A stretch of DNA of 64,000 bases. It comes from an uncultured Actinomycetes bacterium (GTDB taxonomy: Bacteria; Actinomycetota; Thermoleophilia; Solirubrobacterales; 70-9). A program made the translations under genes and the position numbers. The notes beneath the pieces were generated by a model. It made no database searches and was not told the DNA's origin. It worked only from the letters and a program-made list of their open reading frames with translations. Shown here piece by piece: positions 1 through 64,000 of this stretch. The stretch spans positions 1,062,196 to 1,126,195 of the forward strand of contig CAWITM010000001.1 of NCBI GenBank assembly GCA_963839115.1, given 5' to 3'. Every line of letters begins with the position of its first letter. Within the stretch, counting starts at the first letter, position 1.

Positions 1-433
1 GCAGGCCGACGAGCTGCTCGCCGAGCTGCGGCGGGCGAAAGAGGAGCTCGGGGTCGAGGGCGGCGGCCCGGCGCCTGGCCAGACTCGCCTCAGCGAGCCG
101 GCCAACGGCTTCGGCGGCGACCCGGCCTCGCGCAAGTCGCATCTGACCGCCGTGACCTTCGTCGAGCCAGCCGCCGAGCCGCCGCAGGCGCCGAAACCGG
201 TCGCCGGCTCTCCGCTGGCCGCCTCGCCGGCCGACGCCGCGGACGACCGCCCTGCCGAGCTCCCCCCGGAAGACCTCCGGACCCCCGCCGGGGCGCGCCT
301 GCTGGCGACCCAGATGGCGGTCTCGGGCTCCTCGCGCCGGGAAATCGATCAGCGGCTGCGCAGCGGCTTTGAAATCGACGACACCGCGCCGATCCTCGAT
401 GCGATCCTCGGCCCCGAACCGGAGGCGTCATGA
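1..433 (+). CDS. 3' part of a gene entering from upstream; hypothetical protein (coiled-coil-like stretch, Ala/Pro-rich linker, ~45-aa helical C-terminal module)
   Basis: Frame 2 is open from nt 2 to TGA 431-433 (QADELLAELRRAKEEL...). The tracked ORF 152..433 is only an internal GTG of it. GC3-rich codon usage; no family recognised. Confidence 0.45.
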   Translation, partial: QADELLAELRRAKEELGVEGGGPAPGQTRLSEPANGFGGDPASRKSHLTAVTFVEPAAEPPQAPKPVAGSPLAASPADAADDRPAELPPEDLRTPAGARLLATQMAVSGSSRREIDQRLRSGFEIDDTAPILDAILGPEPEAS

Positions 434-452
434 CCGCGGGGCGAGAGCAACG

Positions 453-932
453 GTGAACGAGGATCCGACGCGGATGATGCGCTACCCCGACGACGAGCGG
501 CCGCGCGGGCGCTTGGGCGGCAGCGGCGGCTCCGGCGGCCAGCGCCCGCACGGCAACGTCCGGCTGCTGATCGCCGGGCTGATCGCGGTGATCGTCGGCC
601 TCTTCATCGCCGTGCTCGTCCTCGCCGGCAGCGGGGGATCGAGCACGACCACCACGACCACGGTGACCAAAGAAGTCACCGCCCCGCAGACCGGCGGTGA
701 AGGGACGAAATCCGGAGAAGAAGCCGAAGAAGGAGAAGAAGCCGAAGGCAGTGGCGGCCTCGAACCCTCCGAAGAAGAAGAAAGCGGCGGCCTCGAACCG
801 TCGGAAGAAATCGAAGGCACCCTCGAAGAAATCGAAACCGAAGAAGAACCCCCGATCGAAGAAGAAAGCGGCGGGGTCGAAGGCGCCGGCGGGGTCGAAG
901 AAGAAGAAGGCGGCGGGGTCGAAGTCCCCTGA
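453..932 (+). CDS. Single-pass membrane protein with Thr run and Glu/Gly-rich acidic repeat domain (hypothetical)
   Basis: In-frame GTG 453 or ATG 474 lies just after the upstream stop. One hydrophobic helix (LLIAGLIAVIVGLFIAVLVLAG), then TTTTTT and repeated SGGLEPSEE(E/I)E units. The tracked start 369 overlaps the upstream gene and is unlikely. Confidence 0.5.
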   Translation: MNEDPTRMMRYPDDERPRGRLGGSGGSGGQRPHGNVRLLIAGLIAVIVGLFIAVLVLAGSGGSSTTTTTTVTKEVTAPQTGGEGTKSGEEAEEGEEAEGSGGLEPSEEEESGGLEPSEEIEGTLEEIETEEEPPIEEESGGVEGAGGVEEEEGGGVEVP

Positions 933-934
933 CG

Positions 935-2245
935 ATGCCCGCCGACCCCAGTCAACACGCGCGCCCGACGGCAAGCTACGAGGCCGATCCCGCCGACGTC
1001 CACCGTGTCCTGCTGCTCTATTCGGGCGGCCTCGACACCAGCGTGATGCTGAAGTGGATCCAGGACTCCTACGCGGCCGAGGTCGTCACCCTGACCGTCA
1101 ACCTCGGCCAACCGGGCGAGGACTACGGGGTGATCGAAGACAAGGCCAAGCGGCTCGGCGCGGTCGAGTGCCATGTCGTCGACGCCCGCGAGCAGTTCGC
1201 CGCCGAGTTCCTCGCCCCGGCGATCAAGGCCAACGCCGTCTACGGCAACGGCTACCCGCTCTTCACGGCGCTTGGCAGGCCGCTGATCGCCCAGCTGGCC
1301 GTCGAGTACGCCCGGGGGTCCGGCTGCGACACGATCGCCCACGGCTGCACCGGCAAGGGCAACGACCAGGTGCGGATCGAGGCGACGGTGGCGACGCTGG
1401 CGCCGGAGCTGAAGACGATCGCGCCGGTGCGCTCCTGGGAGATGGGGCGCGAGGAGGAGATCGCCTACGCCCGCGAGCACGGCATCCCGATCAAGGGCGG
1501 CGCCGAGGTGACGCCGTACTCGATCGATGACAACCTCTGGGGGCGCTCCTCGGAGGGTCGCTGGATCGAGGACCTCGAGCACGCGCCCGAGGACGACGTC
1601 TTCCAGCTGGTCACCCGACCCGAGCTGGCGCCCGACGAGGCGCAGACCGTGACGATCGGCTTCGAGGCCGGGCTGCCGGTGACGCTCGACGGCGAGCGCC
1701 TCGGCCTCGTCGATCTGCTCGAACGGGCGGCCGAGATCGGCTGCCGCCACGGGGTCGGGATCGTCGACCACATCGAGGACCGGATCGTCGGCCTCAAGGT
1801 CCGTGACATCTACGAGGTGCCGGCGGCGGCGCTGATCCTGACCGCGCACGAGGAGCTCGAGCGCCTGGTCGGCACGATCCACCAGAACCAGTTCAAGCCG
1901 CCGATGGACCAGAAGTGGGGCTACCTCGTGTATGCCGGACTGTGGTGGGAGCCGCTGCGCAGCGACCTCGACGCCTACATGGACGCGGTCAACGCGCAGG
2001 TGACCGGGGAGATCGGGCTGAAGCTCTACAAGGGCAGCGTCCGGGTGGTGACGCGCTCCTCACCGAACGCCGTCTACGACGCCTCGCTGGCCAGTTTCGA
2101 CCAGTCCGGCGGGCTCTTCTCGCAGACCGCCTCGCCAGGCTTCATCGAGCTGTGGTCGCTGCAGTCGCGGATGGCCCACCGGCTGCGCGAGCGCGCCACC
2201 GCCGGCACCGGGGCCGCCAACGCGAGCGGGGAGGAGGGCCGGTGA
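935..2245 (+). CDS. argG: Argininosuccinate synthase
   Basis: 436 aa with ATP-pyrophosphatase motif LLYSGGLDTS and HGCTGKGNDQVR. Full-length resemblance to ArgG. Confidence 0.95.
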   Translation: MPADPSQHARPTASYEADPADVHRVLLLYSGGLDTSVMLKWIQDSYAAEVVTLTVNLGQPGEDYGVIEDKAKRLGAVECHVVDAREQFAAEFLAPAIKANAVYGNGYPLFTALGRPLIAQLAVEYARGSGCDTIAHGCTGKGNDQVRIEATVATLAPELKTIAPVRSWEMGREEEIAYAREHGIPIKGGAEVTPYSIDDNLWGRSSEGRWIEDLEHAPEDDVFQLVTRPELAPDEAQTVTIGFEAGLPVTLDGERLGLVDLLERAAEIGCRHGVGIVDHIEDRIVGLKVRDIYEVPAAALILTAHEELERLVGTIHQNQFKPPMDQKWGYLVYAGLWWEPLRSDLDAYMDAVNAQVTGEIGLKLYKGSVRVVTRSSPNAVYDASLASFDQSGGLFSQTASPGFIELWSLQSRMAHRLRERATAGTGAANASGEEGR

Positions 2246-2397
2246 TCCAGGAGAAGCTCGGCCGCGCCGCGGTCAGGTACGGCGCGCGCTACCTGCGGGT
2301 CCGCTATCGCCGCGAGATCAGGATCGGCCTCGGCGTCACCGCGCTGCTCGTCGCGGTCGTCGTCGCGCGCGCCGCAAGGCACGTCCCCGAGGGCTAG
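2242..2397 (+). CDS. Possible 51-aa small membrane protein coupled to argG
   Basis: GTG 2242 overlaps the argG stop (GTGA). Arg-rich N-terminus followed by one hydrophobic helix (IGLGVTALLVAVVVA). The short length makes this weak. Confidence 0.3.
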   Translation: MIQEKLGRAAVRYGARYLRVRYRREIRIGLGVTALLVAVVVARAARHVPEG

Positions 2398-2416
2398 GCC
2401 ACGCCAACCCCTGGCG

Positions 2417-2468
2417 CTCTGCGTCTGAGTTTAGGTGCCATATACGGCCGGAAAACTCAGACGCAGAG
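2417..2468 (+). other. Perfect 16-bp hairpin (ctctgcgtctgagttt / aaactcagacgcagag, 20-nt loop); argG-operon terminator or part of a structured 5' leader of the downstream cell-wall hydrolase gene
   Basis: Arms read directly from the sequence. Lower GC than surroundings, no U-tract. Lies in the 151-nt gap 2398..2548. Confidence 0.55.
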
Positions 2469-2548
2469 GGTAGTCGGCGCAACTTCCCTTGCCGCTTATC
2501 GTCAACTCGTGAGGATGCGCACGGGCGGCCGCTAGCCTCGGTCGCCTG

Positions 2549-3619
2549 GTGGCGCCGGGACGGGTCAAAACCAAGCTGCTCGGACTCGGCTGCACGGCCG
2601 CGCTGCTGTGCGGGCTGTCGGTGGGCGTGCTCGTCCTCGTGCCGAGCGCCGGCGCGACCGGCCGTGGCGCGCTCGAAGGCAAGCTGGCGGGCGCCCGCGA
2701 AGAAGCCGGCGGGATCGCCGCCGGCCTGCAGGAAAGCCAGGCCGCGCTGGCCAGCGCCGAAGCTGAAGCCGCGCAGGCCGAAGCGCACGAGGAACGGCTG
2801 TCCGGGCTGCTCGCCGAAGGCGAGGAACGCGAAGCCGAGCTGAGCGCCAGGGTCGATGCGACGCGACGCCACCTGGCCGCCGAGAAGGCGCGGCTGGGGC
2901 GGGCGCGGACGGCATTGGCCGAACGACTGGTGGCGATCTATGAGAACGGCACCCCCGACACGGCGACGCTGATCTTCAGCTCTGGCGATCTCCAGGAACT
3001 GCAGACCCGGGCGACCTATCTGCGCCAGATCTCCGAATCCGACACCGCGCTGGCGGAACGGGTTGCCGAAGTCCGCGACTCGGTCCACCACGAGGTCAGG
3101 GTCGTGTCGGCGCTGCGGGCGCGGGCGGTCGCCTACGACGCACGCCTGGCGGCGGCGCGGGCGGAAATCGCCGCGGTGCGCGAAGCGGCGGCGGCCTCGG
3201 CGGCCCGCCTGGCCGCCATCGCCGGCGAACGCGAAGCGGCGCTGGCGACTCTGAAATCAGACATCTCCGAATGGGTCGGCGAGGTCAAGCAGATCAAGGC
3301 CGAGGAAGCGAAGGCGGCACGCGAAGCGGCGGCCAGCGAAGCGGCGGCGGAAGCCGAAGCCCAGGAAGAAGTCGGGCGCTGGCTCGGCGGCCCCTACTCG
3401 ATCCCGACCTACATCGTGATGTGCGAGTCCGGCGGCAACTACAGCGCCCTCAACCCCTCGAGCGGCGCCGGCGGCGCCTACCAGGTGCTGCCCTCGACCT
3501 GGGAACTCTACGGCGGCCAGGGCGAACCCCAGAACGCCCCGAAAGCCGAACAGGACCGGATCGCCGGCGAAATCTGGGCCGACTCCGGCTCCAGTGCCTG
3601 GGTCTGCGGCTCCTTGTAG
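2549..3619 (+). CDS. Secreted coiled-coil protein with C-terminal Rpf/Sps-like lytic transglycosylase domain
   Basis: GTG start followed by a signal peptide (LLGLGCTAALLCGLSVGVLVLVPSAGA). About 250 aa of Ala/Glu/Arg coiled coil. C-terminal CESGGNYSALNPSSGAGGAYQVLPSTW...AWVCG matches the resuscitation-promoting-factor-type transglycosylase signature. Confidence 0.8.
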   Translation: MAPGRVKTKLLGLGCTAALLCGLSVGVLVLVPSAGATGRGALEGKLAGAREEAGGIAAGLQESQAALASAEAEAAQAEAHEERLSGLLAEGEEREAELSARVDATRRHLAAEKARLGRARTALAERLVAIYENGTPDTATLIFSSGDLQELQTRATYLRQISESDTALAERVAEVRDSVHHEVRVVSALRARAVAYDARLAAARAEIAAVREAAAASAARLAAIAGEREAALATLKSDISEWVGEVKQIKAEEAKAAREAAASEAAAEAEAQEEVGRWLGGPYSIPTYIVMCESGGNYSALNPSSGAGGAYQVLPSTWELYGGQGEPQNAPKAEQDRIAGEIWADSGSSAWVCGSL

Positions 3620-3710
3620 AGTCGCGCCGCGCCGTCGCCGCCGGGCTCAGGGCGCCTCCACAGAGATTTTCCACTCCGGTGCGAGAGATGTAACTTTCGT
3701 CGCGCCACAG

Positions 3711-3739
3711 TAGACAAAAAGTTGCCTACGCTCTATTAC
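3711..3739 (+). promoter_or_regulatory. Putative promoter: TAGACA, 17-nt spacer, TATTAC, giving a leaderless or near-leaderless mRNA
   Basis: -35-like box at 3711-3716 and -10-like box at 3734-3739, in an unusually AT-rich gap. ATGs follow at 3740 and 3749. Confidence 0.4.
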
Positions 3740-3748
3740 ATGGAGACG

Positions 3749-4093
3749 ATGGCGAGAGAGTCCTGGACCGACGAGCGCCTCGACGACCTGTCGAAGCGAG
3801 TCGATGGGGGCTTCCGCGAGCTGAAGGCCGATATGCGGACCGAATTCGCGTCGGTGCGCGCGGAGATCGGCGGCGTCAGGACCGAGTTGGGCGCGCAGAT
3901 CGGTGGTGTCCGCGCGGAGATCGGCGGCGTGCGGACCGAGTTGAGCAAGCAGATCGGCGGTGTGCGTGCGGAGATCGGCGGCCTGCGAGGGGAGATCGCC
4001 TCTCTCCAGAGAACCCTGATCATCGGCTTCTTCGGGGTCATCGCCAGTATTTTCGGCGCAGTTGTCGCCGCAATCGTCGGCCACGCCCTCTGA
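3749..4093 (+). CDS. Tail-anchored small protein with tandem IGGVRAE/IGGVRTEL repeats (hypothetical)
   Basis: ATG 3749 (alternative ATG 3740; the tracked TTG 3722 is unlikely). Repeat VRAEIGGVRTELxxQIGG occurs about 2.9 times. C-terminal TM helix LIIGFFGVIASIFGAVVAAIVG. Confidence 0.65.
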   Translation: MARESWTDERLDDLSKRVDGGFRELKADMRTEFASVRAEIGGVRTELGAQIGGVRAEIGGVRTELSKQIGGVRAEIGGLRGEIASLQRTLIIGFFGVIASIFGAVVAAIVGHAL

Positions 4094-4170
4094 GCGGTAA
4101 CCGGACCTCGGATTTAGCGGCGAAGCCCCGCCTTGCCATCTGGCCCGGTTGGCATGATCGGAGACCGCCG

Positions 4171-7100
4171 ATGAGCAACCCCGCCGCCGTCCATCTCCAC
4201 GCCCACAGCGAGTACTCGCTGCTCGACGGCGCCTGCAAGATCGACGCGATGGCGGCACGGGCGGCGGCGCTCGGGCAGCCGGCTCTGGGCCTGACCGACC
4301 ACGGCGTGATGAACGGCGCCGTCGACCTCTACAAGGCCGCCAAGAAGCACGGGATCAAGCCGATCGTCGGGCTCGAGGCCTACCTGGTCGAGGACCGCCA
4401 CGCGATCAAGGAGCAGACCCGGTACGAGCGCAACCACATCACCCTGCTGGCCGAAAGCGACAAGGGCTACGCGAACCTCGTGCAGCTGACCTCGACCGGC
4501 TTCCTCGAGGGCTTCTCGCGCGGCAAGGCCAACGTCGACATGGAGCTGCTGGCGCGCCACTCGGAGGGCGTCATCGTGCTCTCCGGCTGCCTGCAGTCGC
4601 GCTTCTGCCGGCGCCTGGTGGAAGAGCGCCGGGAGGACGCCCGCGCCCACGCCGACGAGCTGATCCAGGCGTTCGGCGCCGACCAGGTCTATTTCGAGGT
4701 CCAGAAAAACGGGATCGCCGACCAAGACAAGGCCAATGAGGGGATCGTGCGGATCGCCCGCGAGGTCGGCCGGCCGGTGGTCGGCACCGCCGACGTCCAC
4801 TACCTGACCCGCGAGGACTTCAACAACCACGCGGCGCTGCTGTGTGTGCAGACGAAGTCGACGCTGGAAGCGCCGAAGATGAGCTTCGACACCAACGAGT
4901 TCTACATCAAGAGCTCCGAGGAAATGCACGAGTCCTTCGCCGAGTGGCCCGAGGCGGTGCCGACCTCGCTCGAGATCGCCGAGCGCTGCTCGCTGGAGAT
5001 CGAGCTCGGCAGCCTGCTGCTGCCGCGCTACCCGACCGCGGACGGCGAGGAGCCGGAGGTGATGCTGCGGCGGATCGCCACCGAGGGCCTGCGCGAGCGC
5101 TACGGCGACCCGGTCCCGGCCGAGGCGGTCGAGCGGATGGAGTTCGAGCTCGGGGTGATCGAAGAGATGGGCTTCCCGTCCTACTTCCTGATCGTCTGGG
5201 ACTTCGTCCGCTACGCCAAGGAAAACGGCGTCGCCGTCGGCCCTGGGCGTGGTTCGGCGGCTGGCTCGATCGTCGCCTACATCCTCAAGATCACCGACCT
5301 CGATCCGCTCGCCGAAGGCCTGATCTTCGAGCGCTTCCTCAACCCAGGTCGCAAATCGATGCCGGATATCGACATCGACTTCTCGGTCCGCGGCCGCGAG
5401 CGGATGATTCGATATGTGGCCGACAAATACGGTCGCGAATCGGTCGCCCAGATCATCACCTTCGGCAAGATGGCGCCACGTGCGGCGACCCGCGACGCGG
5501 CCCGCGTGCTCGGCTTCGACTACGCCACCGGCGACCGCCTGGCCAAGCAGATCCCGGAGCCGATCATGGGCCGCAGCCCGTCCTTCGCCGAGTGCCTGAA
5601 GCCGGGGCAGGAGTTGAAACGGACCTACGACGAGGACGCCGACGCGCGCAAAGTCATCGACGTCGCACAGGGGCTCGAGGGGATCATCCGCAACAACTCG
5701 ATCCACGCCGCCGCGGTCGTGATCTCCGATCGGCCGCTGCAGCAGGTGGTGCCGCTGCAGCTGGCCGAGGACAAGACCGCGCCGACGGTGGCGAACACCA
5801 ACGGGTCCGGCAAAGCCGAGCGCCAGTACAAGATCGTGACCCAGTACTCGATGGGCCCGATCGAGGAGCTCGGCCTGCTGAAGATGGACTTCCTCGGCCT
5901 TCGCAACCTCGACGTGATCGAGGACGCGATCGACATCATCCGCCGCTCGCGCGGCGAGGAGATCGTCATGGACGAGCTGCCGATCGACGACGCCAAGACC
6001 TACGCGATGCTGGCCAAGGGCGACTCGACCGGCGTCTTCCAGTTCGAGTCCGAGGGGATGCGCGACGCGCTGCGGCGGGTCAAACCGACCGAGTTCGCCG
6101 ACGTGGTCGCGCTCGGCGCCCTCTACCGGCCCGGCGCGATGGCCTACATACCCGCCTACGCCAAGGGCAAGAAGGACCCCTCGACGGTGCGCTACCCGGA
6201 CCCGCGCCTGCGCGCGATCACCGAGGAGACCCACGGCTGTGTCATCTATCAGGAGCAGTTGATGGAGATCTCGCGCTCGATGGCCGGCTTCACCGGCGCC
6301 GAGGCGGACGATCTGCGCAAGGCGATCGGCAAGAAGAAGCGCGAGCTGATGGCGACGATGAAGGACAAATTCATGCAGGGGCTGAAGGAATCCAACACCG
6401 CCCCCAACGTCGCCGCCGACCTCTGGAAGCTGAACGAAGCCGCCGCCGACTATTCCTTCAACAAGTCCCACGCCGCCTGTTACGGGCTGATCTCCTACCG
6501 CACCGCCTACCTCAAGGCCAACTACCCGGCCGAGTACATGGCGGCGGTGATCTCCTCGGTGATGAACACCAAAGACAAGGTGCCGTTCTTCGTCAACCGC
6601 TGCGCGGAGATGGGGATCGACGTCCTGCCGCCCGACGTCAACGAGTCCGACCACAGCTTCGTCGTCTACGAGAACGCGATCCGCTTCGGCCTCGACGCCG
6701 TCAAGAACGTCGGCCACTCGGCGGTCGAGGCGATCCTGCGGGCGCGCGCCGACGCGCCGATCGCCTCGATCTGGGACTTCTGCGAGCGGGTCGATTCCCG
6801 CGCGGTGAACAAACGCGCGATCGAATGCCTGATCAAGTGCGGCGCCCTCGACTCGACCGAGGCCACCCGGCGGGGGATGCTGGAGATCCTGCCGGCGGCC
6901 CAGTCGGCAGGCCAGAAGTCCCAGGAGGACGCGCAGATGGGCCAGGGCTCGATCTTCGACTTCGGCGACGACGCCGGTGCCGCCCAGGCCCAGACCTCCC
7001 AGCACCGGCCGCCGATCTCATCGGCCGAGTTCGATCGCCGCGAGTTGCTGGCGATGGAGAAGGAGACGCTCGGCACCTATCTCTCCTCGCACCCGCTGAC

Positions 7101-7704
7101 CGAAGTCGGGCCGGCACTGCGGGCGCGGGTCGATTGCTCGATCTCGGCTCTGGGCTCGAAGCCGGACGGCGCCTGGGTGACGGTCGGCGGGATCGTGGTC
7201 GACTGCAAGAAGATCCGCACCAAGAGCGGCAGCCAGATGATGTTCGCAACCCTCGACGACGTCGAGGGTCAGGTCGAGATGCTGGTCTTCAAGGCCGACG
7301 AGGCCGAGAGCGCCCAGGTAATCGCCCCCGACGCGATCGTCCTCGTGCGCGGCCGCCTCGATCACAAGGACCGCGGTGAGACCAAGCTCGTCGTCCAGGA
7401 GGCGACCCGCTTCGAACCCGACAGCGAGGAGATCGCCAGCGCCGCCAGCAAGGTGACGCCGATCGCCGGCGGCCCCTTCAAGCTGCCGCTCGCCGACACC
7501 CGCTGCCTGCAGGATCCCGGCGTGCTGGCGGAACTGAAGTCGCTCTTCGAGGAGCACAAGGGCGAGGCCGACGTCCACCTCGTCGTCCAGACCAGCGAGG
7601 GTCAGAAGACGCTGTGCTTCGGCAACGGCTATCGGGTCCAGCCGTCGCCCAACCTCCGCTACGAGATCGGGCAGTTGCTGGGCCCCGGCGCACTCGCCGC
7701 TTGA
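4171..7704 (+). CDS. dnaE: DNA polymerase III alpha subunit
   Basis: 1177 aa with N-terminal PHP motif HLHAHSEYSLLDG. Polymerase core and C-terminal OB-fold region are typical of DnaE; no intein-sized insertion. Confidence 0.97.
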   Translation: MSNPAAVHLHAHSEYSLLDGACKIDAMAARAAALGQPALGLTDHGVMNGAVDLYKAAKKHGIKPIVGLEAYLVEDRHAIKEQTRYERNHITLLAESDKGYANLVQLTSTGFLEGFSRGKANVDMELLARHSEGVIVLSGCLQSRFCRRLVEERREDARAHADELIQAFGADQVYFEVQKNGIADQDKANEGIVRIAREVGRPVVGTADVHYLTREDFNNHAALLCVQTKSTLEAPKMSFDTNEFYIKSSEEMHESFAEWPEAVPTSLEIAERCSLEIELGSLLLPRYPTADGEEPEVMLRRIATEGLRERYGDPVPAEAVERMEFELGVIEEMGFPSYFLIVWDFVRYAKENGVAVGPGRGSAAGSIVAYILKITDLDPLAEGLIFERFLNPGRKSMPDIDIDFSVRGRERMIRYVADKYGRESVAQIITFGKMAPRAATRDAARVLGFDYATGDRLAKQIPEPIMGRSPSFAECLKPGQELKRTYDEDADARKVIDVAQGLEGIIRNNSIHAAAVVISDRPLQQVVPLQLAEDKTAPTVANTNGSGKAERQYKIVTQYSMGPIEELGLLKMDFLGLRNLDVIEDAIDIIRRSRGEEIVMDELPIDDAKTYAMLAKGDSTGVFQFESEGMRDALRRVKPTEFADVVALGALYRPGAMAYIPAYAKGKKDPSTVRYPDPRLRAITEETHGCVIYQEQLMEISRSMAGFTGAEADDLRKAIGKKKRELMATMKDKFMQGLKESNTAPNVAADLWKLNEAAADYSFNKSHAACYGLISYRTAYLKANYPAEYMAAVISSVMNTKDKVPFFVNRCAEMGIDVLPPDVNESDHSFVVYENAIRFGLDAVKNVGHSAVEAILRARADAPIASIWDFCERVDSRAVNKRAIECLIKCGALDSTEATRRGMLEILPAAQSAGQKSQEDAQMGQGSIFDFGDDAGAAQAQTSQHRPPISSAEFDRRELLAMEKETLGTYLSSHPLTEVGPALRARVDCSISALGSKPDGAWVTVGGIVVDCKKIRTKSGSQMMFATLDDVEGQVEMLVFKADEAESAQVIAPDAIVLVRGRLDHKDRGETKLVVQEATRFEPDSEEIASAASKVTPIAGGPFKLPLADTRCLQDPGVLAELKSLFEEHKGEADVHLVVQTSEGQKTLCFGNGYRVQPSPNLRYEIGQLLGPGALAA

Positions 7705-7753
7705 GAAGCGCAAACCGCTTGGTTCCGCGGTCCCGGCTCCCTAGACTTACCGA

Positions 7754-8128
7754 ATGACCGCCACCCGAACCGAGCTCGGCGAGTGCCGGCAGTGCCGCTC
7801 CTTCTGCGACAAGATGATCGAGCCGCGCAGCTGCATCGAGCTTGGCTGCAAGTTCGTCTACAGCCACGTCGACCACTTCACCGGCCGCCAGTACGTCGGC
7901 TGCATGCAGGGGGTCTACGGGGCCGAGGTCGATCTCGCCGCGGTCCAGGAAAAGGGCGGCTTCGGCGGCGTCAAGATGACCGGGGAACCGCTGCCGCACT
8001 GCCCCTTCTCGGTTGAGCAGGCCTACGAGGGCGATGGCGAGTCATACGGCTGCGTCAACCGCCGCTTCTTCGACTGCACCGACGACGGCACCGAGGGCAT
8101 GCGTGCCTTCGATCTGCGCGACATCTAG
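7754..8128 (+). CDS. Cysteine-rich 124-aa hypothetical protein
   Basis: Good codon bias. Nine Cys including CRQCRSFC and CIELGC, with no TM helix or signal peptide. Family not recognised. Confidence 0.6.
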   Translation: MTATRTELGECRQCRSFCDKMIEPRSCIELGCKFVYSHVDHFTGRQYVGCMQGVYGAEVDLAAVQEKGGFGGVKMTGEPLPHCPFSVEQAYEGDGESYGCVNRRFFDCTDDGTEGMRAFDLRDI

Positions 8129-8223
8129 CGCGCCCCCCGCACTTTCGAGGACCGGCGCGGCCCGCTCGCGACTCCGCGCGTTCCGCTCGAATAACTACAT
8201 GGATTCGTGTAGGATGCCGGCCC

Positions 8224-9525
8224 GTGAGCGACGCCACCACCACCGCGCCTGAGGCAAACCCCGATGAGGCCCTGATGGGGCTCGCCGGCGAACCGCCGGC
8301 GACCAAAGAGGGCCCCCAGTTCACGATCGAGCTGAACCAGGACCAGAAGGACATCAAAGAGTGGGTCCACGGCTTCGCCGAGGGCGTCGTCCGGCCGGCC
8401 GCCCACGAATGGGACGAGCGCGAGGAAACGCCGTGGCCGGTCATCCAGGAGGCCGCCAAGATCGGCCTCTACAGCTTCGAAGCCCTCGGCCAGTTCTTCG
8501 CCGACGAGACCGGGCTGACGATGCCGATCGCCAACGAGGAGCTGTTCTGGGGCGACGCCGGCATCGGCATGGCGATCATGGGCACCTCGCTCGCGGTCGC
8601 AGCAATCTTCGGGCAGGGAACCCCGGAGCAGATGGGGGAGTGGATCCCGCAGTGCTTCGGCACTGCGGACGACGTCAAGGTCGCGGCGTTCTGCGCCTCC
8701 GAGCCCGACGCCGGGTCAGACGTCGCGGCGATCCGCACCACCGCCAAGTACGACGAGGCAAAGGACGAATGGGTCATCAACGGCCAGAAGGCATGGGCGA
8801 CCAACGGCGGGATCGCCAACGTCCACGTCGTGATCGCGTCGGTCGATCGGGAGCTCGGCTCACGCGGTCACGCCGCCTTCGTCATTCCGCCGGGAACCCC
8901 CGGCTGTGAGCAGGGCGCCAAGGTCAAGAAGCACGGCCTGCGCGCCTCCCATACCGCCGACGTCCACCTCGACGACTGCCGCGTGCCGGGCGCCTGCCTG
9001 CTCGGCGGCAAAGAGAAGCTCGACGAACGCCTGGCCCGGGTCCGCGAAGGCAAACGCTCGAAATCGCAGGCCGCGATGGCGACCTTCGAGGCCAGCCGGC
9101 CGGTCGTCGGCTCGCAGGCGCTCGGCATCGCCCGCGCCGCCTATGAGTACTCGCTCGAGTACGCCAAAGAGCGCCGCCAGTTCGGCCGCGCGATCATCGA
9201 GAACCAGTCGGTCGCCTTCACCCTGGCCGACATGAAGCTCGAGATCGACGCCGCCCGCCTGCTCGTCTGGCGCGCCGCCTGGATGGGCCGCACCGGCCAA
9301 CAGTTCCCGAACGCCGAGGGCTCGATGTCGAAGCTCAAGGCCGGCGAGGTCGCCGTCTGGGCCACCGAGCGGGCGATCCAGATCCTCGGCGGCAACGGCT
9401 ACACCCGCGAGTTCCCAGTCGAGCGGATGCACCGCGACGCCAAGATCTACACCATCTTCGAGGGCACCTCCGAGATCCAGCGCCTGGTCATCTCACGCGC
9501 GATCTCCGGCGTCCACATCCAATAG
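8224..9525 (+). CDS. Acyl-CoA dehydrogenase family protein
   Basis: 433 aa with the ACAD fold throughout. C-terminal IYTIFEGTSEIQRLVISRAI is the classic ACAD motif. Confidence 0.92.
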   Translation: MSDATTTAPEANPDEALMGLAGEPPATKEGPQFTIELNQDQKDIKEWVHGFAEGVVRPAAHEWDEREETPWPVIQEAAKIGLYSFEALGQFFADETGLTMPIANEELFWGDAGIGMAIMGTSLAVAAIFGQGTPEQMGEWIPQCFGTADDVKVAAFCASEPDAGSDVAAIRTTAKYDEAKDEWVINGQKAWATNGGIANVHVVIASVDRELGSRGHAAFVIPPGTPGCEQGAKVKKHGLRASHTADVHLDDCRVPGACLLGGKEKLDERLARVREGKRSKSQAAMATFEASRPVVGSQALGIARAAYEYSLEYAKERRQFGRAIIENQSVAFTLADMKLEIDAARLLVWRAAWMGRTGQQFPNAEGSMSKLKAGEVAVWATERAIQILGGNGYTREFPVERMHRDAKIYTIFEGTSEIQRLVISRAISGVHIQ

Positions 9526-9546
9526 ATCAGCAGACGGCGGGAGAAA

Positions 9547-9576
9547 ACAAGGGTCGGTCGGGGGGCCGGCCCTTGT
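9547..9576 (+). terminator. Hairpin after the acyl-CoA dehydrogenase gene (11-bp stem with one G-U pair, 8-nt loop)
   Basis: acaagggtcgg / ccggcccttgt, 22 nt after the stop. No U-tract, which is common for GC-rich actinobacterial terminators. Confidence 0.5.
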
Positions 9577-9598
9577 CGCCTGCGCGCAGCTCGGTGGC

Positions 9599-9745
9599 CT
9601 GGCGGGACTTGGGCGGTGTCTGGCGACGGCGGACGCGGCGCGGGGCGGTGTCCTCGGTCGCCTGAATAGCTCTGCTATTCAGGCTCCCTGCGTCCTAGCC
9701 CCGCTTGGTCCGGCGCTCGCCAGCCCCGCGCCCAAGTCCCGCCAG
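9599..9745. repeat. 147-nt nested imperfect palindrome (candidate structured RNA or MITE-like element)
   Basis: Outer arms are ctggcgggacttgggcg (9599-9615) and cgcccaagtcccgccag (9729-9745), a perfect 17 bp. Inner paired blocks are tggcga/tcgcca, cggac/gtccg and gcggggc/gccccgc. The apical hairpin is cctgaatagc-tct-gctattcagg. Confidence 0.6.
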
Positions 9746-9778
9746 TCCCCCTCGCCGCGCTAAAGAGTTTTTCGGCTT

Positions 9779-9824
9779 GAGCGTTCGCAGTTATCCGGGA
9801 ATAGGGCGGATTACTGCGAACGCC
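9779..9824 (+). repeat. REP-like palindromic element, copy A (gagcgttcgcagttatccg...ctgcgaacgcc)
   Basis: 10-bp stem gcgttcgcag/ctgcgaacgc. The 19-nt 5' arm is identical to copies at 29761 and 29831. Confidence 0.75.
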
Positions 9825-9887
9825 GCGGAGGTGGCTCGGTCTCCGTTCGTCGTTTGACCTCCATGGGGGGACAAGGGACGAAGGGAG

Positions 9888-10751
9888 TCAGGATTCGCGG
9901 CGTTTCAGGCCTTCGCGGCGCAGGCGGCGGGCGGCGGTGACTTCGGATTTGCTGGTGCCCTTCTTGTCGGGGCCGGGGGTCTCGAGGGTGGCGGGGAGGC
10001 CCTCGAAGCGGGGCTCGGAGAGGAAGGCGGCGAGGCCCTTGCGGCCCATCTCGCCTTTGTTGATGTTGGCGTGACGGTCGCGGCAGGAACCGAGCGGGGC
10101 GGCGGCATCGTTGACGTGGACGGCGCCGAGGCGGTCGATGCCGACCTTGGCGTCGGCTTCGTCGAGGACGGCGCCGAGGTGCTCTTCGTCGGTGATGTCG
10201 TAGCCCTGGACGAAGAGGTGGCAGCTGTCGAGGCAGAGGCCGAGGCGCTTGCCGCCGCCGGCGCCCTCGATCAGGTCCGCGGTCTGGTCGAAGTCACGGG
10301 CGAGCAGGCCTTTGTGGCCGGCGGTCTGCTCGATCAGAATGGGACAGGAGTCGGTTTCCTTCAGCGCCGCGGCGATCACCTTGCTCGCCCTCTTGATCGA
10401 AGGCGCGAGCGGCTCGTCTTTCTGGGAACCGGGGTGGAGGACGACGCCCTTGGCGCCGATCCCGTCGCCGATCCGCAGCGCGTGGGCGAGGGAGGCCTGT
10501 GATTTCTTGCGCAGCTCCTTGTCTTTGGACGCGCAGTTGATCAGGTAGACCGCGTGGATGATCACGGCTTCGACCTTGGAGCCGGCCATCGCCTCCTTGA
10601 AGGCGACGAAGTCCTCCTCGCCGTAGTTGGTCGGCCGCCACATCCGCGGGCTCTGGTTGAAGATCTGGATCGCTTCGCAGCCGCGCTCCTGTCCCCGCTC
10701 GACGGCTTTGTCGAGACCGCCGGCGGTCGAGACGTGACATCCCACCCACAT
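9888..10751 (-). CDS. nfo: Endonuclease IV (AP endonuclease, Nfo family)
   Basis: Real start is ATG at 10751 (MWVGCHVSTAGG...), giving 287 aa. TIM-barrel Nfo motifs HPGS, CLDSCH and VHVND. The remainder of tracked ORF 9888..11798 is antisense to gltX. Confidence 0.92.
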   Translation of the reverse strand: MWVGCHVSTAGGLDKAVERGQERGCEAIQIFNQSPRMWRPTNYGEEDFVAFKEAMAGSKVEAVIIHAVYLINCASKDKELRKKSQASLAHALRIGDGIGAKGVVLHPGSQKDEPLAPSIKRASKVIAAALKETDSCPILIEQTAGHKGLLARDFDQTADLIEGAGGGKRLGLCLDSCHLFVQGYDITDEEHLGAVLDEADAKVGIDRLGAVHVNDAAAPLGSCRDRHANINKGEMGRKGLAAFLSEPRFEGLPATLETPGPDKKGTSKSEVTAARRLRREGLKRRES

Positions 10752-10826
10752 CTCAGTGACCTTCCACGGGGGCGATCTGGGCGTCGGGCGGCATCGACCG
10801 GACCCTACCCGCCTCGGTCTGGAAGC

Positions 10827-12218
10827 ATGGCGGCGATGCCAACCGACGCCCCGCGCCTGCGCTTCGCCCCCTCGCCGACCGGCGCCCTGCACATCGGCGG
10901 CGCCCGCACCGCCCTCTACAACTGGCTCGCCGCCCGCCACGCCGAGGGCGGCGAGATGGTGCTGCGGATCGAGGACACCGACTACGAGCGCTCGACCGAG
11001 CAGAACGTCGCCCAGATCCTCGACGCGCTCGAGTGGCTGGAGCTCAACTGGGACGGGGAGCCGATCTCCCAGGCCGGCCGATCGCAGCGGCACCACGCCG
11101 CCCTGACCCGCCTGCTGGAGTCCGGCGCGGCCTATCGCCACTCGGCCACCGCCAAGGACGTCGAGGCCTGGAAGGCCGAGCACGGCGCCGGGCGCGGCTA
11201 CCGCGGCACCGCGACCGAGGGCGCCGACGCGGCGGTGCGGCTGCGCGTGCCCGACGACGGCGAGACCGTGGTCGAGGACCTGATCCACGGCCCGGTCCGC
11301 TTCCCCAACCGCAGCTACGACGACTTCGTGATCGCCCGCGCCGACGGCACCGTCCTCTACAACTTCGCCGTCGCCGTCGACGACGCCGAGATGGGGATCA
11401 CCGAGGTCGTGCGCGGCGACGACCACCTCTCCAACACGCCCAAGCAGCTGTTGGTCCTGGCCGCGCTCGGCCACCAGCCGCCGCGCTACGCCCACCTGCC
11501 GCTCCTCCACGGCCCCGACGGCAAGAAGCTCTCCAAGCGCCACGGCGCCGCCTCGGTCCAGGAGCTGCGCGAGGCCGGCTACCTGCCGGCCGCCGTCCGC
11601 AACTACCTGGCGCTGCTCGGCTGGGGCACCGACGACGACACGACGCTGATGAGCACCGATGAGCTGGTGCGGCGCTTCCGGATCGAGGACGTCGGCCGCT
11701 CCGCGGCGATCTTCGACGAGCGCAAGCTGCGCTGGCTGAACGGGCGCTTCATGCGCGAGATGCCGCTCGATGACTACGTCGACGCCGTCGCCCGCCACCT
11801 CGGCCGCGAGCCCGACGAGCGCTTACGGGACGGCTGCGCGATCGCCCAGGAGAAAGCCCAGACGCTCGAGGACGTGTGGCCGCTGATCCGCTTCCTCTTC
11901 GATCCCCCGGTCGACGATCCCAAGGCCTGGAAGAAGGTGATGAAACCGGGGGCGGGGGAGATGCTCGCCGCCGCCGCCGAGGCGCTCGCCGCCGCCGAGC
12001 CGTTCGAGCCCGACGCGATCGAGTTGGCGCTGGCGCCGCTGCTGGAGCGCTTCGACGTCAAACCCGGGCGCCTCTACCAGCCGCTGCGGGTGGCGATCAC
12101 CGGGACCTCGATCTCGCCGGGGATTTTCGAGTCGCTGGCGGCGCTGGGGCGCGAGGAGACGCTGAAGCGGATCGGCGACGCCGAGGCCCGCCTGGCGGCC
12201 GGCTCCGACGACGCCTGA
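10827..12218 (+). CDS. gltX: Glutamyl-tRNA synthetase
   Basis: Start ATG 10827 (MAAMPTDAPRLRFAPSPTG), 463 aa. HIGH-type motif ALHIGGARTA and KLSKR (KMSKS class). Confidence 0.95.
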   Translation: MAAMPTDAPRLRFAPSPTGALHIGGARTALYNWLAARHAEGGEMVLRIEDTDYERSTEQNVAQILDALEWLELNWDGEPISQAGRSQRHHAALTRLLESGAAYRHSATAKDVEAWKAEHGAGRGYRGTATEGADAAVRLRVPDDGETVVEDLIHGPVRFPNRSYDDFVIARADGTVLYNFAVAVDDAEMGITEVVRGDDHLSNTPKQLLVLAALGHQPPRYAHLPLLHGPDGKKLSKRHGAASVQELREAGYLPAAVRNYLALLGWGTDDDTTLMSTDELVRRFRIEDVGRSAAIFDERKLRWLNGRFMREMPLDDYVDAVARHLGREPDERLRDGCAIAQEKAQTLEDVWPLIRFLFDPPVDDPKAWKKVMKPGAGEMLAAAAEALAAAEPFEPDAIELALAPLLERFDVKPGRLYQPLRVAITGTSISPGIFESLAALGREETLKRIGDAEARLAAGSDDA

Positions 12219-12342
12219 GGGCCCGGCGCGGCGCCGAGCTCGCGCCCGGCCGGCCCGGCCGGCGCTCCGATCCCGGCACCGGACCCGAATCGACCTCGGT
12301 TGCAAAGGCATGCTGGGCTAAACCATTCCTGCGCATCTGCCG

Positions 12343-13443
12343 ATGGAGTGCCAGATGGCGGCAACTACCACCGAGACCAACGCCCGCATCGCGGCCGGCG
12401 AAACCACCGGCAAAGGCGCTGCACGTGGCGCCCCCGCGCCCGGAAGCAGGCTCGCCGAGGCGTTCGAGGCAGTCGAGCGCTTCCCGGTCCTGATCGAGTC
12501 GCGTGAGCGCGTGATTGCGGCGGCGACCGCCGAGACCGCCCGCGTCGGCGAGCTCGTCGAAGCGGTCGAGGCCGACGTCGCGCTCTCGATCTCCGTCCTG
12601 CGCTTCGCCAATCGCACCGGCATGGTCGCCGGCGGCGTCGCCGGCATCCCCGACGCGGTCGACGTCCTCAAGCCCTCCGGCGTCCTGGCGATCGCCGGCA
12701 CCGCCCCCAGCTTCGATTTCTTCGAGTCCAACGGTGGCTGGGAGCTGAAGCCCGAGCGCTTCCGCGTCCACGCCCTGGCCGCCCAGCGCGCCGCCGATCA
12801 GGTCGGCCGCGCGATCGGCTGGGTCGAACGCGACGAGCTCGCCGTCGCCGCCCTCCTGCACGACGTCGGCCGCCTCGTCATCTCCCGCCTGCACCCCGGC
12901 TACAAGGTCTACTTCGACGCCGCCTCACGCACCCCCGAGCAGCGCCTGCGCGACGAACGCGAGCAGCTCGGCATCGACCACGCGCTGGTCGGTGGCGTGC
13001 TCGCCCGCCGCTGGAACCTGCCGCAGCGGATCGCCATCGCGATCGAGCGCCACCACTCCGACGAGGCCGAGGGCCTGGCGGCGATGGTCGCGACCGCCGA
13101 CATGGTCGCCCACTACTCACAGGGGGAGGCGATCTCGCCGGAACGGCTGATGGCCGCCTCCGAGCGGATCGGCCTCACTCCCGACGGCCTCCGCGACCTC
13201 CTCTACGAGATGCCGCTGGCGACCACCGAAACTTCGCGGATCAGCGAGCCGTGCCCGCTCTCGGCGCGCGAGCTCGACGTCCTCCGCCACCTCTCCGAGG
13301 GCATGGTCTACAAGCAGATCGCCGGCGAGATGCACCTCTCGGTCTCGACGATCCGCACCCACCTCCACAACGTCTACGGCAAGATCGGCGCCGTCGACCG
13401 CGCCCAGGCCGTCCTCACCGCCCGCGACCGCGGCTGGATCTAG
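12343..13443 (+). CDS. HDOD domain - LuxR-type HTH fusion transcriptional regulator
   Basis: Central HDOD-like region (ALLHDVGRLV..., IERHH). C-terminal LSARELDVLRHLSEGMVYKQIAGEMHLSVSTIRTHLHNVYGKIG is a GerE/LuxR HTH. Confidence 0.8.
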   Translation: MECQMAATTTETNARIAAGETTGKGAARGAPAPGSRLAEAFEAVERFPVLIESRERVIAAATAETARVGELVEAVEADVALSISVLRFANRTGMVAGGVAGIPDAVDVLKPSGVLAIAGTAPSFDFFESNGGWELKPERFRVHALAAQRAADQVGRAIGWVERDELAVAALLHDVGRLVISRLHPGYKVYFDAASRTPEQRLRDEREQLGIDHALVGGVLARRWNLPQRIAIAIERHHSDEAEGLAAMVATADMVAHYSQGEAISPERLMAASERIGLTPDGLRDLLYEMPLATTETSRISEPCPLSARELDVLRHLSEGMVYKQIAGEMHLSVSTIRTHLHNVYGKIGAVDRAQAVLTARDRGWI

Positions 13444-14033
13444 ACGATCAGGGACTCGCGGAGGGCGATCGCCACGGCGTGGCTGCGGTTTTTCGCACCG
13501 AGGCGGCCCAGGGCGTTCTTCATGTGGGTCTTGATCGTTTCCTCGGAGAGGTCGAGCTTGCGGCCGGCGCCGCCGGTCGACTCGCCGTCGGCGAGCAGCT
13601 GGAGGATCTCGCGCTGGCGCCGGGTCAGCTTGCCGCGGCTGCCTTTGGCCGGCACGTCGGGGTCGAGGAAGCGCTCCTGCGCCGCCGCCGCGGCGACCGC
13701 CCGCCGCAGCTCGGTCGGCCCGGCGGTGCGGGCGACGTAGGCGCTGGCGCCGGCGCCGATCGCGGCGTTGGCGAGGTGTCGCTCGGGCCGCTCGCCGTGG
13801 CCGACGATGCCGAGGACCGGGGCTGTGCGGCGCATCAGGCGGATCGCCTCGGCGCCGGAGATCGAGGCGACGCTGCCGTTCGCGCGCCATTGCATCTCGA
13901 CGATCGCGACGTCGAAGTCGCCGATGTCGCGTACCAGTTCGATGGCCTCCTCGCGGCTGGTCGACTCGTGGACCTCGTAGTGCTCCTCGAGGACCCTTCT
14001 GACGCCTATGCGGACAAGCGGGTGGCCGTCCAC
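13440..14033 (-). CDS. NarL/FixJ-family response regulator with degenerate receiver domain
   Basis: C-terminal LuxR HTH (LTRRQREILQLLADGES...IKTHMKNALGRLG). Receiver-like N-terminus has DG in place of DD, and IVEM where the phospho-acceptor LLDL is expected. The only tracked start (GTG 14033) truncates strand beta-1. Confidence 0.8.
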   Translation of the reverse strand: MDGHPLVRIGVRRVLEEHYEVHESTSREEAIELVRDIGDFDVAIVEMQWRANGSVASISGAEAIRLMRRTAPVLGIVGHGERPERHLANAAIGAGASAYVARTAGPTELRRAVAAAAAQERFLDPDVPAKGSRGKLTRRQREILQLLADGESTGGAGRKLDLSEETIKTHMKNALGRLGAKNRSHAVAIALRESLIV

Positions 14034-14164
14034 GACGAGACAGTGTGGGCGTTGGCTCAGGACTGCGTTCCGTTCACTCGATTGCGGGAGGGCACCCGGG
14101 TGGGCAGCTGCGCCCCATTGCGTTCGATCCTAACCCAGGCCGGGCCGTGCGGTAAAAACACGTT

Positions 14165-14563
14165 GTGATCTCGATCACCTCGAAGTCCCGTTACGCGGTC
14201 GTGGCCCTCGCCGAGCTCGCCCGCTCGGGCGAGCGGCCGGTGCCGATCAAGGAGCTTGCCGAGCGCCGCGAGATCCCCGAGCAGTTCCTCGAGCAGCTGT
14301 TCTCGACCCTGCGTCGCGCCGGCCTGCTGACCAGCCACCGCGGCATGCGCGGGGGCTACACGCTCTCGCGGCCGGCCGAAGAGATCACCGTGCTCGAAGT
14401 CGTCCAGGCCCTCGACGGCAAAATCGGCTCCGAAGCCGACGAGGCCGGTGGCATCTGGGCCGAGGGCGTGACCGCGCTGCGCAAGGTCTTCGGCCAGACG
14501 ACGATCGCCGAAGTCGCCCGCCGCGAGGCTGAAGAGGCCGGCTCCGGCATGTACTTCATCTAG
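14165..14563 (+). CDS. Rrf2-family transcriptional regulator (no Cys ligands, so not an Fe-S type)
   Basis: 132 aa with the typical Rrf2 N-terminal wHTH (SKSRYAVVALAELA...IPEQFLEQLFSTLRRAGLL). No cysteine in the sequence. Confidence 0.88.
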   Translation: MISITSKSRYAVVALAELARSGERPVPIKELAERREIPEQFLEQLFSTLRRAGLLTSHRGMRGGYTLSRPAEEITVLEVVQALDGKIGSEADEAGGIWAEGVTALRKVFGQTTIAEVARREAEEAGSGMYFI

Positions 14564-14869
14564 GCTCGCCACCGGGCGGCGCGGTCCCGGCCCGGGCCGA
14601 GCTGATTCGGGGCCGGCCCCGGAGTGGCGTGACCGGCCCCTTGGCCTGGCTTATCCGCTCTTGCGGACCAGGTGCGGTGCGACTGGTTTCGCAGCGCTCA
14701 CGGTCATCCGATCACCCCCTCCTCGATCGCTGTTTGCGATGGGAGGAGGCGTTCAACCGATGGAGATGTTTCTATCGATACATGAAGGTGTCCGCATTGT
14801 CCTGGTGAATCTTCCTGACCACTACTGTGCCTCCAACCAGAGCACCCGACTTGATGAGAGGAACGCGGG

Positions 14870-15472
14870 ATGGTCGAGAACTTGGACAAGGCTCGTGAGC
14901 CGATGGAACAGATTGCGCTTGCCCTTCTGCACCCGGTTCGCGTCCGAATCCTCAGCCTGGCCGCCGAAAGCGATCTGTCGCCGATCGAATTCAGCCGCAC
15001 CACCGGGGTCCCGCTGCACACGGCCGCTTACCACTTCCGCGAGCTGGTGAAGGTCGGCTCGCTGGTCGAGGTCGACTCGATCCAGCGGCGCGGCTCACGC
15101 GAACACATCTACGCCGCGACCAGTCGCGTGTACTTCTCCGACGAGGAGTGGGCGAAGCTGCCGGTCCGCAGACGGACCGAACTATCCAAGGCGATGATCG
15201 AGTCCTTCCTCGTCGGCGCCGCCGAGGCGCTCAGCGACGGGACCTTCGATGCCCGCGCCGACTCCCACTTCTCCTGGTTCCCAGCCGACGTCGACGAGCA
15301 GGGTTGGACGGAACTCACCCAGGTCGCCGCGGCCGCCCTCGACGCGGCGACGAGAATCAAAGAGGCCGCCGACCTGCGACTGCTGCGGAGCGGCGAGAAG
15401 CCGATCCGGGTGATCTACAGCGGCGCGGCCTTCGAGACCTCGCGGCCGAGCGAGCGCGTCACGGCCGACTGA
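14870..15472 (+). CDS. ArsR-like winged-helix transcriptional regulator with C-terminal extension
   Basis: N-terminal ALLHPVRVRILSLAAESDLSPIEFSRTTGVPLHTAAYHFRELVKVG is an ArsR/SmtB-type HTH. The gene and its upstream gap have visibly lower GC. Confidence 0.7.
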   Translation: MVENLDKAREPMEQIALALLHPVRVRILSLAAESDLSPIEFSRTTGVPLHTAAYHFRELVKVGSLVEVDSIQRRGSREHIYAATSRVYFSDEEWAKLPVRRRTELSKAMIESFLVGAAEALSDGTFDARADSHFSWFPADVDEQGWTELTQVAAAALDAATRIKEAADLRLLRSGEKPIRVIYSGAAFETSRPSERVTAD

Positions 15473-15602
15473 GGGCGGCCCCGGACGACCACGTACGGGC
15501 GCCAGCGGGGGCCGACCGGCCCGAGAAACACGACTCACACGAAGGTGCCGGGCCATTCGGCCCTGGCTGGATTTCGACGCGGCGGTGTGAGAGGGTCGCG
15601 CG

Positions 15603-15967
15603 ATGTTCGGGCGGCGCAATCTGCAGAAGGACGGGGTCCACGCCGAGGCGGTCGTCCGCAACGGCGAATTGACCGGCTCGATCAACAGTCACGGCGCGCA
15701 CCGGTGGAAGCTCGACCTGAGGTGACCTACGAGGACGGCTCCACCGGGAAGGCCTCCTGCAAGGTCTGGGAGTTCGACCTCGCCTCCGGCTTCGGGCACG
15801 GCGAAACGGTCCCGGTTCTCTATGACCCGGAGGACCGCTCCAAGGTCGAGGTCGACGAGGACGGCCTGGGGGCCGCGAGCGAGGCACGGGTGGCGGCGCT
15901 GCAGGCGAGCGCGGCGCGGCTCGAAGGCGAAATGCGGGCTCGCGGCGACACGCCGCCCCCGCGCTGA
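15603..15967 (+). pseudogene. Small conserved-looking protein split over two frames (frameshifted gene, or two GTGA-coupled ORFs)
   Basis: ATG 15603..TGA 15725 encodes MFGRRNLQKDGVHAEAVV...HRWKLDLR. GTG 15722 in the next frame continues VTYEDGSTGKASCKVWEFDL...VLYDPEDRSKVEVD to 15967. Read together they look like one beta-rich domain. Confidence 0.45.
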
Positions 15968-16013
15968 TGGGCCGGCGGCCGAATGACTGACGCGAGCCTC
16001 GGAGCGACGCCCG

Positions 16014-16454
16014 GTGGCTGACGCGAACCTCTTCGATCCGACCTGGGACTTCGAGGGCGATCGCGGCGGTGGCGCAGCGCGCGCGTCGCAGCTCGGCCGG
16101 CGGGCCGGTGCCAGGCGCCTGGGGGCGACCCTGTATGAGCTGGAGAGCGGCGCCGCAGCCTCGCCGCTGCACTTCCATCACGGCGCCGAGGAGCTGCTGT
16201 TCGTGATTGCCGGGGAGCCCACGCTGCGAGTCGCCGAGGGCGAGGAGCGGACGCTCGCGGTCGGCGAACTCGTCTCCTTCCCACCGGGGCGGGACGGGAC
16301 CCACCAGATCCTCAATCGCGCCGCCGAGCCGGCGCGGGTCCTGATCTGCTCGACCAACGATCTGCCCGAGGTCGCCGAGCAGGTCGAGACCGGTCTCACC
16401 GTCGTCCTCACCGAGGAATACGACCGCCTCTACGAGGGCGGGCGCGACATCTGA
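16014..16454 (+). CDS. Cupin domain protein
   Basis: 146 aa with cupin motifs PLHFHHGAEELLFVIAGE and G..V.FP.G..G.H. Confidence 0.75.
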   Translation: MADANLFDPTWDFEGDRGGGAARASQLGRRAGARRLGATLYELESGAAASPLHFHHGAEELLFVIAGEPTLRVAEGEERTLAVGELVSFPPGRDGTHQILNRAAEPARVLICSTNDLPEVAEQVETGLTVVLTEEYDRLYEGGRDI

Positions 16455-16486
16455 CCGGGCGCCCCGCGCGGTTCTAAGCTGCCGCC

Positions 16487-17020
16487 ATGACGGACCCCGC
16501 GGAAGCGCGCAGTACCGAGCGGCTGCAGCTGCGGCCGCCGCTGCCCGAGGACGCCGAGAGCTACCGGTCGCTGCTGACCCACCCGACGGTCGGCGGATGG
16601 CTGCGGCCGCCGCCGCTGGACCCGTTCGGGCCGGGCGACGGCGACCTCTGGCTGGAGGACGACCGGCGCCACTGGGAGGCCTTCGAGTTCGGGCCCTGGG
16701 CGGTGCTGGAGCAGGGCAGCGGTGCCTACGTCGGACGCGCCGGGCTGCGCTGGACCGAGGTCGAAGGGAGGCCGGCGATCGAGGTCCTCTGGGCGATCGC
16801 GCCGGAGCGCCACGGCGAGGGGTTCGCGACGGAGGCGGCCGCGGCGGCGATCGAGCTGGCCCGCGAGCGCGGGGTCGAGGAGGTCATCGCGATGATCCTG
16901 CCGGCGAACGCCGCCTCGCTGAGGGTCGCCGAGAAGGCCGGCCTGGCCGCGGTCGGGCGGACCGAGCACGCCGGTCTCGACCACGTCCTCTACCGGCTTG
17001 AACCGGCCAGCCAGTGGTGA
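16487..17020 (+). CDS. GNAT-family N-acetyltransferase (RimJ/RimL-like)
   Basis: 177 aa. RLQLRPP...D... N-terminus and ERHGEGFATEAAAAAIELA acetyl-CoA-binding region typical of GNAT. Confidence 0.85.
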   Translation: MTDPAEARSTERLQLRPPLPEDAESYRSLLTHPTVGGWLRPPPLDPFGPGDGDLWLEDDRRHWEAFEFGPWAVLEQGSGAYVGRAGLRWTEVEGRPAIEVLWAIAPERHGEGFATEAAAAAIELARERGVEEVIAMILPANAASLRVAEKAGLAAVGRTEHAGLDHVLYRLEPASQW

Positions 17021-17044
17021 GCAGGTCAGTCGCAGGTGAGTCGG

Positions 17045-17839
17045 TCAGTGGTGGTGGACGGCGCCGGTCACGCTGGCGCGCACCGTCTGCCATGAGTCCC
17101 AGGTGATCTTGAGGATCACGGCGGTGATCGCGAGGCCGATCAATGGGTCGGCGATCGGCAGGCCGATCGCGACGACGGCGGCGCTGGCGACGACCGCGAG
17201 GCTGACATAGGAGTCGGCGCGGGCGTGGTTGGCGTCGGCGACGAGCGCGGCGCTGTCGAGGCGGCGCCCGGCGCGGCCGCGGATCGCGGCGGCGACCCGG
17301 TTGCCGGCGAAGCCCAGCAGCCCGGCGCCGGCGAGGGCCAGGAGGTGGGTGGGCGTCTGCGGGTGGATCAGGCGTGAGACCGCCTCGATCCCGGCGACGC
17401 AGGCGGAGATGAAGATCGCCGCGACGACGAACAGCCCCGCCCAGCCCTCGGCGCGCTCGGAGCGCAGCAGGAAGGCGATCGCCAGCGGGATCGCCGTGGC
17501 GGCGTCGCCGAAGTTGTGGATCAGGTCGGCGAGCAGCGCCACCGATCCGGCGGCGAGGTAGATCGCCAGCTGCGCCAGCGCCGTCGCGCCGAGCACGGCG
17601 AGCGAGATCCCGACCGCGGTGAGTCCCTCGCGCGAGCGTTTGATCGACGCGTCGACGAGCCCGTGCGAGTGGCCGCGCCCGCCGTGGGCGTGGTCGTGAT
17701 CGTCGTGCGAGTGGCCGTCGCGGTGGTCCCGCTCGCCGGCGCCGTGGGTGTGGGGGCCGTGGTGATGGTGCGAGTGAGTGGCCTCGCCGTGGCGATGGAG
17801 GTCGCCACCGAGCGGTTCGTAAGTGGTCGTGTCGCTCAC
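17045..17839 (-). CDS. Cation diffusion facilitator (CDF) metal efflux protein with His-rich N-terminus
   Basis: Start GTG 17839 ([12 protein letters not shown]), 264 aa. N-terminal [12 protein letters not shown]...[20 protein letters not shown]2 HNFGD and TM5 HARAD (HxxxD pairs). Ends shortly after the last TM helix, so the usual C-terminal cytoplasmic domain appears absent. Confidence 0.85.
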
Positions 17840-17909
17840 CAGACGAAGGCTAGACTGCGCCGATGTCGAGCCCTCTCGAGCCCTTCCTCCGGACAGGCCA
17901 GCGGACCGG

Positions 17910-18833
17910 ATGAGGATCGGGGCCGAGGCCTCGGCGGTCGTCGGCGAGACGCCGCTGGTGCTGCTCGACCGGCTCGGCGAGGGTTTGCCGGGCGACGTCG
18001 TCGTCAAGCTCGAGTACTTCAATCCCGGCGGCTCGGTGAAGGACCGGATCGGGGTGGCGATGATCGACGCCGCCGAAGAGGCGGGGGAGATCGCGCCGGG
18101 ACGCTCGGTGGTGGTCGAGCCGACCAGCGGCAACACCGGGATCGCGCTGGCGATGGTCTGCGCGGCGCGCGGCTACGAGCTGATCCTGACCCTGCCCGAG
18201 GGGATGAGCCGCGAGCGCGCCAAGCTGCTGCGGGCCTACGGGGCGGAGGTGCGCGAGACGCCGTCGCTGGGCGGGATGAACGAGGCGGTCGCGCTGGCCG
18301 AGCAGATCCGCGACCAGCGCAGGGCTTTCATGCCGATGCAGTTCTCCAACCCGGCCAACGCTGAGGCCCACCGGCGCACCACCGCCGAGGAGCTCTGGCG
18401 CGACACCGAGGGCCAGATCGGCGCCTTCATCGCCGGGGTCGGGACCGGCGGGACGATCACCGGGGTCGGGCGCATGCTGAAGGAGCGGGCGCCGGAGGCG
18501 TTGGTGGTGGCGGTCGAGCCGGCCAGCTCGCCGGTGCTCTCGGGCGGGGCTCCCGGCCCGCACAAAATCCAGGGGATCGGGGCCGGGTTCGTCCCCGCGG
18601 TGCTCGACCGCTCGGTCATCGACGAGATCGTCTCGGTCGGCGACGAGGACGCGCTCGAGACGGCGCGCCTGGTGGCGCTGCAGGAGGGGGTCCTGGCCGG
18701 GATCTCGGCCGGCGCCAACATCCAGGCCGCTCTGCAGGTCGCGGCGCGGCCGGAGATGGAGGGCAAGCGCGTGGTCACGATCGTCTGCGACTCGGGCGAG
18801 CGCTACATGTCCCTACCCTTCTTCTCGCCATGA
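17910..18833 (+). CDS. cysK: Cysteine synthase A (O-acetylserine sulfhydrylase)
   Basis: Start ATG 17910 ([17 protein letters not shown]), 307 aa. PLP-lysine motif NPGGSVKDR and [10 protein letters not shown]. The tracked start 17823 would overlap the divergent CDF gene. Confidence 0.93.
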
Positions 18834-18923
18834 TGAACGGTGCCACCTCCTCTGCTCCGCCGCGGCCGCGCTCATGATGACCGGCGATCTCGCGACCGCG
18901 GCTCCGCGTCCGGGGGTGCGCCG

Positions 18924-19643
18924 GTGATTGCGCGCCTCTTCGGCGAGATCCGCGCCGACGTCGCCGCCGCGCGCGATCGCGACCCGGCGGCGCAGCGCGT
19001 CTCCTCGTTCGTGATCCTCACCACCTGGGCGGGCGTGCAGGCGCTGCTGGCGCACCGCGCCGCCCACGCTCTGCTGGGCGCCCGGGTGCCGCTGGTGCCG
19101 CGTGTGATCGCCTACCTGACGCGGATGGTGACCGGGGTCGAGATCCATCCCGCCGCCGAGATCGGCAACGGTCTCTTCATCGACCACGGCTCCGGCGTGG
19201 TGATCGGCGAGACGGCGAAGATCGGCGAGCGCGTGACCCTCTACCAGGGCGTGACCCTGGGCGGCACCGGCTTCCAGCGCGGCAAGCGCCACCCGACGCT
19301 CGGCGACAACGTCACCGTCGGCTCGGGGGCGAAGCTGCTGGGGCCGATCGCGGTCGGCGACGGGGCCAAGATCGGCGCCAACACGGTCGTCGTCGAGGAC
19401 GTGCCGCCGGGGGCGACCGTGGTCGGCAATCCCGGCCACCCGGTGCGGGTCGAAGGCAAGCGCCTCGAGGGCCCCGACGCCGACTGGATCCACCTGCCCG
19501 ACCCGATCGCCGACGCGATGAAGGCGCTCTCCGAGCGGATCGTCGAGCTCGAAGCGCGGCTCGCCGAAGTCGACGGCGGCGAGACCAACGGCGGCAAGCC
19601 GGGGATCGAGCCCCGCACAGGGCGCTCCTCGGCCGGAGGCTGA
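18924..19643 (+). CDS. cysE: Serine O-acetyltransferase
   Basis: Start GTG 18924 (VIARLFGEIRADVAAARDRDPAA) aligns with short CysE N-termini. Left-handed beta-helix hexapeptide repeats (GVVIGETAKIGERVTLYQGVTLGG...). Confidence 0.9.
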   Translation: MIARLFGEIRADVAAARDRDPAAQRVSSFVILTTWAGVQALLAHRAAHALLGARVPLVPRVIAYLTRMVTGVEIHPAAEIGNGLFIDHGSGVVIGETAKIGERVTLYQGVTLGGTGFQRGKRHPTLGDNVTVGSGAKLLGPIAVGDGAKIGANTVVVEDVPPGATVVGNPGHPVRVEGKRLEGPDADWIHLPDPIADAMKALSERIVELEARLAEVDGGETNGGKPGIEPRTGRSSAGG

Positions 19644-19646
19644 TCC

Positions 19647-19693
19647 TTCCGGTGTGGGTTTCAGACACATAGCGTCTGAAACCCACACTGGAA
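19647..19693 (+). terminator. 20-bp hairpin after cysE (ttccggtgtgggtttcagac / gtctgaaacccacactggaa, 7-nt loop)
   Basis: Read directly; one G-U pair. Starts 4 nt after the cysE stop. No U-tract. Confidence 0.6.
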
Positions 19694-19742
19694 GCGCCGC
19701 CCGCCGCCCGCCGAGCCCCGCCGAGGCCGTGGCTATGCTCGG

Positions 19743-22022
19743 ATGGTGAGTTTGCAGGCCGATTCCGACCGCTTTGAAGCCGCCGAGAGCGGCTCCCACG
19801 GCGCTCCGACCGAGGTCGGCGCCGATCGCGCCGAGCGGCTGCTCGCCGGGCTCAACCCGCCGCAGCGCGAAGCGACCGAATACACCGACGGAGCGCTGCT
19901 GGTGCTGGCTGGCGCCGGCTCCGGCAAGACGCGGGTCCTGACCCACCGAATCGCCTACCTGCTGGCGACCGGGCAGGCGCGCCCCGGCGAGATCCTCGCG
20001 ATCACCTTCACCAACAAGGCCGCGGCGGAGATGCGCGAGCGGGTCGGCGCCCTGATCGGCCGCTCGGTGCGGGCGATGTGGGTGACCACGTTCCACTCGG
20101 CCTGCGCCCGGATATTGCGCGTCGACGCCGAGCGCCTCGGCTACTCGCGGGGCTTCACGATCTACGACCAGGGCGACTCGCTGCGGATGATCAAACGCTG
20201 CCTGACCGAGCTCGGCGTCGATCCCAAGCGCTACCCGCCGCGCGCCGTCCAGAACAAGATCTCGAGCGCCAAGAACCAGCTGATCGACGTCGCCGCCTAC
20301 ACCGAAATGATGGTTGGCGGCTTCGAGGAGGTCGTCGCCGAAGTCTTCCCGCTCTATGAGAAGCGCATGCTCGAAGCCAACGCGATGGATTTCGACGACC
20401 TGCTGGTCCGCACCGTCAACGTGCTCGAGCTCTTCAAGGACGTCCGCGAACGCTGGCGCGCCACCTTCCGCCACGTGATGGTCGACGAGTACCAGGACAC
20501 CAACCACGCCCAGTACAAAATGCTCCAGATCCTCGCCAAGGACCATGGCAACCTGATGGTCGTCGGCGACGAGGATCAGTCGATCTACAGCTTCCGGAAT
20601 GCGGATATCCGCAACATCCTCGACTTCGAGAGCGACTTTCCGGAGGCGGCGACGGTAAAGCTCGAGCAGAACTACCGCTCGACGCAGACGATCCTCTCGG
20701 CTGCCAACGCGGTCGTCTCCCACAATCGCGAGCGCCGGCCGAAGGAGCTGTGGACCGAAATCGCCGGCGGCGAGCCGGTGCAGCTGAACGAGCTCGCCGA
20801 CGAGCACGAGGAGGCCCGCTGGGTCGCCGGGGAGATCGACCGGCTGGCCGAGGAGGAGGGCGTCAAGCGCTCGGGGGTCGCGATCTTCTACCGGACCAAC
20901 GCGATGAGCCGGGTGCTCGAGGACACGCTGGGGCGCTTCGACGTCTCCTACCAGGTGATCGGCGGCACCAAGTTCTACGAACGGGCCGAGATCAAGGACG
21001 CCATCGCCTACCTCAGCCTGCTGGTCAACCCGGCCGACCAGGTCTCCTTCTCGCGGGTCATCAACTCGCCGCGGCGGGGGATCGGCAACACCAGTCAGGG
21101 ACGGCTGGCGGCCTACGCGAACACGACCGGGCTGCCGATCTGGGAGGTCATGGAAAGGGTCGAGGAGGTGCCCGGGATGAGCGCCGCGGCGATCAAGTCG
21201 GTCGGCCGCTTCTGGGAGATGATGGACGCGCTGCGCGACCGCGTCGACGGCTCCTCGGTCCATTCGATCCTCGAGCGCGTCCTGCACGAGACCGGCTACC
21301 TGGAGATGCTGGCGGCCGAGCGCACGGTCGAAGCCGAAGGGCGGGCGGAAAACCTCGAAGCGCTGGTCGAGGGCGCCGCCGAGTTCGACATCGAGCGCGA
21401 GCGCGAGGGCGAGAGCGATGTTCCGCCGCTGGAGGAGTACCTGCAGCAGATCTCGCTCTACAACGAGCAGGACGGCCTCGAGGCGACCGACGAAAACGAA
21501 CTGGTCACGCTGATGACCCTCCACAACGCCAAGGGGCTGGAGTACGACACGGTCTTCGTGGTCGGCTGCGAGGAGGGGGCCTTCCCGCACATGCGGGCAC
21601 TCGAAGAGGGCGGCGAAGAAGAGGAGCGGCGCATCTGTTACGTCGCGATCACCCGCGCCGAGCGCCGCCTATACATGACCTGGGCGCGCGAGCGGCGGCT
21701 GTTCGGGCGGGCCGAGCGCAACCTGCCCTCGCGCTTCATCGACGAGATTCCGGCGGAGCTGACCGAACGCCACTCGACCGTCTCCAACGCCGGGATGACC
21801 TGGGGCTCGGGCGACTACAGCGGCCCCGGCGCGCCGACCCCGGCCGAACCCGTCGACCCCGGCCCGGCGCTGGAAATGCAGACCGGCGACGACGTCGTCC
21901 ACGCCAGCTTCGGCGACGGCGTCGTGACCGCGGTCGAGCCCGGCGGGGTGGTCGTCGTGCGCTTTGCCGACGGCAGCGAGCGCAAGCTGATGGCCGACTA
22001 CGCGCCGATCCGGAAGCGGTAA
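19743..22022 (+). CDS. pcrA: ATP-dependent DNA helicase PcrA/UvrD family
   Basis: 759 aa. Walker A AGAGSGKT and DEYQDTN (motif II); SF1 helicase motifs throughout. Confidence 0.95.
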   Translation: MVSLQADSDRFEAAESGSHGAPTEVGADRAERLLAGLNPPQREATEYTDGALLVLAGAGSGKTRVLTHRIAYLLATGQARPGEILAITFTNKAAAEMRERVGALIGRSVRAMWVTTFHSACARILRVDAERLGYSRGFTIYDQGDSLRMIKRCLTELGVDPKRYPPRAVQNKISSAKNQLIDVAAYTEMMVGGFEEVVAEVFPLYEKRMLEANAMDFDDLLVRTVNVLELFKDVRERWRATFRHVMVDEYQDTNHAQYKMLQILAKDHGNLMVVGDEDQSIYSFRNADIRNILDFESDFPEAATVKLEQNYRSTQTILSAANAVVSHNRERRPKELWTEIAGGEPVQLNELADEHEEARWVAGEIDRLAEEEGVKRSGVAIFYRTNAMSRVLEDTLGRFDVSYQVIGGTKFYERAEIKDAIAYLSLLVNPADQVSFSRVINSPRRGIGNTSQGRLAAYANTTGLPIWEVMERVEEVPGMSAAAIKSVGRFWEMMDALRDRVDGSSVHSILERVLHETGYLEMLAAERTVEAEGRAENLEALVEGAAEFDIEREREGESDVPPLEEYLQQISLYNEQDGLEATDENELVTLMTLHNAKGLEYDTVFVVGCEEGAFPHMRALEEGGEEEERRICYVAITRAERRLYMTWARERRLFGRAERNLPSRFIDEIPAELTERHSTVSNAGMTWGSGDYSGPGAPTPAEPVDPGPALEMQTGDDVVHASFGDGVVTAVEPGGVVVVRFADGSERKLMADYAPIRKR

Positions 22023-22026
22023 CGCG

Positions 22027-22884
22027 GTGGGGGCCCGGGTCATCGACGGCAAAGCCGTCGCCGCGGCGGTCCGCGAGCGGGTCCGGGTCGACGTCGCCGC
22101 CTACGCCGAGGAGGCGGGGCGCACGCCGCAGCTGGTGACCGTGATCGTCGGCGAGGACCCGGCCTCGGAGATCTACGTGCGGATGAAGCACGAGGCCTGC
22201 GAGGCGCTCGGGATGCGCTCGGCCCACCACGGCCTCGAGGCGGCGACCTCGCAGGAGGAGCTGCTGGCGCTGGTCGAGAGCCTCGGCGCCGACGAGGACG
22301 TCGACGGGATCCTCGTGCAGATGCCGCTGCCCGACCACCTCGATCCCGACGCGGTGGTGGCGGCGATCGACCCGGCCAAGGACGTCGACGGGCTGACCCC
22401 GGTCAACGCCGGGCTGCTGGCCCACGGCACGCCGGGGCTGACCCCCTGCACGCCGGCCGGAGTGATGGAGCTGCTCGACCACGAGGGGGTGGAGCTGGAA
22501 GGTGCCGAGGTGGTCGTGGTCGGCCGCTCGAAGCTGGTCGGCGTCCCGGTCGCCCGCCTGCTGCTGATGGCCAACGCGACCGTCACCATCTGCCACTCGC
22601 GCACCCGCGACCTGGCCGCGACCTGCGCCCGCGCCGACGTGCTCGTCGCCGCCGTCGGCGTGCCGCGCCTGCTCGGCGCCGACGCGGTCAAGCCCGGCGC
22701 CGTCGTGATCGACGTCGGCGTCAACCGGACCGAGGACGGCCTGGCCGGCGACGTCGACTACACGGCGGCGGCAGAGGTTGCCTCGGCGATCACGCCGGTG
22801 CCCGGCGGCGTCGGCCCGATGACGATCGCGATGCTGATGCACAACACCCTGGCGGCCGCTCGCGGACGCCGCGCGGGCCGGTAG
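22027..22884 (+). CDS. folD: Bifunctional methylenetetrahydrofolate dehydrogenase/cyclohydrolase
   Basis: 285 aa with full-length FolD resemblance (VGEDPASEIYVRMK, VVVVGRSKLVG.P, PVPGGVGPMT). Confidence 0.95.
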   Translation: MGARVIDGKAVAAAVRERVRVDVAAYAEEAGRTPQLVTVIVGEDPASEIYVRMKHEACEALGMRSAHHGLEAATSQEELLALVESLGADEDVDGILVQMPLPDHLDPDAVVAAIDPAKDVDGLTPVNAGLLAHGTPGLTPCTPAGVMELLDHEGVELEGAEVVVVGRSKLVGVPVARLLLMANATVTICHSRTRDLAATCARADVLVAAVGVPRLLGADAVKPGAVVIDVGVNRTEDGLAGDVDYTAAAEVASAITPVPGGVGPMTIAMLMHNTLAAARGRRAGR

Positions 22885-22921
22885 CCTCGCGGCGACAGCG
22901 GTCTAGAGAAGGGGAGAGAAA

Positions 22922-23380
22922 GTGGATTTGGATCGGCTTGGGATCGGGGAGAAGATCGTCGGCGCATCGGCGGTCCTGCTCTTCATCTTCATGTTTTTCG
23001 ACTGGTTCGAAGCATCGGTTTCAGGTGGCGGCGCCAGCGTCTCCGAAGGCGCGAATGCCTGGGATGCCCTCGACAACATCCCGATCGTGCTGGTGATCGC
23101 GATCCTCGTGGCGCTCGGCATGGTCGCCATCAAGCTGTTCGAGGTCGCCTGGGAGCCGCCCTTCCCGCCGAGCATCGTGGCCGGTGTGCTCTCGGCCCTC
23201 TCGTTGATCCTGATCCTCTACCGGATCATCGACACGCCCGGCGAAGGCGGCAGCTTCGGCTCGATCTCGGTCGACGTGAGCCCGGCGTTCGGCATCTTCC
23301 TCGCCCTCATCGCCGCCGCCGGCATGACCTACGGCTGCTACCGGGTGGCGACCGAGGAAGGCGTGATTGCCCCCAGGTAG
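22922..23380 (+). CDS. Integral membrane protein (4 TM), paralogue 1
   Basis: GTG start preceded by aaggggagag. Four hydrophobic helices. Shares FVLMF.xWF, NAW..L..IP and LILxRII motifs with the next gene. Confidence 0.65.
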   Translation: MDLDRLGIGEKIVGASAVLLFIFMFFDWFEASVSGGGASVSEGANAWDALDNIPIVLVIAILVALGMVAIKLFEVAWEPPFPPSIVAGVLSALSLILILYRIIDTPGEGGSFGSISVDVSPAFGIFLALIAAAGMTYGCYRVATEEGVIAPR

Positions 23381-23996
23381 CGAGGAGACGGGGCGGCGGC
23401 CGCCTCGGCGGCGCGGGCGAAGCGGCCCGCGCCTGCGCCGCGGCGAGGCGATCTACCTGGTAGCGGCGGTGGCGCTGTTCGTCCTGATGTTCGTGACCTG
23501 GTTCGGCTCGGAAGTCACGGGGCAGACCGAAGGCATCCCGTTCAACGGCCTCGGCACCGGCGGCAACGCCTGGCAGTCGCTGGAAGTGATCCCACTCTTC
23601 CTGATGCTGGCGATAGCCGTCGCGATCGGCGCGGCGCTGCTTCGGCTGGCTGGGTCGGAGTGGAAGCCGGCGGTTCCCGCCGACGCGGCCGTGGCCGTGC
23701 TCGGCGGCCTGGCGACGCTCCTCATCCTCTTCCGGATCATCTTTCCGCCCGGCTTCGGCAACATCGGCGGGATCTCGATCAACGCGACCCTGAAGGTCGG
23801 CGTCTTCCTCGCCCTCGCCGCCGCCCTCGGGATCGCCTACGGCGGCTACCGGGCGATGCGGGAAGAGGGCGACTCCTTCGGGGGGATCGCCAAGCGACTG
23901 GAATCCGACCGGCCCTCGCGGCCCGCTAAGCCGAGGCGGCCAAAAGCTGCCGCGAAATTGCCTTCGAAAAGGCGATCACCGTCATCATCGGATTGA
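23367..23996 (+). CDS. Integral membrane protein (4 TM), paralogue 2, with basic C-terminal tail
   Basis: TTG 23367 is the only tracked start upstream of the region that aligns with paralogue 1. Arg-rich N-terminus. The last 71 nt overlap the convergent GMC oxidoreductase gene. Confidence 0.55.
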   Translation: MPPGSEETGRRPPRRRGRSGPRLRRGEAIYLVAAVALFVLMFVTWFGSEVTGQTEGIPFNGLGTGGNAWQSLEVIPLFLMLAIAVAIGAALLRLAGSEWKPAVPADAAVAVLGGLATLLILFRIIFPPGFGNIGGISINATLKVGVFLALAAALGIAYGGYRAMREEGDSFGGIAKRLESDRPSRPAKPRRPKAAAKLPSKRRSPSSSD

Positions 23997-25797
23997 CCCC
24001 GACCGAGGTCGGGAAGAGCGAGGCGTCGGCGACGTAGAGGCCGGCGGTCCCGTTGACCGAGCCGTCGGGAGCGCAGACGCCGGCGCGCTCGTCGGCGGCG
24101 ATCCGCGCCGTGCCCATCGGGTGGAAGGCCTCGAGGCGAAGCTCGGAGGGCTTGATCCGGGTCGCCTCGAAGCCCGGCAGGTCGCCCGGGCGCAGCACCC
24201 CGACCCGCGGGATGTTGGGGTAGACCTCGGTGGCGCCGGCGGCGAAGTGGATCTCGGCGGCGCGGGCGATCCCGAAGGCGAGGCGGTCGGCATCGGCCCG
24301 GGTCAGCTTGTAGGAGGCGCGGATCGAACCTTCGGCACCTAGCCCGACGCGGCCGGCCGACTGGTCGGAGAGGTGGACGCCGATCGAGCCGACGTGGCCG
24401 AAATCGAGCATCGCCCGCTGGTGGGACTCACCGGCGCCGAGCAGCCAGGCGCCGCCGAAGGCGAGCGGCGTGAAGGTCGCCTCGAGCAGCACCCGCTCGC
24501 GCTCCCACTCATCGACGTAGAAGCTCTGCATGACGCCCTCCCAGCCGCGCACCTCCTGCTCGTAGCGCGCCCCGACCCAGCAGGCCGGGTGGATGTGGAG
24601 GTTGCGGCCGACCTGGCGGCCGCCGAGGCCCGAGCGCAGCAGCAGCTCCGGCGTCCCCAGGGCTCCGCCGGCGGCGATCACGGCGCGGCGCGCGCGGACC
24701 GTGAAGGGACGGGCGCCGGCGCTCCTCCCAACCTTTGTATCCCCCCGGGTGACAAAAGTTGGGGTGAGCGAGCACTCGACGCCGACGGCGCGGCCGTCCT
24801 CGACCAGGATTCGGTGCGCCTCGACCCCGGCCCGGACCCTCGCCCCGGCCGCCACCGCGCGCGGCAGGTAGGAGACGTGCATGCCGCGCTTGGCGTCGAT
24901 CGCGCAGCCGAACGGGCAGGAGCTGCACTGCACGCAGGAGCCGGCGTTGCGGAAGATCGGCGCGGCGCTGGCGCCGATCGCCGCCGCCCCCTCCATCGCC
25001 AGCTGGCCGTTGCGGCCCATCGTCTCGGGGTCGAGCTGGGTGACGCGCAGGAAGTCCTCGGCCTCGGCGTAGTCGTCGCCGAGCTCACCGGCCCAGCCGA
25101 TCCCGAAGCGCTCGCGCCAGTCCGCCAGCACCGCGTCGGGCGCCCGGAAGCAGGTGCCGGAGTTGATGACCGTGGTGCCGCCGATGACGCGGGCGACCGG
25201 AACCGGGATCGGCGGCCGGCCTTCGGCGATCGTCAGGCCGGCGTCGCGGTAGAGCTCGGCGATCGCGTCGAGGTGGTCGGCCGGATAGCTGTCGCGGTCG
25301 TAGTGGCCGCCGGCCTCGAGCACCAGCACGTCGAGCCCGGCTTCGGCGAGCGCCGCCGCGGCCACCGCGCCGCCGGCACCCGAGCCGACGATCACCACGT
25401 CGCACTCCTCACCGTCACCGGCCGGCGCCGTGTCGCCGAGCGAGCCGGCCGGCTCGGGCTGCGTCCCGTCGGCGAGCCGGCAGGAGATCTCGAAGCCGAT
25501 CGCCTCCTCGACCGGCGGCGCGACCGCGTAGCCGAGCGTCGCGAGCACCTTGGCGAGCAGCAGCAGGTCGTGCTTGAAGGCGCGCCGCGAGCCGGCCAGG
25601 CGAACCAGGAACCGCTCGCGCGCGGCCGCGTCCAGGCGGCTGAAGCGGCGCGGGAACGGCAGCCACTCGAACGCCCGCAGCCCGAGGCGCAGGCGGGTCA
25701 GCACCCGCGGCGAGACCGAGCCGAGGAAGCGCTCGACCGGCGCGGCGACGGCGACGTCGCGCTCGGCCGCGGGCAGGCCATCGATCCCTGGCGCCAT
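23926..25797 (-). CDS. GMC-family FAD-dependent oxidoreductase with ~130-aa N-terminal extension
   Basis: 623 aa. Rossmann motif DVVIVGSGAGGAVAA and a GMC C-terminal region (HPMGTARI...LYVADASLFPTSVGVNP). Confidence 0.88.
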   Translation of the reverse strand: MAPGIDGLPAAERDVAVAAPVERFLGSVSPRVLTRLRLGLRAFEWLPFPRRFSRLDAAARERFLVRLAGSRRAFKHDLLLLAKVLATLGYAVAPPVEEAIGFEISCRLADGTQPEPAGSLGDTAPAGDGEECDVVIVGSGAGGAVAAAALAEAGLDVLVLEAGGHYDRDSYPADHLDAIAELYRDAGLTIAEGRPPIPVPVARVIGGTTVINSGTCFRAPDAVLADWRERFGIGWAGELGDDYAEAEDFLRVTQLDPETMGRNGQLAMEGAAAIGASAAPIFRNAGSCVQCSSCPFGCAIDAKRGMHVSYLPRAVAAGARVRAGVEAHRILVEDGRAVGVECSLTPTFVTRGDTKVGRSAGARPFTVRARRAVIAAGGALGTPELLLRSGLGGRQVGRNLHIHPACWVGARYEQEVRGWEGVMQSFYVDEWERERVLLEATFTPLAFGGAWLLGAGESHQRAMLDFGHVGSIGVHLSDQSAGRVGLGAEGSIRASYKLTRADADRLAFGIARAAEIHFAAGATEVYPNIPRVGVLRPGDLPGFEATRIKPSELRLEAFHPMGTARIAADERAGVCAPDGSVNGTAGLYVADASLFPTSVGVNPMMTVIAFSKAISRQLLAASA

Positions 25798-25857
25798 CGC
25801 CTCGCAGATCGCGACCAGCGTGCGTCGCTCGGCGGCCGCCAGCCCCGGGGCGCGCCT

Positions 25858-26301
25858 TCAGCCCGGATCGGCGGGGCGGCCGATCCGTCCCGCCAGCACC
25901 CAAAGCCACAGCGCCAGCACCGCCAGGAAGCCGTCGACGAGGAAGTTCAGGAGGTAGATGAAGACGTCGTCGTCGAACGCGAAGAACGCGAGCGCGCCGA
26001 GCGAGGAGGCGGTCTTGCCGGCGGCGAGGACCAGCAGCAGCGGCCGGTAGCGGACGACGTCGGCCTGGACGACGAGGCAGATCCCGGTGATCACGACCAT
26101 GTAGGCGAAGGCCAGCGCCAGCCAGAGGTCCTCCTGGGTGTGCGGGGCGCGGGGGAAGGAGCCGAACCAGCCGCCGACGTCGGAGATGAGGTTGAGGACG
26201 CCGCTGGGCACGGCGATGAAGAGCAGTCCGACGATGGCGAAGGTGACCGCGAGCATCCGCAGGTTGAAGACGACGAATCTCTCCGCGGCTGGTCCCTGCA
26301 T
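25858..26301 (-). CDS. Small integral membrane protein upstream of the GMC oxidoreductase (same strand)
   Basis: Start ATG 26301 (MQGPAAERFVVFNLRMLAVTF...), 147 aa, four hydrophobic helices. 60 nt upstream of the GMC gene. Confidence 0.6.
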   Translation of the reverse strand: MQGPAAERFVVFNLRMLAVTFAIVGLLFIAVPSGVLNLISDVGGWFGSFPRAPHTQEDLWLALAFAYMVVITGICLVVQADVVRYRPLLLVLAAGKTASSLGALAFFAFDDDVFIYLLNFLVDGFLAVLALWLWVLAGRIGRPADPG

Positions 26302-26384
26302 CGGCTGGGACCATAACTGGCTGACCAGCCAGGACGCGCGCACCTCGATTTCCGGGCGCGGGGGCGGCTTCCGGGGCCCCCGCC

Positions 26385-26390
26385 TAGAAT
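26385..26390 (+). promoter_or_regulatory. -10 box TAGAAT, 7 nt upstream of the gatC ATG (leaderless gatCAB mRNA predicted)
   Basis: TAGAAT-cacgcgg-ATG read directly, with no SD sequence. Confidence 0.5.
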
Positions 26391-26397
26391 CACGCGG

Positions 26398-26691
26398 ATG
26401 ATCTCCCGGGACCAGGTCCTCCACGTCGCCAAGCTCTCGCGCCTGAAGCTCTCCGACGCCGAAGTCGAGACGATGGCCGGCGAGCTCTCGGGGATCCTCG
26501 AGCACGTCGACCGGATCGGCAACCTCGACCTCGAGGGGGTCGAGCCGACCTCCCACACCGTCGCCCTCGAGAACGTGCTGCGCGCCGACGTGCCGCGGCC
26601 GAGCTGGCCGCGCGAGGCCGTCCTCGCCAATGCGCCGGAACCGGTCGACGGGGCCTTCCGCGTCCCCTCGCCGCAGGCCGACGCCGAGTGA
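26398..26691 (+). CDS. gatC: Glutamyl/aspartyl-tRNA amidotransferase subunit C
   Basis: 97 aa. MISRDQVLHVAKLSRLKLSDAEVE... is typical of GatC, and the gene is immediately followed by gatA and gatB. Confidence 0.93.
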   Translation: MISRDQVLHVAKLSRLKLSDAEVETMAGELSGILEHVDRIGNLDLEGVEPTSHTVALENVLRADVPRPSWPREAVLANAPEPVDGAFRVPSPQADAE

Positions 26692-28214
26692 TGAGCGAGC
26701 TGCTCGACCTGACCGTCGCCGAGGCGGCGGCGAAGATCGCCGCGTCGGAGATCTCGGCGGAGGAGTACGAGACGACCTGGCGCGGCGCCGCCCGCCGCGA
26801 CGAGCTGAACGCCTACCTCTGGACCGGGGGCGACGAGGCGCCCGGCACGCCGCTGGCCGCCGCTGTGCGCCCCGGCTCTGACGCCGCCGCGCCCGCCAAG
26901 TCGGGTCCGCTCGCCGGCATCCCGGTCGCCGTCAAGGACATCTTCTGCGTCGAGGGCACGCCGACCACGGCCGGCTCGCGGATCCTCGCGGGCTACCTGC
27001 CGCCCTACACCGCCGCCGCCGTGCGCCGGCTCGCCGCCGCCGGGGCCGGTGTCCTCGGCAAGACCAACATGGACGAGTTCGCGATGGGGTCTTCGAACGA
27101 GAACTCGGCCTACGGCGCCGTCCTCAACCCCTGGGACCGCGGCCGCGTGCCCGGCGGCTCCTCGGGCGGCTCGGCGGCGGCGGTCGCCGGCGGCCTGGCG
27201 CCCTGCGCGATCGGCACCGACACCGGCGGCTCGATCCGCCAACCCGCCTCGCTCTGCGGGATCGTCGGGCTCAAGCCGACCTACGGGGCGATTTCGCGCT
27301 ACGGGATGATCGCCTTCGCCTCCTCGCTGGACCAGTGTGGCCCGCTGACCCGCGACGTCACCGATGCGGCGCTGCTGCTGGGCGCGATGGAGGGCCGGGA
27401 CCCCTGCGACTCGACCTCGGTCGGGATCGAGGGCGGCATCGTCGCGCCGAGCCGCGAGGATCTCTCCGGCCTGCGCTTCGGGGTTCCGGCGGACCTCGCC
27501 GGCGCCAAGTTCGACCCCGGCGTGCGCGCCGTCTTCGAGGCGACGCTGGCGCGGATCGAGGAGCTCGGCGGCGAGATCGCCGAGATCGCCCTGCCGAGCG
27601 CCGAGCACGGCATCTCCGCCTATTACGTGATCGCGCCCGCCGAGGCGTCCTCGAACCTGGCCCGCTACGACGGCGTCCGCTACGGGATGCGCGCCGGCGG
27701 CGACGGCGATCTGGTCGAGATGTATGAGACGACGCGGGCGGAGGGCTTCGGCACCGAGGTCAAGCGGCGGATCATGCTCGGCACCTACGCGCTCTCCTCG
27801 GGCTACTACGACGCCTACTACGGCCAGGCGCAGAAGGTGCGGACGCGGATCGCGCAGGACTTCTACACCGCCTTCGCCGCCGTCGACTTCGTCGTCACGC
27901 CGACCGCGCCCGAGGTCGCCTTCGGCCTCGGCGAGAAGACCGCCGACCCGCTGGCGATGTATCTCAACGACTACTTCACGGTGCCGATGAGCCTGGCCGG
28001 GATCCCGGCGATCTCGATCCCCGCCGGTCTCGCGTCGCCGGCCGGAGGCGGCGCCGAGCTGCCGGTGGGCTTCCAGATCGCGGCGCCGGCGTTCGCCGAG
28101 CAGGGGCTGCTCGAGGCGGCGTTCGCGCTCGAGGGCGCGATCGGCTTCAACGACGCCGAGGCCGAGCGGATCCCCTGGCGCGCCGCGGCGCGGGTGGGAG
28201 GCGGCGATGCCTGA
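26688..28214 (+). CDS. gatA: Glutamyl/aspartyl-tRNA amidotransferase subunit A
   Basis: Amidase signature [12 protein letters not shown]. The start (GTG 26688 or ATG 26691) overlaps the gatC stop. Confidence 0.96.
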
Positions 28215-29688
28215 GGCCGCGCAAGAGCTCGAAGCCGTCATCGGCCTCGAGATCCACGTCCAGCTGTCGACGCGGACGAAGATGTTCTGCGGCTGCGAGC
28301 CGTCCTTCGGCGACGAGCCCAACGTCCACACCTGCCCGGTCTGCCTGGCCCATCCCGGGGTCCTTCCGGTGGCCAACGAAGAGGCGATCCTCTACGGGGT
28401 GAAAATCGGCCTCGCCCTCGAGTGCGAGATCGCCCCGCGCTCGATCTTTCACCGCAAGAACTACTTCTATCCCGACAGCCCGAAGGCTTACCAGATCAGC
28501 CAGTACGACATTCCGCTGGCCAGCAACGGCCGCCTCGGCGACATCCGCATCCACCGCGCCCACCTCGAGGAGGACGCGGCGAAGACGATCCACCAGGGCG
28601 AGTCGGGCCGCATCCACGGCTCCGAGCACTCGCTGGTCGACTTCAACCGCGGTGGCACGCCGCTGGTCGAGATCGTCACCGAGCCCGACCTCCGCGACGC
28701 CGCCGAAGCCGCCGAGTGGGCGCGCCTGCTGCGCGAGACGGTCCGCCAGCTCGGCGTCTCCGACGTCAACATGGAGGAGGGGAGCCTGCGCGTCGACGCC
28801 AACGTCTCGGTGCGTCCGGCCGGGACCGAGACGCTCGGCACCAAGACCGAGCTGAAGAACATGAACAGCTTCCGCTTTCTCCAGCGCGGCATCGAAGCCG
28901 AGCTGGCGCGCCAGCGCGAGCTGATCGCGGCGGGGGGGACGGTCGAGCAGGAGACGCTCCACTTCGACCCCTCGACCGGCGAGCTGACCTCGCTGCGCTC
29001 GAAGGAGGAAGCTCACGACTACCGCTACTTCCCCGAGCCCGACCTGGTGCCGCTGGCGCCGACCGAGGCGATGCTGAGCGCCGCCCGCGACTCGCTGCCG
29101 GAGCTGCCGGCGGCGCGCCAGGCGCGCTACGAAGACGACCTCGGGCTGGAACGCGATCCGGCGCGTCTGCTGGCCGGCGAGCCGGCGATGGCGGGCTACT
29201 TCGAGGCGGTCGCCGTCGCGGCGGGCGCCGAGCCGGGGGAGGGCGAGGGCAGGGTGGCGCCGCGGGTCGTCGCCAACTGGGTGACCGGCGACCTGGTCGC
29301 GACCCTGCGCGGGGCCGGCAGGTCCGAGGAGGACTTCGCCGCGCCGACCGTGCCCGCCGAGGCGTTCGCCGAGCTGATCGTGATGGCCGCGAAGCGCGAG
29401 ATCTCCCACGCCAGCGCTCGCAAGGTGCTGGGCGTCCTCGTCGCCGAGGGTGGGGAGCCGCGCGCGATCGTCGAGCGCGAGGGCCTCGGCCAGATGGAGA
29501 GCGACGGCGGCGAGCTCGAGGCGATCGTCGCCAAGGCGATCGAGGCTGACCCCGCGGCCGCCGAGCAGATCCGCGCCGGCAACGGCAAGGCGATCGGCGC
29601 GATCGTCGGCGCCGTCATGCGCGAGACCAAGGGCCGCGCCGACGGCGGCGAGGTCAACCGCCTGATCCGCGCCAACCTCGGCCTCTAG
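28207..29688 (+). CDS. gatB: Glutamyl/aspartyl-tRNA amidotransferase subunit B
   Basis: 493 aa. VIGLEIHVQL...KMFCGC... N-terminus typical of GatB. Overlaps the gatA end by 8 nt. Confidence 0.96.
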   Translation: MPEAAQELEAVIGLEIHVQLSTRTKMFCGCEPSFGDEPNVHTCPVCLAHPGVLPVANEEAILYGVKIGLALECEIAPRSIFHRKNYFYPDSPKAYQISQYDIPLASNGRLGDIRIHRAHLEEDAAKTIHQGESGRIHGSEHSLVDFNRGGTPLVEIVTEPDLRDAAEAAEWARLLRETVRQLGVSDVNMEEGSLRVDANVSVRPAGTETLGTKTELKNMNSFRFLQRGIEAELARQRELIAAGGTVEQETLHFDPSTGELTSLRSKEEAHDYRYFPEPDLVPLAPTEAMLSAARDSLPELPAARQARYEDDLGLERDPARLLAGEPAMAGYFEAVAVAAGAEPGEGEGRVAPRVVANWVTGDLVATLRGAGRSEEDFAAPTVPAEAFAELIVMAAKREISHASARKVLGVLVAEGGEPRAIVEREGLGQMESDGGELEAIVAKAIEADPAAAEQIRAGNGKAIGAIVGAVMRETKGRADGGEVNRLIRANLGL

Positions 29689-29760
29689 GCCACCCGCCCG
29701 GCGGTCCAGCCCAAGCCCAGCCCACGCCCCAGCCCCGGCCAGCCGCCCAGCTCGGCACCG

Positions 29761-29806
29761 GAGCGTTCGCAGTTATCCGTCCATACGACGGTTTTCTGCG
29801 AACGCC
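29761..29806 (+). repeat. REP-like palindromic element, copy B
   Basis: gagcgttcgcagttatccgtccatacgacggttttctgcgaacgcc. 10-bp stem, with an inner ccgtc/gacgg mini-stem in the loop. Confidence 0.75.
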
Positions 29807-29830
29807 GACCAATGCCCCGCGGCCCCGTGG

Positions 29831-29877
29831 GAGCGTTCGCAGTTATCCGTCTCCACGGCGGAATTTTGCGAACGCTC
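29831..29877 (+). repeat. REP-like palindromic element, copy C
   Basis: gagcgttcgcagttatccgtctccacggcggaattttgcgaacgctc. 11-12-bp stem, 70 nt downstream of copy B in the same orientation. Confidence 0.75.
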
Positions 29878-29932
29878 GGGGAGAGTGACGGGTCCGGTCG
29901 GGACGGGTCCGGTCGGGGGCGTGGACGGGGCG

Positions 29933-30832
29933 TCAGCCGTCGCGCGGCGCTGGGGTGGCGGCTGAGCGCAGGGCGCCGGCGCTGGCGATGACGACGAGGG
30001 CGATCGCGACGATTTCGGCCGCGGTAAGGGCCTGGGAGAGGGCGATGAAGCCGACCAGCGCCGCGGCGGCCGGCTCGAGGCTCATGAGGACGCCGAAGAC
30101 GGCGTTGGGCAGCCGGCGCAGGGCCTCGAGCTCGAGGGCGTAGGGGATCGCCGAGCTCAGCAGCCCGACGCCGAGGCCGGCGGCGAGGACGGCCGGCACG
30201 ATCAGCTCGCTGCCGCCCTGGGCGACGCCGACGGGGACCAGGAGCAGGGCCGCGATCGACATCGCGATGGCGAGACCGCCGAGCCCCGGTGAGCGCCCGC
30301 CGACCCGCGCGCTGAGCAGGATGTAGATGCCCCAGAAGGCACCGGCCAGCAGCGCCAGCAGCGCCCCGCCGAGGTCGATCGCGGTGCCGCCGAAGCCGCC
30401 CGACAGGAGGACGATGCCGAGCGCCGCCAGTCCCGCCCAGATCAGATCGGTGCGGCGGCGCGAGCCGAACACCGCCACCGCCAGCGGCCCGCAGAACTCG
30501 AGGGTGACGGCGACGCCGAGCGGCAGCCGGTCGATCGCCGCGTAGAAGCTGAAGTTCATGCCGGCCAGGGCGATGGCGAAGAGGGCGATGTCCCGCATCG
30601 CCTCGCGGCGCAGCGGGCGCAGGTCGCGGTGGGCGACGGCAAGCAGGATGAGCGCCGCGAACCCCGAGCGCAGCAGCACCGCGCCGCCCGGTCCGACCCG
30701 GCCGAACAGCGTCGTCGCCAGCGCCGCTCCCCACTGCACCGAGGCGATCGAGCCGACCAGCATCGCCACCGCCGGCGCCGGGGCGCCGCGAATTCCAGCG
30801 GCGTTTTCGCGTCCGGCCTCCATCGCCGCCAC
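29933..30832 (-). CDS. EamA/DMT-family transporter
   Basis: 299 aa with about 10 TM helices and the two-fold EamA repeat architecture. Confidence 0.85.
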   Translation of the reverse strand: MAAMEAGRENAAGIRGAPAPAVAMLVGSIASVQWGAALATTLFGRVGPGGAVLLRSGFAALILLAVAHRDLRPLRREAMRDIALFAIALAGMNFSFYAAIDRLPLGVAVTLEFCGPLAVAVFGSRRRTDLIWAGLAALGIVLLSGGFGGTAIDLGGALLALLAGAFWGIYILLSARVGGRSPGLGGLAIAMSIAALLLVPVGVAQGGSELIVPAVLAAGLGVGLLSSAIPYALELEALRRLPNAVFGVLMSLEPAAAALVGFIALSQALTAAEIVAIALVVIASAGALRSAATPAPRDG

Positions 30833-30899
30833 GCTACTCGGGGCTCGGCTCGGCGCTCTTGGCGACGGCCCGGGGCTCTCGGCGACGGCCCGGCGCCGC

Positions 30900-31172
30900 T
30901 CAGTCCTCCTCGGCGAGCTGGCCGCCGCCCTGGATCGTCATCAGCTGGACCATCTTCGCCTCCTCGAGCAGGCCGATGCTGACGTGGGGATGGGCGTTGG
31001 AGCGGACCCGCAGGTTGCGCGCCTGCTGGCCCTCGCCGTCGTCGGGGCCGACCACTTCGACGATCGTGATGATGCCGCCGATCGCCGAACCGTCGCGGAC
31101 GTTGGGGTCCTGCTCGATCGCCGCCATCTGCTCCTGCATGTGCTGGCCGAGGGGAGTCTGGTCGATTGGCAC
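30900..31172 (-). CDS. Hypothetical 90-aa cytoplasmic protein
   Basis: GTG start preceded by aaaggaa. Good codon bias. Family not recognised. Confidence 0.55.
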   Translation of the reverse strand: MPIDQTPLGQHMQEQMAAIEQDPNVRDGSAIGGIITIVEVVGPDDGEGQQARNLRVRSNAHPHVSIGLLEEAKMVQLMTIQGGGQLAEED

Positions 31173-31204
31173 TGGGTTCCTTTCCGTAAGTGACCGATGG
31201 TACT

Positions 31205-31223
31205 TTGTAACAAGCTGTTACAA
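31205..31223. promoter_or_regulatory. Perfect palindrome TTGTAACA-agc-TGTTACAA between two divergent -10-like boxes (candidate operator)
   Basis: Flanked by TACCAT (minus strand, plus coordinates 31197-31202) and TAGGTT (31229-31234). Very AT-rich for this genome. Confidence 0.5.
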
Positions 31224-31240
31224 GGTGCTAGGTTCGGGGC

Positions 31241-32512
31241 ATGGCATGGAACGTAGTCATCGCGGGCGGCGGATTCGGCGGGATGTCGGCGGCGCGCGAG
31301 CTGGAGCGCACGATGCCCAAGCAATCGGCGCGCCTGCAGCTCATCAACGAGACCAACTTCATGCTCTACACGCCGTTCCTGCCTGAGGCGGCGGCCGGGA
31401 CGCTGGAGCCGCGCCACGTGGTGACGCCGCTGCGCGACATCCTCAAACGCACCTACCTGCGGCTCGGCTCGATCACCGGCCACGATCCCGAGGCCAGGAC
31501 GGTGACGGTCGACGGCCAGGGCGGCGGCTCGGAGGTGCTCGACTACGACCAGCTGCTGCTGGCGCTGGGGTCGGTATCGCGGACGCTGCCGATACCGGGC
31601 CTGGCCGAGCACGCGATCGGCTTCAAGGGCCTGGCCGACGCGATCTGGCTTCGCAACCAGGTCGTCGACGCGCTCGAGCGGGCCAACGCCAGCGAAGACC
31701 CGGCCCGCCGCGACCAGCTCCTCACCTTCGTCTTCGTCGGCGGTGGCTACGCCGGCCTCGAGGCGCTGGCCGAGCTCCAGGACTTCGCCGCCGACGCGAT
31801 GGAGAGCTACCCGCGCGCCCGCCTGCACGGCATGCGCTGGATGCTGGTCGAGGCCGCCGACCGGGTGCTGCCGGAGATCGACAGCCAGCTCGCCGACTAC
31901 GCCCTGCGCGAGCTGCGCGGCCGCGGCATCGACATCCGCCTCTCGACCCAGCTCCAGGAGGTCGGCGCCGACTTCGCCCGCCTCTCGACCGGCGAGGTTC
32001 TGCCGACCCGGACCGTCGTCTGGACCGCCGGCGTCGCCGCCGCGCCGGTCCTCAAACAGCTGAACCTGCCGCTCGACGAGCGCGGTCGCGTCCCCGTCGA
32101 CTCCTACCTGAAGGTCAAGGAGATGGACGGCGTCTGGGCGATCGGCGACTGCGCCGCCGCCCCCGACCCGCGCGGGGGCGTCTGCCCACCGACCGCCCAG
32201 CACGCCGTCCGCCAGGGCCCGATCGCCGCCCGCAACATCGCCGCCGAGCTCGGTATCGGCACCCCGGCGCCGTTCGAATACCGCTCCGAGGCCTCGTTCG
32301 TCAACCTCGGCCGCTACAAGGCGGTCGGCCGGGTCGGAGACCACACGTTCCGCGGCTTCCCCGCCTGGTGGATGGCCCGCAGCTACCACATGTCACAGAT
32401 CCCGACCGTCTCTCGCAAGGCCCGCGCTGTCCTCGACTGGACCGCCAGCCTGCCCTTCAAGCGCGACATCTCCGAGCTCGGGACGATCGGGCACCCCAAA
32501 CGCCTCGGCTGA
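31241..32512 (+). CDS. ndh: Type II NADH dehydrogenase (NDH-2)
   Basis: 423 aa. VVIAGGGFGGMSAA and a second dinucleotide-binding motif FVFVGGGYAGLE. Ndh-like throughout. Confidence 0.93.
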   Translation: MAWNVVIAGGGFGGMSAARELERTMPKQSARLQLINETNFMLYTPFLPEAAAGTLEPRHVVTPLRDILKRTYLRLGSITGHDPEARTVTVDGQGGGSEVLDYDQLLLALGSVSRTLPIPGLAEHAIGFKGLADAIWLRNQVVDALERANASEDPARRDQLLTFVFVGGGYAGLEALAELQDFAADAMESYPRARLHGMRWMLVEAADRVLPEIDSQLADYALRELRGRGIDIRLSTQLQEVGADFARLSTGEVLPTRTVVWTAGVAAAPVLKQLNLPLDERGRVPVDSYLKVKEMDGVWAIGDCAAAPDPRGGVCPPTAQHAVRQGPIAARNIAAELGIGTPAPFEYRSEASFVNLGRYKAVGRVGDHTFRGFPAWWMARSYHMSQIPTVSRKARAVLDWTASLPFKRDISELGTIGHPKRLG

Positions 32513-32533
32513 GGCGCGGCGTCGCGGCGGCGT

Positions 32534-33133
32534 CTATTCGACGACGGTGAATTCCGTTTCCATGCCTTCCATCCAGTGTTCCTGGATGGTGCAGTAGAAG
32601 CGGTAGGTCCCAGCCGGGAGGTCGAACTGCTGGGTCGGACGTCCGCCCGGTTCGGTTTTGGCGATTTTCATCACCGGTCCGACCCCGGCGCCGTTTTCCT
32701 GGCGCTGGATGTTGAGGTTGTGGGGGTCTTCGCCTTCGTTGTTCAGCTGGATCTCGATCTCGCCGGCCTTCGCCGACGGCTTCGAGAGCGTGTATTTCTT
32801 TTCGCCGCCACGGTCGTCGGCGGTGACACTGACCGCGTTGGCTTCGGTTTCGACTTCCGGTGGGCTCGGTGGGGTCGAGACCGGCGGTGAGGTGGGCGGC
32901 GGCGTGATCGGCGGGACGACAGGTGCCGGCGTCGCTTCGGGCGCCGCCGCCACGGGGTTGCAGGTCCAGTAGTGCTTGATCCGCACGACCTTCGTCACCC
33001 TGCCGTGACGTTTGACGTGGGTGACGACACGTTTGGCGTGCCGCTGCCAGGCGCAGGCGGTGTCCGTGGCCGCGGCGCTGCCGGCGAGCGAGGCGACGAG
33101 GAGGGCGAAGGCGAAGAGGAGCGACAGTCCCAT
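32534..33133 (-). CDS. Secreted cupredoxin (type-1 copper) domain protein
   Basis: ATG 33133 (MGLSLLFAFALLVASLAGSAAA signal peptide), a Pro-rich linker, then a cupredoxin domain with ligand pattern H(DPHNL)...YC-x4-H-x4-M (YCTIQEHWMEGM). The start could instead be GTG 33208, which overlaps the DUF1501 stop. Confidence 0.8.
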   Translation of the reverse strand: MGLSLLFAFALLVASLAGSAAATDTACAWQRHAKRVVTHVKRHGRVTKVVRIKHYWTCNPVAAAPEATPAPVVPPITPPPTSPPVSTPPSPPEVETEANAVSVTADDRGGEKKYTLSKPSAKAGEIEIQLNNEGEDPHNLNIQRQENGAGVGPVMKIAKTEPGGRPTQQFDLPAGTYRFYCTIQEHWMEGMETEFTVVE

Positions 33134-33204
33134 GGCCGCGCCGCCCCGACGGCGAGCGCCGCCCACGGTCGTCAAGCCCCGACGGCGAGCGCCGCCGCCC
33201 ACCG

Positions 33205-34560
33205 TCACGCCTTCACCAGCGTCGGCAGCGAGAAGCCCGACGCGCCGGGAATGATCCGGGCCGCGTCGAAGCCCAGCCACTGCTCCAGCAGAGCGCAGTA
33301 CATCGCCCGGAAGTCGCTGGTCACGCGCAGGTTTTCGTTGCCGTCGAGGTTGGTCAGCCCGGGGTATTCGCCGACCATTTCGCCCTTCGCTTTGGAGCCG
33401 ACGACGAAGGCGCAGCCGGCGGCGCCATGGTCGGTCCCCTGGGAGCCGTTTTCCTGCGGCCGGCGGCCGAACTCGCTCCACATCTCGACCATCACCTGGT
33501 CGTCGAGCCCGCGGGCTTCGAGGTCGCGCTGGAAGGCGAGCACGCCTTCGCAGGTTTCGCGCAGGTTGTGTTCGAGGTCTTCGGCCTGGCCGGAGTGGGT
33601 GTCGTAACCGCCGGCGGCGCGGATCGTCACGACCCGCATCGGCAGCCCAAGCTGCAGGTAGTTGGCGAGGCCGGCGAGCTTGTGGCCGAATTCGGATTTG
33701 GGATAGGGGACCGGGCTGGTCACCGCGCCGACGCCGTTCAGTTCGGTCCGCAGCTTCTCGGTCATCGAGGCGGCCTGGCGCACCTGGACCAGCGCCGAGG
33801 AGTCCGACGGCAGGGTGCCGAAGCGGGCGAAGCTCCGGTGCATCTCGGCGCTGATCGGTTCGCCGACCGCCGACCACATGTCGTAGCCGTCGACCCCGTC
33901 GATCGCCGCCACCGGCTTCTGCGCGGTCGCGATCATCGGCGAGAGCGTGCCGTCCATCGATAGTCCCTGCAGCGGGTTTTCTTCGTCGCCGACTTCGTCG
34001 ATGTAGCGACCCAGCCAGCCGGTGTGGTAGCCGACGTCGAGCTCGCCGATCTCGTAGTAGTGGCGCGAGGTGAAGTGCGACTGGTCGGGGTGTTCGTAGC
34101 CGATCGCCGGGAAGGCCGAGACCTTGCCTTCGTCGTGGAGGGTCGCGAGCCCGGCGGCGGCCGGGTGCCACTGCAGGGTCGGGTCCTCGGTGAAGATCGG
34201 GCCGGCGCCCGGCGCCTCCTTGAGGTTCGGCCGCAGCTGCGCGTAGCGCGGGTCGCCGACCGGGGCCAGCACGCTGAGCGCGTCGATCCCGCCTTCGAAG
34301 AAGATCGAGACCAGCACTTTGTTGCCGGTCGGCGCCGCCTGGGCGATGCCGCGCTCGAAGGCCGAGAGCGGGATCTTCGAGGCGCCGTAGACCGCCAGTG
34401 CCAGGCCGGCACTCCGCGAGATGAACCGGCGCCGCGACAGCCCGGTCCCGGCCGGCTCCGGCATCCCCGGCTCGATCGCCGGCAGGCCGCGGCCGGCTTC
34501 GGCGGCGGCGCCGCGCAGCATCTGGGCGCGGGTGAAGTCCCGGCAGCACTCGTGGCTCAT
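33205..34560 (-). CDS. DUF1501 family protein (sulfatase/phosphatase-like fold) with Tat signal
   Basis: 451 aa. Twin-arginine motif SRRRFISRSAGLALA. Conserved DUF1501 C-terminal GTDHG. Paired with DUF1800 as usual. Confidence 0.88.
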   Translation of the reverse strand: MSHECCRDFTRAQMLRGAAAEAGRGLPAIEPGMPEPAGTGLSRRRFISRSAGLALAVYGASKIPLSAFERGIAQAAPTGNKVLVSIFFEGGIDALSVLAPVGDPRYAQLRPNLKEAPGAGPIFTEDPTLQWHPAAAGLATLHDEGKVSAFPAIGYEHPDQSHFTSRHYYEIGELDVGYHTGWLGRYIDEVGDEENPLQGLSMDGTLSPMIATAQKPVAAIDGVDGYDMWSAVGEPISAEMHRSFARFGTLPSDSSALVQVRQAASMTEKLRTELNGVGAVTSPVPYPKSEFGHKLAGLANYLQLGLPMRVVTIRAAGGYDTHSGQAEDLEHNLRETCEGVLAFQRDLEARGLDDQVMVEMWSEFGRRPQENGSQGTDHGAAGCAFVVGSKAKGEMVGEYPGLTNLDGNENLRVTSDFRAMYCALLEQWLGFDAARIIPGASGFSLPTLVKA

Positions 34561-34576
34561 CGCGTCGCTCGCTCTC

Positions 34577-36247
34577 TCATTGCAGGACGATGTCGGGGCT
34601 GACGCCGATCAGCTGCAGCAGCGCGTTCTGGCGCAGCGCCCGGTAGGGGCCCTTCTGCCAGCCGGCGGTGATCTGGGCCTGGCAGCGGTTGGCGAAGTCG
34701 AGCAGCTCGGCGCTGTGTTCGGGGCGCAGTTCCGGGCCGCCCCAGGCGGCGAGCGCCCGCACCAGCGCTTCTTCGGCGGTCTCGGTCTGCGAGTAGGGCG
34801 AGCCCCAGGCGTCGACCGAGACGCCGTCGAGCACGTAGTTGACGATGTTCCAGCGTTCCCGCATCCGCGAGGTGTCGAGCCAGCGGGTGTCGTCCCAGCC
34901 GGCCACGTTGGGCGGCCAGAAGAGCTGCTGGCCGGCGCCGTCGCAGAGCCAGACCCAGGCGGTGGTGTCGACGTAGCGGCCGAGCGCCCGCATCATCGTC
35001 GCCAGATGGACGACCGGCGGCTTGACCATCGGCGGCCCTTCGTAGAAGTCGGGGCTGAGCAGGATCGCCTCGAGCACCGGGCGGATCTGCCAGCCCGAGG
35101 AGGCGTAGGGGGACTCGAGGCTCGCCAGGGTCGCCGCCGAGGGCGGGCTCGGCACGAAGTAGTTCCACAGCTTGGTGACGAAGAAGGAGGGGTGGAGGGG
35201 GTTTTCGACGCAGAGCCGGCAGGCGTCTTCCCAGCCCCAGTTGCCGGCGCGCCCGAAGACCGTCTTGACGCCGTTGTCGTGGCGTTTGGGATCGAAGCGG
35301 AAGTTGTAGGCGCCGAGTTCGGAGGACCAGTCGTTGCGCCAGCCGGTCAGCGAGCGTGCCTGTTCGCGGATGTCGTCCTCGGTGTAGGCGCCGCGGTCGG
35401 CGCCGAGACTGAACAGCTCCATCATCTCGCGGGCGTAGTTCTCGTTCGGCGCGCCCTTGACGTTTTCGACACCGTTCAGCCACTGCAGCATCGCCGGGTC
35501 GATCGTCACCGCCTTGAAGAGGTCGAGGAAAGAGCCGAAGCCGGCGGCGCGGAAGAGGTTCGACTGGTCGATCATCTGCTGCGGCGTCGAGACGCCGCCC
35601 TGCGAGGTCGCGAACCAGTCGTGGAAGACCAGCGCCAGGCGCTCGACCAGTGGCTGATCCGTGCGGACCATCCGGTCGAGCCACCAGAGGTGGTCGTGGC
35701 CCCAGATCGTCGCCGGCGCCAGCGGCTGGCCTTCGTCGTCGGTCGGCGCCGGACCGGAGAGGACGGCGGCGCCGCTCGGCCGGGTCAGCGACTGGACCGC
35801 GCCGACCAGCCCCATCCCGACCAGCGCCTGGGCCTGCCCGGGTCCCGGCCCGAAGCCGGCGCGGGTCAGCAGACGGTTGGCCTGGGCGATCCCGAAGGCG
35901 CCCTGGAAGGTGCCGGGCGGCCGCGTTTCGCCGGTGCCGGTGGCCGGCGGCGGGGCCGGCGCGACGCGCTTGGGCGGCTTCGGCCCGGGGCCGCGGAAGT
36001 GGTGCTTGGGGGGTTTGTGCTTGTGGTGGAAGATGTAGCCCTGGACGCGCCAATCACCGTCGGCGGTGGGAACCCAGCGCCAGTGCTTGTCGTTCCAGGT
36101 GCCGTGGTGCTTGTGCTTGCCCTTGGCCCTGTGACCGCTCTTGCCGCCCTTGCCGGTCGGGCTGGCCTTGTGTTTGGCGTGCTTGGATCCGCCGCCTTTG
36201 GTCGAGAGCAGCTCGGCTTCGGTGGGGGTGATCTGCGGAATCGCCAT
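34577..36247 (-). CDS. DUF1800 family protein with Lys/His-rich N-terminal region
   Basis: Start taken as ATG 36247 (MAIPQITP..., 556 aa); there is no SD, so the start is uncertain. DUF1800-like core (HDWFATS, NENYAREMMELFSLG). N-terminal KHAKHK...GKHKHHG...HHKHKPPKHHF. Confidence 0.85.
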   Translation of the reverse strand: MAIPQITPTEAELLSTKGGGSKHAKHKASPTGKGGKSGHRAKGKHKHHGTWNDKHWRWVPTADGDWRVQGYIFHHKHKPPKHHFRGPGPKPPKRVAPAPPPATGTGETRPPGTFQGAFGIAQANRLLTRAGFGPGPGQAQALVGMGLVGAVQSLTRPSGAAVLSGPAPTDDEGQPLAPATIWGHDHLWWLDRMVRTDQPLVERLALVFHDWFATSQGGVSTPQQMIDQSNLFRAAGFGSFLDLFKAVTIDPAMLQWLNGVENVKGAPNENYAREMMELFSLGADRGAYTEDDIREQARSLTGWRNDWSSELGAYNFRFDPKRHDNGVKTVFGRAGNWGWEDACRLCVENPLHPSFFVTKLWNYFVPSPPSAATLASLESPYASSGWQIRPVLEAILLSPDFYEGPPMVKPPVVHLATMMRALGRYVDTTAWVWLCDGAGQQLFWPPNVAGWDDTRWLDTSRMRERWNIVNYVLDGVSVDAWGSPYSQTETAEEALVRALAAWGGPELRPEHSAELLDFANRCQAQITAGWQKGPYRALRQNALLQLIGVSPDIVLQ

Positions 36248-36363
36248 GGAGAAGAGGACCCGACAAGGGCTCTGATCCTTTGTCGGCCCCGCCCGACCCC
36301 GGCTTGAACCGGTTTCGGCCGGACTGGACGTACGACCCACCCCGGTCCGCCACAATTGAGGAG

Positions 36364-36651
36364 ATGGGACTCCAGTACCTCTTCATCGTCTTCTTCTTCG
36401 GCCTCGCGACCGCCATCATCGGCCGCTCCAAGGGCAGCTCATTCTGGATCTGGTTCCTGGTCGGCGCGGCGCTGCCGATCCTCGGCCTGGTCGCGGTGAT
36501 CCTCTCGCGCTTCGAGAAGGACGAACCCGAACGCCAGTGTCCGCACTGCTACAAGGCGGTCAAGCTCTACGTCCAGGTCTGTCCCCGCTGCGGCGCCGAC
36601 CTCTACCTGCCCGACCCGGCGGCTGTGCGCCACCCGGGCGTTCGCAACTAG
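36364..36651 (+). CDS. Small membrane protein with C-terminal zinc ribbon
   Basis: ATG 36364 preceded by gaggag. Two TM helices, then CPHC-x14-CPRC. Confidence 0.6.
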   Translation: MGLQYLFIVFFFGLATAIIGRSKGSSFWIWFLVGAALPILGLVAVILSRFEKDEPERQCPHCYKAVKLYVQVCPRCGADLYLPDPAAVRHPGVRN

Positions 36652-36675
36652 ATCAACCCATCCGGCGCCCGGCCG

Positions 36676-37080
36676 CTACCGCTCGTCCCACCAGTCGCGC
36701 CGGCCCTCGACGTCGCCGCGCGGGTTCTCGCCGAGGTTGGGCGCGCCGATGACGAGAATCTCGAGGCCCTCCGGCCCGGCCTCGTAGCCCCGCCAGGTGC
36801 CGGGCGGGACGCGCACCGCGTCCCATTCGGCGAGCTCGACGACCTCGTCGTCGAGCTTCATCCGCCCGCCGCCGCGCACGACCACGTAGATCTCCTCCTG
36901 GGTCTCGTGCGTGTGGCCGTAGGGAAAGCGATAGCCGGGTGGCACACGCTGGTAGGTCAGGCCCGACTCCTCGAGCTCGAGCGCCTTGGTCGCCGCGCGG
37001 AATTCCAGGTCCGGCGGGCCGTCGAAGTTCGACCCGAGGTCGTCCAGGTCCGCCTTGAGGTTCCTCAGCGTGAATGGCAC
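36676..37080 (-). CDS. Cupin domain protein
   Basis: 134 aa with cupin motifs GHTHETQEEIYVVVRG and W..V.PG. Paralogous to 55061..55465. Confidence 0.75.
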   Translation of the reverse strand: MPFTLRNLKADLDDLGSNFDGPPDLEFRAATKALELEESGLTYQRVPPGYRFPYGHTHETQEEIYVVVRGGGRMKLDDEVVELAEWDAVRVPPGTWRGYEAGPEGLEILVIGAPNLGENPRGDVEGRRDWWDER

Positions 37081-37162
37081 GACGCAATCCTACGGTCCCG
37101 TCGGCGACGCGCCGCCGCACCGGCTCCGGGCGGCCGCGCCACCCGCGCCGCCGTCCACCCGG

Positions 37163-38230
37163 CTAGCGCAGCCAGGTGCGGACGATCGCGTTAGCGAAGC
37201 CGACGCCGTAGCGGAAGACCGCTGGCTTCTTGGAGTGGCCGTGGAGGCGCTGTTCGACGGTGATCGGAATCTCCTTGGCGGGGATGCCGCGCTTGATCGC
37301 CTCGATCATGAACTCGGAGGTGTGGAACTGCTCCTGGCGCAGCACCAGCTGCGGCAGCACGGTGGTGCGGACGGCGCGGTAGCCGTTGGAGCAGTCGGTG
37401 ACGTGGGTGCGGGTGATCAGCGAGACGAGGCGGTTGAAGAAGACGATCCCGAGCTCGCGGGCGAAGTGGTTGCGGTCGGCGTGGCCGAGCACGCGGGAGC
37501 CGTGGGCGACGTCGACCTCGCCGCTCAGCACCGGCTCGACCAAGCGCGCCATCTCGGAGGGCAGGTGCTGGCCGTCGGCGTCGAGGGTGACGACGATCAG
37601 CGCCCCCGATTCGACCATCAGCCGGTATCCCGTCCGCAGCGCCGCGCCGCCGCCACGGTTGGTGACGTGGCGGGCGACCAGGGCGCCGTGCTCGGCGGCG
37701 ACGTCGCCGGTGCCGTCGCGCGAGCCGTCGTCGACGACCAGGACCTCGGTGCGCACCCCGCAGACCTCGGCCGGCATCTGGTCGAGCACGACGCCGATGT
37801 TGTCGGCCTCGTTGTAGGCGGGGACGAGGATCGCGATCTTGTCCTTGAAGCGCTCCGGCAGGTGGGCCTGCCTGAACTCCTCCCAGGCCAGGCCCTCGAG
37901 CGCCGCCGAGAGCTGGCGGGCATTGCGGGCGCCGACCGCGAGGGCCCGCAGGATCAGCCCGAATCCGATGAAGATCGCGATCACGGCGAGGCCGAGGATG
38001 CGCCCGCCGTTGCCCTTTTCGAAGGAGAAGGCGGAGAGCAGGCCGTCGACGAGTTCGGTGCCGGTGACGATCGCCAGGCCGATGCCGGCCGCCAGCAGCA
38101 TCAGGACGTCGGCGTTGCGCAGCGCCCGTCGGCGGGCGACCGCGTAGACGATCATCGCCAGGGCGATGACGAGGCCGACGGCGCGCAGCGCCGTCAGTTC
38201 GGCCGGGAATATTCCTGCTATCGGGACCAT
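37163..38230 (-). CDS. Family-2 glycosyltransferase with N-terminal TM helices (polyprenyl-phosphate sugar synthase-like; DPM1/ArnC/GtrB type)
   Basis: Start ATG 38230 (MVPIAGIF...), 355 aa. About 3 TM helices, then ILVPAYNEADNIG, VVDDGSRDGT and TLDADGQHLP motifs. Confidence 0.88.
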   Translation of the reverse strand: MVPIAGIFPAELTALRAVGLVIALAMIVYAVARRRALRNADVLMLLAAGIGLAIVTGTELVDGLLSAFSFEKGNGGRILGLAVIAIFIGFGLILRALAVGARNARQLSAALEGLAWEEFRQAHLPERFKDKIAILVPAYNEADNIGVVLDQMPAEVCGVRTEVLVVDDGSRDGTGDVAAEHGALVARHVTNRGGGAALRTGYRLMVESGALIVVTLDADGQHLPSEMARLVEPVLSGEVDVAHGSRVLGHADRNHFARELGIVFFNRLVSLITRTHVTDCSNGYRAVRTTVLPQLVLRQEQFHTSEFMIEAIKRGIPAKEIPITVEQRLHGHSKKPAVFRYGVGFANAIVRTWLR

Positions 38231-39549
38231 TCGCGGCCAGAGGATATGGCCGCGGCGGCGCTGGTGAGGGCAAGGGCGGCGAGTGGGATGACGAGCGTCA
38301 TCAGCACCTCGTTGCGCCGCGGCGCCGCCAGCGAGATCGCGCCGACCGCGGTGACGAGGACGATCGGGGCCGCCAGTGCCAGCAGCTCCCACCAGCGCCG
38401 CCAGATCCCCAGCAGCACCAGACCGCCGATTCCCAGGAGCACGATGAGCACCTGGAGGACCTTGCCGGGGCCGCTGGAGAACGCCGCGCCGACCCCGCTC
38501 GACCACATCCGGCCGATCTTGCGCGCCGTCATCCCCAGATAGCCGATCGGGTCTTCGCCGAAGTAGTGGGAGAAGTTCTGCTTGCCGATCTTGCCGAGGG
38601 CGGAGTCGCGCGGGAGGTCGGGATAGCGTTCGGCGACGTGGCTGAAGAGCGGCGTCGGGTTGACTTCGTTCAGGGCCTGGGAGTCGGGCGGCAGGCTCTT
38701 CCCGGTTTCGCGCTGGTAGAGGATCGCCTTGACCCGCTGGTATTCGCCGTCGGCGGGATAGAAGGTGCCGACGTAGAGCGCCTTGCCGCTGCCGGTCGAG
38801 ATCGGCACCAGGCGTTCGAGGACGACGATGTTGCGGATCGTCCAGGGCAGGATCGGCACCAGCATCGCCGCGATCATCAGCCCCACCGCGGCGGCCGAGA
38901 GGCGCCATTCGCGCGCCAGCGCCAGGCGAGCGGCGGCGAGGACGACGAAGGCGCCCGCCACGAACAGGTACTCGGGCCGGAACATCGCCGTCATCCCGAA
39001 GAGCAGGCCGGCGAGGAGCCAGCGCCAAGGGCTCGCCGGTCGGTCGGAGGCCCAGAGGAAGGCGAGGACGGCGGCGGGCAGGGTGAAGATCGCCGGCGGC
39101 TCGCTCATCAGCTCCCCGGTCGAGTGCAGGAACGGGGGGTAGACGGCCATCGCGAGGGCGGCCAGCAGGGCGGTCCAGCGGCCACCGAGGCGCCAGCCGA
39201 GAGCGAAGACGACGAGGATCGAGGCGACCCCGAGCAGCGCCTCGACGATCCGCGCCGTCCCTTCGCGCGGCCCGCCGGTGGCGACGAAGGCGGCGGCGTA
39301 GAGCCAGGGCGCGCCCGGCGACCAGTCGCTGGAGTCTTCGAAGGTCGGCCCGCCGTAGCTGCCTTCCTCGTAGATCGCCTTGGCGAGGCCGTAGTAGGCG
39401 TGGGAATCGTCGGCGGGGTCCGCGACCGGGTGGACGACGGCGACGGCGCGGCAGGCGAGCCCGAGCGCCGCGATCACCGCCAGCGCGATCAGCGTGCGGC
39501 GTCCGTAGCGGTCGGGCAGCGAGCGGAACCAGTTGGCGGCGGCGGTCAA
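38218..39549 (-). CDS. GT-C fold membrane glycosyltransferase (PMT/ArnT-like, GT39/GT83-type), copy 1
   Basis: 443 aa, more than 10 TM helices. First extracytoplasmic loop has ADDSHAYYGLAKAI. TTG start. Its 3' end overlaps the GT2 start by 13 nt. Confidence 0.8.
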   Translation of the reverse strand: MTAAANWFRSLPDRYGRRTLIALAVIAALGLACRAVAVVHPVADPADDSHAYYGLAKAIYEEGSYGGPTFEDSSDWSPGAPWLYAAAFVATGGPREGTARIVEALLGVASILVVFALGWRLGGRWTALLAALAMAVYPPFLHSTGELMSEPPAIFTLPAAVLAFLWASDRPASPWRWLLAGLLFGMTAMFRPEYLFVAGAFVVLAAARLALAREWRLSAAAVGLMIAAMLVPILPWTIRNIVVLERLVPISTGSGKALYVGTFYPADGEYQRVKAILYQRETGKSLPPDSQALNEVNPTPLFSHVAERYPDLPRDSALGKIGKQNFSHYFGEDPIGYLGMTARKIGRMWSSGVGAAFSSGPGKVLQVLIVLLGIGGLVLLGIWRRWWELLALAAPIVLVTAVGAISLAAPRRNEVLMTLVIPLAALALTSAAAAISSGREWSR

Positions 39550-39583
39550 GGCGGCTCAGGCTATCCGCCGCGGATGACTCAGG

Positions 39584-39632
39584 ACCGTGGTTGACATTTC
39601 GCCCCTTTAAGAGGCCTTATGTCAACCACGGT
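39584..39632. other. Perfect 14-bp hairpin accgtggttgacat / atgtcaaccacggt (21-nt loop) in a divergent intergenic region
   Basis: Read directly. Each arm carries gTTGACAt, so a consensus -35 hexamer faces both directions. Lower GC than surroundings. Confidence 0.55.
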
Positions 39633-39720
39633 TCGGGGCGGCTGCCTGCCGGGCAGGTGCGGGCCGCCGCGGCGGCGAAGGAGCGATGGTCAACGTTTCC
39701 GACCCGAAGACAGGAGTCCC

Positions 39721-40119
39721 ATGCGCCGTACTTCACTGATCCTCGCGGGCGCCGTCGCCTGCCTCGCAGTCGCCCTCGCCGCAAGCGCCGCCGCGATGCC
39801 GACCGAAGAAAACCCGCCGACCCAGAACTGCAACCTGGCCTCGAAAAACGTCGTCGGCAAAAAATTCAAGGCCAAGGTGGCGGCGAAGAACGTCGATCCC
39901 TCGCAGGCCCGCTACGCGACCTGTGCCTACGCCAAGAAGGTCGCCGGCGGCCTGACCTCGCTGCGGATCGAGGAGCCGAAGGTCGTCCAGGGCTTCCGCT
40001 GCACCCCGACCGTCATCTCGACCGAACCCGACGTCGTCAAATACGCCTGCCTGTTCCGCGGTGCCGACACTGCAACCGAAATCAGGATCACCTTCAAGGT
40101 CAAGTACGACCTCGACTAG
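39721..40119 (+). CDS. Secreted 132-aa hypothetical protein (4 Cys)
   Basis: ATG 39721 preceded by aggag. Signal peptide MRRTSLILAGAVACLAVALAASAAA. Lies between the two GT-C genes. Confidence 0.65.
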   Translation: MRRTSLILAGAVACLAVALAASAAAMPTEENPPTQNCNLASKNVVGKKFKAKVAAKNVDPSQARYATCAYAKKVAGGLTSLRIEEPKVVQGFRCTPTVISTEPDVVKYACLFRGADTATEIRITFKVKYDLD

Positions 40120-41642
40120 GGCGCGGCGTGCGGCCGGGGGGCGGATTGCTCCCCGCCGCCCGGCGACCCGCGCCCGGCGAGGGCGCGAGTGCCGGCGGCC
40201 GCCCAGACGGCGCCGGCCCCGGCGCAGGCGCTGAGCAGCGGGATCAGGACGAGGACGCGGCGCGGCGATGCGACCAGCAGGGCACTGATCGCGGTGATCG
40301 CGAGGAAGACGACGCCGATCAGCAGCGCCTCCCAGCGGCGCAGCCAGGCGAGGACGCCGAGGCCGAGCAGGCCGAAGCCGAGCAGCAGCCAGTGGAGCGC
40401 CTCCCAGACCGGCGTCCGCATGATGCGGCGCGGGCCGTGGGACCAGATCCGGCCGATCTTGGCGAGGACGAAGGAGACGTATTCGCCGGTGTGTTCGGTG
40501 ATGTCGTCGCCGAGCTGTTCCTTGCCCATCTTCGAGAGTCCCTTGTCGGATTCCATCCCCGGGTAGCGGGCGGCGGCGAGCCGGGCGAGGATCTGCTCGA
40601 GGCGCAGCTTCTGCGCGTCGTCGGGCGCGAAGAGGTCCGGGTTGTGTTCGACGACCGCGGCGCCGACCGCTTCCGGGTTGCCGTCCGAGGGCAGGTAGGT
40701 CCCGGCGTAGAGCACTTGCCCGCCGCCGGTCGAGATCGGCACGAGCCGATCGAGTGCCACCGCGTTGCGCACCGTCCAGGGCGCCACCACCACGACGATC
40801 CCCAGCACCAAGACCGCCGCCGCCCCCAACACGCGAAGGAGCACTTTGACCCGGGGGTCGCTTGCCGCCCTATAGGCGACTTTCGACCCGCGGGTCGAAA
40901 CGTACCCCCGGGCCGCGATGAGCAGGGCGAGGAGGGCGGCGATTGCCAGGTACTCGGGACGGACGAGGGCGAGGGCGCCGAGGGTCAGGCCGGGGACGAG
41001 CCAGCGCCAGAGGGACGATTGACCGTCGGCGCCCGCCGAGGGCCAGGTCGCGTCCCCGGCCCAGAGGATTCCGAGGATCGCGCCGGCAAGCAGCGTCGCG
41101 GCGAGCGGCTCGGTCATCAGCATGCCGGTGTACTCGATGGTGGCGGGATAGATCGCCACGGCCAGCGCCGCGATCAGTCCGGCGACGACCGCGCCGCCGG
41201 CAACCCGCTCGCCCTCGTCCCTCGAGTCCAGCGCCTCGTCGAGCGGCGCGTCCGCCTCGCGGCGTCGCCGTCCGCTCACGATCCCGCCCAGCCGCCTTCC
41301 CAGCAGATACGCGAAGAGCACCGCCAGCGCGCCGATCACCGCCAGCACCTCGCGCGCCAGGCGTTCGTGGACGCCGCCGCTCACCTCGTAGATCCCCGCC
41401 GCGAGCAGCGGCAGGCCGGGGGAGTAGTTGGTCGACGGCTGCGTCGCCCCGGCGCCGACCGTGAATCCGTGGCCCTCGTCGAGGTTGCGGGCGATCGCCG
41501 CGTAGGCGGCGGCGTCGAAGACGGGCGCCCGACCGTCCCATGCTTCGCCGACCCGCAGGCCGAGGCCGAGCAGCAGGATCGCCACCAGCGCGGCGAGCCC
41601 GGCACGCCCGCCGTTGCGCGCGGCCAACCGACCTCCCATCAA
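40116..41642 (-). CDS. GT-C fold membrane glycosyltransferase (PMT/ArnT-like), copy 2
   Basis: About 507 aa (TTG 41642 or ATG 41639), many TM helices. Shares with copy 1 the RPEYL, WT(I/V)RN...L(E/D)RLVPISTG(S/G)G and ARKIGR(M/I)WS blocks. Confidence 0.8.
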   Translation of the reverse strand: MMGGRLAARNGGRAGLAALVAILLLGLGLRVGEAWDGRAPVFDAAAYAAIARNLDEGHGFTVGAGATQPSTNYSPGLPLLAAGIYEVSGGVHERLAREVLAVIGALAVLFAYLLGRRLGGIVSGRRRREADAPLDEALDSRDEGERVAGGAVVAGLIAALAVAIYPATIEYTGMLMTEPLAATLLAGAILGILWAGDATWPSAGADGQSSLWRWLVPGLTLGALALVRPEYLAIAALLALLIAARGYVSTRGSKVAYRAASDPRVKVLLRVLGAAAVLVLGIVVVVAPWTVRNAVALDRLVPISTGGGQVLYAGTYLPSDGNPEAVGAAVVEHNPDLFAPDDAQKLRLEQILARLAAARYPGMESDKGLSKMGKEQLGDDITEHTGEYVSFVLAKIGRIWSHGPRRIMRTPVWEALHWLLLGFGLLGLGVLAWLRRWEALLIGVVFLAITAISALLVASPRRVLVLIPLLSACAGAGAVWAAAGTRALAGRGSPGGGEQSAPRPHAAP

Positions 41643-41725
41643 CGGGATTCAGCGTTCGTCATCCAGCGGATTCAACTAGGTGGCCGGGCAGAATTCCGAC
41701 CTCACAGCCACTAAGCTGCCCGGCC

Positions 41726-42901
41726 ATGCGAATCCTCATCCTCGGGGGCGACGGCTACCTCGGCTGGCCGACGGCGCTCCGCTTCTCGGCCCGCGGGCAC
41801 GAGGTCTCTGTCGTCGACAACTACTCGCGTCGCCGCTGGGTCGGCGACGTCGGCTCCGATTCGCTGACTCCGATCGCCGCGCTCGGCGAGCGGATCGACG
41901 CCTGGGAGGGCATCTCCGGCGACCGCATCCGCCTCTTCGAGGGCCCGGTCGAGGACGGCGAGTGGCTCGACGGCGTGATCGCCGAAGTCCGACCCGAGGC
42001 AGTCGTCCACTACGGCCAGCAGTCCTCGGCGCCCTATTCGATGATGTCGCGCGCCAACGCGGTCGAAACCCAGAGCGCCAACATCATCGGCACGCTCAAC
42101 CTGGTCTTCAGCCTCCGCGAGCACGCCCCCGACGCCCACCTGGTGAAGCTCGGGACGATGGGCGAGTACGGCCAGCCCAACATCGATATCGAGGAGGGCT
42201 ACATCGAGATCGAGCACAAGGGCCGCCGCGACACCCTGCCGTTCCCGAAGATGCCGGGCTCCTTCTACCACTGCTCGAAGGTCGCCGACTCGACCAACAT
42301 CCACTTCGCCTGCCGCACCTGGGGCCTGCGCGCCACCGACCTCAACCAGGGCGTCGTCTACGGGATCGAGACCGACGAGACCGCAGGCGACGAGCGCCTG
42401 ATCACCCGCTTCGACTACGACGAGGTGTTCGGCACCGTTCTGAACCGCTTCTGCCTGCAATCGGTCATCGGCCACCCGCTGACCGTCTACGGCGCCGGCC
42501 ACCAGACGCGCTCCTTCCTCAACATCCGCGACACGCTCAACTGCGTCGAGCTGGCGGTGACGAACCCGGCCGCGGCCGGCGAGTTCCGTGTCTTCAACCA
42601 GTTCACCGAGCAATTCTCGGTCCTGCAGCTGGCCGAGCTCGTCAAGGGCGCCGCCGAGCACCTCGGCTACACCGTCGAGATCCAGCATTTCGACAACCCC
42701 CGGGTCGAGAAGGAAGAGCACTACTACAACGCCGTCAACAGCAACCTGCTTGACCTCGGCCTCCAGCCGACCCTCTTGGGCGAGGAGCTGGTCGAGACGC
42801 TGCTGCACAAGATCGAGCGCTACAAGGGCAACGCGATCGAGGGCCCGATCGACCCCCGCACCCGCTGGAACCCCGCCAAGCCCGCCACTGCCCAAGCTTG
42901 A
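41726..42901 (+). CDS. sqdB: UDP-sulfoquinovose synthase (SQD1/SqdB family SDR)
   Basis: Start ATG 41726, 391 aa. Near-colinear match to SQD1 hallmarks: ILGGDGYLGW, SLTPI, SAPYSM, LVKLGTMGEYGQPNIDIEEG, LPFPKMPGSFYHCSKV, TDLNQGVVYG, FGTVLNRFC, HPLTVYG.GHQTR, FRVFNQFTEQFSV, NPRVEKEEHYYNA. Confidence 0.92.
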   Translation: MRILILGGDGYLGWPTALRFSARGHEVSVVDNYSRRRWVGDVGSDSLTPIAALGERIDAWEGISGDRIRLFEGPVEDGEWLDGVIAEVRPEAVVHYGQQSSAPYSMMSRANAVETQSANIIGTLNLVFSLREHAPDAHLVKLGTMGEYGQPNIDIEEGYIEIEHKGRRDTLPFPKMPGSFYHCSKVADSTNIHFACRTWGLRATDLNQGVVYGIETDETAGDERLITRFDYDEVFGTVLNRFCLQSVIGHPLTVYGAGHQTRSFLNIRDTLNCVELAVTNPAAAGEFRVFNQFTEQFSVLQLAELVKGAAEHLGYTVEIQHFDNPRVEKEEHYYNAVNSNLLDLGLQPTLLGEELVETLLHKIERYKGNAIEGPIDPRTRWNPAKPATAQA

Positions 42902-42980
42902 GAAAGCACAGGCCTGGGCCTGGGAAGCGCAGTCTGGGCTGAGAGGGACGGCCCGAGCGGAAGCACATCCGCGCTCGAGA

Positions 42981-43049
42981 GGCCGGCGTCGGGGACCCCC
43001 GAACGAACCTCCCCGCTGTTGTGAGAGAGGGGGTCCCCCGACGCCGGCC
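42981..43049 (+). terminator. Very stable 20-bp GC hairpin (one bulged C, 28-nt loop) between sqdB and ilvB
   Basis: ggccggcgtcggggaccccc / gggggtcccccgacgccggcc read directly. Likely the sqdB terminator or an ilvB leader structure. Confidence 0.55.
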
Positions 43050-43082
43050 CCCTGTCCGCCCGTTGATAGAGTCGCCTGTCCG

Positions 43083-44780
43083 ATGAGAGCCGCTGACACG
43101 CTGATGGAATCACTGAAGGCCGAGGGCGTCAAAGACGTCTTCGGGATCCCCGGCGGGGCGAATCTGCCCACCTACGACGCTCTCGTCGACGCCGACTTCC
43201 GCCACGTCCAGGTGCGCCACGAGCAGGGCGGCGGCCACGCCGCCGAGGGCTACGCCAAGGCCTCCGGGCGGGTCGGGGTCGCCTTCGCCACCTCCGGTCC
43301 CGGCGCCACCAACCTGGTGACCGCGATCGCCGACGCGATGCTCGACTCGGTTCCGACGGTCTTCATCACCGGCCAGGTGAGAACGGAGCTGATCGGCACC
43401 GACGGCTTCCAGGAGGCCGACATCCTCGGCGCCACGCTGCCGTTCGTGAAGCACAGCTTCCAGGTGACCGACGCGCGCCAGATCCCCGAGTACGTCCACG
43501 AGGCCTTCCACGTCGCCTCGACCGGGCGCCCGGGACCGGTGCTGCTCGACATCCCGCAGGACCTCAGCCGCGCCGACATCGACTACGAGCCGCGCACCGA
43601 GCCGGTCGAACTGCCCGGCTACAAGCCCTCGACCGAGGGCAACATCAAACAGATCCGGATCGCCGCCAAAGCGCTGGCCAACGCCCGCCGGCCGATCTTC
43701 TACACCGGCGGCGGCGTCATCAACGCCAACGCCTCAGAGGAGCTCCGCGAGCTCGCCGACTCCGACAACTTCCCGGTCACCTCGACGCTGATGGGCCTCG
43801 GCGCCTTCCCGGCCTCGAGCGAGCGCTTCGTCGGCATGCTGGGGATGCACGGCACCTACACCGCCAACCAGGCGATGGACAACGCCGACCTGATCGTCGC
43901 AATCGGCGCCCGCTTCGACGACCGCATCACCGGCAAGCTGGCCGAGTTCGCGCCGAACGCCAAAGTCATCCACATCGACATCGACCCGGCCGAGATCTCC
44001 AAGAACGTCGGCGCCCACATCCCGATCGTCGGCGACGTCAAGCTGGTGATGCCGAAGCTGACCCGCGAGTACCGGGCGCTGCAGACCGACTCCTCCCGGC
44101 TCGACGGCTGGTGGACCCAGATCCGCTCCTGGCAGGACGGTCACCCGCTCTTCTACGAGCCGGGGACCGGCGGCGAGATCAAGCCACAGTTCATGATTGA
44201 GACGCTCCACCGGGCGACCGGCGGCGACGCGATCATCACCTCCGACGTCGGCCAGCACCAGATGTGGACGGCGCAGTACTACGGCTTCGACAAGCCGCGG
44301 CGGTGGATCAACTCCGGCGGCCTTGGGACGATGGGCTTCGGCCTGCCCTCAGCGGTCGGCGCCAAGGTCGCCTGCCCCGACGAGCAGGTCGTCTGCGTGG
44401 CCGGCGACGGCAGCCTGATCATGAACGTCCAGGAGCTCGCCACCTGTGTCACCGAACAGATCCCGGTCAAGATCTTCCTGATGAACAACGGCTACATGGG
44501 CATGGTCCGCCAGTGGCAGGAGCTCTTCTGGGACCGTCGCTACAGCGCCGTCGAGATGGGCGCCAGCCCCGACTGGGTGAAGCTGGCCGAGGCCTTCGGC
44601 GCGACCGGCATGCGCTGCGAGGACGCCGGCGACCTCGAGGAGATGATGGGTACGGCGCTCGCCGCCGAGGGCCCGGTCCTGCTCGACGTCCGCGTCACCC
44701 AGGAGGAGAACGTCTATCCGATGATCGCGCCGGGCAGCGCCGCACGCGACATGGTCGAGGCGCCGGGACTGGTTCGGTAA
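43083..44780 (+). CDS. ilvB: Acetolactate synthase large subunit
   Basis: Start ATG 43083 (MRAADTLMESLKAEGV...), 565 aa. ThDP-enzyme motifs (GGGHAAEGYAKASGRVGV.FATSGPGATN; GLGTMGFGLP...GDGS..MN). Confidence 0.96.
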   Translation: MRAADTLMESLKAEGVKDVFGIPGGANLPTYDALVDADFRHVQVRHEQGGGHAAEGYAKASGRVGVAFATSGPGATNLVTAIADAMLDSVPTVFITGQVRTELIGTDGFQEADILGATLPFVKHSFQVTDARQIPEYVHEAFHVASTGRPGPVLLDIPQDLSRADIDYEPRTEPVELPGYKPSTEGNIKQIRIAAKALANARRPIFYTGGGVINANASEELRELADSDNFPVTSTLMGLGAFPASSERFVGMLGMHGTYTANQAMDNADLIVAIGARFDDRITGKLAEFAPNAKVIHIDIDPAEISKNVGAHIPIVGDVKLVMPKLTREYRALQTDSSRLDGWWTQIRSWQDGHPLFYEPGTGGEIKPQFMIETLHRATGGDAIITSDVGQHQMWTAQYYGFDKPRRWINSGGLGTMGFGLPSAVGAKVACPDEQVVCVAGDGSLIMNVQELATCVTEQIPVKIFLMNNGYMGMVRQWQELFWDRRYSAVEMGASPDWVKLAEAFGATGMRCEDAGDLEEMMGTALAAEGPVLLDVRVTQEENVYPMIAPGSAARDMVEAPGLVR

Positions 44781-45325
44781 TGGAGGCTGGAACTCCAGAT
44801 CTGGTCAAACTCGAGGATCTGCGGATCCCCGGGCAGCTGACCGGCCGCAAGCACATCCTCTCGATCCAGGTGGAGAACAAGCCGGGCGTGCTGGCCCGTG
44901 TCGCCGGCCTCTTCTCGCGCCGCGGCTTCAACATCGACACGCTCGCGGTCGGGCCTACCGACGACCCCAGCATCTCGCGCGTCACCCTCACCCTCGACGG
45001 CGCCGTTCACCCGATCGACCAGGTGACCAAGCAGCTCCACAAGCTCGTCAACGTCCTCAAGATCCGCGACATGGAGCCGACCGACACGGTCGCTCGCGAG
45101 ATGGCCCTCTTCAAAGTCTCGGCCGCGGTCGAGAACCGCTCCGAGATCATCCAATTCGCCGAGATCTTCCGCGCCAAGATCGTCGACGTGGCGCGCCGGA
45201 CGATGACGATCGAGGTCACCGGCTCGGCCGACAAGATCGAGGCCTTCGAGCGCATGATCCGCCCCCACGGATTGGTCGAGATGGTGCGGACGGGCGAGAT
45301 TGCCATTTCGCGTGGTCACGAGTAG
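44780..45325 (+). CDS. ilvN: Acetolactate synthase small (regulatory) subunit
   Basis: ATG 44780 overlaps the ilvB TAA by 1 nt. ACT domain HILSIQVENKPGVLARVAGLFSRRGFNI. Confidence 0.94.
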   Translation: MEAGTPDLVKLEDLRIPGQLTGRKHILSIQVENKPGVLARVAGLFSRRGFNIDTLAVGPTDDPSISRVTLTLDGAVHPIDQVTKQLHKLVNVLKIRDMEPTDTVAREMALFKVSAAVENRSEIIQFAEIFRAKIVDVARRTMTIEVTGSADKIEAFERMIRPHGLVEMVRTGEIAISRGHE

Positions 45326-46709
45326 CGCTCTCCGCGAGGGGATTGCCGAGGGCATAGAGCGGGCGGGTCGCCGCCGGACGCGGACTCTGGTCAGCCTCAC
45401 CGCTGCGGTCGACGTCGCCGATCCCTGCGCGGCGATCTTCGCCTCGCGCCTCGCCAGCGATCGCTGGTTCTGCTGGGAGCAGCCCGACCGCGAGTTCGCG
45501 CTGGCCGGGATGGGGTTTGCGCACGAGGCAGCCTCGCGCGGGCCCGGGCGCTTCGGCGACGTGGCCCGCGAGGCGTCGACGATCGGGCGCGACGCCGTCC
45601 TCGACGAGCCGCGTGGGCTGCCTGCGGGTGCGGGGCCGGTCTGGCTTGGCGGCTTTGCCTTCGAGGACGACGGCGCGTCATCGCCGACCTGGTCTTCGTT
45701 TGAGCCCGGCAGCCTCTTCCTGCCCGAGCTCTCGATCTGCCGCCGCGGCGAGCACGCCTTCCTGACCGTCAACGCTGTGGTCGGAGCGGGGGAGGACGGC
45801 GCGCGGCGCGGCGCCGAGCTCGAGGCGCGGCTGGCCTCGCTGCGCGCCGAGGCGCCGCTGCCGCTGCTCGATCCCCACCCGATGTCCCGTCCCGAGATCC
45901 GCGGCGCCCGCTCGCCGCGCGCCTTCGAAGCCGCGGTCGAGGCGGCGACAACCCGGATCGCGGCGGGGGAGATGCAGAAGGTCGTCCTCGCTCGCGAGGT
46001 GATCGTCAGCGCCGGCGCCGCCCACGACCCGGCGGCCCTGTTCGGCGGCATGCGCGAGCAATTCCCGGCCTGCTTCTGCTTCTGCTGCGGGACGCCGGAG
46101 GCGGCCTTCATCGGCGCCAGCCCGGAGCTTCTGGTGCGGCGCTCGGGCGCCAGCGTCTCGACCGTCGCCCTCGCCGGCAGCACCCGCCGTTCCTCCGACC
46201 CCGCCGTCGACGACCACCTCGGTGAGCAGCTCCTGCGCAGCGACAAGGACCGCCGCGAGCACCGGATCGTCGCCGAGCGCATCGTCCGCCACCTGCGCCC
46301 GCACGCGGTCTGGGTCGAGGCGGCGCCCGAGCCCGAGGTCATAAGGATCGCCAACATCCAGCACCTGGCGACGCCGGTGATCGCCCAGCTCTCCGACCCC
46401 CGCTCGGCGATCGAGCTGGCGGGCATGCTCCACCCGACCCCGGCCGTCGGCGGCGAGCCCTGGCCCGCCGCCGCCCCCGCCCTCCGCGAGCTCGAGGCGA
46501 TGGATCGCGGCTGGTACGCCGCCCCGGTCGGCTGGATGGACGCGACCGAGGACGGCGAGTTCTGCGTCGCCCTCCGCAGCGCGCTCCTGCGCGACCGCGA
46601 GGCCCATCTCTTCGCGGGCGTCGGCGTCGTCGCCGGCTCCGACCCCGAGGCGGAGCTGGCCGAGACCGAGGTCAAGCTCGGCGCCCTCATGCCGCTCGTC
46701 GCCGAGTAG
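45300..46709 (+). CDS. menF: Isochorismate synthase (chorismate-binding enzyme)
   Basis: C-terminal chorismate-binding core (GASPELLV..., ALAGS, HPTPAVGG, GWYA.PVGW, VALRSAL, AG.G.V..SDPE.E..E). Located in a men gene context. Start is TTG 45300 or GTG 45312, overlapping the ilvN end. Confidence 0.85.
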   Translation: MPFRVVTSSALREGIAEGIERAGRRRTRTLVSLTAAVDVADPCAAIFASRLASDRWFCWEQPDREFALAGMGFAHEAASRGPGRFGDVAREASTIGRDAVLDEPRGLPAGAGPVWLGGFAFEDDGASSPTWSSFEPGSLFLPELSICRRGEHAFLTVNAVVGAGEDGARRGAELEARLASLRAEAPLPLLDPHPMSRPEIRGARSPRAFEAAVEAATTRIAAGEMQKVVLAREVIVSAGAAHDPAALFGGMREQFPACFCFCCGTPEAAFIGASPELLVRRSGASVSTVALAGSTRRSSDPAVDDHLGEQLLRSDKDRREHRIVAERIVRHLRPHAVWVEAAPEPEVIRIANIQHLATPVIAQLSDPRSAIELAGMLHPTPAVGGEPWPAAAPALRELEAMDRGWYAAPVGWMDATEDGEFCVALRSALLRDREAHLFAGVGVVAGSDPEAELAETEVKLGALMPLVAE

Positions 46710-46738
46710 AACGCGGGATACCTGTCGATTAGTGCAAG

Positions 46739-47844
46739 ATGCGCCGCGTGAAAGCGCTCGTCGTCGGATCCCTCGGCCTGTCCCTCGTCGCCCTTGCCGC
46801 ATTCGCCGCGCCGGGCACGCTCGCGGCAACGGTGCCACCCGGTCCGCGGGTGGCGATCGTTCGCATCGACTTCGCGATACGCAGCACTGAAGTGGTCACC
46901 GCGGGCGGAGTTCCGCTGGCCGGGTTGGCGACCTCGCCCGTCATCCGCGCCTTCGCCGCATCCTCCGGAAAAGGGGCACGGGGCCCGATTCCGAGCCTCT
47001 CCGGCGCCCCGATCTGGTCGCCAGATGGCGCGCAGATCCTCTTTGCCGCTTCGAGCCGTGCGCGTCAGTCGCAACCGCTCGGGATCTTTGCGGTTCCAGC
47101 TGGAGGCGGGACGCCGAAGCGGATCCCCGGCACGACGGGCGGCGTCGCCCCGGTGCTGTCGCCCGGCGGCCAGATCCTGGCCTTCGCCCGGACACGCAAA
47201 CGGTCAGTCCCCAACTCGCACGGCGGCGAAAAGACGGTTTACGAAAGCACGACGACCTGGACCACGAATCTGTCGACCGGTGCCACCCGTCGACTGACGG
47301 ACTGGCGTAACGGCGTCGCGATCTCTCCCTCCTCGTTCTCGCCCGATGGTTCGACCCTCGCGGCGACGGAAATCGTTGGCGAGCAGTCCGCGCCCCAGAA
47401 GCGGGCGGCGATTGCGCTGCCGGTTGGAGGGGGTCCCGCCAAGGTGATCCTCGCGAACGCGCTAGAGCCGACGTATTCGCCCGACGGAACCCGTTCGCGT
47501 TCGTGCGAGGACCGAAGGAAAGCCGCGAATCGAAGGACGGCTTGACCACCGCACAGGTAACCGACCTCTACACCGCCGCACTCGATGGCTCGGATGTCAG
47601 GCGGCTGACCTCGACTCCCAACGCGGTCGAGCTGGCCCCCTCGTGGGACGCCACTGGCCAGAGGTTCGCGTTCACGCGGCTGCATCCATTTGGGGGCGAA
47701 GCGGCCTTCTTCCTCGACGGCGAAATCGGCGAGATCAACGCCGACGGCACCTGCCCCGAGACCCTGATTTCCCGCGGCGGTCTCCTCCTCGGCGGCGCCT
47801 GGCAACCGGGCCCCGGCCGCGAAGCTGGGCCGATCGCCTGCTGA
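46739..47844 (+). pseudogene. Secreted TolB-like PD40 beta-propeller protein interrupted by a 1-nt frameshift near 47485-47500
   Basis: ORF 46739..47545 (signal peptide, SPDG repeats) and ORF 47503..47844 continue each other: YSPDGT | (R)FAFVRGPKE...APSWDATGQRFAFTR. The frame-2 reading FAFV directly follows the SPDG of frame 1. Confidence 0.6.
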
Positions 47845-47847
47845 GCG

Positions 47848-47894
47848 GTGAGTTCGCATTTGGTGGCGCTATCCGCCACCAAATGCGAACTCAC
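47848..47894. terminator. Perfect 21-bp hairpin (gtgagttcgcatttggtggcg-ctatc-cgccaccaaatgcgaactcac) between convergent genes
   Basis: Read directly. Starts 4 nt after the TolB-like stop and ends 14 nt before the menD stop, so it is a candidate bidirectional terminator. Confidence 0.65.
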
Positions 47895-47907
47895 GCCTGG
47901 GCGAGTC

Positions 47908-49659
47908 TTAGCGCAGGGCGGCGACGGCGGCGAGGACCTTGTCGCTGAGGCTTCGGTGCAGGGCGAGGTTGGTGGTGCGGTCGGTGCGGAGCTCGATCAG
48001 GCCGGTGCCGGCGGCAAGGGCGGCGGGCAGGTCGGCAAGGGACTCGAGGCGGGTGTGGGGGAGGTCGAATAGGGCCGCCGCCTTCGCGACATCGACTCCG
48101 CGGGGGGTGCCGAGGAGGGCCTCGAATTCATCGCCCTCCATCGCCGCCTCCTGGGGCAGGAAGTGGAAGATGCCGCCGCCCGAGTTGTCGACGACGACGA
48201 TCCGCACCGGGACGTCGATGTCGCGCAGCGCCGCGAGGCCGCCGAGGTCATGGAGGAGGCCGAGGTCGCCGGTGATGACCGTCGTCGGCCGGCCGCTCGC
48301 CGCTGCGGCCCCGATCCCGGAGGAGATCAGGCCGTCGATGCCGTTGGCGCCGCGGTTGCAGAGGAAGAGGACGTCGACGGGACCGGCCCCGAGGAAGGTC
48401 TCCTGGTCGCGGATCGCCATGCTCGAAGCGGTGTAGACGAGGTCGCCGTCGCGGTGGGCGGCGGTGAGGGCGTGGTGGAGGCCGGGCTCGGAGATCGGGG
48501 CGCCGTTGAGCTCGGCGTCGAGGACGGCGCGGGCAGCGCGGTCGGCGTCGAGCCAGGCGCGCGGCGCCGGTCGCTCGCCGGTCCTCTCCAGCCGCGTCGC
48601 CCAGCCGGCGGCGCACTCGGTCGGGTCGGCGCGGACGATCGCCGCGGCGCGCAGGGTCGGCTCGTTCCAGTCGCCGAGCGGGTCGACGACGATCTGGTCG
48701 GCACCGGAGGCGGCGAGCCAGGTCCGCAGCGGCTTGCTGGTCGGCAGCTCGCCGAAGCGCAGCACCAGCTCCGGCACGGCGTTGTGGGCGAAGTGCTCCT
48801 CGCGCAGCAGGTGGTCGTAGGTCGAGACGACGTAGGAGCGGTCGTGGGGGCCGACCCGCAGCTGCGAGGTTGGCTCGGCGAGGATCGGGAAGCCCGCGGC
48901 GCGCGCCAGGTGGACGAGCGGCTCGCGCAGCTCGGGGTCGAGCTGGCGGCCGGCGACGATGACGCCGGCGATCGCATCACCGATATGGCCGGCGACCTCG
49001 TCGAGGACGAAGGGCGAGGGCTCGAGGTCGACCCGCGTCACCGCGGTCAGCGGCCGGCCCTCGCGGCCGCGCAGGGAGAGCTCGTCGGTCGCCGTCACCG
49101 CGCCCGCGACCGCCACCGGCGCCAGCGGCTCCCGCCACGGCATATTCAGGTGGACGGGACCGGGCCGGATCTCGCCGCGCGCCCGCGCCAGCGCCCGGCA
49201 GGCGAGCGAGCGGTAGTGCAGCAGCCCGTCGTCGTCGGCTTCGTGCGTCCCGACTTCGCAGAACCAGCGCACCGATTCGCCGTAGAGCTTGATCTGGTCG
49301 ATCGTCTGCCCGGCGCCGATCCCGCGCAGCTCCGGCGGCCGATCGGCGGTGAGGACGACCAACGGCAGCGCCGATTCGTCGGCCTCGGCGACCGCGGGCG
49401 CGTAGTTGGCCGCCGCGGTCCCCGAGGTGCAGAGCAGCGCCACCGGCTCGCCGCTCGCCTGCGCGGCACCGAGGGCGAAGAACCCGGCCGAGCGCTCGTC
49501 GACGATCACCGTCACCTCGATCCCCGGCTCCCGCCACAGCGCCACCGCCATCGGCGTCGAGCGCGACCCCGGCGAGACGACCGCCCGCCGCAGCCCGCCT
49601 CTCGCCAGCTCCTCGGCGAAGGCCGAGGCGAGGGCGGTGTTGGCGTTGGTCGCGTCCAT
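47908..49659 (-). CDS. menD: SEPHCHC synthase (2-succinyl-5-enolpyruvyl-6-hydroxy-3-cyclohexene-1-carboxylate synthase)
   Basis: Start ATG 49659 (MDATNANTALASAFAEEL...), 583 aa. ThDP enzyme with MenD-type N-terminus (SPGSRSTP, DERSAGFFALG) and GDL.FLHD-like C-terminal motif (GDLGLLHD). Confidence 0.93.
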   Translation of the reverse strand: MDATNANTALASAFAEELARGGLRRAVVSPGSRSTPMAVALWREPGIEVTVIVDERSAGFFALGAAQASGEPVALLCTSGTAAANYAPAVAEADESALPLVVLTADRPPELRGIGAGQTIDQIKLYGESVRWFCEVGTHEADDDGLLHYRSLACRALARARGEIRPGPVHLNMPWREPLAPVAVAGAVTATDELSLRGREGRPLTAVTRVDLEPSPFVLDEVAGHIGDAIAGVIVAGRQLDPELREPLVHLARAAGFPILAEPTSQLRVGPHDRSYVVSTYDHLLREEHFAHNAVPELVLRFGELPTSKPLRTWLAASGADQIVVDPLGDWNEPTLRAAAIVRADPTECAAGWATRLERTGERPAPRAWLDADRAARAVLDAELNGAPISEPGLHHALTAAHRDGDLVYTASSMAIRDQETFLGAGPVDVLFLCNRGANGIDGLISSGIGAAAASGRPTTVITGDLGLLHDLGGLAALRDIDVPVRIVVVDNSGGGIFHFLPQEAAMEGDEFEALLGTPRGVDVAKAAALFDLPHTRLESLADLPAALAAGTGLIELRTDRTTNLALHRSLSDKVLAAVAALR

Positions 49660-49714
49660 GGGTGGGGGTTGGCGAGAAGCTCTCGCTATTCGAGAGTAAG
49701 TCGCCAAGGGGAGG

Positions 49715-50866
49715 CTAGAGCCGGTGGGCGGCGAGAGCCTCCTCGTCGATGACGACGCCGAGCCCGGGACCGGGCGGCGCGTGGAGCATGTCGCCCCGCA
49801 GCTCGCACTCGACCGCTGCGATCGTCGCCGCGAACAGACGCTGGGTGGCGAGGCCGTGGGCGAGCGAGGCAGGGCTAGGCGCGGTCTCCTCACCATCGGG
49901 TCCGGCGCGGCGCGCGTTCGCATGGCCAGAGTCGATCCGCGCCGCGAGCCGGCGCCCGGCGGCGATCCCGACCGGCCCGTCCAGCGCGCTGGCGACGTAG
50001 GCGGGGAGGATCGCATCGATCGCGGCGCCGGCCTCGATCCCGCCGACCTTGGAGAGCTTGATCCCGGTCGTCGCGAAGGCGCCCGCGGCGACCGCCGCCT
50101 CGGCGTCAGCGACGGTGACGATGCTCTCGTCGCCGGCCAGCGGGATCGAAGTCGTCTCCGCCAGACGCCCCGCTTCCTCGATCGTCGCCACCGGCTGCTC
50201 GACCAGCTCGATTCCCAGCGGCTCGACCGCATCGAGGATCGCCGTCGCTTCCTCCAGCGACCAGGCGGCGTTGGCGTCGAGCCGGATCTTCGCCTCCAGC
50301 CCAAGCGCCTCCCGCACGCCTTCGACCTGGGCGACGTCCTCGCCGGTGCCGACCTTCAGCTTGAACGTCCCGAACCCGTCCGCGGCCCACCGCAGCGCTT
50401 CCTCGGCGACCGCCGCCGGTGGCCCTGAGACCAGCGTCGCGTTGCAGCGCACCGGCTCGAAAGCCACGTCGGCATCCGTCCCGTCCCGCCTCTCCTGAAA
50501 ATCGAGCAACGCCGTGGACACCGCGCAGAGCGCCGGCGGCGAGAGTCCCGCACAAACCCGCCGAAGTACGCCTCCCTCGATCGCGGACCTACCTGCAAGT
50601 GCGTCCGCGATCGAGGGAGGCGTCCCCCCCGACAGGTCGTTCCCAACCAGCTCCGCCGCGACCGCCTCCAGTTCCCGCACCACGTCAACGATCGTCGCCC
50701 CACCCCTCAGCGACAGCGGCACCGCTTCGCCGAGTCCCTCCACGCCCTCCTCGTCCCGCAGCCGCACCAGCACCATCTCGCGCCGGGTCAAGGTCCCGCG
50801 CGCGGTCACGTAGGGCTCCCGGAAGGGCAGGGCGTAGGGGATGACCTCGACCGAGCGCAGGCGCAC
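49715..50866 (-). CDS. menC: o-Succinylbenzoate synthase (enolase superfamily)
   Basis: 383 aa. Enolase-superfamily barrel (FKLKVG, IRLDANAAW, VEQP, DES). Assigned as menC from its position between menA and menD; a related racemase activity cannot be excluded. Confidence 0.8.
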   Translation of the reverse strand: MRLRSVEVIPYALPFREPYVTARGTLTRREMVLVRLRDEEGVEGLGEAVPLSLRGGATIVDVVRELEAVAAELVGNDLSGGTPPSIADALAGRSAIEGGVLRRVCAGLSPPALCAVSTALLDFQERRDGTDADVAFEPVRCNATLVSGPPAAVAEEALRWAADGFGTFKLKVGTGEDVAQVEGVREALGLEAKIRLDANAAWSLEEATAILDAVEPLGIELVEQPVATIEEAGRLAETTSIPLAGDESIVTVADAEAAVAAGAFATTGIKLSKVGGIEAGAAIDAILPAYVASALDGPVGIAAGRRLAARIDSGHANARRAGPDGEETAPSPASLAHGLATQRLFAATIAAVECELRGDMLHAPPGPGLGVVIDEEALAAHRL

Positions 50867-50878
50867 CGGCTAAGCCTC

Positions 50879-51790
50879 TCAGGCGGAGATCAGCAGGCCG
50901 ATCGTCACCAGCACGCTGTAGGCCGCCAGCAGCGCCCCGGTCGCGGCGAGGGCGCCGTTCAGGGCGGGGCCGTCGGACCGCGTTTCCATCGCCCGCACCG
51001 GTTTGATCGCCAGCGGCGCCGCCAGCAGGCCGATCAGAGGCCACGCGCTCGTTTCCCCGGCCCAGAGGGAGAGCGGCAGCAGCACGAAGGCCGCCACGAT
51101 CAGCATTCGATAGAGGTTGACCGCGTTGGCGCGGCCCATCCGCACCGCCGAGGTCATCTTGCCGGCCCGCCGGTCGGTCTCGAGGTCACGGACGTTGTTG
51201 ACGACGAGGATCGCAGTGGAGAGGAAACCGACGGCGATCGAGAGGCCGAGCGGCAGCGCGTCGAGCTGTTCGAGCTGGACGTAGTAGGAGCCGTTGACGG
51301 CGACGAGGCCGAAGAAGAGGAAGACGAAGACCTCGCCAAGGCCGGCGTAGCCGTAGGGGCGCGGGCCGCCGGTGTAGAGGACGCCGGCGGCGATCGAGAA
51401 GGCGCCGATCACGAGGATCACCCAGCCGGCGACGAAGGCCAGATAGATCCCGCAGGCGACGGCGACCGCGAAGGCGATCCAGGTCGCGGTCAGCACCCGC
51501 TGCGGGGTGACTAGACCGGCCGAGGTGACGCGCACCGGCCCGAGCCGGTCGGCGGTGTCGGCACCGCGTCGCGCGTCGGAGTAGTCGTTGGCGAGGTTGG
51601 TCCCGATCTGGATGAAGATCGAGCCGACCAGCGCGGCGAAGAAGGCGCCCCAACGCGGCAGCGATCCGTACCAGTTCCAGGCCGCCGCGGTGCCGACCAG
51701 GACCGGCGCGATCGCCGCCGGCAGGGTCCGCGGGCGCGCCGCCTGGAACCAGATCATCCCGGTGCCGCCGGGCGTGGCGGGGGGTGCCAT
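50879..51790 (-). CDS. menA: 1,4-dihydroxy-2-naphthoate polyprenyltransferase
   Basis: 303 aa UbiA-family membrane protein with [11 protein letters not shown] (NxxxDxxxD). Confidence 0.92.
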
Positions 51791-51824
51791 CAGGCCCGCC
51801 GCGCGGTCGCGCGCATGCCGGCCA

Positions 51825-52691
51825 TCAGGCCCGCCGGGGGAATTTCGAGAATTCGGGCTGGCGGCGCTCCTTGAAGGCCTCGCGTCCCTCCGCCGCCTCC
51901 TCGCTGCCGTAGAAGAGGAGGTTGGCGTCGTGGGCGAGCTGCTGGATTCCGGCGTAGCCGTCCTCGTGAGCGTTGAAGCTGGACTTGACCAGCCGCAGCG
52001 CGAAGGGGGAGAGGGCGAGCATGTCGCGGCACCAGGCCACGGTCTCGGCCTCGAGCCGGTCCAGCGGCACCACCGTGTTCACGAGCCCTATCTCCAGCGC
52101 CTCGGCGGCGTCGTACTGACGGCAGAGCAGCCAGAATTCCTTCGCCTTCTTGGTCCCGACGAGGTCGCGCAGCAGCGAGGCGCCGTAGCCGCCGTCCCAG
52201 GAGCCGACCCGCGGCCCGGTCTGGCCGAAGACGGCGTTGTCGGCGGCGATCGTCAGATCGCAGCAGAGGTGGAGGATGTGGCCGCCGCCGATCGCGTAGC
52301 CGGCGACCATCGCCACGATCGGCTTCGGCAGCCGCCGCATCTGGATCTGCAGGTCGGTCACGTGGAAGCGGCCGACCGAGGCACCCTCGGCGATGTAGCC
52401 GGTGTCGCCGCGCACGCGCTGGTCGCCGCCGGCGCAGAAGGCCTTGTCGCCGACCCCGGTGAAGACGACGACGCCGACCTCGGGGTCCTCGCGAGCGTCC
52501 TCCAGCGCCGCGCCGACCTCGATCAGCGTCTGCGGCCGGAACGCGTTCAGCACGTCGGGGCGGTCGATCGCGACCTTGGCGATCCCGCCGCCCTTCTCGT
52601 AGCGCACGTCCTCGTAGTCGCCGGCCGCCTCCCACTCGATCGGGGCATAGAGCTCGGCCTCGGGCAGGGCGTCCTTGTGGCGTTTGGGCAT
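51825..52691 (-). CDS. menB: 1,4-dihydroxy-2-naphthoyl-CoA synthase
   Basis: 288 aa crotonase fold. [16 protein letters not shown]...NAF and FCAGGDQ; typical MenB C-terminus. Confidence 0.96.
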
Positions 52692-52703
52692 GATGGGGAC
52701 GAT

Positions 52704-54029
52704 ATGAAACTCGACGACTGGTTAGCGCAGCGGGCCCTCAGCAGCCCCGAGCGCTGCGCCCTCGTCGCCGACGGGGCCGGCGTCACCTACGCCGAGCTCG
52801 AGGCCGAAGCGACCTGGGTCGCCCGCCGCCTCGCCGCCCAGGGCGTCCGCCGCGGCTCGACCGCGGCGCTGACGATGCACCCGCGCCGCGAGCAGGTCGT
52901 CCTCGTCCACGCGCTGATGAAGGTCGGCGCCACGCTGCTGCCGCTGAGCCCGCGCCTCACCGAGGCCGAGCGAGCCGCGGTGATCGCCGCCGAGGAGCCG
53001 GTCCTCGACCTCGACGACGCCGGCCTGCTGACCCAGACCGAGGCCGACCTGCCGCTGCTCGGCGAGCACGACATGGACGACGTCTGCGCCCGCGTCCTCA
53101 CCTCGGGCAGCTCCGGGACCGCCAAGGCGATCGGCCTCACCTACGGCAACTTCCTCTGGAGCGCCGTCGGCGGCGCCTTCAACATCGGCGTCGATCCCGA
53201 GGACCGCTGGCTCTGCTGCCTGCCGATCAGCCACATCGCCGGCCTCAGCATCATCATGCGCTCGGCGATCTACGGCACCACTGCGGTCCTCCACGACGGC
53301 TTCGACGTCGACCGCGTCGCCGCCGAGCTCGCCGACGGCGGGATCACCGTGGTCTCGCTGGTGACGACGATGCTGGTGCGGCTGCTCGACGCCGGCGCCG
53401 ACCTCTCCGGCCCGCGGGCGATCCTGGTCGGCGGTGGCCCGGTCCCCGAGAGCCCGCTCGAGGAGGCGCTCGGCCGCGGCGCCACCGTCGTGCAGACCTA
53501 CGGTCTCACCGAGACCTGCTCCCAGGTCACGACCCTGGCGCCGGCCGACGCCCGCCGCAAGCTCGGCTCCGCCGGCCGTCCGTTGCTGACCTCCCACGTG
53601 CGGATCCGCGACGGCGAGATCCTGATCCAGGGCCCGACCGTCGCCCCAGGCCGCGCCGACGACTCCGGCTGGCTGCGCACCGGCGACCTCGGCTACATCG
53701 ACGACGAAGGCTTCCTCTACGTCCGCGACCGGATCGACGACCTGATCGTCTCCGGCGGCGAGAACGTCGTCCCGGCCGAGGTCGAGGAAGTGCTGCTGCG
53801 CCACCCGGCGGTGCTCGACGCCGCCGTCGTCGGCCGCGAGGACCCCGAGTGGCAGCAGGCGGTGACCGCTGTCGTCGTCCTGCGCGGCGACGCCGCGGTG
53901 ACCGCCGACGAGCTGCGCCGCCACTGCTCCGCGGCGCTGGCCGGCTACAAGGTGCCCAAGCGCGTCGAGCTGGCCGCGGCGCTGCCGCGCACCCCCTCGG
54001 GCAAGCTCATGCGCAGGGCTCTCCGATAG
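52704..54029 (+). CDS. menE: o-Succinylbenzoate-CoA ligase
   Basis: Start ATG 52704 ([11 protein letters not shown]...), 441 aa. AMP-binding motif [10 protein letters not shown], then YGLTE, GDLGY.D..G.L and PRTPSGK. The upstream part of tracked ORF 51588..54029 is antisense to menB/menA. Confidence 0.88.
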
Positions 54030-54039
54030 CTTTCCGGCC

Positions 54040-55044
<1,005 letters not shown>

Positions 55045-55060
55045 GCAGCGAAGGCGGTCC

Positions 55061-55465
55061 TTATCGGTGCGTCTCTCCCTCAGCTAATTTGCCGTCGCGC
55101 CCGACGTAGCCGTCCTTGCCGCCGACGATCACGTAGACCGCCTCCTCGGTGTCGCTGAGGTTGCGCAGGCGGCGTGGGGTGGGGGCGTCGACCCAGGCCA
55201 GGCCGCCCTCCTCGAGCTCCTGGCTGGAGCCGTCGCCGAACTCGATCGCGACGCGGCCGCGGTGGAGGAAGTAGAGCTCCTCCTGGGTCTCGTGCAGGTG
55301 GCTGCCAGTGGCGTATCCCGGCGGCATCACGATCGCGTTGACGCCGAAGGCGGTGACCCCGAGCTCCTTGCGGATCTTGCGGAACCCGGGGCCCTCGCCG
55401 AGGTCGTCGAGGTTCGCGACGGCCCAGCCCTCGCCTTTGCTCACTGCGATGTCGGACTCGGCCAT
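55061..55465 (-). CDS. Cupin domain protein
   Basis: 134 aa. GSHLHETQEELYFLHRG cupin motif. Paralogue of 36676..37080. Confidence 0.75.
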   Translation of the reverse strand: MAESDIAVSKGEGWAVANLDDLGEGPGFRKIRKELGVTAFGVNAIVMPPGYATGSHLHETQEELYFLHRGRVAIEFGDGSSQELEEGGLAWVDAPTPRRLRNLSDTEEAVYVIVGGKDGYVGRDGKLAEGETHR

Positions 55466-55487
55466 CGCTCTTCTCCCTGTCTGGTGG

Positions 55488-56129
55488 TTAAACGGTCGGT
55501 GCCGGAGGCGGCGTCTGCGGTGCCGCGGGCGGCATCGGCGGCGGCACCGTCGCGCCCTTGGCTTTCTCGATCCCGATCGGCGGATAGTCGTCGGTCAGCA
55601 GCGCGAAGTAGCCGTAGACGCGGGCGTAGAAGCTGTTGCAGAAGGTCAGCGCCGAGTTGACGCCCTCCGGCTGGTAGCCGCGGAAGACGATCGTCAGCCA
55701 GGCGATCACGGCGGCGCCGGTGTGCAGGTAGTTGACCCCGTAGGAGACGATCAGCATCGGCAGGACGAGGAAGATCCGGAAGAACGCCTTCAGCCGGCTC
55801 TGGTGCTCGGCCCGCGGGGCGATGTTGACGCGGATCGGATAGCCAGGGTCGTCGGCGATGCCGAACGGCGGCCAGGCGTCGGTCTGCAGATAGAGCCAGG
55901 CGTAGACCCGCACGAGGTAGCGGACGATGCCGGAGTTGAAGTTGTAGAGCCACTCCGGATAGCGGCCGAGGATCACCACCGCGACCCAGGCGAAGAAGTG
56001 GGTGAACACGGCGAGGATCAGGTAGACGTAGGCGACGATGATCCACGGGATCGCGAGGATGATCCGGAAGAACGTCGTGACCCGGTCCGGCTGGGCCTTG
56101 AAATCGGCTTCATAGCTGACTGGATACAT
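55488..56129 (-). CDS. DUF4389-type membrane protein (internal duplication)
   Basis: 213 aa. Two copies of the R..(T/A)FFRI.L..P...V module typical of DUF4389. Pro-rich tail. Confidence 0.8.
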   Translation of the reverse strand: MYPVSYEADFKAQPDRVTTFFRIILAIPWIIVAYVYLILAVFTHFFAWVAVVILGRYPEWLYNFNSGIVRYLVRVYAWLYLQTDAWPPFGIADDPGYPIRVNIAPRAEHQSRLKAFFRIFLVLPMLIVSYGVNYLHTGAAVIAWLTIVFRGYQPEGVNSALTFCNSFYARVYGYFALLTDDYPPIGIEKAKGATVPPPMPPAAPQTPPPAPTV

Positions 56130-56219
56130 CTCTCCCCCTCATGCTTTGGAGTACCGACGGACGCGCTCGGCCAGCCTAACCCGGCCCCCGGCGGCCGGTC
56201 CACCGGCGCCTCTCGTTAG

Positions 56220-57377
<1,158 letters not shown>

Positions 57378-57390
57378 GGTGCCGCGCCCG

Positions 57391-58974
57391 ATGATGAAGG
57401 TCCTCGTCAAGGAGAAGATCGCCGACACCGGCGTCGAGCTGCTGCGCTCGCAGTTCGAGGTCGACCTCGGGCTCGACATGTCCGACGAGGAGTTCCGCGC
57501 CAAGCTCGGCGACTACGACGCGATCCTGATCCGCTCGGCGACCAAGATGACGCCGGAGCTGATCGACCTCGCCACCAACCTCAAGGTCATCGGCCGCGCC
57601 GGCACCGGTGTCGACAACGTCGACATCCCGGCCGCCACCCGCCGCGGCATCATCGTCGCCAACGCCCCCGAGTCGAACTCGGTCGCCGCCGCCGAGCACA
57701 CCCTGGCGCTGTCGCTGGCGCTCTTCCGCAACGTGCCGCAGGCCCACGCCTCGCTGGTCGCCGGGCGCTGGGACCGGGCCAAGTTCAAGGGCGCCGAGCT
57801 CTATGGCAAGACCCTCGGCGTGATCGGCTTCGGCCGCATCGGCCAGCTGGTCGCCGCCCGCGCCCAAAGCTTCGACATGGAGGTGCTCGCCTTCGACAAG
57901 TTCGTCTCCGCCGAGCGCTTCCGCGAACTCGGCGTCGAGGGCTGCGACGAGCTCGCCGACCTGCTCGGCCGCTCCGACCTCGTCACTCTGCACGTGCCGA
58001 AGACGCCGGAGACGATCGGCCTGATCGACGCCGAGGCGATCGCCCAGATGAAGGACGGCGCCCGCGTTGTCAACTGCGCCCGCGGCGAGCTGGTCGAGCT
58101 CGACGACCTGCTGGCCGGGCTCGAGTCCGGCAAGCTTGCCGGCGCCGCCCTCGACGTCTTCCCGGCCGAGCCGTTTACCGAGCACGCGATCTTCGCCCGT
58201 CCCGACGTCGTCGTCACCCCGCACCTCGGCGCCTCGACCGCCGAGGCCCAGGACCGCGCCGGCGTCGTCACCGCCGAGCAGGTGACCGAGGCGCTGACCG
58301 GCGGCGTCGTCACCAACGCCGTCAACATCGCCGCCGTGCGCCCCGAGGCGATGGAGGCGCTGGCGCCGTTCGTCCCGCTCTGCGAAAAACTCGGGCGGCT
58401 GGCGCAGGGACTGGGCCAGGGCTCGGTCGACCGCGTCACCGCCGAGTTCAGCGGCCGGATCGCCTCCCACGACACGCGCCTGCTGGGGATCGCGGTGTTG
58501 GTCGGCATCCTCTCCGGCAACACCGAGACCCCGGTCAACCTCGTCAACGCCCCGCAGATGGCCGAGGAGCGGGGCATCGAGCTGACCGAGACCAAGGCCT
58601 CGAGCTCCGAGGACTTCACCGAGCTGGTCACCGTCCGGGTCCACTCGGGCGAGGGTGAGGTCGAGGTCGCCGGCACCAGCGTCGGGCCGAAAAACGTGCC
58701 CTACCTCGTCTCGGCCTGGAACGAGAGCTTCTACCTGCCTTTCGCCGAGCACATCACGGTCTTCCGCTACGCCGACCAGCCGGGGATGATCGGCCGCGTC
58801 GGCACCGCCTTCGGCGAGGAGGGCGTGAACATCGTCTCCGCCGCGGTCGGCGTCGAGTCGGGGACCGAGAACGCGGTCATGGCGCTGACCACCGACGCCC
58901 CGGTGCGGGGCGAGGCGCTCGACAAGATCCTCGGCATCGACGGCTTCTCCGTCGGTCGCTCGGTCGACCTCTAG
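57391..58974 (+). CDS. serA: D-3-phosphoglycerate dehydrogenase (long form with ASB and ACT domains)
   Basis: ATG 57391 or 57394 (MKVLVKEKIAD); the tracked GTG 57379 is also possible. GRAGTGVDNVD and GFGRIG NAD motif. C-terminal ACT domain. Confidence 0.95.
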   Translation: MMKVLVKEKIADTGVELLRSQFEVDLGLDMSDEEFRAKLGDYDAILIRSATKMTPELIDLATNLKVIGRAGTGVDNVDIPAATRRGIIVANAPESNSVAAAEHTLALSLALFRNVPQAHASLVAGRWDRAKFKGAELYGKTLGVIGFGRIGQLVAARAQSFDMEVLAFDKFVSAERFRELGVEGCDELADLLGRSDLVTLHVPKTPETIGLIDAEAIAQMKDGARVVNCARGELVELDDLLAGLESGKLAGAALDVFPAEPFTEHAIFARPDVVVTPHLGASTAEAQDRAGVVTAEQVTEALTGGVVTNAVNIAAVRPEAMEALAPFVPLCEKLGRLAQGLGQGSVDRVTAEFSGRIASHDTRLLGIAVLVGILSGNTETPVNLVNAPQMAEERGIELTETKASSSEDFTELVTVRVHSGEGEVEVAGTSVGPKNVPYLVSAWNESFYLPFAEHITVFRYADQPGMIGRVGTAFGEEGVNIVSAAVGVESGTENAVMALTTDAPVRGEALDKILGIDGFSVGRSVDL

Positions 58975-59013
58975 GCCGCAACCATTGGCATTTCCGGCTG
59001 TTGGTGGGGAACG

Positions 59014-59568
59014 ATGAAGCGCTCTCTCGCCACCGCGATCGCCGTCCTGGCCCTGCTCGCCGCCTTCGCTGGCGCCGCTCAGGGTCGTGAACGCGCACTG
59101 ACCCTGGTCCTTGCCGGCGGCCCCGGGCCCGACGCGATCTCGATTGAACTGAGCGCCGACGCCGCCCGTTACGAAATCCTCTCCGGCGCCCCGCTCGAAG
59201 TCGGCGGCTCGGTCTGCGCCCACCCAGGCGGCAACCTCGACGCGCTGAGCTGCGAAGCGGCGGCGATCGGCGGCTTCGAAGTCAACGGCGGCGCCGGCAA
59301 CGACAGCATCGAACTGGGGAGGACGGTCGAAGCGCCGGCGACCCTGCGTGGCGGCGAAGGCAACGACCTCCTGGTCGGCGGTCTCGGCAACGACAAGCTG
59401 GTCGGCGGACCCGGTGACGACACGCTGAGCGGCCGCGCCGGCGACGACGTCCTCTACGGCGGCTCGGGCGACGACGTCCTCTACGGCGGCCTCGGCAACG
59501 ACAGACTCGTCGGCGGCAGCGGCGAAAACGTCCTCGTCGGCGGCCCCGGCCGCAACGAAACCAGCTAA
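59014..59568 (+). CDS. Secreted protein with hemolysin-type (RTX) calcium-binding nonapeptide repeats
   Basis: Sec-type signal peptide [24 protein letters not shown]. About 8 tandem GGxG(N/D)Dx(L/I)x repeats ([27 protein letters not shown] ...). Confidence 0.8.
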
Positions 59569-59600
59569 GCGGCCGGCCCTCGCGCCGCGGCGGGACCGGG

Positions 59601-61112
59601 TCAGACCGGCTCGGTTTCCACCTCGGGCCGCCGGCCGAGCAGGTTGCCGCCGACGAACAGCGCCACGACCAGGAACCCGACCAGCGCCAGCCCGGCGTCT
59701 AGCCGGAACGCCGCCTGGAAGCCGTCGACGAAGGGTGGGATCGCGCCGGAGAAGATCGTCGTCGTCAGTCCCAGCCCGATCGAGCCGCCGGCGATCTGGA
59801 ACATGTAGACGATGCCGCCGGCCAGGCTGGCCTGCGATTCGTCGACCGCGGTCACCCCGTAGGTCGTCGCGGTCGGGTAGAAGACGCCGATCCCGATCCC
59901 GAGGACGACCATCCCGGGCACCAGCGCGTCGTAGCCGGAGCCGGCGTCGACCAGTGAGAAGAGCAGCGGCGCCGCGGTGATGCACGCCGCCCCGACGCTC
60001 GCCAGGGCCTTCGCCCCGAGCCGCTCGTACAGCGGGCCGGCGACGAAGGAGACGAGGGCGAAGGTCGCCAGCGCCGGCAGCATCCCCAGCCCCGAGCCGA
60101 GCGGCGAGTAACCGAGCTGGTGCTCCATGAACTGCGGCAGGTAGAGCAGCGAGGCGAAGAACGTCGCCGACATGAAGAGGACGCCGACGCAGGACGCCGC
60201 GAAGGGGCGGTTGCGGATGATTTCCGCCGGAACCAGGGCGTGGCGGCCGGCGCGGCGCTCGAGCGGCAGGAAGGCCGCGACGCCGGCGACGGCGACGGCG
60301 AGCAGGAAAATGACCCGCGGGTCGCTCCAGCCCCAGTCGTCGACCTGGTCGAGGGCGACCAGCAGGGCGACGAGGCCGAGCGAGATCGCCGCGATGCCCG
60401 GGTAATCGAGCTTGTGGTCGGAGTCCTCGGCCTCCTTGATGTGGACGCCGAACCAGACCACCGCGACGGCGAAGGCCGAGGCCGGCACGTTGACGAAGAA
60501 GATCCAGCGCCAGCTGGCGAGGTCGGTGAGCACGCCGCCGATCAACGGCCCGATCGCGTTGCCGAGCCCGGCCGCGCCCATGATGATCCCGCCCGCCAGG
60601 CCCGCCTTTTCTTCGGGCAGCAGCGCGTAGACCATGCCGATGATGGCCGGCAGCATCAGCGCCGCGCCGACTCCCATCAACGTCCGGGCGACGATTAGGA
60701 GCGGCAGCGTCGGCGCCAGCCCGCCGAGCAGGGACATCACGGCGAAGATCGCGGTGCCGAGGAAGAAGGCGTTGCGGCGGCCAAACATGTCGGCGAGGCG
60801 CCCGCCGGTCACGATCATCACCCCGAACATCAGGGCGTAGGCGTTGACCACCCACTGGATCGTGTTGATGTTGGTGTGGAAGTCGCTCTCCATCGTCGGC
60901 AGGGCGACGTTGATCGCCGAGAAGTCGTTGGCGATGACGACGGTGGCGACGCCGATCGCGAACAGCGCCAGCCAGTTGATCGGCGCGGCGGCGGTGCTCG
61001 CCGCGGAGGGGGTGGTGGTTCCAGCCTCCACGGCCGCCAGCGTATGCCACGCGCCAGCGGAAATCATCTGAGCGTCCGCGCGTGCGCTACCCTGCCTGGA
61101 CTGATGGCTCAC
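59601..61112 (-). CDS. MFS transporter, DHA2/EmrB-like (14 TM)
   Basis: About 14 hydrophobic helices. MFS motif GGRLADMFGRR. Start is ATG 61112 or ATG 61067. Confidence 0.88.
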   Translation of the reverse strand: MSHQSRQGSARADAQMISAGAWHTLAAVEAGTTTPSAASTAAAPINWLALFAIGVATVVIANDFSAINVALPTMESDFHTNINTIQWVVNAYALMFGVMIVTGGRLADMFGRRNAFFLGTAIFAVMSLLGGLAPTLPLLIVARTLMGVGAALMLPAIIGMVYALLPEEKAGLAGGIIMGAAGLGNAIGPLIGGVLTDLASWRWIFFVNVPASAFAVAVVWFGVHIKEAEDSDHKLDYPGIAAISLGLVALLVALDQVDDWGWSDPRVIFLLAVAVAGVAAFLPLERRAGRHALVPAEIIRNRPFAASCVGVLFMSATFFASLLYLPQFMEHQLGYSPLGSGLGMLPALATFALVSFVAGPLYERLGAKALASVGAACITAAPLLFSLVDAGSGYDALVPGMVVLGIGIGVFYPTATTYGVTAVDESQASLAGGIVYMFQIAGGSIGLGLTTTIFSGAIPPFVDGFQAAFRLDAGLALVGFLVVALFVGGNLLGRRPEVETEPV

Positions 61113-61163
61113 CGCTCCGCCAGCCTCGCGCTTCGCCTTCTCCTCCCCCCTCGGGGGGAATAG
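61104..61163 (+). promoter_or_regulatory. Candidate leuA leader peptide ORF (19 codons, MAHRSASLALRLLLPPRGE)
   Basis: ATG 61104 to TAG 61161-61163, with 5 Leu codons. The ccttctcct stretch (61136-61144) is complementary to the leuA SD aggagaagg (61219-61227). Confidence 0.35.
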
Positions 61164-61231
61164 CGCTGGGCGGCGCGATAGCCGCGAGAGACATAAAGGC
61201 CAATCAGTTCAAGTAAAGAAGGAGAAGGTCC

Positions 61232-62830
61232 ATGGGACCCGCAGCATCAGCTTCCGACGCCAACCGCGTCCACATCTTCGATACGACTCTGCGAGACGGC
61301 GAGCAGTCGCCGGGGATCTCGCTGAACGCCGGCGAGAAGGTCGAGATCGCCCAGCAGCTGGCCCGGCTCGGGGTCGACGTGATCGAGGCCGGCTTCCCGA
61401 TCGCCTCGCCGGGCGACTTCGAGGCGGTCCGGGAGATCGCCCGCCGGGTCGAAGGGCCGGTCATCTGCGGCCTCGCCCGCACCCACAAGGCCGACATCGA
61501 CGCCGCCTGGAACGCGATCAAGGACTCGCAGCGGCCGCGCATCCACACCTTCATCTCGACCTCCGACATCCACATCCAGCACCAGCTGCAGACCGATCGC
61601 GAGGACGTCAAGGGCCAGGCCAGGGCGGCGGTGACCCAGGCGCGCGCCTTCTGCGAGGACGTCGAGTTCTCGCCGATGGACGCGACCCGCGCCGACATCG
61701 AGTTCACCGCCGAAGTCATCGCGATCGCCGTCGAGGCGGGCGCGACCGTCGTCAACGTCCCCGACACGGTCGGCTACACGACGCCCGAGGAGTACGCGGC
61801 ATTCTGGGGCCGGCTGTACGAGCTGGTGCCGGGCCTGCGCGAGGTCGAGACCTCGGTTCACTGCCACGACGACCTCGGCCTCGCCGTCGCCAACTCCTAC
61901 GCCGGCGTTCGCGCTGGCGCCCGCCAGATCGAGTGCGCGATCAACGGCCTCGGCGAGCGCGCCGGCAACTGCTCGCTGGAGGAGGTAGCGATGCTGATCA
62001 AGGTCCGCGAGGACGTCCACGGCTTCACCACCGGCATCAACACCCGCGAGATCGCCCGCACCAGCCGCATGGTCAGCCGCCTGACCGGCTACCCGGTGCA
62101 GCCGAACAAGGCGATCGTCGGCCGCAACGCCTTCGCCCACGAGTCCGGGATCCACCAGGACGGCGTGCTGAAGGAGCGCAGCACCTACGAGATCATGGAC
62201 GCGACCGAAGTCGGCCTCGAGTCGAACTCGATCGTGCTCGGCAAGCACTCCGGCCGCCACGCCCTGCGCGATGCGCTGGAGCAGCTGGGCTACAAGATCG
62301 AGGGCAACTCCCTCAACTCCGCGTTCAAGGCCTTCAAGGAGATCGCCGACCGCAAGAAGCAGGTGACCGCGCTCGACCTCGAGGCGATCGTCTCCGACGA
62401 GATGCGCGACTCCGCCGATGCCCACGAGCTGGCCTGGTTCGAGGTCACCGCGGCCTCAGGCCGCGAGCCGGTCGCCAAAGTCGGCGTCACCCTGCCCTCC
62501 GGCGAGGAGGTCTCGGCGACCTCCGGCGGCGACGGCCCGATCGACGCCGTCTTCCGCGCGATCCAGGCGGCGACCGAGACCGAAAGTGAGCTCGCCAAAT
62601 ACACGGTCGAGGCGGTGACCGGGGGAGAGGACGCCCTCGGCGAGGTGACCGTCACCCTCCGCACCGACGGCCGCCTGGCCTCCGGATCCGGCGTCGCCAC
62701 CGACATCATGGAGGCCAGCGCCCGCGCCTACCTCCGCGCCCTGTCCAACGCCCTCGAGGGCGTTGCGACCCGCGAGGCCGAGGCCGCGACCGCCGACGCA
62801 GTGATTTCTGAGCCAACGCCTGGGCCATAG
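61232..62830 (+). CDS. leuA: 2-Isopropylmalate synthase
   Basis: 532 aa. IFDTTLRDGEQSPG, HCHDDLGLAVAN, and a C-terminal LeuA dimerisation/regulatory domain. Strong SD (aaggagaagg). Confidence 0.96.
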   Translation: MGPAASASDANRVHIFDTTLRDGEQSPGISLNAGEKVEIAQQLARLGVDVIEAGFPIASPGDFEAVREIARRVEGPVICGLARTHKADIDAAWNAIKDSQRPRIHTFISTSDIHIQHQLQTDREDVKGQARAAVTQARAFCEDVEFSPMDATRADIEFTAEVIAIAVEAGATVVNVPDTVGYTTPEEYAAFWGRLYELVPGLREVETSVHCHDDLGLAVANSYAGVRAGARQIECAINGLGERAGNCSLEEVAMLIKVREDVHGFTTGINTREIARTSRMVSRLTGYPVQPNKAIVGRNAFAHESGIHQDGVLKERSTYEIMDATEVGLESNSIVLGKHSGRHALRDALEQLGYKIEGNSLNSAFKAFKEIADRKKQVTALDLEAIVSDEMRDSADAHELAWFEVTAASGREPVAKVGVTLPSGEEVSATSGGDGPIDAVFRAIQAATETESELAKYTVEAVTGGEDALGEVTVTLRTDGRLASGSGVATDIMEASARAYLRALSNALEGVATREAEAATADAVISEPTPGP

Positions 62831-62943
62831 AAGGGTCCAGTTCTCGGCGGCGGGGGCTCCCGGCGGGTCCCGCCACAGAGTAGGCACGCAATTGCCCCAT
62901 TCATAGCGCCGCGTGTGCGCTTTGCCCCGTCAGGGTTCGCCGC

Positions 62944-63945
62944 ATGTCCCACGAGTCTGCATTTACCCGTCCCCACGACGGGTCATTGCAGACTCGTGGG
63001 GGAGGGACGGAGGCGAGTGCCACCGTTGGCGCGGTTGCTCGGCTGGCGGGGCGGCAGCATGGGGTCGTCTCGCGGATCCAGCTAGTCGCCGCCGGTCTCA
63101 GCGAAGACGAGGTTGACGGCTGGATCCGTCGGAAGCGACTGCATCGCTTGCATCCAGGCGTCTACGCCGTGGGACATCTGGCTTTGACGATGCGGTCGCG
63201 ATGGATGGCCGCCGTACTCGCCTCCGGGACCGGCGCGGTGCTGAGCCATCGGACCGCGGCGGCGCTCTGGGGCATCCGCGATCCCGGCAGTGGCGCGATC
63301 GACGTGACGGTCCCGCGCAAGACTCGTTCGAACGGGACGATCCGCCGCCACTTCGGCCGCTTCCCGGCCGACGAGTGCACGGTCGAGGACGGGATCCCCG
63401 TCACCTCCCCGATGCGCACCCTGCTCGACCTCGCCACGGTGGCGACCCCGCACTCTGTCGAGGCGGCTCTCCGCGAGGCGGAATTCCTCCAGCTGCGCGA
63501 CCGCCTGTCCCTACCTGCCCTCCTCGCCCGCTATCCGCGCCATCGCGGTGCCCGAGCACTCCGCGCCGCTCTCGAGCGCCGCCAAGAAGACCCCGGTGGC
63601 CGGCTCCACAGCACGCTCGAGGAGCTGTTCCTCCCGTTCCTCGACCGTCACGCCCTACCGCGCCCAAGAGTCAACGCCGCCGTCCATGTCCCGGCCAGTC
63701 GCCACGAGCTCGAGCGGCGCTACGAGGTCGATTGCCTCTGGCCGGAGCAGCGCCAAATCGTCGAGCTCGACGGCTTCGAGTCCCACGGCCGCCGCCAAAG
63801 CTGGGAGGACGACAGGGTCCGCGACCGCCGCCTCGCGACCGCGGGCTACGGCGTCACCCGCGTCACCAAGCGCCAGCTACTGAGCGAAGAAGACGCCCTG
63901 GCCGTCGACCTCTCCTCACTGCTGCTGTTTTACAAGCGTCCGTGA
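62944..63945 (+). CDS. DUF559/endonuclease-like domain protein with AbiEi-like N-terminal wHTH
   Basis: N-terminal GVVSRIQLVAAGLSEDEVDGWIRRKRLHRLHPGVYAV. C-terminal VDCLWPEQRQIVELDG..H......DR.RD..L...G..V.R.T is the DUF559 Vsr-like module. The true start may lie downstream of 62944. Confidence 0.75.
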   Translation: MSHESAFTRPHDGSLQTRGGGTEASATVGAVARLAGRQHGVVSRIQLVAAGLSEDEVDGWIRRKRLHRLHPGVYAVGHLALTMRSRWMAAVLASGTGAVLSHRTAAALWGIRDPGSGAIDVTVPRKTRSNGTIRRHFGRFPADECTVEDGIPVTSPMRTLLDLATVATPHSVEAALREAEFLQLRDRLSLPALLARYPRHRGARALRAALERRQEDPGGRLHSTLEELFLPFLDRHALPRPRVNAAVHVPASRHELERRYEVDCLWPEQRQIVELDGFESHGRRQSWEDDRVRDRRLATAGYGVTRVTKRQLLSEEDALAVDLSSLLLFYKRP

Positions 63946-64000
63946 TAACGTACGCGCTTCGTGGCCACCGCAACGCGCCAGAAGAACGCCGTCCCGCCCT

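Follow-up and report, generated by a model that had tools for sequence, protein, structure and literature searches.

Recurrent pairing of sqdB with a predicted lipid-carrier glycosyltransferase gene suggests a cell-envelope use of sulfoquinovose

In Sulfolobus acidocaldarius sulfoquinovose (SQ) is part of a dolichol-pyrophosphate-linked oligosaccharide that is then transferred by AglB, and this Agl3-dependent N-glycosylation is the only described case of UDP-SQ feeding a polyprenol-assembled non-lipid glycoconjugate. In the SqdB-SqdX, SQD1-SQD2 and SqdBDC pathways UDP-SQ is used by a retaining GT4 or GT8 lipid glycosyltransferase to give SQDG. SQDG substitutes for phospholipid at phosphate limitation (review PMC13436972). 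In Streptococcus pyogenes the GacI/GacJ/GacK/GacL system adds GlcNAc side chains to the group A carbohydrate: a GT2 enzyme with a 3-TM DUF2304 partner makes a beta-sugar-P-undecaprenol, and on the outer side of the membrane a GT-C enzyme passes the sugar on (Rush et al., bioRxiv 10.1101/180810). According to the same work, which also cites PpgS and Rv3632, the GacJ-GacI-type family experimentally makes polyprenyl-phosphate sugars for GT-C enzymes, and the GacJ domain (DUF2304) binds GacI, stimulates it and in some bacteria is fused to it. ArnC/ArnT and the 'three-component' GT2/flippase/GT-C systems (PMC11127046) likewise proceed from nucleotide sugar via polyprenyl-phosphate sugar to periplasmic transfer.

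Here we analyzed a 64-kb stretch of DNA (the window) from a soil actinobacterium in which sqdB is clustered with one GT2 and two GT-C genes. The pairing suggests an undescribed cell-envelope use of sulfoquinovose, and no description of such a bacterial system was found in the literature searched.

The sqdB, GT2 and GT-C genes of the window

A first-pass annotation had assigned sqdB, a GT2 gene, two GT-C genes and a gene for a secreted 132-aa protein to this cluster. Every gene was upheld in place by a GC3 frame plot and two gene-calling scripts, and all of the assignments hold. sqdB (41726..42901, + strand, 391 aa) encodes a UDP-sulfoquinovose synthase of the SQD1/SqdB family that matched Arabidopsis SQD1 (1qrr) over residues 2-383 (E 2.3e-144) and the NCBIfam UDP-sulfoquinovose synthase model NF041015 (E 2.6e-145) with 484 bits, a score that does not reach the model cut-off of 575 bits. 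The protein carries the motifs GGDGY, GTMGEYG and YHCSK. GTMGEYG and YHxxK, with the catalytic Thr and the Tyr-His-x-x-Lys including the SQD1-type His, were kept in 133/133 full-length SqdB homologues from the fetched loci, nearly all of which adjoin GT2 genes of the window type. Upstream lies a divergent intergenic region of 83 bp (41643..41725, no strand) shared with GT-C1. When the 110 nt preceding sqdB were aligned for 81 Solirubrobacterales sequences, the consensus directly before the ATG was gcTAc.cTgCC. The TAnnnT box conserved 8 nt ahead of this start codon (TAAGCT, about 41712-41717) suggests a candidate promoter of a leaderless or near-leaderless transcript.

The GT2 gene (37163..38230, - strand, 355 aa) matched PF00535 in Pfam (E 3.6e-22) and its translation contains the motifs PAYNEADN, VVDDGSRDGT and TLDADGQH, preceded by three N-terminal TM helices in a hydropathy scan. 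A DUF2304/GacJ-like 3-TM domain spans about residues 1-120 and a GacI/ArnC/DPMS-type GT2 domain about residues 130-355; the Pfam threshold for DUF2304 is not met by the window GT2 itself and DUF2304 was matched by 50/58 aligned full-length colinear homologues. The best NCBIfam matches, all below their cut-offs, were AglJ, PpgS (second-best, E 4.5e-28, 98 bits vs the 370-bit equivalog cut-off), Dol-P-hexose transferase and ArnC. PDB sequence searches returned DPMS (4.4e-14) and ArnC (1e-9), and Foldseek with the AF2 model (pLDDT 91.9) returned ArnC (3e-13), DPMS (3e-12) and GtrB (5e-10), so by sequence and fold the closest solved relatives are the polyprenyl-phosphate sugar synthases DPMS, ArnC and GtrB. 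The earlier label 'DPM1/ArnC-type' thus holds as to the polyprenyl-phosphate type, and judged by its sequence the enzyme is assigned more sharply as a fused GacJ-GacI type. We predict that it is a putative polyprenyl-phosphate sulfoquinovosyltransferase. No residue pattern was found that separates sqdB-linked from unlinked GT2 homologues, and donor specificity is therefore not readable from the GT2 sequence.

GT-C2 (38218..39549, - strand, 443 aa) is a PMT_2-type GT-C glycosyltransferase with 7 TM segments by hydropathy (PF13231 PMT_2, E 4.6e-10, 40.4 bits vs a cut-off of 26.1; PF02366 PMT, E 5e-6), and the previously noted 13-nt overlap of its stop end with the GT2 start is real (38218-38230). 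Its paralogue GT-C1 (40116..41642, - strand, 508 aa; 32% identity, E 2e-50) is a polytopic membrane glycosyltransferase of the GT-C superfamily with 9 TM segments by hydropathy and an invariant D43 in the first external loop; the database gene call for it (P0435) starts 5 codons further in and gives 503 aa. GT-C1 had no direct Pfam match. Its family profile matched AglB (1e-4), STT3 and Pmt2, and its AF2 model (pLDDT 72, pTM 0.77) matched AglB, STT3A, ArnT, PglB, Pmt and AftB with probabilities of about 0.9-1.0 and TM-scores of 0.28-0.41. Between the two GT-C genes, with a 4-nt overlap between its stop and that of GT-C1, lies the gene for the 132-aa protein (39721..40119, + strand; supported by the GC3 frame plot), which has a signal-peptide-like N-terminus and four conserved Cys and no significant Pfam or NCBIfam match. 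In 15 related loci a homologue is encoded at the corresponding place, with duplicates in L012, L038 and L040. This secreted four-Cys protein could assist as an accessory factor or itself be an acceptor.

A Pfam scan that took in every large ORF of the window and all but a few of the small ones found no GT4 or GT8 (SqdX/SqdD-like) gene, in agreement with the reported absence of an SqdX-like gene, and no GtrA/Wzx-type flippase. Of the 'complete' pathway claimed at first, the genes predicted for the nucleotide-sugar, carrier and transfer steps are present and a flippase is not.

A gene for a 123-aa protein with two TM segments (hydropathy) and a C-terminal zinc ribbon (weak zinc-ribbon Pfam matches) lies at 36280..36651 (+ strand). 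It is found near GT2 in most of 80 Solirubrobacterales loci, as a conserved neighbour only, and its relevance is uncertain.

Linkage of sqdB and GT2 across genomes

Loss of synteny in relatives had been named beforehand as the result that would speak against a functional pairing. Metagenome loci were gathered with a single query (P0129), and many of them are for that reason closely related to one another. Within the Solirubrobacterales the pair was kept in 66 loci, divergent in all, and in 17/66 the GT2 gene directly adjoins sqdB at a distance of 38-272 bp. Outside the order, sqdB was found within 5 kb of a GT2 homologue in 52 of the 56 informative loci, i.e. those with a GT2 homologue and enough flanking DNA. 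Of these 52, 51 are tandem and one convergent. At identities below 62% their GT2 proteins fall into seven or more lineages, GC ranges from 0.37 to 0.73, and the loci include a Myxococcota MAG and Desulfobacterales/Thermodesulfobacteriota-type genomes. This linkage outside the Solirubrobacterales is the decisive evidence for the sqdB-GT2 association, and the pairing of sqdB with lipid-carrier-type enzymes extends over three or more bacterial phyla.

PMT_2-type GT-C, Wzx-type flippase or LPG_synthase_TM genes are recurrent beside the pair, and the proposed co-occurrence with GT-C genes was seen in relatives, where PMT_2-type genes lie between or beside the two in independent gene orders. The order sqdB-GTC-GT2 occurs in L099, L118 and L124, and probably in L114 and L115 (where GT2 was found by tblastn and not called by the ORF caller), and sqdB-GTC-GTC-GT2 occurs in L161/L170. 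In the Myxococcota two PMT_2 genes lie upstream on the same strand, and a further group has the GT-C-like proteins c11 and c12 (hhalign probability 94%) with a Wzx-type flippase directly upstream of sqdB.

A candidate route and its alternatives

The best explanation, which we hold with moderate confidence, is that UDP-SQ is converted to polyprenyl-P-SQ, from which GT-C enzymes would transfer SQ onto an extracytoplasmic envelope acceptor. Support comes from homology and gene neighbourhood in a wholly computational analysis. By strong homology, SqdB would form UDP-alpha-sulfoquinovose from UDP-glucose and sulfite. Family membership and conserved linkage suggest that GT2 then moves SQ to polyprenyl phosphate at the cytoplasmic face, which, as GT2 enzymes are inverting, would yield beta-SQ-P-polyprenol. 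The lipid-linked SQ would next be flipped, by a component absent from the window; candidates in other lineages are the Wzx-type (Polysacc_synt) or LPG_synthase_TM genes in the same locus. Finally, both GT-C paralogues may take SQ-P-polyprenol as donor and modify one or two extracytoplasmic acceptor sites, possibly on a glycopolymer of the wall or membrane, on a lipoglycan or on secreted proteins, and inverting transfer would yield an alpha linkage.

The GT-C step is tied to sqdB less firmly than the GT2 step, because many sqdB-GT2 loci lack a GT-C gene: none was recognisable near the pair in the 17 directly adjacent Solirubrobacterales loci or in 14 loci of an aminotransferase-sqdB-GT2 group. 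This favours a different outcome, which we consider rather unlikely, where the pathway ends with the GT2 product, either SQ-P-polyprenol or a GT2-made beta-SQ glycerolipid (cf. cyanobacterial MgdA making GlcDAG). Such a product would be an anionic, phosphorus-sparing sulfonated membrane lipid, and the window GT-C enzymes would use another donor or be loosely associated. The phosphate-starvation-like setting of the pair in L167, among pstSCAB, GDPD and phosphodiesterase genes, fits this, as does the known replacement of phospholipid by SQDG. However, the closest characterised or solved relatives of GT2 (GacI, PpgS, DPMS, ArnC, GtrB) make polyprenyl-phosphate sugars for GT-C enzymes, GT-C genes lie precisely between sqdB and GT2 in three independent gene orders, and a Wzx-type flippase adjoins sqdB in a further group.

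Synteny within the Solirubrobacterales is by itself weak evidence, because it runs from the zinc-ribbon gene, GT2 and sqdB over ilvB and ilvN through menF and so holds for ilvBN and men genes too. In addition, genes without a relation to either, for example those of LuxR-type regulators, can separate GT2 from sqdB. Both observations would suit inherited synteny without shared function, with SqdB feeding an SQDG synthase elsewhere and GT2/GT-C using glucose, mannose or another common sugar. We find this improbable, as the 52 linked outside loci add tandem and convergent orientations to the divergent one of the Solirubrobacterales and are diverse in lineage and GC, these loci have not retained the ilv and men neighbours, and across lineages SqdB and GT2 fall off in step in their identity to the window proteins. 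That the SqdB homologue makes another nucleotide sugar, so that the pathway carries a different sugar, is very improbable: NF041015 scores below its curated cut-off and the more distant SqdB partners reach only 47-54% identity with the window SqdB, but the match to crystallised SQD1 is full-length and its catalytic residues are invariant in the homologues. Taken together, the original interpretation that SQ reaches the envelope or a protein via a lipid carrier is supported.

Comparison with known systems

The SQDG pathways begin with the same enzyme and intermediate (UDP-SQ) as the window, but the partner enzyme in the window is an inverting polyprenyl-phosphate-type GT2, the window has no GT4 or GT8, and a product other than a diacylglycerol lipid is predicted. 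Unlike Agl3-dependent N-glycosylation, the bacterial system of the window is predicted to use one sugar linked through a monophosphate, with GT-C enzymes of the PMT_2 type. ArnC/ArnT (with ArnE/F; lipid A aminoarabinose) is alike in that ArnC is the best structural match of GT2 and ArnT is among the fold matches of GT-C1, whereas identity is only 22-23%, the window is without ArnE/F or a GtrA-type flippase, and sugar and acceptor differ. The Mycobacterium tuberculosis system that makes polyprenyl-P-GalNAc for arabinogalactan (PpgS/Rv3632/Rv3779) is likewise actinobacterial, with a DUF2304-type helper and a GT-C transferase, but the window GT2 falls far below the PpgS cut-off, the sugar is different, and the helper is fused here and separate there.

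The Gac system shares the logic of a GT2-made beta-sugar-P-polyprenol, a DUF2304 partner and GT-C transfer outside the membrane, as well as a Wzx-type flippase, which for the window-type GT2 was seen in related loci only. It differs in its donor sugar (GlcNAc vs predicted sulfoquinovose), and the window module has a dedicated nucleotide-sugar synthase (sqdB), a DUF2304-like domain fused to GT2, two GT-C paralogues and no flippase, and its predicted acceptor is not a known polyrhamnose. We regard the locus as a variant of the known GT2, flippase and GT-C systems.

Gene content of the window and identity of SqdB

The window has a G+C content of about 70%, and its real genes were told from many spurious ORFs by a third-position GC frame plot. 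Translations and Pfam searches showed that the first-pass annotation had all coordinates and motifs of the cluster right: the GT2 gene (37163-38230, minus strand), its start overlapped by 13 nt by the gene for the glycosyltransferase GT-C2 (38218-39549, minus strand), a gene for a 132-aa secreted protein (39721-40119, plus strand), the gene for GT-C1 (40116-41642, minus strand) and the divergent sqdB (41726-42901, plus strand). sqdB is followed on the same strand by ilvB (43083-44780) and ilvN (44780-45325), and then by a menaquinone gene cluster on mixed strands (45312 onward). On the other side of the cluster, a cupin gene (134 aa; 36676-37080, minus strand) lies between GT2 and a gene for a 123-aa membrane protein with two transmembrane (TM) segments and a C-terminal zinc ribbon (36280-36651, plus strand). 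The zinc-ribbon protein is encoded next to or near GT2 in most Solirubrobacterales loci; the cupin gene has no counterpart in any of 80 related loci of the order and is apparently an insertion that only the genome of the window has.

Just upstream of the cluster is a co-directional trio of genes for cupredoxin-like, DUF1501 and DUF1800 proteins (32534-36355, minus strand), and the DUF1501/DUF1800 pair is found in a subset of related loci. The rest of the window is made up of housekeeping genes, several of which carry names that are our interpretation of Pfam domains: argG, dnaE, gltX, a UvrD/PcrA-type helicase gene, folD, gatA/gatB, menF/D/C/A/B/E, ilvC, serA and leuA. Genes for a cysteine-synthase-type PLP enzyme and a hexapeptide acyltransferase are also present, probably a cysK/cysE pair. 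At the window end leuA is adjoined by an ORF of low coding score that resembles an AbiEi antitoxin or a DUF559 endonuclease (63148-63945, plus strand).

SqdB aligned over residues 2-383 with the crystallised Arabidopsis SQD1 (1qrr; E 2.3e-144, 484.6 bits) and over the whole of the NCBIfam model NF041015 (484.2 bits, E 2.6e-145; the score is below the equivalog cut-off of 575, which is a naming threshold and not a biochemical feature). Three motifs, the SDR nucleotide-binding glycine motif GGDGY (residue 7), GTMGEYG with the catalytic Thr (residue 143) and YHCSK of the Tyr-His-x-x-Lys type (residue 181), were kept in all 133 full-length homologues; in SQD1 the Thr and the Tyr-His-x-x-Lys residues are T145, Y182, H183 and K186. 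This strong homology predicts that the enzyme makes UDP-alpha-sulfoquinovose (UDP-alpha-SQ) from UDP-glucose and sulfite.

About 8-11 nt before the sqdB ATG we observed a conserved TAnnnT box, in the window (TAAGCT, within the region 41700-41725) as well as in the 80 Solirubrobacterales loci. The box is so near the ATG that there is no space for a Shine-Dalgarno sequence, and the sqdB transcript may therefore have no leader or almost none. For the divergent GT-C1 gene, another conserved block, GGATGCTAT / GGATTCAACTAGG, is a possible -10 box.

The GT2 and its linkage with sqdB

The GT2 has a GT-A domain (PF00535, E 3.6e-22) with a DxD motif (DADGQH), and its D217 and D219 were invariant among 58 homologues; the AF2 model of the protein had a pLDDT of 91.9. 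Sequence matches in the PDB were the P. furiosus DPMS (4.4e-14) and ArnC (1e-9), and Foldseek returned ArnC (3e-13), DPMS (3e-12) and GtrB (5e-10). The top NCBIfam matches were AglJ, PpgS, Dol-P-hexose transferase and ArnC, all scoring under the equivalog cut-offs, so the GT2 is orthologous to none of the four. The nearest characterised relatives are thus polyprenyl-phosphate sugar synthases, and polyprenyl phosphate is the predicted acceptor.

Three TM helices are predicted ahead of the catalytic domain by the AF2 model and hydropathy. PF10066 (DUF2304) gave no match in the window GT2 even at E 10; the domain was matched by 50 of the 58 full-length colinear homologues, at best with 4.5e-13. 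In the N-terminal region R16 and G19 hardly vary, each being found in at least 90% of the 58 aligned sequences, and these two residues as well as R33 were conserved among the representative GT2 lineages compared. The DUF2304 family includes GacJ, a partner protein with three TM helices that binds the GT2 GacI of S. pyogenes and boosts its activity; Rush et al. also described GacJ-GacI fusions, among others in the cultured strains Geobacter sp., Desulfuromonas soudanensis, Desulfurivibrio alkaliphilus and Desulfurispirillum indicum, and PpgS/Rv3632 as the counterpart in M. tuberculosis (bioRxiv 10.1101/180810). The GlcNAc-P-Und of the S. pyogenes system is labile to acid and stable to alkali. 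When GT2 homologues linked to sqdB were compared with unlinked ones, no convincing specificity signature was found; weak differences occurred at D167, G283 and S305, two of which are shared by DPMS.

A scan for SqdB with one genome per species gave 80 loci (69-82% identity), labelled, where the label was informative, as Solirubrobacterales, Conexibacteraceae, Thermoleophilia or Actinomycetota MAGs, a few being named just 'bacterium'. About 48 of these loci resemble the window in having GT-C genes, mostly two, between GT2 and sqdB; L061 and L070 have a single one. GT2 is directly divergent from sqdB, at 38-272 bp and with no GT-C gene between, in 17 loci, and unrelated insertions, for example of a LuxR-type regulator, separate the two in four; the other contigs do not extend far enough to be classified. 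This shows the GT2-sqdB pair to be the stable core of the locus, with GT-C genes gained and lost among Solirubrobacterales. Chromosomes of the order that carry the module include OY970321.1 and OY970245.1. Order-level synteny was not counted as evidence of shared function, since ilvB, ilvN and menF downstream are equally conserved across the 80 loci and unrelated genes insert between GT2 and sqdB.

The first search for GT2 homologues found no relative below 88% identity, and distant ones were reached through 50%-identity cluster representatives. Among the latter was a family of ~350-aa proteins, 31-49% identical to the GT2, whose alignment with it begins at the first TM helix and continues to the end; 389 representatives, counting fragments and closer relatives, scored below E 1e-30. 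For two of these homologues, on the first contigs (<2 kb), the 3' end of a co-directional sqdB was directly upstream. Scanning metagenomes with one homologue (P0129), along with additional look-ups, provided 87 further loci. The pairing of sqdB and GT2 pointed out in the first-pass annotation was kept in these relatives outside Solirubrobacterales: an SqdB homologue with 47-70% identity to that of the window is encoded within 5 kb in 52 of the 56 loci whose flanking DNA was long enough to be informative, and no sqdB was found within this distance in the other four (L084, L134, L159, L163). In 51 of the 52, sqdB is upstream and on the same strand as GT2, mostly directly adjacent, and in one (L167) the genes are convergent.

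Clustering at 62% identity resolved at least seven sqdB-linked GT2 lineages, with locus G+C from 0.37 to 0.73; since the metagenome loci include many that are closely related to the query, the independent events number closer to seven than to fifty. Named members are a Myxococcota MAG (GCA_035541475.1) and Desulfobacterales, Thermodesulfobacteriota and 'Deltaproteobacteria' genomes, including the 5.57-Mb CP070652.1. Because the pair occurs in three relative orientations and in several phyla, and the ilv and men neighbours are not retained, functional coupling of sqdB with this GT2 is by far the simplest reading of the gene order.

GT-C enzymes, flippases and other neighbours

GT-C2 scored above the Pfam gathering thresholds for PMT_2 (40.4 bits vs 26.1) and PMT (26.7 vs 22.7). 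GT-C1 had no direct match to either family, and it is a paralogue of GT-C2 (32% identity, E 2e-50); PF13231 is present in a few of its close homologues. Single-sequence PDB searches with the two proteins gave no matches, and a profile of the GT-C family matched AglB, STT3 and Pmt2. By hydropathy the GT-C proteins have 7-9 TM segments. A fold search with the GT-C1 model (pLDDT 72) returned only GT-C enzymes as top matches (AglB, STT3A, ArnT, PglB, Pmt4, Pmt1/2 and AftB), with probabilities of ~0.9-1.0 and low TM-scores of 0.28-0.41. The catalytic acidic residue of GT-C enzymes is located after the first TM helix, in the first extracytoplasmic loop, and in GT-C1 the invariant D43 follows TM1 and is aligned to the loop-1 region of AglB. 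Enzymes of the PMT_2 type act as protein as well as lipid/glycan transferases. In five loci (L015, L016, L046, L047, L060) the GT-C1-type gene is broken into two to four ORFs in different frames, which could reflect pseudogenisation or assembly frameshift errors.

A signal peptide and four conserved Cys characterise the family of the small secreted protein, whose gene separates the two GT-C genes; Pfam gave no significant match. The gene is present at this position in the window and in 15 of the related loci; it is tandemly duplicated in L012 (7777-8616) and L038 (7752-8574), and in L040 (7810-8457) it is a fused two-domain ORF. By its position the protein is a candidate accessory factor or acceptor.

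Outside the order, PMT_2-type GT-C genes accompany the pair in arrangements that differ from that of the window: sqdB-GTC-GT2 was found in L099, L118 and L124, and probably in L114 and L115, where GT2 was missed by the ORF caller and found by tblastn. On a Desulfobacterota-type contig of 46% G+C (L161/L170) the order on one strand is sqdB-GTC-GTC-GT2, followed by genes for GDSL, methyltransferase, sulfotransferase, DegT and LPG_synthase_TM proteins and a second GT2, and in the Myxococcota MAG two PMT_2 genes with the same orientation lie a few kb upstream. No GT-C gene was within reach in 14 loci with the order aminotransferase-sqdB-GT2, nor in the 17 directly adjacent Solirubrobacterales loci, indicating that the GT-C step is bound less tightly to sqdB than the GT2 step.

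In the first-pass annotation the cluster was regarded as a complete pathway. The nucleotide-sugar, GT2 and GT-C genes are indeed present, but a flippase is not encoded: the scanned ORFs of the 64-kb window include no GtrA, ArnE/F or Wzx-type flippase, and the sole candidate, an EamA-family transporter (29933-30832), is 6 kb off and not linked. The window would thus work like a GT2, flippase and GT-C system that is incomplete as encoded here. LPG_synthase_TM or Wzx-type genes are present in related loci, and in a high-GC group the order is c11 (a 9-10-TM protein cluster), a Wzx/Polysacc_synt flippase, sqdB, GT2 and c16 (also 9-10 TM), with a Wzy_C-type protein and a phosphodiesterase close by. 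The clusters c11 and c12 matched a GT-C profile with 94% probability. By this gene content, with the flippase, c11 and GT2 beside sqdB, the high-GC group encodes a full set like the S. pyogenes GT2, DUF2304 helper, flippase and GT-C (GacI/J/K/L). We also considered c16 (620-710 aa, downstream of GT2) as a GT-C and rejected it (18% profile probability); otherwise it has a weak DUF2079 match.

In nearly every locus of the 14-locus lineage (L135-L154), a class-V, cysteine-desulfurase-like aminotransferase (gene cluster c3, 16 members) is encoded directly upstream of sqdB on the same strand (e.g. L143, 5159-6394; L147, 5141-6550). As a speculation, this enzyme could supply the sulfur donor, e.g. 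via cysteine sulfinate desulfination. In the convergent locus L167, a 21-kb contig (ENA ERZ27297509), sqdB and GT2 are surrounded by pstS, pstCAB-like genes, a glycerophosphodiester phosphodiesterase and two type-I phosphodiesterases, a phosphate-starvation-like setting that suggests regulation by phosphate limitation.

Sulfotransferase-type genes adjoin GT2 homologues on contigs with no detected sqdB (L134, L159, L163), and several sqdB-linked loci also have a sulfotransferase. The domain was assigned by Pfam in L081 (1176-2105, beside a GT2 homologue on a contig too short upstream to exclude sqdB), L162 (10986-11963), L168 (11117-11998) and L170 (13067-13939). The genes in L134 and L159/L163, at or a few genes downstream of GT2, were assigned by clustering with the L081 gene (c7). 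Possibly, the DUF2304-GT2 family is generally devoted to sulfo-sugars, by way of C-sulfonation or O-sulfation.

A possible lipid-carrier route for sulfoquinovose

We propose that SqdB would provide UDP-alpha-SQ, as its homology strongly suggests, and that the GT2, as a putative fused enzyme of the GacJ-GacI type, would move SQ onto polyprenyl phosphate at the cytoplasmic face; the latter step is modelled on characterised family members and on the gene linkage. GT2 enzymes invert, and the product would therefore be beta-SQ-P-polyprenol. A flippase, for which the window holds no gene, would carry the SQ-lipid outward, where GT-C1 and GT-C2 would put SQ on extracytoplasmic acceptors. The two GT-C paralogues suggest two sites or two acceptors. 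As a whole, we consider this mechanism somewhat better than an even bet.

In SQDG operons sqdB is accompanied by the gene for a GT4 or GT8 sulfoquinovosyltransferase. The absence of an SqdX-like gene, remarked on in the first-pass annotation, was borne out, as no scanned ORF of the window has a GT4 (SqdX/SQD2) or GT8 (SqdD) domain, and none was found among the examined neighbours in related loci. The product of the GT2 could itself be a terminal sulfonolipid, which would agree with the loci that lack GT-C genes and with the L167 surroundings, which resemble a phosphate-starvation setting; the known biology of the GT2 family and the recurrence of GT-C and flippase genes speak against such an end product, and we regard it as rather unlikely. 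Still less probable is that the gene order is inherited synteny only, with a canonical SQDG synthase elsewhere in the genome, as the cross-phylum linkage argues strongly against it. That SqdB makes another sugar is unlikely given its full-length match to SQD1 (E 2.3e-144) and the catalytic motifs kept in its homologues.

Taken together, the lipid-carrier mechanism and the sulfotransferase loci can be joined in a broader reading, in which polyprenyl-P-SQ is a new lipid-linked donor, envelope polymers or proteins are decorated with SQ, a pool of SQ exists outside SQDG and a sister branch uses O-sulfation. We put this forward tentatively, its chances being slightly under even. If true, the makers would be abundant non-phototrophs, including soil Solirubrobacterales, Myxococcota and Desulfobacterota-type lineages, and the unrecognised non-SQDG pool would be a photosynthesis-independent source of SQ that feeds sulfoglycolysis in soils and sediments. 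For poorly known and abundant soil actinobacteria it would mean a strongly acidic, phosphorus-free surface decoration, and the sulfotransferase-linked sister GT2 branch would reach a similar anionic decoration by O-sulfation. Besides a new lipid-linked sugar donor, there would be a third kind of SQ-containing molecule.

A review of bacterial SQ cycling gives SqdB-SqdX as the biosynthetic route and regards SQ as essentially derived from the phototroph lipid SQDG (PMC13436972), and archaeal reviews name the N-glycan of Sulfolobus as the SQ-containing glycoconjugate outside lipids. The first-pass annotation knew of no described bacterial system of the kind proposed here, and the full-text literature, with most subscription journals left out, yielded none either: UDP-SQ was never coupled to a GT2, polyprenyl phosphate, a GT-C or a bacterial surface polymer, nothing was reported on sqdB in Thermoleophilia, and DUF2304 led to the GacI/GacJ paper. 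Machinery consisting of a GT2 with its helper, a flippase and a GT-C is of a type already well known; the novelty lies in the sugar, in sqdB having been recruited to the module and in the wide range of bacteria that have it.
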